Shown here: piece by piece, positions 1 through 35,498 of the stretch
Position numbering within the stretch: position 1 is the first letter of the stretch
Layout: every line of letters starts with the position of its first letter
Source of the DNA: Gemmatimonadales bacterium
GTDB taxonomy: Bacteria; Gemmatimonadota; Gemmatimonadetes; Gemmatimonadales; GWC2-71-9
Assembly (NCBI GenBank): GCA_035688895.1
Contig: DASSML010000079.1
Location: 1-35,498 of the forward strand
Direction of reading: 5' to 3'
DNA length: 35,498 nt
Notes under the pieces: model-generated
Database searches by the model: none
Seen by the model: only the letters and a program-made list of their open reading frames with translations
Told to the model about the DNA's origin: nothing
Program-made: the position numbers and the translations under genes

Positions 1-533
1 GCGCGGTCGACCGAGAAGATGATGTCGAAGCTGGGAATCTTCTTCTCGATCAGACTCCACTCATCCACCCGGCGAGCGCCCTCGAGCAGCAGGAACTCGG
101 GATTGATCCGGACCAGGAGATCCTCCCGCTCCGGGCGGACGCCGGCCTCGAAGTTGAACGTCCCCGAGCTCCAGGTGAACAGGTAGTAGACCGCCTCCTC
201 GATCTGGTGCCGGACCCACTGCTCCAGCTCGGGACGCGCGATCGCTCCCTGCTCCACCAGGATCTCGCCCAGTTTGTGCTCCCGATCGTCGCGCTGCTGC
301 TCGATCGCGGCGGTGAGCTGCTCCGGTGTGATCCGGCCGCTCGCCACCATGATGTCGCCCAGGCGATCCCGGCGATTGACGATGGCGGCGAAGACGATGT
401 GCCCTTCGTCGAAATAGATGGTGCCGAAGTTGTGTCGATCGGCGAGCGCGAGACAGCCGGTGCGGCGACCCAGAAACAGCAGCTGGATCACGTCCGGAAG
501 GCTGGCTTCCTTGAGGCTGCCCTTGATCGCCAT
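1..533 (-). CDS. PATAN/DUF4388-domain protein, N-terminal ~177 aa (C-terminus lies beyond the window start)
   Basis: There is no stop in the window, so this ORF is absent from the track. Reverse-strand translation from ATG 533..531 reads MAIKGSLKEASLPDVIQLLFLGRRTGCLALADRHNFGTIYFDEGHIVFAA...GRITPEQLTAAIEQQ...GEILVEQGAIARPELEQWV...YYLFTWSSGTFNFEAG...LLLEGARRVDEW. This is colinear with the N-terminus of the 4854..5903 protein (LKELHIQDVFQLLDLGRKSGVLRV...GKITPEQLERA...FELLGWTEGYFRFEEG...LLMEAARRLDEW), the PATAN/DUF4388 pattern. The ATG overlaps the upstream TGA by 1 nt (TGATG at 531-535). Confidence 0.8.
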   Translation of the reverse strand, partial: MAIKGSLKEASLPDVIQLLFLGRRTGCLALADRHNFGTIYFDEGHIVFAAIVNRRDRLGDIMVASGRITPEQLTAAIEQQRDDREHKLGEILVEQGAIARPELEQWVRHQIEEAVYYLFTWSSGTFNFEAGVRPEREDLLVRINPEFLLLEGARRVDEWSLIEKKIPSFDIIFSVDR

Positions 534-2554
534 CAGCGCCACTCCTCCAGCAGGCGGTCGCCGATCTCGGGCCACTCCCACACGGTCTTCTCGCGGCTGC
601 GGGCGCCCCCGGCCGTAGGCGCGACGATCCCGCTGGACCGGCCCGGCCCGGACTTGCGCGGCGGTGGCGATGGCATGACTCCGTCGAGCACTTCGCGCGC
701 CAGCGCGGCCGTGGCGGGCTGCCCCCGGGCCTCCGCGGCGTTAAGGACCCGCTGTACCTGCGCCACGACGACGCGGACGGAGTCGGCAGGTCGGGAGGCG
801 AGATAGGTCGCGAGCTCGGGTTCGATCGTGCCCGGGCGGACCGAAAGCGTCTTCGCGACGACGACTTCCCGGACTTCGGGATCGGGCGCCGGAAGCTCGA
901 CCACCAGCCCGCCCTCCAGGCGGGTGCGGAGCCGCGGTTCCAGCCCTGCGATGGCCGCGGGCGCCGCAGCCGAGGTAAAGACGAGCTGGCGGCCCGACTC
1001 GACCAGAAGGTTGAAGAGGAGGAAGAGCTCTTCCTGGGTCCGGTCCTTCTCGCCGATGAGGTGCACGTCGTCCAGCAGCAGGGCGGTGCAGCGACGGTAG
1101 CGCTGTCGCCAGGCGCCCACCGTGTCGCGGTCGATCGCGTCGATCAGCTCGGCGGTGAACTCGGGCGCGCTGAGACAGGCCACCGGGCCGGTGCAGCGCT
1201 GCGCGAGCTGGTTGCCGATCGCATGGAGAAGGTGGGTCTTGCCCGCCCCGCCCCCGCCGACCAGGACGAGCGGGTTGTACCGCGCACCGGGTTCCTCGGC
1301 AACGACCCGCGCCGCCTGCAGGGCCACCCGGGCGCTCGATCCTTCGATGAGATCGGCCAGCTGCCAGATCGGAGAGGGCGCCGGTGGAGGCACCGCACCG
1401 TTCCGGGCCCGCAGCAGCAACGCCTCCGCCGAGGGAATGTCGGCAGGGTCGCGGAATGCCGGCGAGCCGGCCAGCTCCGGCGCCAGGTCCGCTGCCTCGG
1501 CCTCCATGGCCCTGAGCCGCTCCACGTCGCGCTCGAACCCGTGGACCGCCAGGTCCGCGTCGGGGGCCACCTCCGCGTCGAGCAACGCCTCGAGCCGACC
1601 GGTCCGATACCCTTCGCCCTGCCAGCGCAGGATGGCGGCGCCGATCTGGGCCCGCCACGCGTCCACCTGTTGAGCGACGGTGGCGTGGATCTCACTCAGA
1701 AAATCGGAAAACTCGTCCTTGTCGGCATTAGTGCGCTGGGACGGTACGGCGGCAGAGACGGCCGGCTCTGGCTCACTCGGCGCGCTCACGATCGCAGGCT
1801 CGGCGTCTCCGCTCGTGCCGCCGTCCAGCCGAACGGCCGTACCGCCGATGAGCTCCCGCGCTTCGGCCGGCGACATCGGGGCGTTACCCACCGCCTGGTG
1901 AGCGATCATCCGGTTGAGCGCGCCGAGCAGCTCGCGGACGTTGTCGATGTTGAGCCCGGCGACGGCCTCGAGCACCCCTTCGGCGAAGACCGCCCGGCGC
2001 TCCTCCGCCTTCCGCCGGAGGATGGCCACCCGGGTCTCGTAGTCCGGAGCGGCGACGTCGATAATGAGGCCGCCGGCGAAGCGCCGGATGAGCCGCTCGT
2101 CGAGGGCCTCGATCTCCGCGGGCGGCCGGTCACTGGTGAGCACGATCTGCCGATTCGCCGTCTGCAGCGCGTCGGTGAGGCGGAGCAGCTCGGCCTGCAT
2201 CTCCCGACGGTGGGTGAGGAACTGTACGTCATCGACGAGGAGGAGATCCACGTCGAGGAACCGCTTGCGATAGGCCTCGCCCTGACCCGCGGCGATGGCG
2301 GCGTGGAAGGCCTCGACGAACTCGTCGAGCGTGAGATACTCCACCGCGAGCCGCGGATTGATGGCCCGGGCGGCGTGTCCCACGCCCATCAGGAGGTGGG
2401 TCTTGCCCAGCCCCGGTCGGGCGTAGATGAACAGCGGGTTGTACACCGTGCCCGGGGCCTCGGCCACCGCCTTGGCGGCGGTGACCGCCAGGCGGTTGGC
2501 CGCTCCGACCACGAAGGTCTCGAAGCGGTAGAGGGGGTTGAGGGTGACCGTCAC
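533..2554 (-). CDS. Tandem DnaA-domain-III (Hda-like x2) AAA+ ATPase, 673 aa, without DnaA domains I/II or DNA-binding domain IV
   Basis: This is the internal GTG-started part of track ORF 533..3601. The GTG at 2554..2552 overlaps the mglA TGA (GTGA). Module 1 has LNPLYRFETFVVG, Walker A RPGLGKTHLL, Walker B LLLVDDVQF, sensor-1 VLTSDRPP, box VII DERLIRRFAGGL and NVRELLGALNRM. Module 2 has Walker A GGGGAGKTHLL, Walker B ALLLDDVHL, VFTSAAAP, EPRLRTRLEGGL and SVRVVVAQVQRVL. A helical linker of about 170 aa separates the modules. The C-terminal tail is Pro-rich and ends WEWPEIGDRLLEEWR. I see no DnaA domain IV helix-turn-helix signature. Confidence 0.8.
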   Translation of the reverse strand: MTVTLNPLYRFETFVVGAANRLAVTAAKAVAEAPGTVYNPLFIYARPGLGKTHLLMGVGHAARAINPRLAVEYLTLDEFVEAFHAAIAAGQGEAYRKRFLDVDLLLVDDVQFLTHRREMQAELLRLTDALQTANRQIVLTSDRPPAEIEALDERLIRRFAGGLIIDVAAPDYETRVAILRRKAEERRAVFAEGVLEAVAGLNIDNVRELLGALNRMIAHQAVGNAPMSPAEARELIGGTAVRLDGGTSGDAEPAIVSAPSEPEPAVSAAVPSQRTNADKDEFSDFLSEIHATVAQQVDAWRAQIGAAILRWQGEGYRTGRLEALLDAEVAPDADLAVHGFERDVERLRAMEAEAADLAPELAGSPAFRDPADIPSAEALLLRARNGAVPPPAPSPIWQLADLIEGSSARVALQAARVVAEEPGARYNPLVLVGGGGAGKTHLLHAIGNQLAQRCTGPVACLSAPEFTAELIDAIDRDTVGAWRQRYRRCTALLLDDVHLIGEKDRTQEELFLLFNLLVESGRQLVFTSAAAPAAIAGLEPRLRTRLEGGLVVELPAPDPEVREVVVAKTLSVRPGTIEPELATYLASRPADSVRVVVAQVQRVLNAAEARGQPATAALAREVLDGVMPSPPPRKSGPGRSSGIVAPTAGGARSREKTVWEWPEIGDRLLEEWR

Positions 2555-3153
2555 GCGACCGGCGTCCCCGCCGCGAGGCGCTTGAGCACCATCTCCGAGA
2601 TACCCCGCAGGGTCTCGAACACCCCCGTGCCGTGCAGCGAGTCGGCGCCGAAACTGGGGACCGCCCGGAAATTGAGGGCGTCGTCCATTTCGGCCGGGGC
2701 GAGGATGAGGTCGCTCGGCAGATCCTGCTTGTTGTATTGGAACACCACCGGCAGCTGCCGGACATCCACCCCTTCGCTCAACAGGTTGTCCTGCAGGTTC
2801 TGCAGGCTCTCGAGGTTGTCGTCGAAGCGGCGAGCCTGGCTGTCGGCCACGAACACCACACCGTCGGCGCCCTGGAGCACCAGCTTGCGGGTGGCGTTGT
2901 AGTAGCTCTGCCCGGGTACCGTGTAGAGCTGGAACTTGGTGGTGAACCCCGAGATGCTGCCCAGCTCGAGGGGGAGGAAATCGAAGAAGAGCGTGCGATC
3001 GGTCTGAGTCGCGAGCGAGACCATCCGTCCCCGTCGAGTCTCCGGCACGCGGCCATAGACGTACTGCAGGTTGGTCGTCTTTCCGGACCGTCCGGGCCCG
3101 TAGTAGACGATCTTGCAGGTAATCTCGCGCGCGGTGAAGTTGACCAGGGACAT
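2551..3153 (-). CDS. mglA: MglA, Ras-like small GTPase of the motility/polarity type
   Basis: The 200-aa ORF reads MSLVNFTAREITCKIVYYGPGRSGKTTNLQYVY...TDRTLFFDFLPLELG...LYTVPGQSYYNATRKLVLQGADGVVFVADSQ...FQYNKQDLP. It aligns along its whole length with Myxococcus xanthus MglA (P-loop GPGxxGKTT, TDRTLFFDF switch I with the intrinsic Arg, VPGQ, NKxD). ATG at 3153. Confidence 0.95.
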   Translation of the reverse strand: MSLVNFTAREITCKIVYYGPGRSGKTTNLQYVYGRVPETRRGRMVSLATQTDRTLFFDFLPLELGSISGFTTKFQLYTVPGQSYYNATRKLVLQGADGVVFVADSQARRFDDNLESLQNLQDNLLSEGVDVRQLPVVFQYNKQDLPSDLILAPAEMDDALNFRAVPSFGADSLHGTGVFETLRGISEMVLKRLAAGTPVA

Positions 3154-3156
3154 CGG

Positions 3157-3618
3157 CTACCGTCCGAAGAGCGCTTTGAGACTGGCATTGAGCTCGTGCT
3201 CGAAGTTCTCGGCCAGGGTCGGCCTCGCCGCCGCTTCGCGCGGCGCCACGGCCTCGAGCTCGCTCACCATCCGATTGAAGAACAGCTGCACGATCCCCAC
3301 CGAGGTCTCCGGCCCGAACACCACCAGCCCGATCCAACGGCCCCGCGGCGTGGCGAAGACGGAGAGCAGGCAGCTCTGCCGGGCCCCGTGATGTACCAGC
3401 GCCTCGAACCGGGTTCCTCCCATCAGCCGAGCCATCTCCTCGGTCGAGGCGACGATTCCGGCACCCAGTGCGGCCGCGGTCATGACATCGAGCGACCGGG
3501 CGAAGCCGTGCTGCGCGACGACCTGGCCCGAGGAGGTCATCAGCAGCGTGAGACGCGCCGCCGATTCGTCGAGAAAGGCCTGCAGCGGAAGCTCCACCCA
3601 TGGCTCGAGCGCGCGCAT
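3157..3618 (-). CDS. mglB: MglB, Roadblock/LC7-fold GTPase-activating protein (GAP) for MglA
   Basis: This 153-aa ORF lies immediately upstream of mglA (3-nt gap). The Roadblock core is LTLLMTSSGQVVAQHG...VMTAAALGAGIVASTEEMARLMGG..FEALVHHGARQSCLLSVF...IGLVVFGPETSVGIVQLFFNRMVSEL. The C-terminal extension ends NASLKALFGR, like the MglB Ct-helix. The ATG overlaps the upstream stop by 1 nt (TGATG at 3616-3620). Confidence 0.88.
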   Translation of the reverse strand: MRALEPWVELPLQAFLDESAARLTLLMTSSGQVVAQHGFARSLDVMTAAALGAGIVASTEEMARLMGGTRFEALVHHGARQSCLLSVFATPRGRWIGLVVFGPETSVGIVQLFFNRMVSELEAVAPREAAARPTLAENFEHELNASLKALFGR

Positions 3619-3965
3619 CAGCCGAGGCGTCCCGCGGCGTCGAGCATCTCGAGCCGCGCCAGGCCGATGTTGGCGTCCGGCCCCACGACCGCCACCAGTA
3701 CCAGATCGTTCGGCGCCGGCGCCGCGAGCAACGACCCCTGCTCCGCCCGCAGATGGACGAAGAGCGGCGATTCCAATCCAGCCGCGCCCGTGGTGCGGAG
3801 CAGCCGCCCCACCAGCGCCCCCGCGAGCGCCGCCGCGGCCCGACCGTCGACCCCGTCCATCAGCTGCTCGGCCACGACCAGCCCGTCACCGGCCGAGGCG
3901 AGCAGCGCGCCGCGCACGCCGGGCACCCGGGTGACCCGGTCCAGCACCATGGTCTCGGGGGTCAT
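3618..3965 (-). CDS. Stand-alone Roadblock/LC7-domain protein (MglC-like paralogue)
   Basis: The 115-aa ORF reads LDRVTRVPGVRGALLASAGDGLVVAEQL.GVDGRAAAALAGALVGRLLRTT...SPLFVHLRAEQGSLLAAPAPNDLVLVAVVGPDANIGLARLEM, a typical Roadblock pattern. It has an ATGA overlap with the upstream gene. Confidence 0.8.
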   Translation of the reverse strand: MTPETMVLDRVTRVPGVRGALLASAGDGLVVAEQLMDGVDGRAAAALAGALVGRLLRTTGAAGLESPLFVHLRAEQGSLLAAPAPNDLVLVAVVGPDANIGLARLEMLDAAGRLG

Positions 3966-4861
3966 GAGCCCCGCTCCAGCCAGCGGCGGGCGACTCGCGC
4001 GGCCCGCTCGGCCAGCAGACCCAGGCGAGCCATGGGCATCGATGGCTCCCGCGACGCCAGCAGGACGGTTTCCCCGCTCGGCGGCACCAGGACCAGGAAC
4101 GCGGCCGGAGTCTCGATGGCGATCGAGTGCCAGCTGCCGAGCCCGAGGAGCCGGGAAGCGCGGCCCGCCTCGCGCACGACTCCGCCGAGCTCCGCGGCAA
4201 CGCGGTCTCCCGCATCGCCACCGCCGGGCGCCGCGAGCGTGCCACCCAGGCGGAGGCCGTTCGCGTCGGCCAGGAGGAGGCCGCGCTCTCCGTCGCTGAA
4301 ATCGGCGAACGGTGAATCGGCCGAGGCGACCGGTGCCGGCTGCACGGCCGGAGGAACGGGTGTCGGGGCCTCCGCCGGCGCACTGGGCGCTGCCAGGGGA
4401 GCCATCGAGACCAAGCCCTGCGGAGCCGGCGGTCCCGCCTCGGGCGGTTCGCCCTGCCCCGCGATTGTGCGCTCCATCCGTGCGATCGCCGCCGGAATCG
4501 TGACATCGTCGGGATCGGCCTCCGCGGCGCGGGCGAGGTGCTCCAGCGCCGCCGGTACGTCGCCCGCGCGGAAGTAGAGGAAGGCGAGCCCCTTCAGCGC
4601 GCTGCTTCGCAGGGGATCGAGGCGGAGGGCGTCGGCCCAGGCGTCGAAGGCGCCGGCCAGGTCGCCCTGATCGCTCAGGATCCGCGCGACCAGGTCGTGG
4701 GCGTCGGCCAGCCCCGGGTAGCGGGACAAGCCGCCGCGCGCCACCTTGGCCGCCGCCTCGTACTGCCCCCGCCGCCGCAGAGCCTCGCCCAGCTCGAGAA
4801 AGGCGAGGCTGGTCGGCTCGTCGGCGAGGCGGGCGGTCAGGGCGCGGATGTCGTCACTCAC
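3962..4861 (-). CDS. TPR - Pro/Ala-rich linker - Roadblock/LC7 fusion protein
   Basis: A 299-aa ORF with a GTG start at 4861. The N-terminal ~125 aa are TPR-like (GEALRRRGQYEAAAKVARGGLSRYPGLADAHDLVARILSDQGDLAGAFDAWADALRLDP...GLAFLYFRAGDVPAALEHLARAAEADP). The linker is PPEAGPPAPQ...PTPVPPAVQPAP. The C-terminal ~110 aa are Roadblock-like (GLLLADANGLRLGG...AAELGGVVREAGRASRLLGLGSWHSIAIETPAAFLVLVPPSGETVLLASREPSMPMARLGLL). Confidence 0.75.
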   Translation of the reverse strand: MSDDIRALTARLADEPTSLAFLELGEALRRRGQYEAAAKVARGGLSRYPGLADAHDLVARILSDQGDLAGAFDAWADALRLDPLRSSALKGLAFLYFRAGDVPAALEHLARAAEADPDDVTIPAAIARMERTIAGQGEPPEAGPPAPQGLVSMAPLAAPSAPAEAPTPVPPAVQPAPVASADSPFADFSDGERGLLLADANGLRLGGTLAAPGGGDAGDRVAAELGGVVREAGRASRLLGLGSWHSIAIETPAAFLVLVPPSGETVLLASREPSMPMARLGLLAERAARVARRWLERGS

Positions 4862-5903
4862 GGTGACGCTCCAGCTCCCGCACCAGCGTGTGCACCGCCT
4901 GTCGCATCCGTTCCACCGACGTCTCCTCCGCCTCTTCCCCCGGCGCGCGGGGACCGAACCGGCTCCACGCGGCCCAGGACTCGAGCGCCCGGTCGAACCG
5001 GCCCATGGCCGCCTGGCACATGCCGAGCATCCGCCGCGCCTCGGGCATGAGCGGGTCCTGGCGCAGGACCTCCTCCAGCGCGCCGGCGGCGATTTCGTAC
5101 TCTCCCTGCGCGAGCGCCTCTCGGGCAGGGACCAGGAGCGCGGCCGGGTCGCGCCCGGTCTCCGGCTCGACGCCCGGCTGCGCGGGATCGCTCAGCACCA
5201 GCACCCCCGCCGTCGTGAGCCCGTACACCGTGCGCGCGACCTCGAACTCGGATCGGCCGAGGGCGTGCGCCAGCGCGTGGAGATCGCGCTCGCCGTCGAC
5301 CGCGGCCAGGACCTCCCATTCGAACGGGACCAGATCGAGCGGTGAGCCGGCGAGATCCTCGCTGGATGGCAGCCGGGGCACCAACCCGAGGTGCGCCACC
5401 GTCGAACCGATCCGGGACCACTCGTCCAGCCGTCGCGCCGCTTCCATCAGCAATGCTTCGGTGGGAAACCGGACCGGAGACTCCACCGCGGCGTGCCCTG
5501 GCGCTCCCTCCTCGAACCGGAAGTACCCCTCGGTCCAGCCGAGCAGCTCGAACACCGTCTCCTCGACCTGACCCTTGAGTTGTCGCTCGAGCTGCCGTCG
5601 ACCGATCGCGCCGAGGTCCACCAGGATGTCGCCCAGCCGGCGGGCATCGCCGGTGTTCTGCAGGTGCCGGGCGCGCTCGAGCTGCTCGGGCGTGATCTTG
5701 CCGTGCCGCACCAGGCGGGAGCCGATCGGCTGGTCGTCGCTCCCGAGCGAGGCCGCAACGACGCCGCCCCGGTCGAAGGAGACCGTCGCGGCGGCCTGGC
5801 GCAGCTCCGACGTCACCCGCAGCACCCCACTCTTCCGGCCGAGGTCGAGCAGCTGGAAGACGTCCTGGATGTGCAGCTCCTTGAGCGGACCTTCGAGCGC
5901 CAC
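4854..5903 (-). CDS. PATAN/DUF4388-domain protein with C-terminal TPR region
   Basis: A 349-aa ORF with a GTG start at 5903. The N-terminus is MALEGPLKELHIQDVFQLLDLGRKSGVLRVTS...FDRGGVVAA...GKITPEQLERARHLQ...LGDILVDLGAI...FELLGWTEGYFRFEEG (PATAN with its helical insert). The middle region FEWEVLAAVDGERDLHALAHALGRSEFEVARTVYGLTTAGVL looks like a winged helix. The C-terminus is TPR-like (AREALAQGEYEIAAGALEEVLRQDPLMPEARRMLGMCQAAMGRFDRALESW). Confidence 0.85.
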   Translation of the reverse strand: MALEGPLKELHIQDVFQLLDLGRKSGVLRVTSELRQAAATVSFDRGGVVAASLGSDDQPIGSRLVRHGKITPEQLERARHLQNTGDARRLGDILVDLGAIGRRQLERQLKGQVEETVFELLGWTEGYFRFEEGAPGHAAVESPVRFPTEALLMEAARRLDEWSRIGSTVAHLGLVPRLPSSEDLAGSPLDLVPFEWEVLAAVDGERDLHALAHALGRSEFEVARTVYGLTTAGVLVLSDPAQPGVEPETGRDPAALLVPAREALAQGEYEIAAGALEEVLRQDPLMPEARRMLGMCQAAMGRFDRALESWAAWSRFGPRAPGEEAEETSVERMRQAVHTLVRELERHRE

Positions 5904-5906
5904 CGG

Positions 5907-8597
5907 TCACCCCGCCGAGGCAGCGAAGATGTGCTGGAGGTCCCGGGCGCTGCGCGCGCGACTCCGGGCCTGCGCCGCGTAGGGGCCGCCGGGATCGAGC
6001 TGCACCACCCGCTCCCAGGCCGCGACCGCGCGGTCGTACTGCCGCTGGCGCGCCAATGCGGCGCCCTGGTGGTACAGGGCGCCCGCGTGCTCCGGGTCGA
6101 AGCGAAGCACCCGGGCGAAGGCCTCGAGCGCTTGCGTGGTACGGCCTTCCTCGAGCAGGGTGGCGCCGAGTGCGGTGAGAGCCTCCAGATCGTAGGGGTC
6201 GGACTCCAGCAGGCGGATGAGCACGCCGATCGCGCGGGTCGGGCCGTCGGTGCGGCGCAGCAGGTCGGCCAGCGCCAGCGCGGCGGCGGAGTAGGTCGGG
6301 AGCAGATCGAGGGCCCGCTCGTAGGCGGCGCGCGCCGAAGTCGCGTTGCCGCGCTCTTCCTCCAGCCCTCCCAGCTCGAACCAGACCCGGACCAGCGAGG
6401 GGTCGAGCTGCAGCGCGGCGTTGAATGCGGCAAGCGCGGCCGAGCGATCGCCCAGGCGGGATGAGACCTGGGCCTGGAGGTGGAAGAGGTCGGGGCGGCC
6501 GGGCGCGAGCACCTGGGCCTCCCGGATGCAGTCGAGCGCGCCGAGCGCGTCACCCACCGCCAGCCGCACCCGCGCCCGGGCGACCAGTACCTCGACGTCG
6601 CCCCGCACCCGCAAGGCCAGCTCGTCGGCGAGCGGCGCGGCGTCGCCGGCCCAGCCCAGCGCCAGGAGTGCCCGGATCTCGCCCAGGGTGGCGTCCGGAT
6701 CGTCGGGTGCGGCGGCCCGCGCCTCGCGGTAGCGCTCGAGCGCCTCCCCGTAAAGGCCACGCTTGGCGAAGATGTCGCCCAGCAGCACCGCGGTCGTGCT
6801 GCGCGGTGCGCCCCGTCCCCCGGCCCGGCTCAGCTCGGCCATGGCCAGGTCGAGGAGTCCCTTGGCGATGTAGTCGCGGGCGAGATCGAGCGCGTCGCCC
6901 GGCGCCGCCGCCGGAGCCCCGGCCGGCGCCGGGGGCGCCAGCTCCTCGAACAGACGATCGAGCACCGGTGCGTCGAAGCTGAACTCGCCGGCCAGGTCCT
7001 CGCCCGTGCTCTCCGCCGAGAGCTCGGGCGCGATGGCGATGGTCGGGTCTTCGTACTGCAGATCGATCGTGAGCGAGAACTTCTGGGGCACGTAGAGCGG
7101 CTCGAGCTCCAGCGCGCGCCGGGTCTCCCGCAGGGCGGCGTCGAAGTCGCCGAGCTGGCTCAGCACGAAGCTCAGGTTGTAATGGGCGGCCGCGAAGGCG
7201 GGGTCGGCATCTACCGCCCGACCGAAGGCGTTGCGGGCATCCTCATAGCGCCGGAGCTCCATGAGGACCAGGCCCACGCCGTTCCAGGCCACGGCGCTGC
7301 CCTGCTGCTCGGTGAGCGCCTGCTGATACTCGCCGAGCGCCGAGCGGAACTGCCGCCGCTGGAAGTAGAGCAGTCCCAGGTTGAGCCGCGCGGCGAAGAG
7401 CGGTCGCTCCCCGGAGATCGCCTCCCGGAACGCCGCTACCGCCGGGTCGGCGCCGGCCTCGTGCGCCCGGGCCACGCCCAGGTTGTTCCAGGCCAGCTGG
7501 TACCCCCGGTCCACCGCCACCGCGTGCTCGTAGGAGTCGACCGCCTCCGCCCGCCGGCCCGCCTGGTGCAGGCAGACGCCGCGCTCGTTCCACAGCTTGG
7601 GGCTATCGGCGTATTCCCGCACCAGTCCGTCGTACAGCTCGAGCGCCGCGCCCAGCTCGCGCCGAAGCAAGTGCACCTCGGCCATGGCCTGGAGGTTGAG
7701 CCGCCGATCCTCGCCGGCCTCGAGCGCGAGGCGGTACTCCCGCAGTGCCTCGTCGTGGTAGCCCTTCTGCCGGAAGGCGAGTCCGAGATTAAAGTGGGCC
7801 AGCGGTGCATCGGGCACCGGCTGGGGCGTCTCGGCGCGGACCGCGTCGCCCGCGTGCTCGCCGGGCCGACCGTCGTAGCGGTCGAGGGCCAGGTTCGCCT
7901 GCGCCCGGGCCAGCGTCGGGTTGAGCGCGATGGCGCGCTTGGTCGCCTCGCGCGCGGCCTCGTGCTGCCCCAAATCGCCGTACACGAAGGCGAGCAGATA
8001 GTGCGCTTCGGCGTAGTCCGGATTCCGGGCGATCGCTTCCTTCAGCTCGGCCAGGGCTGGCTCGTTGAGCCCCCGGTTGTACAGCACCTCGCCGTAGTAG
8101 AAGCGCGCCACCGCGCTCTGGGGATCCTGCCGGCAGGCCCGCTCGAGCCAGGCGCTGGCCTGGTCGAGCTGACCCAGCGCCTTCTCGGCGAGGGCCAGCT
8201 GGACCATGGCCGGAACATCGTGGGGATGCCACGCCAGGAGGGCGTCGAACTCGGCGATCGCTTCGGCGTGACGGCCGAGCGCGGCGTACGAGCGGGCCAG
8301 CTCCCAGCGCCCGTCGCGGTCCTCCGGGCTGAGGCGCACCCGCTCGCGCAGCTCGGTGATGCGCCGGTCGTAGTGCCCGCTCTCCCGGTAGGCGATGTCG
8401 AGGTTGGCCTGGGCCACCTGCATCTTGGGATCGAGCTCGAGCGCCCGGGCAAAGGCGAGTATCGCCTCGTCGGTCAGGCCCTTCTGATAGTAGAGGACGC
8501 CGAGGTTGTTGTGCGCGCCCGCATCGGACGCGTCGATGCGTCGCGCGAAGGAGCGCAACACCGCGAGATCGCGCTCCGACAGCACGGGGGCGGGCAT
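5907..8597 (-). CDS. Large tetratricopeptide-repeat (TPR) protein, 896 aa
   Basis: The 34-aa TPR pattern runs throughout, for example AHNNLGVLYYQKGLTDEAILAFARALELDP, AEAHYLLAFVYGDLGQHEAAREATKRAIALNP and AHFNLGLAFRQKGYHDEALREYRLALEAG. ATG at 8597. Gaps to both neighbours are 3-4 nt. No other domain is recognisable by eye. Confidence 0.9.
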   Translation of the reverse strand: MPAPVLSERDLAVLRSFARRIDASDAGAHNNLGVLYYQKGLTDEAILAFARALELDPKMQVAQANLDIAYRESGHYDRRITELRERVRLSPEDRDGRWELARSYAALGRHAEAIAEFDALLAWHPHDVPAMVQLALAEKALGQLDQASAWLERACRQDPQSAVARFYYGEVLYNRGLNEPALAELKEAIARNPDYAEAHYLLAFVYGDLGQHEAAREATKRAIALNPTLARAQANLALDRYDGRPGEHAGDAVRAETPQPVPDAPLAHFNLGLAFRQKGYHDEALREYRLALEAGEDRRLNLQAMAEVHLLRRELGAALELYDGLVREYADSPKLWNERGVCLHQAGRRAEAVDSYEHAVAVDRGYQLAWNNLGVARAHEAGADPAVAAFREAISGERPLFAARLNLGLLYFQRRQFRSALGEYQQALTEQQGSAVAWNGVGLVLMELRRYEDARNAFGRAVDADPAFAAAHYNLSFVLSQLGDFDAALRETRRALELEPLYVPQKFSLTIDLQYEDPTIAIAPELSAESTGEDLAGEFSFDAPVLDRLFEELAPPAPAGAPAAAPGDALDLARDYIAKGLLDLAMAELSRAGGRGAPRSTTAVLLGDIFAKRGLYGEALERYREARAAAPDDPDATLGEIRALLALGWAGDAAPLADELALRVRGDVEVLVARARVRLAVGDALGALDCIREAQVLAPGRPDLFHLQAQVSSRLGDRSAALAAFNAALQLDPSLVRVWFELGGLEEERGNATSARAAYERALDLLPTYSAAALALADLLRRTDGPTRAIGVLIRLLESDPYDLEALTALGATLLEEGRTTQALEAFARVLRFDPEHAGALYHQGAALARQRQYDRAVAAWERVVQLDPGGPYAAQARSRARSARDLQHIFAASAG

Positions 8598-8601
8598 CGG
8601 C

Positions 8602-9222
8602 TCAGGTCAGGCGAATGGCGTCGAAGATGGCCCGGAGCGAGGGCATGTCGGGCAGGAGCAGGAAATGGCCCATCAGCGGCGCGGCGGTGTTCTCCACCCG
8701 GAACGAGGTCTCCACGCAGAAGACGTAATCGCGGGCATGACCGAAGTTGAGGTAGGCGCTGGTCAGGACCGCCGCGCTCAGGTCCACCACCAGACTGGGG
8801 ACCGAGGGGACCAGCATCATGCCCATGAAATCGCTGAGCGCATTGAGGTACGCGCTGGCGAGGATGTTGCCGGCTTCCTTGAGGCCCGATTGCTCCATGA
8901 TCCCGAACTCCTGGGTGCTCCCGGGCTCGCGGCGCATCAGTATATCACACAGCGCGCGGGCGGAGTCGGCCTGGAACAGGACCAGGGTGCGGCCGGTGAG
9001 ATCGCCCATCATGTGCATCAGGACGGCAGCCATCACCTCGTCGCCACGCCCGACCAGGTCCGTCACGTCCTCCAGCGCCCGCACGTTGACCTCCGGCACG
9101 GCGATCATGATCGTGCGGTTGGTCATCTGCGACAGCGCGGTGGCCGCGTGGCCGGCCCCGATATTGGCGACCTCCCGCAGGGCGTCGAGCTGCAGCTCTT
9201 TCAGCTCCCGGACGTCTTCCAT
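8602..9222 (-). CDS. cheC: CheC-family CheY-P phosphatase
   Basis: A 206-aa ORF. Both CheC active-site motifs (D/S-x3-E-x2-N-x22-P) are intact: DALREVANIGAGHAATALSQMTNRTIMIAVP and SGLKEAGNILASAYLNALSDFMGMMLVPSVP. A GGAGGAG Shine-Dalgarno sequence precedes the ATG at 9222. Confidence 0.9.
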   Translation of the reverse strand: MEDVRELKELQLDALREVANIGAGHAATALSQMTNRTIMIAVPEVNVRALEDVTDLVGRGDEVMAAVLMHMMGDLTGRTLVLFQADSARALCDILMRREPGSTQEFGIMEQSGLKEAGNILASAYLNALSDFMGMMLVPSVPSLVVDLSAAVLTSAYLNFGHARDYVFCVETSFRVENTAAPLMGHFLLLPDMPSLRAIFDAIRLT

Positions 9223-9233
9223 AATTCTCCTCC

Positions 9234-11066
9234 CTACAACAGCGCCGCGGCGTCGAGAATGAGCGCCGGCGCGCCGTCGGCGAGAATCGTCGCTCCACCC
9301 ACGAAGGGCGGCATACCGGTGGGCGCGTCGAACGGCTCGACCACGATGTCCTGCTGACCCGCCAGGGCGTCCACCACGAGCGCCGTCCGACGGTCACCCA
9401 GCTCCAGAATTACGGTGGGCGCGCGCGCAGCCGGCGCCCCGCCGTCTCCCTGCACCAGCTCGCGGAGGTGCACCGTGGGCACCACCTGGTCGCGCACCAG
9501 GAGGGCTTCCCGGTCCCGAACCGAGGTGACGGCGCGGGGATCGAACTCCACCGTCTCCGCCACGTACGCCAGCGGCACGGCGTAGCGCTCGTTGCCGGCC
9601 CGGGCCAGAAGCGCCCGCACGATCGCGAGGGTGAGCGGCACGCGCACGGTGAACGTGGTGCCCCGCCCCAGCTCGCTCCGCACCTCCAGGGTGCCACCCA
9701 GCGCCCGCACCCGGGTCATGGCGACGTCCACTCCGACGCCGCGTCCCGAGACCCCGCTCACGGCCGCCGCGGTGCTGAATCCCGGCCGGGCCAGGACCCG
9801 GAGCAGCAGGTCGTCGGTCAGGGTCTCGGTGCTCGCGTCGGCCAGCCCCTCCCGCTTCGCCTTGGCCAGGATCGCCGCCCGGTCGATACCCTTGCCGTCG
9901 TCGGTCACCCGGAGGGCCACGCTGTTCCGCTCCCGCGCCGCCGAGAGCAGGATGCGCCCTTCCTCTGGCTTGCCCTGGGCCGCCCGGACGTCGGGCCGCT
10001 CGATGCCATGATCGGCCGCGTTCCGGACCAGGTGAAGCAGCGGCTCCCCGATCTCGTCCAGCACCGACCGGTCGAGCTCGATGTCCTCTCCCTCGGCGTC
10101 GAAGCGGATCCGCTTGCCGAGATCGCGGGCCAGGTCGCGGACCAGGCGGGGGAAGCGCTCGAACACCTCGCCCACGGGCGTCATGCGGGCGGCCAGCACC
10201 TCGCCCTGCATCCCCGCCACCAGGCGGGTGACCCGATCGCTCACCTCGGCGAGGTCGGCGTCGCCCGACGCGACGGCCAGCGCGGCCAACCGATTCTTGG
10301 CGACCACCAGCTCGCCGACCTGCTTCATCAGGGCGTCCAGCCGAGCGAGATCCACCCGGATCTGGCGGCCGCGCTCGGCGGTCTCGGCGGCATCGACCGG
10401 ATCGCCGATCGTGACCAGCGCGACCTCCCCGGTGCGTCGGATGATGCGCTCGATGTCACCGTCCGTGGCCAGGGTGGCGAGGCGGAAGCCGAACCGGCCG
10501 TCGAACTCGTCGCGCTCGAACGCCGCTGCCGGTGGCCGGAGGGCGGACACGGCGCCCAGCGGCTCCAGACGGGCCAGGATCAGCGAAGCGCGGGCGCCCC
10601 GCATGACCGCCTCGCGGCGCAAGGTGACTTCCACCGCGCGGGCCCGCGTCGTCTCGGCGGGCCCGATCGCGGTCGCCGCTTCGGTCCCCTGGCCTCCCGC
10701 CACACGGTCGAGCTCCGCCGTGAGCTCCGGGTCGGCAGCGGCATCGGCCCCTCGGGCGGCGTTGTCGACCCCGGTCCCCAGCGCGTCCACCGAGCGGAAG
10801 AGAAGCTGGAAGACGGTGGAGTCGGCGGTCACCCGGCCGCCGCGCAGTGCGTCGAGCAGGTTCTCCAGCCGGTGCGCCAGGTCGGCCACGCCGGCGTAGC
10901 CCATCGTCGCGGCCATGCCTTTTATCGTGTGCACCGCCCGGAACAGTCCGCCCACCGGTGAGCGCGATTCGGGGGCCCGCTCCCACTCGAGCAGGAGCTG
11001 GTTGCACCCGTTCAGGTGCTCCCGGCTCTCGTTGAGAAAGAGCGCGGCGTACTTCGCCAGATCCAC
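9234..11066 (-). CDS. cheA: Chemotaxis histidine kinase CheA (Hpt-dimerisation-HATPase-CheW domains)
   Basis: A 610-aa ORF with a GTG start. P1 is FRAVHTIKGMAATMG and P3 is IRVDLARLDALMKQVGELVV. The HATPase boxes are HLVRNAADHGIE, VTDDGKGID and GVSGRGVGVDV. The C-terminal CheW-like P5 domain is YAVPLAYVAETVEF...IVVEPF. Confidence 0.95.
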   Translation of the reverse strand: MDLAKYAALFLNESREHLNGCNQLLLEWERAPESRSPVGGLFRAVHTIKGMAATMGYAGVADLAHRLENLLDALRGGRVTADSTVFQLLFRSVDALGTGVDNAARGADAAADPELTAELDRVAGGQGTEAATAIGPAETTRARAVEVTLRREAVMRGARASLILARLEPLGAVSALRPPAAAFERDEFDGRFGFRLATLATDGDIERIIRRTGEVALVTIGDPVDAAETAERGRQIRVDLARLDALMKQVGELVVAKNRLAALAVASGDADLAEVSDRVTRLVAGMQGEVLAARMTPVGEVFERFPRLVRDLARDLGKRIRFDAEGEDIELDRSVLDEIGEPLLHLVRNAADHGIERPDVRAAQGKPEEGRILLSAARERNSVALRVTDDGKGIDRAAILAKAKREGLADASTETLTDDLLLRVLARPGFSTAAAVSGVSGRGVGVDVAMTRVRALGGTLEVRSELGRGTTFTVRVPLTLAIVRALLARAGNERYAVPLAYVAETVEFDPRAVTSVRDREALLVRDQVVPTVHLRELVQGDGGAPAARAPTVILELGDRRTALVVDALAGQQDIVVEPFDAPTGMPPFVGGATILADGAPALILDAAALL

Positions 11067-11070
11067 CGGG

Positions 11071-11433
11071 TCAGCCCAGGACCCGCTGGACCGCTTCGAG
11101 CACCCGCGACGGCTGGAACGGCTTGACCACGAAATCCTTGGCCCCCGCCTGGATCGCCTCGACCACGAGGGCCTGCTGCCCCATCGCGCTGCACATGAGG
11201 ATCTTCGCGTCGGGGTCGTTCTTGCAGATCTCCCGCACCGCCTCGATCCCGCCCATGTCGGGCATGACGATGTCCATGGTCACGAGGTCGGGCTTGAGCT
11301 GGCGGAACTTCTCCACCGCCTGGAGCCCGGACTCGGCCTCGCCGACGATCTCGAAGCCGGCCTGGCTGAGGATGTCGCTGATCATGGTGCGCATGAAGAT
11401 GGCGTCGTCGCAGACGAGCACGGTGTGGCTCAC
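11071..11433 (-). CDS. cheY: Single-domain response regulator CheY
   Basis: A 120-aa ORF reading VLVCDDAIFMR...PDLVTMDIVMPDMGG...ILMCSAMG...DFVVKPF. It has a GTG start with a GGAGG Shine-Dalgarno sequence 7 nt upstream. Confidence 0.93.
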   Translation of the reverse strand: MSHTVLVCDDAIFMRTMISDILSQAGFEIVGEAESGLQAVEKFRQLKPDLVTMDIVMPDMGGIEAVREICKNDPDAKILMCSAMGQQALVVEAIQAGAKDFVVKPFQPSRVLEAVQRVLG

Positions 11434-11463
11434 GAGCTAGCCTCCAGAACAGGGAGTGGCCGG

Positions 11464-11913
11464 CTATTGCCCCGCCGAGCCTCCGATGATCGGCGCGAAC
11501 AGCGCGTCGATGTCGAGCAGAATGAAATGCTGGTCGTCGCGCACGCCGACGGCCTTGACCAGCCGAGGGTCTACGCCGGGAAGCTGCGCCCGGGCGGCGA
11601 CCGACCGCTCGGGCACCTCGAGGAAGTCGAGGACCTGTCCGACCGCGAGCCCGTAGCGGCGCTGCCCGACCTGGAGCAGGATGATCGCGCCCTCGTCGTC
11701 GGCCCGGCGGGCCTGGGACAGGAGAACGTGACCGTCGAGGACCGTGAGCAAGGTGCCTCGGACGTTCACCAGTCCTTCCACCGCCTCGGCGACTCCGGGA
11801 ATGCGGGTAGCCGGCAGACGGGGGAGGATCTCCCGCACGATCCCTGCCGGGGCCGCGCAAATCAGCGCACCGATGCGAAAGATGACGGCGTGGAGGGTCG
11901 GGGAGTTAGCCAT
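11464..11913 (-). CDS. cheW: Chemotaxis coupling protein CheW
   Basis: This is the internal ATG (11913..11911) of track ORF 11464..12279. The 149-aa product reads MANSPTLHAVIFRIGALICAAPAGIVREILP...IPGVAEAVEGLVNVRGTLLTVLDG...ILLQVGQRRYGLAVGQVLDFLEVP...ILLDIDALF. The part of the track ORF upstream of this ATG overlaps rluD in another frame. Confidence 0.88.
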   Translation of the reverse strand: MANSPTLHAVIFRIGALICAAPAGIVREILPRLPATRIPGVAEAVEGLVNVRGTLLTVLDGHVLLSQARRADDEGAIILLQVGQRRYGLAVGQVLDFLEVPERSVAARAQLPGVDPRLVKAVGVRDDQHFILLDIDALFAPIIGGSAGQ

Positions 11914-12934
11914 CTCTATTAAAGAAAAGAAGATACCGAAGGGGGTCAGGGCGAGCAACCAGATCTTCGCCAGCGATGACGTGCAATGCACTGCGCAAAT
12001 CGGACGGCCAGTCGGCCTGGAATTCCAGCGGCACGCCGGTAGCGGGATGGCGGAATGCCAGAGCCGCCGCGTGAAGCGCCTGACGAGGGGTCGCGCGCTC
12101 CAGCGCCTCGGCGTCCCGGCGCGCCGCCCCGGACACCCGACGGCTCCCCCCGCCGGTGTAGACCGGATCGCCAACCACGGGGTGGCCGGCGTGCTCGAGG
12201 TGGACCCGGATCTGGTGAGTCCGCCCCGTGTGGAGCTCCAGCCGGAGGAGATCCACCGACCCGAACCGAGCCGCGACATAGGCGTCGGTCCGTGCCGGCC
12301 GACCTGCCGGCTGGACCGACATCCGCTTCCGGTCGCGGGGGTGCCGAGCCAGGGGCGCCTCGATCACGGTGGGGCTCTGGTCCAAATGTCCCCAGGCGAG
12401 GGCCGCGTAGGTGCGCTGGACCCGCCGAGCGGCGATCGCGGCGCCGAGCCGCCGGTGAGCCAGGTCGGTCTTGGCGACGACCATCAGGCCCGAGGTGTCC
12501 CGGTCGAGCCGGTGCACGATGCCCGGGCGTCCGGCGATGCCGCCACCCAGCGCGGTACCCCGGGCCACGAGGGCGTTCACCAGGGTGTCGTCCCAGTGCC
12601 CCGGGGCGGGATGCACCACCAGTCCGGCCGGCTTGTCGAGCACGGCGAGGTGCTCGTCCTCGAAGACGATGGTGAGGGGAATGTGGGCCGGGCGGAGCTC
12701 CCGCACGGGCTGCCGCTCCTCCAGCCGGACCTCGACCGCGTCCCCCCGCTGGAGCGTCTGGCTGGCGCGCCCGGGACGGCCGTTCACCCGGACGGCGCCG
12801 GCCGCGACCAGGCGGGCCGCCTGGGTGCGGGAGAGACTCAATTGGTCGGCGAGATAGCGATCGAGCCGCTCGGTGGCGGCCGTCAGGACGGAGAAGGCGA
12901 TGGTGAGCGCGACGGGAAGCCCCGCCTCGGTCAC
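11906..12934 (-). CDS. rluD: 23S rRNA pseudouridine synthase, RluA/RluD family
   Basis: The GTG at 12934 overlaps the lspA TGA (GTGA). The S4 domain is RLDRYLADQLSLSRTQAARLVAAGAVRVNG and the catalytic motif is HRLDRDTSGLMVVAKT. HTGRTHQIRVHL is also present. The TAA at 11906 overlaps the cheW start by 8 nt. Confidence 0.9.
   Translation of the reverse strand: MTEAGLPVALTIAFSVLTAATERLDRYLADQLSLSRTQAARLVAAGAVRVNGRPGRASQTLQRGDAVEVRLEERQPVRELRPAHIPLTIVFEDEHLAVLDKPAGLVVHPAPGHWDDTLVNALVARGTALGGGIAGRPGIVHRLDRDTSGLMVVAKTDLAHRRLGAAIAARRVQRTYAALAWGHLDQSPTVIEAPLARHPRDRKRMSVQPAGRPARTDAYVAARFGSVDLLRLELHTGRTHQIRVHLEHAGHPVVGDPVYTGGGSRRVSGAARRDAEALERATPRQALHAAALAFRHPATGVPLEFQADWPSDLRSALHVIAGEDLVARPDPLRYLLFFNRDG
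11909..11940 (-). promoter_or_regulatory. AT-rich patch at the rluD 3' end and cheW start; candidate internal promoter or translation-initiation region for the che-mgl block
   Basis: The minus strand reads GGTATCTTCTTTTCTTTAATAGAGATGGCTAA. This is the only strongly AT-rich run for kilobases. The last rluD codons (TAT CTT CTT TTC TTT AAT AGA GAT) break the otherwise GC3-dominated codon usage. TTTAAT/TAATAG lies 4-6 nt before the cheW ATG. Confidence 0.3.
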
Positions 12935-13479
12935 TCCGCGTCGTGTCCCTGGAGCACCGGCGCCGCGGGCGGCTCCGGCTGGCGCACGTCCTCGCGCCAC
13001 ATCGAGACCACGAGCGCGATGGCGCCGCAGCTCACGGCGATGTCGGCCACGTTGAAGGTCGGCCACCGCAGGGCGCCGATGCCGACGTCGAGGAAGTCGA
13101 CCACGCCACGGGTGCTGCGGACCCGGTCGATCAGGTTGCCCGCGGCGCCGCCGGCGACGAGGCCGAGCGCCAGCTGCCGGAACCAGTCGCCGGGAGGACT
13201 GGTACGGGACATCCGCCGCAGGACGACCACGGCCACGATGGCGACCGTGAGGAAGATCCAGCGGGAGTAGGGCCCCAGGTGCAGCCCAAAGGCCGCCCCC
13301 TGGTTGTACACCAGGCGGAGCTGGAACCAATCGCCCAGCACCGCGATGCCCGGGGTCCTGAGAAGTACCGCCTCGGCCACGATCTTGGTGATCAGGTCGA
13401 GCAGGATGACGACGACGGCGGCGATCCAGAAGATCCGCCGCTCCGCCCCGGGCGCCGCTGGATCAGCGGCGCTTTCCAT
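12931..13479 (-). CDS. lspA: Lipoprotein signal peptidase II
   Basis: A 182-aa ORF with LVYNQGAAFG, GGAAGNLIDR, FNVADIAVSCG and four hydrophobic segments. The ATG at 13479 is preceded by a GAGGAAG Shine-Dalgarno sequence. Confidence 0.93.
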   Translation of the reverse strand: MESAADPAAPGAERRIFWIAAVVVILLDLITKIVAEAVLLRTPGIAVLGDWFQLRLVYNQGAAFGLHLGPYSRWIFLTVAIVAVVVLRRMSRTSPPGDWFRQLALGLVAGGAAGNLIDRVRSTRGVVDFLDVGIGALRWPTFNVADIAVSCGAIALVVSMWREDVRQPEPPAAPVLQGHDAE

Positions 13480-13846
13480 CTTCCTCTTTCTCCTTGCAGG
13501 TGATGCACAGGCGCGCGTGCGGCAGGGCGTCGAGTCGCTCGAAGTTGATCTCCTGGCCGCACTGATGGCAATGGCCGAACTTCTCGGGATTGCCGTACAG
13601 CCGGCGCAGTGCCTCGTTCACGTGCCAGAGGTAGCGACCCTCCTGCGAGGCGAAAAGAAACTGCTTCTCCCGCTCCATGGCGTCGGTCCCCTGGTCGGCC
13701 ATGTGGAACGAGTACGACGAGAGATCGCCGTCGGAGGACTGCAGCGTCGCGTTGAACGACTCGTCGTAGTAGCCGAGCTCCTTCATCACCCGGGCTCGCT
13801 CCTCCAGCAGTCGCTTCTCGAGATGTGTCAGCTGCTTCTTGTTCAT
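13463..13846 (-). CDS. DksA/TraR-family C4 zinc-finger protein (YlyA-like position)
   Basis: This is the internal ATG (13846..13844) of track ORF 13463..15118. The 127-aa product reads MNKKQLTHLEKRLLEERARV...HMADQGTDAMEREKQF...FGHCHQCGQEINFERLDALPHARLCITCKEKEE. It has an ATGA overlap with the ileS stop. Confidence 0.88.
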   Translation of the reverse strand: MNKKQLTHLEKRLLEERARVMKELGYYDESFNATLQSSDGDLSSYSFHMADQGTDAMEREKQFLFASQEGRYLWHVNEALRRLYGNPEKFGHCHQCGQEINFERLDALPHARLCITCKEKEEDGKRR

Positions 13847-16800
13847 TCCCCATTCCTGGGTTGAGGTCCGGCCCCGTTCCGGCCGTCCGGATGTCGTTGC
13901 ACTCCCACCACCACGCCCTGTCCGTCGATGTCCACCTGTTGCTCCAGGTCGGGCGCCGGAGCCCGGGAGCCGATGGTGAGGCTCCGCGCCAGCGTCTCGC
14001 CCTGGATGAAGTCGGCATGAACCCGGACCGCTTCGGCCACCGCGCCCGCGCCCTCGATCCACAGGGCGATCCGGTCGGTATAGACGTACCCCGCTTCCTT
14101 CCGCAGCCGCTGCACCCGATTGACCACCTCCCGGGCCACCCCCTCGTGCCGAAGGGGCTCGGTGAGTGCCGGATCGAGCGCCGCGACGAAGGGGCCGTCG
14201 CTGCCCACCAGCCAGTCGCTGGCCACTTCCCGCTCGACCACGACGTCCTCCGGCAGGTAGCTCACCCGCTCGCCCTCGAGGTCGAGCTCGGCCGGACGGC
14301 CCTGCTCCAGCTCGCGCAGCTGGTCCGCCGCGAGGCGCCCCGCCGCGGCCGCCACGGCGGGCGTGCGCTTGCCGTAGCGCTTGCCGAGGCTGCGGAAGTT
14401 GGCCTTGGCGCGGAGCCGGACCAGATCGGTGTCCGACGCGACCACGTCGACGGCCTTCACGTTCACCTCCTGGCGCAGCAGCTCCAGCAAGGCATCGAAT
14501 CCGCTGCCGCGCGCCGCCGGCGGCACCGCGACCTGCATCCGGGCTAGCGGCTGCCGGGCCCCGATCCGGGCCTGCTGCCGCGCGTGGTGCGCCAGGGAGG
14601 CGAGCCGGCGCACGGCGTCCATGCCGGCCTCCAGCTCGGGGAGGCGGCGGCCGAGAGTCTCGGGAAACCGGGCGAGGTGCACCGAAGTTCCCGCCAGGGC
14701 ACGGTGCAGCCAATCGGCGGTGAACGGCGCCGCCGGCGCAAGCAGCCGCGCCACGGTGGTGAGGGCCTCTTGCAGCGTTGCCACCGCGGAGGGGTCGGCC
14801 GCGGCGTCGGGGGCCCAGAACCGCGAGCGGCTCAGTCGCACGTACCAGCGCGAGAGGTCCTGCACCACGAAGTCCATGATGGCCCGGACCCCGGCAGTGG
14901 GATCGTACCCGCCCCACGCCTCGTGGACCGCCTCGACGGTGGCGTCGAGCCGCGCCAGGATCCAGCGGTCGAGCAGCGGGCGCGCCGCGGCCGGTGGCGC
15001 GCCCTGCCCCGCGTCCGGCGCGTAGAGCTGGAAGAACTCGTAGGTGCTGCGAAGCGCGTTGAGGAACTTCCCCGCCACCTCGGGAATCGCGTTCTGGTCG
15101 AACCGCTTCGGCAGCCACACCTGGCTCGAGGCCAGGAGGTAAAGCCGCACCGTGTCGGCCCCGAATTCCTGGATCATGTCCCAGGGGCTCACCACGTTCC
15201 CGCGGCTCTTCGACATCTTTTGCCCGTCGGCATCGAGCACCAGCTCGTTGACGACCACATTGCGATAGGCCGGCGCGTCGAAGGCGGTGACTGCGATGGC
15301 CAGGAGCGAGTAGAACCAGCCGCGGGTCTGATCCACGCCCTCGCAGATGAAGTCGGCCGGGAAGTGGGCCCGGAACTCGGCCTCATGCTCGAACGGGTAG
15401 TGCCACTGGGCGTACGGCATGGCCCCGGAGTCGAACCAGGTGTCGATCACCTCGGCCGTCCGTCGCCGGGTGCCGCCGCAGTCACAGGGCCAGGTGTACC
15501 CGTCGATGAACGGCTTGTGGGGATCGAAGTCGGCCGGTAGCGGCTTGCCCCAGCGCTCGGCGAGCCGCGCATAGCTGCCGACCACCTCGACGTGGGAAGG
15601 GTCGTGGTCGCAAACCCAGACCGGCAGCGGCGTCCCCCAGTAGCGGTCGCGGCTCAGGGCCCAGTCCACGTTGTTCTCCAGCCACTCCCCGAATCGGCCC
15701 GCGCCCACCTCGGGCGGGTTCCAGTTCACCTGCCGATTCAGCTCCAGCATCCGCTCCTTGACCGCGGACGTGCGCACGAACCAGCTGTCGCGCGCGTAGT
15801 AGATCAGCGGACTGGAGCAGCGCCAGCAGTGGGGGTAGGTGTGGGTGTGCGGCTGGGTCAGGTGCCAGCGACCCTCCTGCTTGAGCCGCTGGATGATCAG
15901 GTCGTTGGTCTCCTTGGCGGTGACCAGCCGGCCTTCGATCTCGGGCCACCCGGTCCCGACGAAGGTGCCGTCGGCGGCGACCGGACGGACCAGCGCCAGC
16001 CGGTGCTCGATGCCGGCCTGATAGTCGTCGGCCCCGAAGGCCGGCGCCATGTGCACCAACCCGCTGCCGTCCTCGGCGGACACGAACGCACCCGGGACCA
16101 CGACGCGGGAGGCGCGGTCGTCCGGCAACGCCACCAGCTCCAACGGCCGATGGTACCGAAGCCCGACCAGCTCGCGGCCCTTGAAAGTGCGCTCCGCCCC
16201 GAGCTCGGCGAAGCTGGGCGCGCCCTTCTCCGGCCCGCTCGGCAGCCCCGCCCGAGAGGTGGCGAGGATGACTCGGCGGTCGCCGACCCGGTACTCGCCG
16301 TATTCCAGATCGGGATGCACCGCCACGGCCACGTTGGAGAGCAGGGTCCACGGCGTGGTGGTCCAGACCAGGAGCTGGCGCGAGGGATCGTCGGCCAGCG
16401 GGAAGGTCAGGTAGATGGAGTTGGTGGTGACCTCTTCGTACCCCAGCGCCAGCTCGTGGCTCGACAGCACGGTGCCGCAGCGGGGGCAGTACGGCAGCAC
16501 GCGGTGACCGCGCGACAACAGGTCCCGCTGGTGCAGCCGGTCGAGCAGCCACCAGACCGACTCGATGTAGTCGTTGCTGCAGGTGATGTAGGGATGCTCG
16601 TAGTCGAGCCAGTACGCGATCCGGTCGGAGAGCTGCTCCCACTCCGACTGATAGCGGAACACGCTCTGCCGCGCGCGGGCGTTGAACTCGGCCACGCCGT
16701 ACGACTCGATCGCCTTCTTCCCGTTGAGCTGCAGCTCCTTCTCGACCTCGATCTCGACCGGCAGGCCGTGGGTGTCCCATCCGGCGATGCGAGTCACCTC

Positions 16801-17031
16801 CTGGCCCTGCATCGCGTGGTAGCGGCAGACCAGGTCCTTGATGGTCCGGGCGAAGACGTGGTGGATCCCCGGCCGCCCGTTGGCGGTGGGCGGCCCCTCG
16901 TAGAAGACGAAGGGCGTGCCGCCGCGGTTGGCCTCCAGCGTGCGCCGGAACAGATCCTCTTCCTTCCAGAGCGCGAGCTGCCGCTGCTCCAGCTGGTCGG
17001 GACTGAGATCGGGCCAGGCCGGGTAGCGCAT
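13843..17031 (-). CDS. ileS: Isoleucyl-tRNA synthetase
   Basis: The ATG at 17031 (MRYPAWPDLSPDQLEQRQLALWKEEDLF) lies inside track ORF 13843..17145. The HIGH-type motif is PPTANGRPGIHHVFAR and the KMSKS motif is GQKMSKSRGN. About 1062 aa. The upstream 38 codons of the track ORF overlap the punA 3' end. Confidence 0.95.
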   Translation of the reverse strand: MRYPAWPDLSPDQLEQRQLALWKEEDLFRRTLEANRGGTPFVFYEGPPTANGRPGIHHVFARTIKDLVCRYHAMQGQEVTRIAGWDTHGLPVEIEVEKELQLNGKKAIESYGVAEFNARARQSVFRYQSEWEQLSDRIAYWLDYEHPYITCSNDYIESVWWLLDRLHQRDLLSRGHRVLPYCPRCGTVLSSHELALGYEEVTTNSIYLTFPLADDPSRQLLVWTTTPWTLLSNVAVAVHPDLEYGEYRVGDRRVILATSRAGLPSGPEKGAPSFAELGAERTFKGRELVGLRYHRPLELVALPDDRASRVVVPGAFVSAEDGSGLVHMAPAFGADDYQAGIEHRLALVRPVAADGTFVGTGWPEIEGRLVTAKETNDLIIQRLKQEGRWHLTQPHTHTYPHCWRCSSPLIYYARDSWFVRTSAVKERMLELNRQVNWNPPEVGAGRFGEWLENNVDWALSRDRYWGTPLPVWVCDHDPSHVEVVGSYARLAERWGKPLPADFDPHKPFIDGYTWPCDCGGTRRRTAEVIDTWFDSGAMPYAQWHYPFEHEAEFRAHFPADFICEGVDQTRGWFYSLLAIAVTAFDAPAYRNVVVNELVLDADGQKMSKSRGNVVSPWDMIQEFGADTVRLYLLASSQVWLPKRFDQNAIPEVAGKFLNALRSTYEFFQLYAPDAGQGAPPAAARPLLDRWILARLDATVEAVHEAWGGYDPTAGVRAIMDFVVQDLSRWYVRLSRSRFWAPDAAADPSAVATLQEALTTVARLLAPAAPFTADWLHRALAGTSVHLARFPETLGRRLPELEAGMDAVRRLASLAHHARQQARIGARQPLARMQVAVPPAARGSGFDALLELLRQEVNVKAVDVVASDTDLVRLRAKANFRSLGKRYGKRTPAVAAAAGRLAADQLRELEQGRPAELDLEGERVSYLPEDVVVEREVASDWLVGSDGPFVAALDPALTEPLRHEGVAREVVNRVQRLRKEAGYVYTDRIALWIEGAGAVAEAVRVHADFIQGETLARSLTIGSRAPAPDLEQQVDIDGQGVVVGVQRHPDGRNGAGPQPRNGE

Positions 17032-17864
17032 CAGGCCAGTCGCTCCACTACGGTCGCCAGCAGCTGCGTCAGACGGGGCTCGGCCTCCGCCGCGGTCGCG
17101 ATGATGCGCCCGATGTCGGCCGGCTCCAGCGCGTCGGGCAGGCACTGGTCGGTGACGATCGAGATTCCCAGCACCCGCATCCCCTGGTGCACCGCGACGA
17201 TCACCTCGGGCACGGTGGACATGCCGACCACATCCGCCCCGATGCCGCGGAGCATCCGGTACTCGGACCGGGTCTCCAGGTTGGGGCCCGGCACCGCGAC
17301 GTAGACCCCTTCCCGGAGCGTGATGCCCTGCTCCAGCGCGACCTCCCGCGCGAGTGCGCGCAGACCCCGGTCATATGGCTCCGACATGTCGGGAAACCGC
17401 GGCCCCAGCCGGTCGTCGTTGGGGCCGACGAGCGGGTTGTCGCCGAGGAGGTTGATGTGGTCGCTCAGCAGCACCAGGTCGCCCGGGTGCCAGAGCGGGT
17501 GCATCCCGCCGCAGGCGTTGCTTACCGCGAGGACCCGGGCGCCGAGCGCGGCGAGCACGCGAACCGGAAAGGTGACCTGCTGGAGATCGTAGCCCTCGTA
17601 TCGGTGGAACCGGCCCTGCATGGCGACGACCGGACGACCCCGCAACCGGCCGAGCAACAGCCGGCCGGCATGCGACTCGACTGTCGAGAGCGGAAAGCCC
17701 GGCAGGTCGCCATAGGGGATCTCGGCCTCGACGGTGATCTCCCGGGCCAGTCCCCCGAGCCCCGTGCCCAGGATGATGCCGACCTCCGGTCGCAGCGTGG
17801 TGCGCTCGCGAACCACGCACGCGGCCGCATCGATCCGCTCCGACAGGTCGGTGACCAGACTCAT
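17031..17864 (-). CDS. punA: Purine nucleoside phosphorylase (trimeric PNP-I type)
   Basis: The ATG at 17864 (MSLVTDLSERIDAA) lies inside track ORF 17031..18518. Motifs are GIILGTGLGG, GRFHRYEGY, VSNACGG and VGMSTVPEVIVA. It has an ATGA overlap with the divIVA stop and a TGATG overlap with the ileS start. Confidence 0.9.
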   Translation of the reverse strand: MSLVTDLSERIDAAACVVRERTTLRPEVGIILGTGLGGLAREITVEAEIPYGDLPGFPLSTVESHAGRLLLGRLRGRPVVAMQGRFHRYEGYDLQQVTFPVRVLAALGARVLAVSNACGGMHPLWHPGDLVLLSDHINLLGDNPLVGPNDDRLGPRFPDMSEPYDRGLRALAREVALEQGITLREGVYVAVPGPNLETRSEYRMLRGIGADVVGMSTVPEVIVAVHQGMRVLGISIVTDQCLPDALEPADIGRIIATAAEAEPRLTQLLATVVERLA

Positions 17865-18376
17865 TCGCGGCTCCGCGCCAGGTCCTCGGCCTGCAGCTCG
17901 ACGATGGTCCGGTTGTGGCCCTCCAGCACCTCGAGCTCCGCCAGCTGGCGCTGCAGCAGTCCTCGGAACCCCGCGAGATAGGCGGTGAACTGCCGGGCCG
18001 CGGCGTCGGCACGCTCGCGGATGGAGACCTCGTCCTGATAGGCCTGCTGTACGATGCGGTGGGCCTCCGCGCTGGCTTCCTTGAGCACCAGCTCGGCCTC
18101 CCGTTCCGCCTGCTCCCGGCTGTCGGCGCGGAGCTGCTGTGCCGCCACCAGGGCCTCGTTCATCGCCCGCTCCCGCTCGCGATAGCCGCGCAGCTGCTCC
18201 TGCGCGCTCTTGAGCCGCTCGTCGGCCTGCATCCGGTCGCGCACCAGCCGCTCCAGCTCCTCGGCGAGGTGGAGCTTGAACTGATCCACCTGGGCACGGT
18301 CGTACCCCCGCACCGCCCGCACGAACTCCTGGGTGCGCACATCGAGCGGGGTGAGGCGGAAGCTCTCGTCGCTCAC
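17861..18376 (-). CDS. divIVA: DivIVA-domain coiled-coil protein
   Basis: A 171-aa ORF with a GTG start. The N-terminus LTPLDVRTQEFVRAVRGYDRAQVDQF is the DivIVA lipid-binding signature. The remainder is Glu/Arg/Ala-rich coiled coil. Confidence 0.88.
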   Translation of the reverse strand: MSDESFRLTPLDVRTQEFVRAVRGYDRAQVDQFKLHLAEELERLVRDRMQADERLKSAQEQLRGYRERERAMNEALVAAQQLRADSREQAEREAELVLKEASAEAHRIVQQAYQDEVSIRERADAAARQFTAYLAGFRGLLQRQLAELEVLEGHNRTIVELQAEDLARSRE

Positions 18377-19062
18377 CGCGCGCGCTCGCCGAACAGGATC
18401 GTCCCCAGTCGAACCATCGTCGCACCTTCCTCGACCGCGGTGGTGTAGTCGCCCGACATCCCCATCGACAGCTCGGGGAGCCGGTACCCGGCGCGCTCGC
18501 CTTCGTCGCGCAGCTCACGCAGGCGGCGGAATGCCCGCCGCTGCTCCGCGCTGTCTTCGGTGAGCGCGCTCATCGTCATGAGGCCGGTGACCTCGAGGTG
18601 CCCGAGCTGCGCCAGCTCCGCCAGCAGCGGGACCAAGCCCGTCGGCTCTACCCCGCCCTTCTGCGGCTCGTCCGAACAATTGACCTGCACCAGCACTCGC
18701 TGCCGGCCGGGGCCCGATCCGGACCGGCGGTCGAGCTCGGTGGCCAGGTCGGGCCGGTCCACCGAGTGAATCAGGGCGAATCGCCCCACCGCCTGGCGAG
18801 CCTTGTTCCGCTGGAGGGTTCCGATCAGATGCCAGGTGACCGGCACGGACCCGACCGCCTCCTGCTTGGCCAACGCCTCCTGCACCCGGTTCTCGCCCAC
18901 GTCCTCGAGACCCGCGGCCGCGGCGGCCCGGACCGCCTCGGGGCCGTGCCCCTTGGTGACCGCGACCACGCGCACCGGATGGGACCATCCGCCGACCTGC
19001 TGGTGGCGGGCGACCGCTTCACGTACCTGGGCCAGCCGGGACGGCAGGTCCGGGAATTCCAT
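18373..19062 (-). CDS. yggS: YggS/YlmE-family pyridoxal-phosphate homeostasis protein
   Basis: The ATG at 19062 (MEFPDLPSRLAQVRE) lies inside track ORF 18373..19869. The PLP lysine context is VRVVAVTKGHG. ENRVQE, WHLIGTLQRNK and LSMGMSGDY are also present. Confidence 0.9.
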   Translation of the reverse strand: MEFPDLPSRLAQVREAVARHQQVGGWSHPVRVVAVTKGHGPEAVRAAAAAGLEDVGENRVQEALAKQEAVGSVPVTWHLIGTLQRNKARQAVGRFALIHSVDRPDLATELDRRSGSGPGRQRVLVQVNCSDEPQKGGVEPTGLVPLLAELAQLGHLEVTGLMTMSALTEDSAEQRRAFRRLRELRDEGERAGYRLPELSMGMSGDYTTAVEEGATMVRLGTILFGERAR

Positions 19063-19109
19063 AGCCTTGAAATTTATGCTGATAGGGGCTCGGGAAGTAG
19101 TCTTTGAGC
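19063..19109 (-). promoter_or_regulatory. 47-bp intergenic gap upstream of yggS; possible weak promoter/RBS
   Basis: This is the only real gap in the 27-kb same-strand gene run. The minus strand reads GCTCAAAGACTACTTCCCGAGCCCCTATCAGCATAAATTTCAAGGCT followed by ATG. It contains an AT-rich CATAAATTT and an AAGG just before the ATG. I see no convincing -35 element. Confidence 0.2.
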
Positions 19110-21395
19110 CTATTCGCTGGGTCGGTACAGCAGATCGAGCAGGGCCGCCCGGAGGTCGGGGTTGGGGGAGAGCGCTTCGGCGTAGCGGAGTGCCCGCTCC
19201 ATCGCCTTGCGGTCGTTGCGGCCCTGGTAGGCGTACACCAGCTGGACCGGCGGCAGGGCCAGGCTGCCCGCCACGCTCCGGGCGGTGGGCTCCAGGCCGA
19301 GCGCGCCGGCGTCGAGCAGGTTGGCGTAACGATAGGTGTCGAACACCAGGCGCTCGGTGACCGGGACGTCCAGTGGGGCCGACGCCAGACGCCGGAAATC
19401 GAGCCGCGCGTCGGCGGAGTCGGGGCGGCTCGTGCGCAGGGAGAAGCCGAGCCCGGCCTGGACCACATAGTCGCCCAGGCCGGCGTAGCCCCGGCCGGTG
19501 GTGATCGACCAGGTGATCGGCCGCCGCCCCACATTGTGCTGGACGATGCTGAGCGAGACGATCTCGCTGGGATAGAGGAAGGCCCCGCGGTCGAGGGTGC
19601 GCTCGACCGGTCCCAGCGCGATCCGCTGGGTGTCCGGGACGACGTACCCGTTCATGGCGCCCTCGATCATGCTGTCCGTCAGGCTGTGCAGCGGCCAGTC
19701 GGGCCGAGGGCGCACGGCCAGACTGTCGCGCCAGACCGCGGGCAGGGCCGTCCGGTCCACCTCCCTGGTGGGCTGTTCGCGCAGCTGGCGCATGTACCAG
19801 TCGGTATTCGCCAGGGCGAGGCAGACCACGGTCACGTCCTGGCGGATCCCCTGGACTTCCTGGGCCCACCAGAGCGGAAAGGTGTCGTTGTCGCCGTAGG
19901 TGAACAGCACGCCGTACGGCGGCACGCTGTTGAGCAGGTCGTAGGCGAAGTCGGCGGCGAGCCGCGCGTCGGGACCCTGTCTCCGACCGGCAGCGGTCCA
20001 GTTAAGCCCGAGCGGCACCAGGACCAGCAGGAGCACGGCCGGCTGCCACCTGCGCAGCGATGGCCGCCGGAGGCTCCCGGCCAATCCCGCGGCGCCGATC
20101 CCCGACCAGAGACCCCAGACGATGAAGCTCACCACGAAGAAGTAGTCCCGCTCGCGCACCTCGTGATCGTCGGGCTTGGGCCACAGGTGGTAGGCCAGGC
20201 TGTAGCCCGGCCGGAAATTCATGTAGACCACCAGCCCGAGCCCGGTCACCAGGAAGAGCCCGAGCAGCAGCCAGGCGGCCGCACGATCGGTGCGCCACTG
20301 GGTCCGAAGACCGCGGAGACCCAGCCCGGCGAACACGACCGTGGCGACGGTCCGCACTCCGTCCGCGAGCGAGCGGGCCCACTGCCAGTCGAAGTACTGG
20401 AAGTAGTTCAGCAGCTGCCACCCGAGGAGACTCAGGGTCCGGCCGGGATTGCCGGGGCCGTGCGGCACCGTGGGGTCGTCGAGGGGTGTCCGGGGCGGGT
20501 ATTGCGCCCGGCGGATCACGGCGAGCAGGGCATCGAAGGTGTCCGGTGCGGCCTCGTTGATGATCGGGTGCTGGGCGGCCCGCAGGTACATGAAGAGGTA
20601 CGGAGTGACCCCCACCGCGGCGATCAGGAGTGCGACCAGGGCAAACCCGCCCGCCCCGCCCATCGCGCCGTACACCGCCGCAGCCACGAAGCAGACGCCG
20701 CCCAGGGCGATGAGCTCCGTGCTCCCCAGTCCGGTGCCGATGAGGAGAGCCCAGACACCGGCCACGACCGCCACCTGGCTCCACTCGAGACGACGGCGCC
20801 ACGGCTCGGGCGCGGGATCCCGCAGCAGGGTGACGACCAGGAACGCGAGGACACCCGGACCCGCCAGCAGCGCCAGCAGGTGGTTGCCGATGCTGGCCCC
20901 GGCCAGGTAAACGATCAGGAGCAGCACCCGACCGGCGCGGTCCTCCGACCGGCGCCGGCGCCAGACCAGCGCGAGCCAGGAGACCGCCGCGATGGTGAAC
21001 GTCGCCACCGCATACACCTCGGTCTCGTTCGAGTTCTGCCAGTTGGTGAAGGTGAAGGCGCCGATCAGCGCCGCGAGCGCCGCGGCGGCGAGCCGCCCCG
21101 ATGGGCCGGCCGACTGCTCCTCCTGTGGCGGGAGCGACTCGTGCACCACGAGAAAGAACAGGGCGGCCCCGGCGGCGCTGAAGATGGCGCTCAGCAGGTT
21201 GGTCCGAACCGCGTACTCGCCCAGCGGCACGAGCATCGCCCAGACGTGCGCGATCAGGACGAACAGCGGCGTCCCAGGCGGGTGGGGAATGCCCAGCGTC
21301 CGGGTGGCCGCGATGAACTCGCCGGCATCCCAGAAGGTGACGGTCGGCGCGAGCGTGACCGCATAGACCGTGAGGACCGCGGCGAACACCGCCAC
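19110..21395 (-). CDS. DUF2723 (TMEM260-like) polytopic membrane protein, putative glycosyltransferase-C fold
   Basis: Part of track ORF 19110..21665. The sequence is ...AVFAAVLTVYAVTLAPTVTFWDAGEFIAATRTLGIPHPPGTPLF..., followed by at least 10 hydrophobic segments and a soluble C-terminal region. The start is uncertain. The GTG at 21395 is the first plausible start downstream of the cdaA stop; the more upstream track start overlaps cdaA with a low-complexity translation. Confidence 0.75.
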   Translation of the reverse strand: MAVFAAVLTVYAVTLAPTVTFWDAGEFIAATRTLGIPHPPGTPLFVLIAHVWAMLVPLGEYAVRTNLLSAIFSAAGAALFFLVVHESLPPQEEQSAGPSGRLAAAALAALIGAFTFTNWQNSNETEVYAVATFTIAAVSWLALVWRRRRSEDRAGRVLLLIVYLAGASIGNHLLALLAGPGVLAFLVVTLLRDPAPEPWRRRLEWSQVAVVAGVWALLIGTGLGSTELIALGGVCFVAAAVYGAMGGAGGFALVALLIAAVGVTPYLFMYLRAAQHPIINEAAPDTFDALLAVIRRAQYPPRTPLDDPTVPHGPGNPGRTLSLLGWQLLNYFQYFDWQWARSLADGVRTVATVVFAGLGLRGLRTQWRTDRAAAWLLLGLFLVTGLGLVVYMNFRPGYSLAYHLWPKPDDHEVRERDYFFVVSFIVWGLWSGIGAAGLAGSLRRPSLRRWQPAVLLLVLVPLGLNWTAAGRRQGPDARLAADFAYDLLNSVPPYGVLFTYGDNDTFPLWWAQEVQGIRQDVTVVCLALANTDWYMRQLREQPTREVDRTALPAVWRDSLAVRPRPDWPLHSLTDSMIEGAMNGYVVPDTQRIALGPVERTLDRGAFLYPSEIVSLSIVQHNVGRRPITWSITTGRGYAGLGDYVVQAGLGFSLRTSRPDSADARLDFRRLASAPLDVPVTERLVFDTYRYANLLDAGALGLEPTARSVAGSLALPPVQLVYAYQGRNDRKAMERALRYAEALSPNPDLRAALLDLLYRPSE

Positions 21396-21424
21396 AGCAG
21401 CCCGATACGGCGGCGAACCGGACT

Positions 21425-22216
21425 TCAGATCGCCACCTGCGCGACCACGGGAGCCCCGCCGAGGGGCTCGCCGAGCAGCTTCCGGACCTGCTCCGGGGTC
21501 AGGTTGCGCTCCAGCCGGCCACGCCGAGCCGCCGAGACCGTGGCGGTCTCCTCCGAGACCACGAGCACCAGCGCTTCGGTTTCCTCGGACAGCCCCAGCG
21601 CCGCCCGATGGCGGGTGCCCAGGCTCCGGTCCAGGCGGTTGGACTGGCTGAGCGGCAGGATGCACCCGGCGGCTACGATCTGGTCTCCCCGCACCACCAC
21701 GGCCCCGTCGTGCAGGGGAGACGTGGGCGTGAAGATGGCCGCGAGCAGGTCGGCCGACACGGTCGCGTGGAGCGCCTTGCCCGACTCGAGGTACTCGTCC
21801 AGCCGGGCCCCCTGCTCGACCGCCACGATCGCACCCACGCGAGCCGCGCTCAGCCGAGCCAGCGCCTCGGCGATCTCCCCCGCCACCACCGAGCTTCCCG
21901 GGACCGCGAACCAGCGGAACAGCCGGGTCTGCCCCAAGCGGGCCAGTGCCTGGCGGAGCTCGGGCTGGAATACCACCAATGCCGCGAAGGGAGCGTAGGT
22001 GAACCCGATGCCGAGGAGATAGGGAATCATGGTCAGCTTGAGCAGCAGCGCGGCGATGTAGATGCCGACGAGCGCCAGCAGGCCGAAGACGATCTGGAGC
22101 GCGCGGGTGCCGACGAGGAAGCGAAGCACCCGGTAGAGCACCAGCGCCACGAGGACGATCTCGATCAGGTCCCGCCAGTGCGGGATCGGGACCGGCAGCT
22201 GTTCCAACGGCATCAT
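21425..22216 (-). CDS. cdaA: Diadenylate cyclase CdaA (membrane-anchored DAC domain)
   Basis: The ATG at 22216 (MMPLEQLPVPIPHWRDLIEIVLVALVLY) has an ATGA overlap with the folP stop. There are three N-terminal TM helices. The DAC motifs are SPLHDGAVVV and GTRHRAALGLSE. Confidence 0.9.
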   Translation of the reverse strand: MMPLEQLPVPIPHWRDLIEIVLVALVLYRVLRFLVGTRALQIVFGLLALVGIYIAALLLKLTMIPYLLGIGFTYAPFAALVVFQPELRQALARLGQTRLFRWFAVPGSSVVAGEIAEALARLSAARVGAIVAVEQGARLDEYLESGKALHATVSADLLAAIFTPTSPLHDGAVVVRGDQIVAAGCILPLSQSNRLDRSLGTRHRAALGLSEETEALVLVVSEETATVSAARRGRLERNLTPEQVRKLLGEPLGGAPVVAQVAI

Positions 22217-23381
22217 GCCGCTCCCACCGCGCGAGTCAGGGCCAAGGCCTCGCGCGCAGCCCCGACCGAGTGGACCCGGAAGATGCGCGCTCCTCGCTCC
22301 CAGGCGAGCGCGCATGCCACGGCGGTCGCCCGGTCGCGTTGGTCGAGCGGGGCGTCGGTCAGCGCGCCGAGGAACCGCTTGCGCGACGGTCCCACCAGCA
22401 CCGGCCGGCCGAGGGCTTCGAGCGCGGCCAGCTGGTCGAAGAGCTCGATATTCTGGTCCACCGTCTTGGAGAACCCGAGGCCGGGGTCGAGCACGATCCG
22501 CTCGGGAGCCACCCCGGCCGCGGCCGCACCGGCCAGGGCCGTCCGGAGCTCGGCCACGACCTCGGCGACGACGCCACCGGGATACGTCGCGTGCCGGTAG
22601 GACGCGAGGTCCAGGATGCTCCCTCGGGAATGCATCAGCGCCACCCCCGCCCCGGCAGCGGCGGCGACCGCCGCCATCGCGGGATCGAGCCGAAAGGCGG
22701 ACACGTCGTTCACGATCGCGGCACCGTGCTCGAGCGCGGCCCGGGCGACCTCCGACTTCACCGTGTCGACCGAGACCGCCAGGTCGGGATGCGCACGGAC
22801 CAACGCATCGACCACGGGCACCACCCGCGCCAGCTCCTCCTCCAGGGGCACGTCCGTCTCGCGGCCGGGCCGGGTGGACTCCCCGCCCACATCCACGATG
22901 GCGGCGCCTTCCGTCAGCAGCACCTCGGCCTGAGCCAGCGCGGCGTCGGGACCGGTGTACCGCCCCCCGTCGCTGAAACTGTCGGGAGTGACATTGAGGA
23001 TGCCCATGAGGACCGGATTGTCGAGCAGGATCGCTCCCCGGGCGGTGAGCCAGGGGCCCGGGGGGTCGGGCGGGAGTGCGAGACCGACCTGGACGGCGAC
23101 GTCGGCGAGCACGTCGGGCAGGGTCCAGGGGCGCGCGAAGGCGCTGAGACGGGATCGGCTGCCGGCGAGGAGAGCCCAGTCGTCGCCGGTGACGACCTCG
23201 AGACCAAGGGATCCGCCGACTCGGACCAGCGCCTCGAGGGCGTCCTGGTCCAGGCCGGTCAGGTGGAGGGCGAAGGGATGAATGCCCCCGGCGGCGTCAC
23301 CCGCGCGCCCGTCCGTCCACCCGTGCCCGCGAAGCGCGTCGCGCACGCCGCGGGTCGAGTGGAGCGAGACCGGCGTGACAT

Positions 23382-23385
<4 letters not shown>
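22213..23385 (-). CDS. folP: Dihydropteroate synthase with a ~120-aa N-terminal extension
   Basis: A 390-aa ORF whose GTG start overlaps the ftsH TGA (GTGA). The canonical core begins at MGILNVTPDSFSDGG (about aa 128) and includes DVGGESTRPG, VNDVSA and DPGLGFSKT. The preceding ~125 aa have no motif I recognise. Confidence 0.9.
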
Positions 23386-25370
<1,985 letters not shown>

Positions 25371-25925
25371 TTATTCCAAGTCCGCGATGAACGGGAGATG
25401 CCGATAATTCTCGGCGTGATCCAGGCCGTAGCCGACCAGGAACGCCGGCGGTGCCCGGAATCCGACGAACCGGAGCTCCGGACGCGGCTCGGGCGCAAGC
25501 TGCTTGTCGAGCAGGGCGCAGATAGCCAGGCTTTGCGGCCGCCGCGCGCCCAGCAGGGTCATCAGGCGCTGAAGCGTCTTGCCAGTATCAATAATATCCT
25601 CGACCAGCAGGATATGTTTGCCTTCCAGCCGGGTTTCCGGGTCGTACAGGAGCCGGACCCTCCCGCTCGACTCCTTGCCGTTGCCGTAGGAGCTCGCCAC
25701 CAGAAAGTCGATCTGGATGGGACGCTCGATCTTCCGGGCCAGGTCGCTGAGGAAGATGAAGCTCCCCTTGAGCAGGCCGAGCACCAGGAGCTCGCCGGTC
25801 GGATAGGCCTCGGTGATCTCGGCCCCGAGCGCCTCGACCCGGGCCGCGATGGTGGCCTCGTCGAAGATGATCGACTTCACCGGCTTGCCGCCGGTGCGCC
25901 GCAGCACCTCAGGCGTGCTCAGCAT
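25371..25925 (-). CDS. hpt: Hypoxanthine-guanine phosphoribosyltransferase
   Basis: The ATG at 25925 (MLSTPEVLRRTGGKPVKSIIFDEATI) lies inside track ORF 25371..26609. The PRPP loop is ILLVEDIIDTGKTL, and FVGYGLDHAENYRHLPFIADL is present. The TAA directly abuts the ftsH ATG. Confidence 0.93.
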   Translation of the reverse strand: MLSTPEVLRRTGGKPVKSIIFDEATIAARVEALGAEITEAYPTGELLVLGLLKGSFIFLSDLARKIERPIQIDFLVASSYGNGKESSGRVRLLYDPETRLEGKHILLVEDIIDTGKTLQRLMTLLGARRPQSLAICALLDKQLAPEPRPELRFVGFRAPPAFLVGYGLDHAENYRHLPFIADLE

Positions 25926-27222
25926 CGACACGGAGCGCCTCCACACCGGGAGAAGGAAGCAGAGCGTCGGACCGGCAGACGCCGGGGATCCACACCACCG
26001 ATGCGCCGCCGGTGACCACCGGCCACGCCTCGCGGCGGGACCGGGGCACGCGGGCATCCTGGAAGCAGCGCACCACCAGGCGATGGCCGGTTCCCGCCAG
26101 GGGACGCACCCGGTCGCCAGGCGACCAGGGACGCACCAGCAACGGCGCCGGCCGGAACCAGGCGGTAAAGCCGTCGCGCGCCTGACGCTCTGGAGCGGGC
26201 TCGGTTCGCCAGGTGAGCCGCCAGCGCCCCCAGTCGTCCCTGCCCTCGGCCCCGCGAAGCTCCACGCTGCCGGCCGCCATCCCGGGCGACACGAGCCGCA
26301 GCCGGCCGAACGACAGCTCCGCTCGCCACCCCTGCGCCAGCGGCGCCGTACGCCCGCTCGACCCCCCGAGCAGGGCCAGCACCCGCGCCGTTCTCGCCGG
26401 GCCGAGCGGGCACCCGACGCGCCGTCCGATGGCCAAGAGCACCGCCTCGGCAAGCATGGAATCATACGACCGCAAACAGTTGGCAGCAACGGAAATGCCG
26501 TCCTGTTCGGTGCGCGTCTCGAGGTCCGGGAGGCGGTCCAGCAGGAGGTCCCACGCCCGGCGATCTCGCGCCGCTTGAGTCCCCACCCGGGCCAGGTGCG
26601 CGTCCGCATCGGGCAGCCGGCGGCGAATCACCGGCAGCAGCTCCTGCCGCAGCCAGCTCCGGAGATGGACAGGGTCCCGGTTCGATGGGTCGTGCCACAC
26701 CGTCAAGCCCCGCTCGTCGACGTACCGCGTCAGCTCGTCCCGGCGGAACGGCAGGAGCGGGCGGACCAGTCTCCCAGTGACCGAAGCCATTCCCGCCAAC
26801 CCTGCGGGCCCGGACCCCCCCAGTACCCGGAGCAGGATGGTCTCGAGCTGATCGTCCGCGTGATGGGCGGTCACTACGGGGCCGATGCCGAGGCGATCGG
26901 CCAGCGCGAACAGCAGGCGGTAACGGGCCTCGCGGGCGTCGGTCTCCCCGGCGGCCGATCCCAGGGCCACCGCTTCGACATGGCATGGGAGCCCCAGCTC
27001 CGCGGCCAACGCGGTGACCTGCCGCGCCACCGCGGCGCTGTCGGGATGGATGCCGTGGTCCACGTGGCCCACGACCGGCTCGAGCTCGTGCACGTCGCGC
27101 GTCCGGCAGAGCAGGTCCAGGAGAGCGACGGAATCCGGTCCTCCCGACACGGCCACCAGCACCCGCCCGGGAGGCAGGCCCAGCGAGCGCAGGTGATCGC
27201 TTACCCGGGCGAGAAGCTCCAT
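25909..27222 (-). CDS. tilS: tRNA(Ile)-lysidine synthetase
   Basis: The ATG at 27222 (MELLARVSDHLRSL) lies inside track ORF 25909..27351. The PP-loop is VLVAVSGGPDSVALL, and HHADDQLETILLRV is present. It overlaps the hpt start by 17 nt. Confidence 0.92.
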   Translation of the reverse strand: MELLARVSDHLRSLGLPPGRVLVAVSGGPDSVALLDLLCRTRDVHELEPVVGHVDHGIHPDSAAVARQVTALAAELGLPCHVEAVALGSAAGETDAREARYRLLFALADRLGIGPVVTAHHADDQLETILLRVLGGSGPAGLAGMASVTGRLVRPLLPFRRDELTRYVDERGLTVWHDPSNRDPVHLRSWLRQELLPVIRRRLPDADAHLARVGTQAARDRRAWDLLLDRLPDLETRTEQDGISVAANCLRSYDSMLAEAVLLAIGRRVGCPLGPARTARVLALLGGSSGRTAPLAQGWRAELSFGRLRLVSPGMAAGSVELRGAEGRDDWGRWRLTWRTEPAPERQARDGFTAWFRPAPLLVRPWSPGDRVRPLAGTGHRLVVRCFQDARVPRSRREAWPVVTGGASVVWIPGVCRSDALLPSPGVEALRVDAEHA

Positions 27223-27232
27223 GGGGTCAAAG

Positions 27233-30103
27233 CTAACTGGACGGCGTCCCAAGGACTTCGCGCACCCGGCGGGCCAGGCCCTCTGCCTCGAAGGGCTTCT
27301 CCAGGAAGGGCGCCCCGGCGTCCAGCAACCCCCGGCGAATGACCTCGTCATCGGTGTACCCGGAGATGTAGAGGAGCTTGAGTCCCGGCCGCCGTCCCAG
27401 CAGCGCCGTCGCCAGCTCCCGCCCTCCCATGCCCGGCATGACTACGTCCGTCACGACGAGGTGGATCGGTCCCCACTCCGGCTCCTGGGCCAGGGCCTGC
27501 TCGGCGTCGCCCGCCTCGAGCACCCGATATCCTCGGGACGAGAGGGTCCGCGCCGCCATCCGGCGTACCGGCTCCTCGTCTTCCACCACCAGCACCGTTT
27601 CCCCACCGCCGTGCGCCGCGGGCGTGACCGGCCGAAGCTGAGGGCTTGGCGCGAGGCCGACGCGCTCGGGAAGGAAGATCTCGAAGCTGGTGCCGCGGTC
27701 CGGCTCGCTGTAGCACCAGATGAATCCATCGCTCTGCTTCACGATCCCGTAGACCGTGGCCAGGCCGAGTCCGGTGCCTTCCCCCGGCCGCTTGGTGGTG
27801 AAGAAGGGCTCGAAGGCGCGGGCGCGCGTCTCTGCGTCCATCCCGTGGCCGCTGTCCCGCACCACGATCCTGGCGTATTTCCCTGCCGGCACGGCGGGGC
27901 GGCCGGGCTCCGCCGCCTGCTCCATGAGCGTCGCCGGGGCGACCTCGATGGCGAGCTCGCCTCCGCCCGGCATCGCGTCTTTGGCGTTGAGCGTGAGATT
28001 GACCAGCACCTGCTCCAGCTGGGCGGGATCGGCTCGGACCAGGGGTACGCCCGGCTGGACCTGGCCGCGGACCCGGATCTGCGTTCCGACCAGCCGCTCC
28101 AGCACCGGCAGGCTGCCCTTGAGCAGCAGGCCGAGCTCGAGCGCCCGGGGTTGCAGCACCTGCTGCCGGCTGTAGGCGAGCAGCTGGCGGGTGATGCCGG
28201 CTGCCCGGTCGGCGGCCTTCCGGATCTCGCTCACATCGGCGATCCGCAGATCGCCGGGCTCGAAGGTCTCGTGCAGGAAGCCGGTGAACCCGTTGATGAC
28301 GGTCATCATGTTGTTCACTTCGTGGGCCACACCGCCGGCCACCTTGGCGACCGCCTCCATCCGTTGCGACTGCATGAGCAGCTCGTCGGCCCGGCGGCGC
28401 TCGGTGACATCCAGTACCACCGCACCCACCCACTCCACCGTGCCGTCGCGGCCTGCGACCGGGTAGAAGCTGGCCAGGGCGATGAGCTCGCGCCCGTCCT
28501 GGCCGGTGCGGATCTCCCGCTCCAGCACGGGCGCCCCGGTCTCGAGCACCTGGCGAAAGGGCGCGTCCAGCCATTGCCCCGCCGGGCCCAGAGCTTCGGC
28601 CGCCGTCCGGCCCAGCAAGTCGACGCCCCCGGTGAGCGCGGCGAGCGCATCGTTGATCCGAACGAAGCGCCCCTCGCGATCGACGAAGGCGAGCCCCACT
28701 GGCGCGCCCCCGAAGACGGTGTCGAGCAGCGCCAGGCTGTCCTTCCGCGCGTGCAGCGCGCCTTCCGCCTCTTCGTAGAGCCGCGCGTTGTCTACGGCGA
28801 GGGCCGCCCGGCGGGCCAGATCCTCCGCCAGTGGGAGATCCGCCTCGGAGTACTGCCGGCCCGACTCGGCCATGACGAAGGTGATCGCCCCCAGCGCCCG
28901 GCTCCGGGCGCGGAGGGGGACGATGAGCAGCGAGCGCAGACCGAAGACGCGCAGGCGCTCGAGATGGTCCGGATCGCGCGCGAAGGCCCGGAGCAGCTGG
29001 TCGGGGATCGTGGGGACGAGCTGAGGCTGTCCGGTTGTGATGGCATGGGGAACCGGGTCCGCGGGGAGCTCGGCGTAGCGTCGGCTCATCTCCCACACCT
29101 CGTCCACCCGGGCGGGATCGGTATGGGCGATGGCAAGGCGCCGGAGCCGCCCGTCGTCCATGATGTCCACCGCGCACCAGTCCGCCAGTCGGGGCACGGC
29201 AAGACGGGCCACGGTCGCGAGGGTCGCCTTGTAGTCGAGCGACGACCCCAGGACCTCACTGGCCTGCGCCAGAAACGCGAGCCGCTCGCCCGCCTCTTCC
29301 GCCTTACGCCGGGCCGCGCGCTCCGCCTCATAGAGGAGGCTGCGCTCCAGGGCGCGGGCGCCCTGCCCCGCCAACGCCAGCATGTAGACCCGGTCGTCCC
29401 GGGCGAAGCGACGGCGATAGGAGAACTCCAGCTCGAGCACGCCGAGAGGCCGGGTGCTGGTGAGCAGCGGAAGCACCGCCACCGAGCCGGCGGGGGCGGA
29501 CTCGAAGCGCGGCAGGCCGCTCTGGAGGACGTCTTCGATCAGCGGCGCGTGGCTGCCCGCCTGGAGCGAACCTTCCCGGTGGAGAAGAACGGATTGTCCC
29601 GCCAGAGCCACCCCGCCACCGGCGGCCTGCAGCGCCTCGACCGCGTGGCTCACGACCGCGCTGGCCACCTCCGCCGGCGTCAGGTCGGGTCCGAGGGCCT
29701 GGTTGAGTGCATGCATGCGCCCGGCCCGCGCGGCGCTCCGCTCGGCGCGTCGCCGTGCTGCCAGCAGGAAGGCGACCAGCCAGGCCACCCCGCCGCCGGA
29801 CAGGAGCGACATCGCCCAATCTCCGGCCAGGAGCCCGACCGCGGGCACGAAGGCGCCGGCGGTGACCGCGCAGGCGGTCAGGAGTCCGGGCACGAGCCCG
29901 CCCAACAACGCGCTCACCGCCACCGCCGCCAGATAGATGGGGTAGTACGCCGAGTCGAGATGGCCGCGGAGCAGCGCCTGGGCCGCCAGCGCCAGCAGGG
30001 CGAGCAGCAGCGCCACGGCGCTCCGCTGCAGCAGCGTGAGGCGTCGACCGCCGACGGGAAGATGCTCGGGCAGGTTCAGCGTGGGACGGACGCGAGAGGT
30101 CAC
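27233..30103 (-). CDS. Hybrid sensor histidine kinase/response regulator (multi-TM - GAF x2 - PAS - HisKA - HATPase - REC)
   Basis: Part of track ORF 27233..30640. The proposed GTG start is at 30103 ([16 protein letters not shown]), just before 4-5 hydrophobic helices; the start is uncertain. The H-box is [19 protein letters not shown] and the N-box is [13 protein letters not shown]. The G boxes are VRDSGHGMD and [15 protein letters not shown]. The REC domain reads [12 protein letters not shown]...[13 protein letters not shown]...FLEKPF. Confidence 0.88.
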
Positions 30104-30193
30104 CGGCTCATAGCCCCCACCGGTTGGCGCCGCCAGGAGACGCCGTGAGAAGGGGGCACGGCGGGCGGTGCATGTGGAACCTACGGCGCGACG

Positions 30194-30240
30194 GGAGCCG
30201 GAGGCAACTCCGCGGAGCCGGAGGCAACTCCGCGGAGCCG
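30194..30240. repeat. Perfect 20-bp direct tandem repeat, 2.35 copies (GGAGCCGGAGGCAACTCCGC)
   Basis: Copies at 30194-30213 and 30214-30233 are identical, and 30234-30240 repeats the first 7 nt. Each unit contains the palindrome CGGAG-GCAA-CTCCG. The repeat lies between the two divergent kinase genes. Confidence 0.95.
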
Positions 30241-30275
30241 TTGACACTCGCCGGACCGGCCCCGAATGTTCGCAG
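30241..30275 (+). promoter_or_regulatory. Candidate sigma70-type promoter for the plus-strand kinase
   Basis: A consensus TTGACA sits at 30241-30246. After a 17-bp spacer comes GAATGT at 30264-30269, which keeps the conserved A2 and T6. Six nt later is the GTG at 30276. This geometry would give a leaderless or near-leaderless transcript. The -10 element is weak. Confidence 0.35.
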
Positions 30276-32015
30276 GTGCGGACCCCGCCCTTGCCGCTCA
30301 TTCTCGTCGGACTGCTGCTCCTGCTGGCCGCGCTTGCGCTCGCCGCGTGGCGGGCCGCACGGGCGCGCCCCGTCCCCTCGACATCCTCTGCCGGTGATCC
30401 GGCCGGAGTGGACCTGGCCCGGGAGGTCGCCCGGCGCCGGGCCGCCGAGGCCGAAGTCCGGCGCCTGAACGCCGACCTCGAGGGGCTCTTTGCGGTGATC
30501 CCCATCGGCATCGGCATCGCGCTCGACCCCGACTGCCGCGACATCCGCAGCAATCGGGAGCTGGCCCGCATGCTCCAGCTCCCACTGGGACAGAACGCCT
30601 CGAAGACCGGCCCCGGCGCCGGCGAGCTCGCGTTCCGCATCGAGCGCTACGATGGCGAGGAGATTCCCGGCGAGGACCTGGTGATGCAGCGCGCCGTCCG
30701 GACCGGCGAGCCGGTGCTCAACGACAGCTACCGCATCGTCCACCCCGACGGCGAGGCCATGGACGTCCTCGGCTCGGCGGCGCCCTTGTTCGACGGCGAC
30801 GGCCGGATTCGGGGCGCCGTCGGCGCATTCATCGACGTGACCGAGCGGCGGCGCATCGAGGAGCAGCTCCATCAGGCCCGGCGGATGCAGGCGGTAGGGC
30901 AGCTTGCCGGCGGGGTCGCGCACGACATCAACAACGCGATGACGACGGTCCTCGGCTTCGCGGAGTTCGCCGGCCTGCGGCTGAGTCAGGACCACCCTGC
31001 CGCCGGCGACCTGTCGGAGATCCGGCGGGGCGCCGAGCGCGCCACCGAGATCGCGCGGCAGCTTCTCACCTTCAGCCGGCGGCAGGTCAGCGAGCCGCGG
31101 CCATGGCGGCTGGCGACCGTCGTCGGGGAGCTGGAGCCGACGCTGGCCCGGGTGGCTGGCGCCGCCGTGACGCTCACCATTCGCTGCGCCCCCGAACCCA
31201 CCCCGGTGCAGGTCGATCGCGGCCAGCTGGAGCAGGTGCTCATCAACCTCGCGGCGAATGCCGCGGACGCGATGCCGGAGGGTGGCTCGCTGGTGGTGGA
31301 GACCGACACGGTAGAAGTGCCCCACCGCGGCGGCGACGCCGACGTAGCCCCCGGCGAGTACGCCGTCATCACGGTGCGCGACACCGGCCGTGGCATGGAC
31401 GCGGACACCCGGCGCCGCGCGTTCGAGCCGTTCTTCACCACCCGGCGGGCGGCCGAGGGCACCGGTCTGGGACTCGCCATCGTGTATGGGATCGTGACTC
31501 AGGCGGGCGGTACCGTGCGGCTGGACAGCGCCCCCGGGCTGGGCACCACGGTTACGGTGCTGCTGCCGCTCATTCCGGTCGAGGCGCTGGGCCAGGAGGT
31601 CGAGGCGGAGGAGATCGACTGGTCGGGAGCCGGTCGCCGCGTCCTGGTGGTCGAGGATGATCCCTCGGTGCGCCGGCTGGCGGTGGACACCCTGCAGCAC
31701 CAGGGATTCCGGGTGGACAGCGCCGCCGACGGCCGCGAGGCGATCTCCCTGCTGGAGGCGAGCACCGAGCCGCCCGACCTGGTGATCACCGACCTGGTGC
31801 TGCCGCACCTGTCCGGCCGGACCGTGCGCCAGACCGTCGAGACGCGCTTCCCAGGGGTGCCGGTGCTCTACATCTCGGGCTATCCCGGCGAAGCGATCGA
31901 GAGCCGAGGCTGGCTCGACGAAGGCGTCCCGTTCCTGCAGAAGCCGTTCAGCCCCCGCGAGCTGGTGCGTCGCAGCCGGGAGCTGCTGGAGCCGCGCCCC
32001 GAACTCAGGTCTTGA
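30276..32015 (+). CDS. Hybrid sensor histidine kinase/response regulator (TM - PAS - HisKA - HATPase - REC)
   Basis: Part of track ORF 30168..32015. Both candidate starts are GTG. I prefer 30276 (VRTPPLPLILVGLLLLLAALALAAW, directly at the TM helix) because the 20-bp repeat and TTGACA lie upstream of it. 30168 remains possible. The H-box is LAGGVAHDINNAMTTVLGF and the N-box is VLINLAANAADAM. The G boxes are VRDTGRGMD and [15 protein letters not shown]. The REC domain reads VLVVEDDPSVRR...LVITDLVLPHLSG...FLQKPF. Confidence 0.88.
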   Translation: MRTPPLPLILVGLLLLLAALALAAWRAARARPVPSTSSAGDPAGVDLAREVARRRAAEAEVRRLNADLEGLFAVIPIGIGIALDPDCRDIRSNRELARMLQLPLGQNASKTGPGAGELAFRIERYDGEEIPGEDLVMQRAVRTGEPVLNDSYRIVHPDGEAMDVLGSAAPLFDGDGRIRGAVGAFIDVTERRRIEEQLHQARRMQAVGQLAGGVAHDINNAMTTVLGFAEFAGLRLSQDHPAAGDLSEIRRGAERATEIARQLLTFSRRQVSEPRPWRLATVVGELEPTLARVAGAAVTLTIRCAPEPTPVQVDRGQLEQVLINLAANAADAMPEGGSLVVETDTVEVPHRGGDADVAPGEYAVITVRDTGRGMDADTRRRAFEPFFTTRRAAEGTGLGLAIVYGIVTQAGGTVRLDSAPGLGTTVTVLLPLIPVEALGQEVEAEEIDWSGAGRRVLVVEDDPSVRRLAVDTLQHQGFRVDSAADGREAISLLEASTEPPDLVITDLVLPHLSGRTVRQTVETRFPGVPVLYISGYPGEAIESRGWLDEGVPFLQKPFSPRELVRRSRELLEPRPELRS

Positions 32016-32172
32016 GCAGGACGAGCGCTAGGACCAGCGCGTACTCCTCGATCACGAAAGCCCACAGCAGAGCGCGCCGGAGGTTGGACCGGACCAGGCT
32101 GGTGTCACAGAGTGGGCACCGAAATACCTGCTCTTGGATGGAAATGCCACAGCAGGGACAACTCACCGTCAT
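32005..32172 (-). CDS. 55-aa zinc-ribbon miniprotein with C-terminal transmembrane helix
   Basis: The internal ATG at 32172 of track ORF 32005..32268 is preceded by GGAGG with a 5-nt spacer (GGAGGCATTCATG). The product is MTVSCPCCGISIQEQVFRCPLCDTSLVRSNLRRALLWAFVIEEYALVLALVLLKT, with a CxCC...CxxC motif followed by a hydrophobic tail. Its 3' end overlaps the convergent kinase gene by 11 bp. Confidence 0.55.
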   Translation of the reverse strand: MTVSCPCCGISIQEQVFRCPLCDTSLVRSNLRRALLWAFVIEEYALVLALVLLKT

Positions 32173-32274
32173 GAATGCCTCCCAGACCACAATCGGGGGC
32201 ACGAAGAAGGGTGGGGGTTGAAGAGTGGCGAGTCGGCACCCGGAGAGCAAGCCTCTCGGCGCCGTCACGCAGTC

Positions 32275-33114
<840 letters not shown>

Positions 33115-33116
33115 GT

Positions 33117-33947
33117 CTACACGTAGGCCCGGCGCAGCATCTCCGCCGCCGACTCGTCCAGCCGGTCGGCCCAGCGAAGCTGGTCGAACAGCTGCAGCAG
33201 GTCGGGCTCCCGCACTCTCCGCCGGCGGGTCTCCCGGAGGTCGTACGCGACCCGTCCCCGGTGCATGACGAGGACGCGGTCACCCAGGCGGACCGCCTCC
33301 GTCAGCGAGTGGGTGACCATCAGGGTGGTGAGGTTGCCGGCGGTGACGGCCCGGTGCGTGAGACGGATGACCTGCTCCGCGCTCCTCGGGTCCAGTGCCG
33401 CGGTGTGCTCGTCGAGCAGCAGCAGACTGGGCCGCACCATCGTCGCCATCAGCACCGTCAGCGCCTGGCGCTGGCCGCCGGACAGTACGCCGATGGGCGT
33501 GTCGAGCCGCTCTTCCAGGCCCATGCCCAGCTCCGCGACCGTGTTCTCCAGGGCGGCCCGGCGTTCCCGGTCGAGCGTGCGCCTCAGCCAGCGGCGGCCG
33601 CTCCGGCCCTCGGCCAGGGCGAGATTCTCGGCCACGGTGAGCTCGGCGGCGGTGCCGGTGAACGGATTCTGGAAGACGCGGCTGATCAGCCTGGCCCGGC
33701 GGGCCTCGGGCCACTGAGTGATCTCCCGCCCCTCGAGGAGAATATGACCCTCCGCCACCGCCAGGCTGCCGGCGATGGCGTTGAGAAGACTCGACTTTCC
33801 GGAGCCGTTGGTGCCCAGCACCGCGGTGAAGGTGCCCCGCTCCAGCTCGAGCTCGACCGCGTCGAGGGCGCGGACCTCGTTGAGCGTCCCGGCGTGAAAG
33901 GCGTGGGAGACCGCCTCGAGGCGAAGGGCGACGCTAGACACGCCCAC
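33117..33947 (-). CDS. ABC transporter ATP-binding protein (uncharacterised-substrate family that KEGG labels ABC.X4)
   Basis: Walker A is GTNGSGKSSL, the signature is LSGGQRQAL, Walker B is LLLLDEHTAALD and the H-loop is MVTHSL. RVFQNPFTGTAAELTVAENLALA is typical of this family. The start is the GTG at 33947 or 33941; the latter has better GGAGG spacing. Confidence 0.9.
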   Translation of the reverse strand: MGVSSVALRLEAVSHAFHAGTLNEVRALDAVELELERGTFTAVLGTNGSGKSSLLNAIAGSLAVAEGHILLEGREITQWPEARRARLISRVFQNPFTGTAAELTVAENLALAEGRSGRRWLRRTLDRERRAALENTVAELGMGLEERLDTPIGVLSGGQRQALTVLMATMVRPSLLLLDEHTAALDPRSAEQVIRLTHRAVTAGNLTTLMVTHSLTEAVRLGDRVLVMHRGRVAYDLRETRRRRVREPDLLQLFDQLRWADRLDESAAEMLRRAYV

Positions 33948-34872
33948 TCGCCTCCGTCGGCAGGCCGCTTCGGCGCAGCACCCGCGGCAGCACCAGCACG
34001 CCCAGCACCAGCGCGGCCGTCACCAGCTTGAGCGCGTTGGGATCGAGTCCCGCGCGGATAGCGGCGCCCACCAGCAGCCGAAACGCCACGGCCCCGACCA
34101 CGGCTCCGGCAATCCACCGCCCCAGCGTCCGGCGACCGAGCAGCGCCTCGCCCAGCAGGAGGTTGGCGAGGCCGGTCACCAGCGCGCCGATGCCCATCTG
34201 GATGTTGGCGAATCCTTCGTACTGGGCCATCAGGGCGCCCGAAAGCGCCACCAACCCGTTGGCGAGGCAGAGTCCCAGAACGACCATCCCGTTCACGTCG
34301 ATGGCGAGGGCCCGGGCCATCTGGGGATTGTTCCCGGCGGCGCGCATCGCGGTCCCGATCTCGGTGTTGAGAAAGAACGCCAGCAGCAGCGCGGTGCCGA
34401 CCGCGAGCAGCAGCATGAGCCCCAGGGACGCGATGCTTCCCCCGCTCACGATGGCGCCGAACAACGTGAGCGAGGGGGGGAGACCGAACCACCGGTGGGC
34501 CAGTCGTTCGGCGACGTTCACGAAGCCGTCCGCCGACACCAGCGAGACATTGCCGCTCCCCATGACGAAGAGGCTCACGGAATACAGGGCGGTGCTGGTG
34601 AGCACCCCGGCGAGGAGGGGAGTCACCCGGAGGCGAGTATTGAGCACGCCGGTGAGTCCGCCGGCCAGTATCCCGGCCAGGATGGCGAACCCGGTGGCCA
34701 CGACGGCCGGGAACCCGCGCACCAGCAGCGCGGCGGCGACCGCCGCTCCGACGCCGAACGCGCCGTCTGCCGTGAGGTCGAGGGTCCGGTAGATGCGGTA
34801 GGTGACGAAAACGCCCAAACCGAGGAGGGCGAGGATGAGGCCGATGGTGATCGCGCCGATGAGGAGGTTCAC
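33934..34872 (-). CDS. ABC transporter permease (partner of the 33117..33947 ATPase)
   Basis: A 312-aa ORF with a GTG start and about 8-9 hydrophobic segments. The N-terminus is LLIGAITIGLILALLGLGVFVTYRIYRTLDLTADGAFGVGAAV, as in the branched-chain/ABC.X4-type permeases. It overlaps the ATPase start by 14 nt. Confidence 0.85.
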   Translation of the reverse strand: MNLLIGAITIGLILALLGLGVFVTYRIYRTLDLTADGAFGVGAAVAAALLVRGFPAVVATGFAILAGILAGGLTGVLNTRLRVTPLLAGVLTSTALYSVSLFVMGSGNVSLVSADGFVNVAERLAHRWFGLPPSLTLFGAIVSGGSIASLGLMLLLAVGTALLLAFFLNTEIGTAMRAAGNNPQMARALAIDVNGMVVLGLCLANGLVALSGALMAQYEGFANIQMGIGALVTGLANLLLGEALLGRRTLGRWIAGAVVGAVAFRLLVGAAIRAGLDPNALKLVTAALVLGVLVLPRVLRRSGLPTEASGRV

Positions 34873-34878
34873 GGCGCC

Positions 34879-35498
34879 TCAGCCGACGTCGGCGATCGGC
34901 CCGACCCAGGCGACGCCCCGCACCAGCGCACTCTCCGCCACGCCCGCCTCCCCTCGATCGTCCCACAACAGGTGAATGACGTCCTGCAATTGATGATTCC
35001 GGAACAGTTTCCGCACCAGAGAGCCGAGCTCCACCGTACGCTGCGGCAACGCCCGATAGCTGAACACGGCGGCGTGCAGATGCCCCGAGAGGCGGCCCAC
35101 CAGGCTGAGCGGGCGCAGGTGCCCGGCGATGGGCCCGCCCGCCCCGCGCCCGACTACGCCCGCGATGAGCGCGGTCGTGACGGTATAGGTGCGCTCGGGG
35201 GCGAAGGAGAGCCAGTCGCGCACCACCGGCACGTCGAAGCGGAGCGGTCCGGCGACCGCCGGTGACTGCCGGATACGGGCGCCGGTGAGTCCCGCCGTTT
35301 CACCGGCGATCACGACCCCGGCCAGGCGGCCGCCGACCGCGTCGAGGCAGACGGCGGCCAGCTCCGACAGCGGCACCGCATCCGCCTCGGGCTGGGCGCT
35401 GAAGCGCACCAACTTCGCGAAGGTCCCCCCGCAGCTCAGCCCCGAGGCGAGCACCACCTGCGGCGGCGCCGGTCCGTCGGCCAGCAGGTAATCCGGCA
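34879..35498 (-). CDS. Hypothetical protein, C-terminal ~205 aa (N-terminus beyond window end)
   Basis: The frame stays open from the window edge (...PDYLLADGPAPPQVVLASGLSCGGTFAKLVRFSAQPE...) to the TGA at 34879, 6 nt upstream of the permease start. There is no stop upstream of the track's GTG at 35457. I recognise no family motif, and it does not look like a periplasmic substrate-binding protein. Confidence 0.5.
   Translation of the reverse strand, partial: PDYLLADGPAPPQVVLASGLSCGGTFAKLVRFSAQPEADAVPLSELAAVCLDAVGGRLAGVVIAGETAGLTGARIRQSPAVAGPLRFDVPVVRDWLSFAPERTYTVTTALIAGVVGRGAGGPIAGHLRPLSLVGRLSGHLHAAVFSYRALPQRTVELGSLVRKLFRNHQLQDVIHLLWDDRGEAGVAESALVRGVAWVGPIADVG

Follow-up and report, generated by a model that had tools for sequence, protein, structure and literature searches.

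A tandem DnaA-type ATPase encoded beside PATAN-TPR and MglA genes in Gemmatimonadota

The 35,498-nucleotide stretch of Gemmatimonadales DNA that was analysed (the window) carries a gene for a real, conserved, non-canonical ATPase built from two DnaA-type modules, here called DnaA2x. About 200 distinct full-length orthologues were recovered, conserved down to ~34% identity, and a family-specific search found the family in Gemmatimonadota only; as defined here, it includes proteins in which the second module is active or degenerate. No description of this family was found in the literature searched. In our preferred reading, to which we assign a probability of roughly 45%, DnaA2x descends from the ATPase domain of DnaA but has no part in replication; it may work with the product of the adjoining downstream PATAN-TPR gene as an assembly switch or scaffold driven by nucleotide, and may have been recruited into the Che-MglA polarity pathway in Gemmatimonadales. 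Gene order and domain fusions are the basis of the functional links proposed for DnaA2x.

Two DnaA domain III modules in one chain

The coding sequence spans 536..2554 (673 aa; stop codon 533-535) of the reverse strand, on which all features located by coordinates below also lie. Its GTG start overlaps the TGA of mglA (GTGA at 2554-2551) and its own TGA overlaps the ATG of the following PATAN(DUF4388)-TPR gene (TGATG at 535-531), as an earlier note made from the sequence had read them; the motif strings quoted in that note are likewise all present in the protein. These overlaps recur across the family: the stop of mglA and the start of the ATPase gene share 4 nt or 1 nt in 119 of 124 loci, and the ATPase and PATAN-TPR genes share 1 nt in 141 loci. 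The start itself is kept in orthologues (consensus MT.TLNP.YRF), and in the conserved N-terminus of DnaA2x, MTVTLNPLYRF, four residues precede the domain III motif LNP.YRF.

Pfam Bac_DnaA (PF00308) matched the whole protein in two stretches (E = 5e-96), as did the NCBIfam DnaA model TIGR00362 (455 bits), in the latter case at profile positions 103-335 only. No Pfam match was obtained for DnaA_N (PF11638, domain I), domain II is likewise absent, and neither Pfam nor NCBIfam gave a match to Bac_DnaA_C (PF08299), the DnaA-box-binding helix-turn-helix of domain IV. The Pfam HMM check bears out the earlier description of a double DnaA-type ATPase lacking domains I and IV; a cryptic domain IV, which had been raised there as a possible counter-finding, was looked for and not found.

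Module 1 (aa 5-235, 1850..2542) is closest to true DnaA domain III and carries the full catalytic set. Its alignment to domain III of B. subtilis DnaA (8bv3/8btg; E = 2e-55) contained zero indels, at 44-50% identity, and a Foldseek comparison with 8bv3 gave a TM score of 0.92 and an rmsd of 1.9 Å. Module 2 (aa 396-626, 677..1369) has kept the P-loop, Walker B, the arginine finger and sensor 2, and has lost the sensor-1 Asp. The two modules are only 37% identical to each other, which points to an old duplication and not to the assembly duplicate that had been considered earlier; with ~200 distinct orthologues recovered as well, an assembly artefact is excluded. Catalytic residues were scored in 78 orthologues and compared with those of 79 true DnaAs. 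Walker A (GLGKT), Walker B (DD), sensor 1 (SDR), the box VII arginines R154 and R158, and the sensor-2 R207 of module 1 are present in at least 77 of the 78 sequences. The corresponding count for G438, K439, D495, D496, R541, R545 and R594 of module 2 is 78/78, and the sensor-1 SDR is replaced there by S-A/V-x. Both modules keep the ATP-binding residues (Walker A, Walker B and sensor 2) together with the box VII arginines.

The two modules share the initiator-clade AAA+ fold of DnaA domain III (PF00308, TIGR00362), including Walker A, Walker B, the box VII arginines and sensor 2 in both and sensor 1 in module 1. DnaA2x differs from DnaA in lacking domains I, II and IV, in having two modules per chain with a private helical domain between them and a docking-type peptide at the C-terminus, and in being encoded in a polarity/chemosensory operon rather than beside dnaN. 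It also differs at the ssDNA-binding H and B motif positions of DnaA, where module 1 has I190 replaced by H (95%) and R at column 224 replaced by E (100%). Such replaced, invariant positions would fit selection of a groove for some new ligand. At B. subtilis columns 190, 224 and 206, module 2 has the DnaA-like residues I, R and R (R206 being the equivalent of E. coli R227), and on the basis of its DnaA-like residues at the ssDNA-contact positions it may bind nucleic acid.

The earlier note had labelled the protein as two copies of Hda. Two AAA+ cores are indeed present, but the label does not hold: TIGR00362 gave 259.5 bits for module 1 and 199.8 bits for module 2, against 76.7 and 87.6 bits, respectively, with the Hda model TIGR03420, so a double DnaA domain III is the more accurate description. 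Hda/HdaA membership was rejected, as the whole protein scored 158.6 bits with TIGR03420 (cut-off, 194.8) and fell far below the cut-offs of the other Hda models. Its 455 bits with TIGR00362 exceed the cut-off of 343.9 because two modules add up, each alone falling below it, and this sum probably explains the JGI names "chromosomal replication initiator protein DnaA." DnaA2x resembles Hda and HdaA in being a DnaA relative cut down to the AAA+ module, with the DNA-binding domain absent and the arginine finger conserved. Hda, however, is a single module that acts at the replisome and has an N-terminal beta-clamp-binding motif of the QL[SP]LPL type, and no such motif is present in the DnaA2x sequence.

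The likeness to DnaA bears on a different possible role, in which the protein would regulate the initiation of replication and so tie the cell cycle to polarity. DnaA2x would then co-assemble with DnaA and cap its filaments, or donate an arginine finger as Hda does, and initiation would be tuned to the state of the pole or bud. Hda and HdaB are truncated DnaA relatives reported to be able to act on DnaA (PMC7049699). A module 1 that is ~50% identical to B. subtilis domain III with zero indels, with R154/R158 and all ATP-site residues in place, is in keeping with such a partner, as is a module 2 that is DnaA-like at the H/B positions and R206. Yet we consider the role unlikely: the clamp-binding motif is missing, the N-terminus starts at domain III, the Hda models stay below their cut-offs, and the module 1 helices that line the ssDNA channel in DnaA carry different, invariant residues.

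Type II double-ring AAA+ unfoldases (ClpB, p97), in which two classic-clade modules with pore loops are stacked in a hexamer, were also rejected as relatives. Foldseek superpositions had rmsd values of 19-30 Å at 14-17% identity, both modules of DnaA2x fall in the DnaA clade, and the matches arise because DnaA2x has two P-loop modules, nothing more. STAND NTPases with TPR sensor arms are similar in their possible working only, in that a P-loop oligomerisation module and TPR repeats together make up a signalling hub. DnaA2x is not a STAND member: it has neither NB-ARC nor NACHT, its ATPase is of the DnaA initiator clade, and in Gemmatimonadota the TPR lies on a separate polypeptide.

Middle domain, tether and C-terminal peptide

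The region between the modules had been described in the earlier note as a helical linker of about 170 aa. A linking region is present, but it is not helical throughout: a disordered, poorly conserved linker (aa 239-279, 1718..1840; pLDDT ~30-40), with a mean column conservation of 0.16 and many gapped columns, gives way to a folded helical domain (aa 281-384). This family-specific middle domain, delimited as a feature at aa 280-384 (1403..1717) and bearing the pattern DEFxxFLxxV...W...G[YF]R, was predicted as a separate model with a pLDDT of 87 and a pTM of 0.70. It had zero Pfam or NCBIfam matches and no fold match in the PDB (best E = 1.6), and middle-domain DNA patterns recovered Gemmatimonadota loci only. 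The full-length structure model had a low pTM (0.41) and does not give the relative arrangement of the two modules.

Module 2 is followed by a Pro/Gly-rich flexible tether (aa 627-651, 602..676; pLDDT < 50) and a conserved C-terminal peptide, RSREKTVWEWPEIGDRLLEEWR (aa 652-673, 536..601), which is a putative docking motif with the consensus E-K-x-V-W-x-W-P-x3-D-R-L-I-E-E-x-x-COOH. Tether length varies in the family, the distance from box VII to the conserved Trp ranging from 60 to > 600 residues. Of 194 proteins with the motif, 176 have the invariant Trp exactly 13 residues before the C-terminus, a spacing that occurs in both clades, and the motif is also present in distant representatives.

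Gene neighbourhood across Gemmatimonadota

Translationally coupled to the ATPase gene is mglA (2554..3153, stop 2551-2553; 200 aa), the product of which scored 243 bits against M. xanthus MglA (5ymx and 6h17, over the full length for 5ymx) and 223 bits against T. thermophilus MglA (3t12). Further upstream lie genes for an MglB-like Roadblock/LC7 protein (3160..3618, 153 aa; NF052242 MglB, E = 1e-9; Pfam Robl_LC7), a second Roadblock/LC7 protein (3621..3965, 115 aa; Robl_LC7, E = 1.6e-9), a TPR + Roadblock protein (3965..4861, 299 aa; Pfam TPR and weak Robl_LC7, a domain that its orthologue at locus L243 carries), a PATAN(DUF4388) + TPR protein (4857..5903, 349 aa; DUF4388, E = 3e-33) and a large TPR protein (5910..8597, 896 aa). 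The last was recognised as an ORF with an L243 orthologue that matches TPR at E = 2e-83, and its gene is syntenic in 80 Gemmatimonadales-type loci wherever the contig extends far enough. Chemosensory genes identified with Pfam (8602..12279) head this same-strand cluster, in an order identical to that of L243: CheC (8602-9219), CheA (9234-11063), CheY (11074-11433) and CheW (11467-12279). On the downstream side, the PATAN(DUF4388)-TPR gene is represented by its 5' part (1..533; DUF4388, E = 9e-39) and leaves the window; orthologues at full length have ~540 aa, and those at loci L007, L110 and L243 consist of PATAN and TPR. No pilus genes are present in the window. The gene divIVA lies near the DnaA2x locus in the window, and rsmH is found within ~10 kb in L243.

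Across 202 unique proteins, PATAN-TPR is encoded directly downstream of DnaA2x in 195 of 197 assessable unique loci. Gemmatimonadales-type loci have mglA directly upstream (124 of 126 assessable loci) and place DnaA2x in an operon of CheW-CheY-CheA-CheC/TPR/PATAN/Roadblock/MglB/MglA genes, the order of which is kept in 80/80 loci wherever the contig reaches. In the Longimicrobiales-type set, PATAN-TPR follows DnaA2x in 76 of 80 loci, mglA occurs within 8 kb in none of the 80, che genes were likewise not seen nearby, and module 2 is without a P-loop. Because these loci keep PATAN-TPR without mglA, the tandem ATPase and PATAN-TPR together form the core unit, and the MglA/Che linkage is clade-specific. 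The order RluD-Che-...-MglA-DnaA2x-PATAN_TPR-CheR/D/B-...-PeptidaseMA in L243, set against RluD-DnaA2x-PATAN_TPR-PeptidaseMA in L110, shows the che and mgl genes nested around this conserved core. One low-GC lineage (L241) has a gene other than PATAN downstream and a large TPR gene upstream instead. The window protein has all family features, namely the DnaA module, helical middle domain, second module, C-terminal peptide and a PATAN-TPR gene downstream. The MglA-polarity partner envisaged in the earlier note is supported as far as strong enrichment beside mglA, mglB, Roadblock and PATAN genes is concerned, but mglA is not a constant partner. Its presence correlates with an intact P-loop in module 2, with mglA found in 122 of 124 loci where the P-loop is intact vs 2 of 75 where it is absent, a correlation that may perhaps reflect one or a few evolutionary events; synteny inside one phylum is also partly inherited.

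A regulator of replication initiation would suit the proximity of divIVA and rsmH, but no replication genes occur among the neighbours in loci with gene content examined, and dnaN was never found in the inspected loci. As replication functions are also missing from the fusion partners described below, the link to the replication cycle suggested earlier finds no backing here.

The che genes raise another candidate role, as an ATPase that positions or segregates a cluster of chemosensory or polar proteins, which we judge distinctly improbable. PpfA and ParC are ParA-like proteins encoded in che operons that serve the positioning and segregation of chemosensory clusters, and DnaA2x would be their analogue with an initiator AAA+ fold. 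Its gene lies inside the che operon of L243, which comprises three CheW genes plus CheA, CheY, CheC, CheR, CheD and CheB, with no Pfam MCP domain among the products listed for that locus, and module 2, which retains the ssDNA-contact residues of DnaA, might tether to nucleic acid. However, Longimicrobiales-type loci keep the protein with no che genes nearby, similarity to ParA/MinD and a dsDNA-binding domain are both absent, and the near-constant partner is PATAN-TPR and not a Che protein. The view that DnaA2x is a dnaA paralogue which has decayed or become redundant, lacks a specific function and lies beside mglA by accident can hardly be sustained: although the synteny is limited to one phylum and module 2 has decayed in one clade, ~200 full-length orthologues share invariant catalytic residues, conservation extends down to ~34% identity, the middle domain and C-terminal motif are both conserved and family-specific, and start/stop overlaps are conserved on both sides.

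Candidate mechanism and DnaA modules in other phyla

If DnaA2x is the assembly switch or scaffold that we favour, ATP would drive its modules to associate head to tail, as in DnaA filaments, whether inside a single chain or from one chain to another. The box VII arginines of DnaA reach the ATP site of the neighbouring protomer. Catalysis would fall to module 1, the ligand groove of which would be re-purposed, and module 2 would be regulatory, its ATPase role being dispensable where MglA and Che are absent. The acidic C-terminal peptide may dock on a TPR or PATAN partner. For Gemmatimonadales, we infer that MglA-GTP and the Che pathway could set the assembly state or take part in its read-out, and the output might be control of a polar machine, e.g., type IV pili, or of some other function in polarity or at the division site.

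Related components are known from other bacteria. In Synechocystis, the PATAN domain, which is an output domain, binds the N-terminal part (bearing the GspE_N/MshEN domain) of the pilus motor ATPase PilB1 (bioRxiv 10.1101/2021.06.11.447907), and TPR proteins, SgmX among them, are MglA effectors (PMC11580455). The PATAN, TPR, Roadblock/MglB, MglA and Che proteins encoded around DnaA2x recall both the PatA-type PATAN proteins of Synechocystis (PixE/PixG) and the MglA/MglB/SgmX system of Myxococcus, but neither system has a DnaA-type AAA+ protein, and the PATAN proteins beside DnaA2x carry TPR repeats, not receiver domains. A survey of MglA neighbourhoods likewise did not report a DnaA-type AAA+ protein (PMC4316618).

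DnaA modules also occur in fusions elsewhere. Four genes in a PilD-PilB-PilT-PilC-PilS/R locus (L319, GCA_900174595.1) encode DnaA modules fused to MshEN, the PilB N-terminal domain; in Sumerlaeota and Hydrogenedentota, DnaA modules are fused to TPR arrays, and in a further protein (P0223), a DnaA module is fused to a receiver domain. Every fusion partner found is a signalling, pilus or TPR domain, which argues against a regulator of replication initiation. The MshEN and TPR fusions resemble DnaA2x as non-replicative DnaA-type AAA+ modules, some of them in tandem, associated with pilus, polarity or TPR interaction domains. They differ in occurring in other phyla and in that MshEN or TPR is fused instead of being encoded next door; one fusion type has a coiled coil of ~1200 aa, unlike DnaA2x, and the WxWP C-terminal motif is absent from the MshEN-DnaA giants. 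No description of the MshEN-DnaA or DnaA-TPR fusion proteins was found in the literature.

A bolder and more doubtful proposal is that these proteins make up a hitherto unrecognised class of AAA+ ATPases that derive from DnaA but do not serve replication, in Gemmatimonadota and separately in some pilus loci and TPR fusions of other phyla, and that their ATP-dependent head-to-tail assembly would power or time a circuit controlling polarity or type IV pili. In Gemmatimonadales, MglA would directly gate the switch, with the C-terminal peptide docked on the PATAN-TPR adaptor. Such gating, if true, would constitute a GTPase-to-AAA+ relay, for which there is no described precedent in bacterial polarity, and DnaA2x would provide the first AAA+ component for the MglA/MglB/PATAN polarity toolkit, which is currently without one. 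DnaA2x is also a testable partner for PATAN-TPR proteins. Some Gemmatimonadota divide by budding, and a family specific to this phylum is a candidate determinant of cell polarity in the budding members.

DnaA-type ATPase domains are taken to mark replication initiation, whereas the phylum-wide family and the fusions elsewhere point to their reuse in signalling and polarity contexts. The combined modules exceed the TIGR00362 cut-off, and the genes are widely mis-named as encoding the chromosomal replication initiator protein; in these genomes, such names can lead to errors in predicting origins and in counting single-copy markers.

Domain architecture and conserved residues of the ATPase

The ATPase is encoded on the minus strand by a 673-aa reading frame (GTG at 2554 to TGA at 535-533) that shares nucleotides with both neighbors: GTGA at 2554-2551 combines its start with the mglA stop, and TGATG at 535-531 combines its stop with the ATG of the PATAN gene downstream. 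Both overlaps, described in the earlier note, were reproduced at these coordinates. The upstream product is a genuine MglA, as had been supposed, with full-length matches to MglA of M. xanthus (243 bits) and T. thermophilus (223 bits), and the downstream product opens with a DUF4388/PATAN domain (Pfam, E = 9e-39).

The claim that the protein carries two DnaA-type AAA+ cores was borne out. Pfam placed Bac_DnaA (PF00308) twice in the whole protein (E = 5e-96), and the DnaA profile TIGR00362 (NCBIfam) matched two stretches, with coverage limited to profile positions 103-335 of 437. Module 1 (aa 5-230) aligned with domain III of Bacillus subtilis DnaA (8bv3/8btg) without any indel (E = 2e-55), and the AlphaFold model superposed on 8bv3 with a TM score of 0.92 and an rmsd of 1.9 Å. 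Scanned singly, modules 1 and 2 scored 259.5 and 199.8 bits against DnaA, compared with 76.7 and 87.6 bits against Hda; by profile score, both are DnaA-domain-III-like rather than Hda-like, and a double DnaA domain III describes them better than the earlier label of a double Hda. Neither DnaA_N nor Bac_DnaA_C was detected by Pfam, in agreement with the previous reading of the termini, and no cryptic domain IV was found using Pfam, NCBIfam, or the structure model. The concern that one module is an assembly duplication was ruled out: the modules are only 37% identical, which indicates an old duplication rather than an assembly repeat, and hundreds of independent contigs show the same architecture.

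The ATPase is hence not a DnaA, as domains I and IV were tested for and not found, nor is it an Hda, given its below cut-off scores and an N-terminus (MTVTLNPLYRF) devoid of the clamp-binding motif. It is also not a double-ring ATPase of the ClpB/p97 type, the likeness being limited to the possession of two P-loop modules. It may work similarly to a split STAND-type NTPase with a TPR hub, yet it falls outside that class. A role in anti-phage defense was rejected, since PADLOC matches were trivial and local, involving only the P-loop and TPR regions.

Between the modules, the helical linker of about 170 aa proposed previously is in part a folded helical domain (aa 281-384), whereas aa 239-279 are disordered and unconserved. 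Modeled alone, this middle domain was predicted with confidence (pLDDT 87, pTM 0.70). It had no match in Pfam or NCBIfam and no significant fold match in the PDB (best E = 1.6), and provided no functional lead. The arrangement of the modules relative to each other was of low confidence in the full-length model (pTM 0.41).

Residue conservation was assessed across 78 aligned Gemmatimonadales-type sequences (the window protein and 77 orthologs). In module 1, every position of the catalytic set was kept in at least 77 of the 78 (Walker A GLGKT, Walker B DD, sensor-1 SDR, box VII R154 and R158, and sensor-2 R207). In module 2, G438, K439, D495, D496, R541, R545, and R594 are invariant, whereas the sensor-1 Asp/Arg is gone. 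Judged by the conserved ATP-site residues in each, both modules look competent for ATP binding, and both retain the trans-acting arginines.

In DnaA, the H and B motifs bind single-stranded DNA. For comparison, we used 79 genuine DnaAs found by a pattern search on TQEEFFH and NPLFIY. These were a by-product of a contig search with the alignment of a low-GC subgroup; its patterns happened to cover AAA+ motifs that DnaA shares, so most of what it returned was genuine dnaA from other phyla. Relative to this set, in which conservation near TQEEFFH and NPLFIY is inflated by the use of both motifs as search patterns, module 1 has His in 95% of sequences at B. subtilis I190 and Glu in 100% at column 224. 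I190, column 224, and R206 correspond to V211, R245, and R227 of Escherichia coli, respectively. The helix adjoining these positions is mostly replaced in module 1 (KERTQEEFFHTFN to RREMQAELLRLTD), while module 2 retains the Ile, the Arg, and the R206 equivalent. The H and B motif positions of module 1 thus hold different but invariant residues. Judging from these residues, module 1 retains the full hydrolysis set but appears to have a re-selected groove, and module 2 seems closer to a regulatory or binding unit.

A Gemmatimonadota family linked to PATAN-TPR

A word-indexed search recovered at least 120 clusters of full-length relatives (641-702 aa, ≥70% identity), and an exhaustive HMMER search of 1.84 billion representatives added dozens more, down to ~34% identity. 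These sequences share one plan, consisting of DnaA module 1, the middle domain (starting with DEFxxFLxxV and containing W...G[YF]R), DnaA-type module 2, a Pro/Gly-rich tether of highly variable length, and a C-terminal peptide with the consensus E-K-x-V-W-x-W-P-x3-D-R-L-I-E-E-x-x-COOH. In 176 of the 194 proteins that bear this motif, its invariant Trp sits exactly 13 residues from the C-terminus. A scan of 185,579 species-representative genomes with DNA patterns derived solely from the middle domain retrieved 160 relatives; 80 of these were listed, and all but two were titled Gemmatimonadota MAGs. The two exceptions are probably binning errors rather than occurrences outside the phylum. One, a 4070 bp contig from a Solirubrobacterales bin (L020), appears identical to one from a Gemmatimonadales bin (L021), with matching coordinates and identities, and the other (L259) is a family locus inside an Acidimicrobiia bin. 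A low-GC member (P0176) comes from a bin labeled Gemmatimonadetes. Within the limits of the searches made, the family is, by its sequence distribution, specific to Gemmatimonadota.

The 80 closest loci (57-89% identity) have one gene order wherever the contig reaches: TPR(896)-PATAN_TPR-TPR_Roadblock-Roadblock-MglB-MglA-ATPase-PATAN_TPR. As an example, a Gemmatimonadaceae locus (L243, Pfam labels) reads RluD-CheW-CheY-CheA-CheC-TPR-PATAN_TPR-TPR_Roadblock-Roadblock-MglB-MglA-ATPase, followed by PATAN_TPR(540 aa)-CheR-CheD-CheB-CheW-CheW-TPR-Peptidase_MA ... RsmH, with no Pfam MCP domain recorded among its listed products. The upstream part of the window cluster matches this locus, with CheC at 8602-9219, CheA at 9234-11063, CheY at 11074-11433, and CheW at 11467-12279. 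LspA (12934-13479) and IleRS (13846-17145) come next, and then a minus-strand housekeeping run at 17864-27351 (DivIVA at 17864-18376, a TMEM260-like glycosyltransferase, the c-di-AMP synthase CdaA with its DAC domain, FolP, FtsH, and TilS). No pilus or replication genes were found anywhere in the window. It also contains a divergent pair of hybrid histidine kinases, of GAF-PAS-HATPase-REC or PAS-HisKA-HATPase-REC composition (27236-30640, minus strand; 30168-32012, plus strand). As listed, their reading frames overlap by ~470 nt at the 5' ends, so that at least one start probably lies further downstream.

A search with an alignment of distant members yielded a second large set of loci, titled mostly Longimicrobiales or plain Gemmatimonadota. 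None of 80 such loci had an MglA match within 8 kb, although the PATAN-TPR ortholog followed the ATPase gene in 76 of the 80. In one of them (L110, OZ252109.1), the order is DivIVA-PNP-IleRS-RluD-ATPase-PATAN_TPR-Peptidase_MA, with the same flanks as in L243 and the window and with the che and mgl genes missing. The che and mgl blocks are nested around the ATPase and PATAN-TPR genes, with IleRS/RluD and Peptidase_MA as the conserved flanks at the two ends.

We then related neighbors to the module-2 P-loop in 202 unique full-length family proteins (loci L001-L161 and L241-L318). The P-loop was intact, with mglA upstream, in 120 proteins with PATAN-TPR downstream and in two where PATAN-TPR was not assessable. 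It was absent in 72 without mglA upstream and in three where mglA was not assessable, all with PATAN-TPR downstream; five were mixed exceptions. An intact module-2 Walker A went almost perfectly with mglA directly upstream, in 122/124 cases versus 2/75 where the P-loop was absent, a correlation that is confounded by phylogeny and may represent very few evolutionary events, since the two groups are two clades. Gene junctions were tight: the mglA stop overlaps the ATPase start by 4 nt in 101/124 loci and by 1 nt in 18/124, and the ATPase stop overlaps the PATAN-TPR start by 1 nt in 141/197, nearly all other junctions of this kind being within ~50 nt (largest gap, 100 nt). As the ATPase and PATAN-TPR pair is kept in both sets, this pair is the conserved core, and in one large clade it is enclosed by the MglA/MglB/Roadblock/TPR and Che genes. 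Of the genes whose tracking the earlier note asked about, PATAN-TPR accompanies the ATPase gene in both clades and mglA in one. In a low-GC lineage (L241), the ATPase gene is preceded by a large TPR gene and followed by one that is not PATAN. The latter, 200 aa long, was considered as a hidden PATAN and rejected (hhalign probability 0.3%).

Domain fusions and the predicted role of the ATPase

DnaA modules were also found fused to signaling, pilus, and TPR domains. In a 738-aa Longimicrobiales-type member (P0223), a C-terminal receiver domain replaces the usual tail (Pfam, E = 1.5e-11). By eye, Ala seems to occupy the usual place of the phospho-acceptor Asp, which may make this domain a pseudo-receiver. 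In proteins of 1876-1994 aa, MshEN (the PilB-type N-terminal domain) is followed by two DnaA modules separated by ~1200 aa of coiled coil. At one locus (L319:4517-15985; GCA_900174595.1, FWPV01000121.1), three consecutive genes encode MshEN with one or two DnaA-type AAA+ modules each (one product is 1994 aa long), and a fourth encodes MshEN only. Type IV pilus genes enclose this cluster, with PilD (prepilin peptidase) on one side and PilB, PilT, PilC, a PilS-like kinase, and a sigma-54 activator (PilR) on the other. We found no published description of MshEN-DnaA-module proteins. In a further large set (P0411-P0506, ~1360-2150 aa), from Candidatus Sumerlaeota and Hydrogenedentota where a source is named, a DnaA-type AAA+ module shares the chain with long TPR arrays; zinc ribbons or HEAT repeats take the place of these arrays in some members. 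The sole neighborhood inspected for DnaA-TPR fusions (L320:10001-14101) was uninformative. PATAN binds PilB1, the pilus extension ATPase, at its N-terminal part and co-occurs with GspE_N/MshEN domains (bioRxiv 10.1101/2021.06.11.447907), and in Myxococcus the MglA-SgmX module for pilus polarity also has PATAN and TPR proteins around it (PMC11580455). These fusion and literature links all point towards polarity and pilus signaling, and none towards replication.

We tentatively propose, with a probability of about 0.45, that the ATPase is a nucleotide-driven assembly switch or scaffold, a functional reading drawn, like the others here, from sequence, gene order, and fusions. It is suggested by ATP-site and Arg-finger residues in two initiator-type AAA+ modules devoid of origin-binding domains, by the private helical domain and tethered C-terminal peptide, and by near-constant coupling to PATAN-TPR along with clade-specific coupling to MglA and Che. 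By analogy with DnaA filaments, ATP would promote head-to-tail association of modules, within or between chains. The acidic C-terminal peptide might dock on a TPR or PATAN partner, and chain-end recognition is suggested by its constant spacing from the free C-terminus. In Gemmatimonadales, MglA-GTP and the Che pathway could set or read the assembly state and thereby control a polar machine. The observation in the earlier note is thus confirmed, and its interpretation is partly supported.

The strong DnaA likeness of module 1 and the DnaA residues retained in module 2 would also suit an Hda-like or filament-capping DnaA regulator that ties initiation to polarity, but this is unlikely given the absent clamp motif, the absence of replication neighbors, and the nature of the domain fusions. 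Less probable still is an ATPase that positions chemosensory or polar clusters, as the gene persists in Longimicrobiales-type loci that have no che genes close by. A decaying paralog is hardly credible, being contradicted by the conservation.

Naming of family members in databases

A systematic survey of MglA neighborhoods reported PATAN but not a DnaA-like gene (PMC4316618), and full-text literature searches turned up no published link between MglA, PATAN, or Roadblock and a DnaA-type ATPase. Database names for these sequences are solely "DnaA/Hda family protein" (where given, with [Gemmatimonadales bacterium]) or, wrongly, DnaA. The family is a conserved and, it appears, undescribed kind of DnaA-clade ATPase, tied to PATAN-TPR phylum-wide and to MglA/Che in one large clade. 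Many JGI records (among P0003-P0120) call its members "chromosomal replication initiator protein DnaA," a systematic mis-annotation that could mislead origin prediction in Gemmatimonadota. Both modules together score 455 bits against TIGR00362 (cut-off, 343.9), and each alone falls below the cut-off.

Two further proteins carry genuine DnaA parts. P0250 (357 aa) was set aside as a candidate Gemmatimonadota DnaA, since its DnaA domain I is joined near Walker A to module-1-like sequence that then runs out of frame; this apparent chimera probably stems from metagenome mis-assembly at the GLGKTHL motif common to both sequences. In P0195 (673 aa), a different kind of tandem protein, two DnaA domain III modules precede a genuine domain IV helix-turn-helix (Bac_DnaA_C, E = 4e-24).

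Follow-up and report, generated by a model that had tools for sequence, protein, structure and literature searches.

Chemotaxis-type genes around an MglA/MglB polarity switch in a conserved 18-gene block of Gemmatimonadota

How chemosensing flips bacterial polarity is a question for which a soil Gemmatimonadota bacterium (order Gemmatimonadales) offers a compact natural system: in an 18-gene block of its genome, chemotaxis-type genes surround an MglA/MglB polarity switch. The window, i.e., the whole 35,498-nt stretch of DNA analyzed (contig DASSML010000079.1), holds 12 of these genes, all on the minus strand, which are the first two thirds of the block. The original prediction saw in them a Che phosphorelay physically fused to an MglA/MglB module, with extra components, in a non-myxobacterial high-GC genome. 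This view is supported, and Pfam and PDB matches bear out the identity of each of the 12 genes. Are the two parts functionally linked, and what might they control?

Composition and extent of the block

The first gene, cheW1 (positions 11464–11913; 149 aa), has a Pfam CheW match with an E-value of 1.8e-22. It is followed by cheY (11071–11433; 120 aa), which encodes a single-domain response regulator (Pfam Response_reg, E 1.9e-31) matching Thermotoga maritima CheY (PDB 1tmy) with an E-value of 2e-50 and ~70% identity, as counted from the alignment; CheY is presumably the phosphorylated output of the pathway. CheA (9234–11066; 610 aa) contains Pfam Hpt, P2, H-kinase_dim, HATPase_c, and CheW domains and no fused receiver domain, and its best NCBIfam matches are CheA models, below their cut-offs. 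The product of cheC (8602–9222; 206 aa) is a predicted CheY-P phosphatase (Pfam CheC, E 1e-21; NCBIfam CheC_Thtogales, E 4e-50, below cut-off). Next comes an all-TPR protein of 896 aa (5907–8597; Pfam TPR families), a candidate scaffold or MglA effector. A full-length relative of this protein (28% identity) lies directly upstream of an ATPase homologue in the unrelated context of locus L093.

PATAN1 (4854–5903; 349 aa; Pfam DUF4388, E 3e-33) carries C-terminal TPR repeats, and an MshEN-type c-di-GMP motif (defined in PMC5013675) is located in its PATAN helical insertion (residues 59–112). It scores 44.9 bits against the NCBIfam model NF053729 (c-di-GMP_motif; cutoff 38) and has the strict 24-residue motif RLGDILVDLGAIGRRQLERQLKGQ at residue 89. 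PATAN2 is cut by the window end after its N-terminal 177 aa (1–533; Pfam DUF4388, E 9e-39); the whole protein, of the PATAN-TPR type, has ~538–541 aa, and the full-length form on contig L001 reaches 51.1 bits with NF053729, its orthologues reaching 46.4 and 47.6 bits.

Between the PATAN genes lies the switch itself. The TPR-Roadblock protein (3962–4861; 299 aa) matches Pfam TPR families and, at residues 193–261, Robl_LC7 below threshold (17.5 bits; cutoff 23); in its orthologues of L090, L095, and L096, the Robl_LC7 match is significant (E at most 1e-5). The stand-alone Roadblock/LC7 protein (3618–3965; 115 aa; Pfam Robl_LC7, E 1.6e-9; PDB 7f8m, E 4e-6) is a paralogue of the block's MglB (BLASTP, E 6e-4) and has no match to MglC in a PDB search with E-values up to 1. 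MglB (3157–3618; 153 aa), which presumably serves as the GAP of MglA, matches Myxococcus xanthus MglB (6h5b, E 4e-10), Thermus thermophilus MglB (1j3w, E 6e-8), and the NCBIfam MglB model (E 1e-9, below cut-off). The small GTPase MglA (2551–3153; 200 aa) aligns with M. xanthus MglA (5ymx, E 1.3e-71) over residues 1–196, with ~63% identity by our own count, and the alignment contains GPGxxGKT, TDRT (with the intrinsic Arg finger), and TVPGQ. By the criteria of PMC4316618, it is of the Group 1 type.

The tandem AAA+ ATPase (533–2554; 673 aa), which begins with a GTG codon that overlaps the stop codon of mglA (GTGA), matches Pfam Bac_DnaA in two stretches (E 5e-96) and PDB 8bv3 (E 2e-55). It consists of two modules resembling DnaA domain III, and the stretch that joins them comprises a disordered linker and a middle domain of helices; Bac_DnaA is the sole DnaA domain match in Pfam, and neither domain I nor domain IV was found. 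The AF2 model has a pLDDT of 84.7, and in Foldseek the N-terminal module matches Bacillus subtilis DnaA domain III with a TMt of 0.94 and 44% identity. Both halves keep Walker A and B across 77 sequences. The N-terminal module is very near a genuine DnaA domain III and, by eye, keeps box VII and sensor II. Judged from sequence, the ATPase is derived from DnaA domain III and is seen only in Gemmatimonadota.

Contig L001 shares 98.6% identity with window positions 1–4802 and extends the block past the window end by cheR, cheD, cheB, two cheW genes, and a gene for a 294-aa TPR protein (TPR294). The chemosensory part of the 18 genes comprises three CheW proteins, CheA, CheY, CheC, CheD, CheR, and CheB. 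It brackets MglA, MglB, two further Roadblock proteins (three when MglB is counted with them), three TPR proteins, two PATAN-TPR proteins, and the tandem ATPase.

Conservation and graded loss

Of 41 block-spanning genome loci from Gemmatimonadota, 35 have all 18 genes in the same order, and among loci retrieved with the ATPase, order and strand are identical wherever the locus is long enough. A chimeric assembly is excluded, because the block is found again in dozens of assemblies made independently, megabase-sized contigs among them. The 80 ATPase loci listed bear Gemmatimonad* titles, with a single exception, a 4-kb contig that was binned elsewhere. The block appears to be inherited vertically and is restricted, on present evidence, to Gemmatimonadota. 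Its chromosomal slot is constant, between divIVA-pnp-ileS-lspA-rluD and PepMA-TPR-rsmH-ftsL-ftsI-murE. The best-conserved proteins among the top 80 loci are CheY and MglA, with median identities of 92.5% and 90.5%, respectively. Exact matches to MglA come from soil-type metagenomes, some of them labelled farmland.

In diverged lineages, the che genes disappear piecemeal while the slot remains unchanged. L090 and L095 are without cheW2 and cheW3, L091 is without cheD, and L094 has lost cheB and the P2 domain of CheA. In L088 and L089, only cheY and cheC remain of the che genes, beside the MglA module; the L088 locus, devoid of cheA, cheW, cheR, cheB, and cheD, still has cheC adjoining cheY, and its best-conserved proteins are MglA (74%), CheY (69%), and TPR294 (67%). 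It is thus cheY and cheC, and not cheA, that travel with the MglA module. L092 retains the ATPase and PATAN2 alone, with no MglA and no che gene. In some lineages, the che genes are dispensable; an MglA/PATAN/ATPase core can therefore function with no kinase linked to it. Because content and order are conserved, a functional link is much likelier than adjacency alone would make it; this comparative conservation argues strongly for a link between the che genes and MglA, whereas spacing is weak evidence for it.

Spacing and transcription units

From cheW1 to PATAN2, the junctions measure +30, +4, +11, +4, +3, -8, -4, -1, +3, -4, and -1 nt, with ATGA, GTGA, and TGATG overlaps among them; the predicted range, from an 8-nt overlap to a 30-nt gap, was thus correct. 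From cheY to TPR294, the junction medians are 16 nt or less across 52–73 genomes. We infer co-transcription of the block genes, but the proposal of one 12-gene operon does not hold: its number of genes is an artefact of the window edge, and spacing sets no 5' boundary, because rluD, lspA, a DksA/TraR-like ORF, and ileS abut equally tightly. Indeed, cheW1 has its ATG within the housekeeping gene rluD (11906–12934, minus strand; 342 aa; Pfam S4 and PseudoU_synth_2), 8 nt from the 3' end, an overlap that is invariant in 46/46 genomes. In turn, lspA overlaps rluD by 4 nt (GTGA), and the DksA/TraR-like ORF, as read from its translation, fills the space between ileS and lspA, overlapping lspA by ~14 nt and ileS in an ATGA. 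Unrelated housekeeping genes are joined as tightly as those of the block, which is why spacing says little about a functional link; the tight spacing is not above the local background, while the conserved gene content is.

These overlaps also favor the alternative that there is no single operon, the block being transcribed from the upstream ileS/lspA/rluD unit or from internal promoters and its junctions reflecting genome compaction. The only variable internal junction, the cheW1–cheY gap (across genomes, its median is 42 nt and its maximum 271 nt), could hold such a promoter. Against this, no promoter- or terminator-like site stands above chance in window positions 1–14000, where three terminator-like sites were found against 3.0 expected by shuffling and no sigma-70-like promoter matched; the scan covered sigma-70 consensus promoters and intrinsic terminators and is weak for this phylum. 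We regard the absence of a single operon as a serious possibility that falls somewhat short of even odds. It is compatible with the function proposed below.

Proposed function and alternatives

In none of the loci is a receptor (MCP) gene found inside the block or less than 10 kb away, and neither pil, glt/agl, romR, nor romX occurs among the called genes of the window or within 10 kb in the locus listings. The claim that the whole input-to-polarity circuit is present was therefore overstated, although the joining of che genes to MglA stands. In our preferred reading, a receptor encoded elsewhere would control CheA, which would phosphorylate CheY; CheC would reset the signal, and CheR, CheB, and CheD would adapt the receptor. 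CheY-P may then act on a complex of MglB, Roadblock, and TPR proteins and shift the GTP state or location of MglA, by analogy with Myxococcus, where FrzX and FrzZ operate on the MglA/MglB polarity module. MglA-GTP, together with the TPR and PATAN proteins, would decide where the type IV pilus motor is active. The PATAN proteins may be modulated by c-di-GMP, and the tandem ATPase might, as a guess, be an ATP-dependent partner of PATAN2 or of the large TPR protein. We infer each of these protein–protein steps as well as the pilus output, and consider the scheme as a whole, including the gating of the MglA switch by CheY-P to steer type IV pili, to be rather probable. In a genome survey (PMC10581226), from which, rather than from the carrier genomes themselves, the pilus and flagella status of block carriers is taken, type IV pilus genes occur in Gemmatimonadota from every environment except marine, and flagellar genes in only one or two soil genomes.

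Two other functions must be weighed. An ordinary flagellar chemotaxis set that merely adjoins an unrelated MglA/PATAN locus would account for the closeness of CheY to that of flagellated T. maritima, for the Thermotoga model being the best one for CheC, and for the CheC/CheD/CheR/CheB complement, which is typical of flagellar systems; moreover, some Gemmatimonadota are flagellated, mainly those from freshwater and wastewater (PMC10581226). Yet che genes stand to either side of the MglA module, an interleaved order that 35 of 41 loci keep, that module retains cheY and cheC where the other che genes are gone, no flagellar gene is present in any 20-kb locus, and the soil-type origin of the exact MglA matches goes with the scarcity of flagellar genes in soil genomes. 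This explanation is thus quite improbable. It is likewise unlikely, if less remote, that the block controls pole identity, division or budding, or replication timing instead of motility, with the ATPase as a candidate effector or DnaA modulator. Gemmatimonas aurantiaca divides by budding, the block always precedes the genes that open the division and cell-wall cluster, DnaA domain III is closely matched by the N-terminal ATPase module, including its Walker A/B and, by eye, box VII and sensor II motifs, and the ATPase–PATAN2 pair persists in L092 without MglA or che genes. However, the flanking genes are conserved housekeeping genes, a neighborhood that may mean nothing, the ATPase lacks DnaA domains I and IV, and Group 1 MglA, PATAN, and large TPR partners are tied elsewhere to pili, gliding, or predation.

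Comparison with known systems

Among the closest known systems is the Frz pathway of M. xanthus with MglA, MglB, MglC, and RomR-RomX, which likewise has a CheA/CheW/CheY-type pathway together with a Group 1 MglA. Both have a homologue of the GAP MglB, one or more additional Roadblock paralogues (MglC there, the Roadblock and TPR-Roadblock proteins here), a large TPR protein (SgmX there, the 896-aa protein here), and a single-domain response regulator as the likely output (FrzX there, CheY here). In Myxococcus, however, the loci are scattered (PMC4316618), whereas here they are united in one block. The Che proteins do not resemble those of Frz: CheA carries no receiver, a dual-receiver FrzZ, a CheR-TPR fusion, and a linked cytoplasmic receptor are all missing, and CheC and CheD are present. 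RomR/RomX were not seen, the Roadblock protein has no sequence match to MglC, and the block adds PATAN-MshEN proteins and the tandem ATPase.

The Che set instead resembles the Thermotoga/Bacillus/archaeal type (F1-like) in its CheY, in the presence of CheC, CheD, CheR, and CheB, and in the P2 domain of CheA, a likeness in sequence and not a formal class assignment. It differs in that a small-GTPase polarity module lies among its genes, which have no linked flagellar or archaellar genes or receptor. The cyanobacterial Tax/Pix systems also combine a chemosensory cluster with PATAN proteins as likely pilus-motor adaptors: their PatA-type PATAN-REC proteins bind PilB1/PilC, and in Synechocystis the PATAN domain binds PilB1 and PilC (bioRxiv 10.1101/2021.06.11.447907). 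Here, the fusion partner of PATAN is a set of TPR repeats instead of a receiver, and phosphorylation must therefore reach PATAN indirectly. The MglA/MglB switch stands in between.

With the MshEN domains of MshE/PilB-type ATPases, PATAN1 and PATAN2 share the tandem 24-residue motif, passing the NF053729 cut-off, but the predicted motif is embedded in the PATAN helical insertion rather than at the N-terminus of a secretion ATPase, and its first half deviates from the relaxed published pattern. The N-terminal module of the tandem ATPase resembles DnaA domain III, and in the NCBIfam Hda model TIGR03420 the best-matched stretch of the C-terminal module spans residues 411–623, below cut-off. Unlike DnaA and Hda, the protein has two AAA+ modules per chain, a helical middle domain, and no domain I or DNA-binding domain IV, its gene follows mglA, and every named relative is from Gemmatimonadota. 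MglA genes sometimes adjoin PATAN genes (PMC4316618), and a locus of this kind in the same phylum, GAU_1409 of G. aurantiaca T-27 (PATAN>MglA>-PATAN>; Wuichet and Sogaard-Andersen 2015, Table S2), is listed with an MglA of 229 aa, with no MglB at the locus and no mention of che genes in that table. It nevertheless has a Group 1 MglA between PATAN genes and an unnamed gene before the second of these, in the position that the ATPase holds here.

Gene content and extent of the block

Genes in the window were called from open reading frames and third-position GC and then checked against Pfam. All 12 minus-strand genes named in the original prediction were recovered, with the identities given to them there. 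They run from cheW1 (11913-11464, CheW) through cheY (11433-11071, a response regulator), cheA (11066-9234, Hpt-P2-dimer-HATPase-CheW), cheC (9222-8602, CheC), TPR896 (8597-5907, an 896-aa TPR protein), PATAN1 (5903-4854, PATAN(DUF4388)-TPR), TPR-RB (4861-3962, TPR-Roadblock), RB (3965-3618, Roadblock), mglB (3618-3157), mglA (3153-2551) and the ATPase gene (2554-533, two Bac_DnaA stretches) to PATAN2 (533-1), another PATAN gene, which the end of the window truncates. The tight junctions were likewise observed, at +30, +4, +11, +4, +3, -8, -4, -1, +3, -4 and -1 nt, and the ATGA, GTGA and TGATG overlaps are present among them.

The description of these genes as one 12-gene operon had to be revised, since the block extends past the window end. 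A near-identical contig, L001 (98.6% identical to window positions 1-4802), continues beyond this point, and past the ATPase gene it carries a full-length PATAN2 (~540 aa), cheR, cheD, cheB, two further cheW genes and TPR294 (a 294-aa TPR protein), followed by a Peptidase_MA_2 gene (PepMA). The six genes from cheR to TPR294 bring the block to 18 genes, and the MglA module is flanked by che genes on either side. The exact MglA protein is also present on soil-type metagenome contigs.

There is no spacing edge at cheW either. The rluD gene overlaps cheW1 by 8 nt, and lspA and rluD share a GTGA overlap. An apparent 363-nt gap between ileS and lspA is filled by an open reading frame of ~126 aa (...HCHQCGQEINFERLDALPHARLCITC...; ~13846-13466, minus strand) encoding a DksA/TraR-type C4 zinc finger; by coordinates derived from translation, it overlaps lspA by ~14 nt and ileS by ATGA. 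A 126-aa zf-dskA_traR gene occupies the equivalent position in the diverged locus L088. The layout is thus of operon type (a single strand, junctions that are short or overlap, internal terminators not above chance), and the upstream housekeeping genes share it. Because tight junctions are the local norm even among unrelated housekeeping genes, they are weak evidence for a functional link or a discrete operon, and the transcription unit cannot be delimited by spacing. A scan for promoters and terminators was uninformative: terminator-like sites were no more frequent than expected from shuffling, and nothing resembling a sigma-70 promoter was detected. A markedly AT-rich stretch, TCTTCTTTTCTTTAATAGAG, occupies the 3' end of rluD and immediately precedes the cheW1 ATG (window 11913-11945, minus strand) in a genome of ~71% GC; it may serve in translation initiation or as an internal promoter.

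Upstream of the block, the minus strand of the window carries yggS-divIVA-pnp-ileS-dksA-lspA-rluD (11906-19101), with DivIVA at 18514-17861 (minus strand; Pfam E 1e-28); this arrangement resembles that of Bacillus. Farther along, a gene for a TMEM260-like protein O-mannosyltransferase (Pfam E 2e-43) adjoins a cdaA-type diadenylate cyclase gene (DAC and CdaA_N; 19110-22315, minus strand). Two divergent genes for hybrid histidine kinase-response regulators, GAF-PAS-HisKA-HATPase-REC (27233-30640, minus strand) and PAS-HisKA-HATPase-REC (30168-32015, plus strand), have maximal open reading frames that overlap by ~470 nt, and their true starts are probably internal.

Identities of the encoded proteins

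The MglA of the block aligns with M. xanthus MglA (PDB 5ymx) at E 1.3e-71, with ~63% identity counted in the printed alignment. This alignment contains the P-loop, TDRTLFFDF with the TDRT arginine finger, and YTVPGQ. Group 1 MglA proteins are defined by the G3 motif TVPGQ and an intrinsic arginine finger beside the G2 threonine (Wuichet and Sogaard-Andersen, PMC4316618), and on both of these sequence features the protein is classed as a Group 1 MglA. The 153-aa open reading frame 3 nt upstream of mglA has a Roadblock fold and matches the MglB proteins of M. xanthus (E 4e-10) and T. thermophilus (E 6e-8); by these matches it is a genuine MglB homologue. The stand-alone 115-aa Roadblock protein, RB, is judged by homology to be a distant paralogue of MglB. 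Its identification as MglC was rejected, as no MglC match was obtained at E up to 1 and the sole match was 7f8m, a generic Robl_LC7 protein. An origin as a duplicate of the TPR-RB C-terminus was likewise rejected, with nothing found by BLASTP (E 1.9). In a search of the block for a RomR/RomX-type partner, CheY and CheB were the only proteins with receiver domains.

The Che proteins are assigned to the Thermotoga/Bacillus type on their similarity and gene combination. CheY matches T. maritima CheY at E 2e-50 (~70% identity by count), and the best NCBIfam model for CheC is that of Thermotoga CheC. CheC and CheD occur together with CheA, CheW, CheY, CheR and CheB, the combination by which F1-like systems are recognized. 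CheC, CheD and a T. maritima-like CheY are shared with F1-like (Thermotoga/Bacillus/archaeal) chemotaxis, to which the system is provisionally assigned. Genes for the flagellar switch (FliM/FliY) or the archaellum adaptor (CheF) were absent within 10 kb of the block. MCPsignal had no match among the genes called in the window or among those listed for the loci with 10 kb on either side. The original prediction of a whole input-to-polarity circuit is therefore overstated, as no receptor gene is linked to the block in these listings.

Both PATAN proteins carry the PATAN (DUF4388) domain (PATAN1, E 3e-33; PATAN2, E 9e-39). PatA-type regulators have a C-terminal REC domain, whereas PATAN1 and PATAN2 end in TPR repeats and have no Response_reg match. 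Both also scored above the curated cutoff (38 bits) of NCBIfam NF053729, a 53-residue tandem motif termed the "MshE-related c-di-GMP-binding" domain, with 44.9 bits for PATAN1 and 51.1 bits for PATAN2. The PATAN2 orthologues of two diverged loci, L088 and L092, reached 46.4 and 47.6 bits, respectively, while PATAN1 of L088 scored 32, below the cutoff of 38. The MshEN-type match sits in a helical insertion of the PATAN domain; in a regular-expression comparison with the published 24-residue pattern, the second half-motif fits exactly and the first half is off at one or two positions. Based on these motifs, c-di-GMP is predicted to be a second input, acting through the PATAN proteins.

The ATPase contains two AAA+ modules, each with conserved Walker A and B motifs among 77 sequences (the window protein and 76 orthologues). 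The first module shares 44% identity with domain III of B. subtilis DnaA (Foldseek TMt 0.94), and the protein matches PDB 8bv3 at E 2e-55. In the second module, the stretch best matched by the NCBIfam Hda model is residues 411-623, below the cut-off of that model. Between the modules lie a disordered linker (residues 240-280) and then a helical middle domain (residues 281-386), and the C-terminus consists of the second AAA+ module and a disordered tail. The protein thus shares with DnaA the AAA+ domain III, here in two copies, but lacks domain I and the DNA-binding domain IV: Pfam gives only Bac_DnaA and generic AAA families, and the PDB alignments end where domain III ends. Foldseek comparison of the model retrieved DnaA domain III only, with no assignment for the helical middle domain; matches to p97-type double-ring ATPases had an rmsd near 20 Å and were uninformative on module arrangement. 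We found no description of a counterpart to this component.

Conservation and gene loss in Gemmatimonadota

Homologues of the ATPase number in the thousands, and the named ones are entered as "DnaA/Hda family protein [Gemmatimonadales bacterium]". Scanning a single genome of each species gave 170 relatives, and the best 80 of the 170 were taken as loci. Of these 80, a single 4-kb contig is binned as Solirubrobacterales and all others bear Gemmatimonad- titles; the length and match coordinates of that contig are the same as those of a Gemmatimonadales contig. The pair in question (L027 and L028) consists of two 4070-bp contigs with identical match coordinates, and the Solirubrobacterales MAG probably contains a binning error.

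Gene order was compared by tblastn of all block proteins against these best 80 of 170 loci. All loci of sufficient length share the order rluD, cheW1, cheY, cheA, cheC, TPR896, PATAN1, TPR-RB, RB, MglB, MglA, ATPase, PATAN2, cheR, cheD, cheB, cheW2, cheW3, TPR294 and PepMA, on one strand throughout. Among them, 41 loci span the block and 35 of these have all 18 genes; cheW2 was undetected in five of the 41 and TPR-RB was missing in one. Between cheY and TPR294, no junction has a median above 16 nt (52-73 genomes), and the rluD-cheW1 junction is -8 nt in all 46 measurable genomes. The only variable gap inside the block is that between cheW1 and cheY (median 42 nt, maximum 271 nt). A chimeric assembly, on which the original prediction would have foundered, is excluded because over 40 independent assemblies, some with contigs of 0.2-4.6 Mb, share this gene order. 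PepMA always follows the block in spanning loci (L001 10066-10905; gap median 38 nt), and it still adjoins ATPase-PATAN2 in L092, where the other genes of the block are missing; PepMA is possibly a further member of the system.

An exhaustive profile search extended the full-length tandem ATPases down to ~35% identity. Among 20 diverged representatives, a non-exhaustive set in which most lack an organism name, every named one is a Gemmatimonad- entry. The diverged loci share one chromosomal slot, with divIVA-pnp-ileS-(dksA)-lspA-rluD on one side of the block. On the other side are PepMA, a 61-68-aa gene where called, a ~530-590-aa TPR protein and rsmH-ftsL-ftsI-murE. This downstream arrangement was seen in L007, L088, L090 and L094, and the division and cell-wall cluster begins with rsmH-ftsL-ftsI-murE. 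A recent horizontal island is unsupported: GC is 0.66-0.75 throughout the whole window, and the block always lies in one slot, from rluD to PepMA/rsmH.

The diverged loci differ in their che content. L096 (ATPase identity 44%) has the full set and one extra gene for a 265-aa AAA_16/AAA_22 ATPase between cheB and cheW2 (15934-16731). Both cheW2 and cheW3 are absent from L090 (44%) and L095 (41%); L094 (42%, on a 4.59-Mb contig) additionally lacks cheB and has a CheA without P2, and L091 (39%) additionally lacks cheD and has a shortened cheW1. In L088 and L089 (36%), cheY and cheC are the only che genes, and everything from TPR896 to TPR294 is otherwise kept. L092 (36%) retains only rluD-ATPase-PATAN2-PepMA. 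In L093 (35%; 3765-12701, Gemmatimonadetes MAG GCA_003697105.1), a TPR896-like gene lies directly upstream of the ATPase homologue in another context, and the gene after the homologue encodes a 200-aa protein without a Pfam match; two bactofilin genes occur ~6 kb upstream, and MglA and che genes are absent. ATPase with PATAN2, and ATPase with the large TPR protein, look like sub-units able to stand alone. The retention of cheY and cheC in L088 and L089 in the absence of the other che genes indicates that these two belong with the MglA module and not with cheA, and this gene-content pattern is the strongest argument at hand that CheY may be the input to that module.

Proposed mechanism and relation to known systems

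Of the original proposal that a Che phosphorelay is fused to an MglA/MglB module, the functional link was strengthened by this comparison, while the 12-gene operon and the whole circuit were corrected. The observed gene identities, gene order, conservation and gene-loss pattern suggest the following scheme. An unlinked receptor would control CheA, which would phosphorylate CheY; CheC would reset CheY, and CheR, CheB and CheD would adapt the receptor. By analogy with FrzX and FrzZ in Myxococcus, CheY-P may act on a complex of MglB, Roadblock and TPR proteins and thereby alter either the nucleotide state of MglA or its location. MglA-GTP, together with the TPR and PATAN proteins, would then bias a polar machine. 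The likeliest machine, by analogy, would be the type IV pilus: in Synechocystis, PilB1 and PilC are bound by PATAN domains (bioRxiv 10.1101/2021.06.11.447907), PATAN proteins are listed among SgmX-linked candidates in a Myxococcus study, and among the more than 400 MAGs of a Gemmatimonadota survey, flagellar genes were reported for just one or two soil genomes and pilus genes for genomes of all environments except marine (PMC10581226). As a guess, the ATPase may be an ATP-dependent scaffold or timer working with PATAN2 and the large TPR protein.

Other readings of the locus differ in how well they accommodate these data. Ordinary flagellar che genes beside an unrelated locus would agree with a CheY of flagellar type, yet the interleaved gene order, the conservation of that order and the retention of cheY and cheC all argue against this reading, which we regard as very unlikely. 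A role in the cell cycle, division or pole identity is suggestive, if unlikely: the block has divIVA...rluD on one side and the division and cell-wall cluster on the other, the ATPase derives from DnaA, and ATPase and PATAN2 survive without MglA. Expression from several transcription units instead of one is a serious possibility, somewhat short of an even one, and it fits the functional reading too. The chemosensory control of MglA proposed here may also be extended to a self-contained, phylum-specific polarity controller, in which a canonical CheY-P would directly gate the Group 1 MglA via a three-Roadblock/TPR complex, c-di-GMP would enter via the PATAN MshEN motifs and the DnaA-derived tandem AAA+ ATPase, for which Myxococcus has no counterpart, would be the ATP-driven timer or scaffold. 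This extension is improbable in its entirety; within it, the ATPase might even co-assemble with DnaA, tying polarity to the cell cycle.

In Myxococcus, an MglA/MglB polarity switch is already known to be under chemosensory control. To date, the molecular targets of FrzX and FrzZ and the action of the Frz response regulators on this polarity module are still described as unknown (PMC10329633). An MglA-PATAN neighbourhood was also noted earlier, in the entry "PATAN>MglA>-PATAN>" for Gemmatimonas aurantiaca GAU_1409, and mglA is not near its signalling partners in Myxococcus and Bdellovibrio (PMC4316618). In the searchable literature, we found no description of a che cluster wrapped around mglBA, of MshEN motifs inside these PATAN proteins or of a tandem DnaA-like ATPase partnered with MglA. 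A survey of soil MAGs (PMC10581226) describes soil Gemmatimonadota as mostly non-flagellated. The block implies that these abundant, mostly uncultured bacteria possess a directed surface-behaviour system, undescribed in that literature.

Orthology to the Frz system was rejected on architecture. FrzE is a CheA with a C-terminal receiver, whereas the CheA of the block has only the Hpt, P2, dimerisation, HATPase and CheW domains. FrzF is a CheR-TPR fusion, but here CheR is a 273-aa protein with CheR_N and CheR only, and TPR proteins are encoded by separate genes. The block has no counterpart of the dual-receiver FrzZ, and the linked cytoplasmic receptor FrzCD has none among the window genes or the 10-kb flanks of the loci. 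While the Myxococcus players are scattered over the genome, they are packed here in one conserved block that holds a kinase, a single CheY and the CheY phosphatase, together with MglA and MglB, a further two Roadblock proteins and a few TPR/PATAN candidates. This compactness, with the natural "deletion series" in related lineages, yields a short, testable list of direct CheY-P targets. It also suggests one input and one part outside the Myxococcus model: c-di-GMP, through MshEN motifs in the PATAN domains, and a tandem ATPase derived from DnaA.
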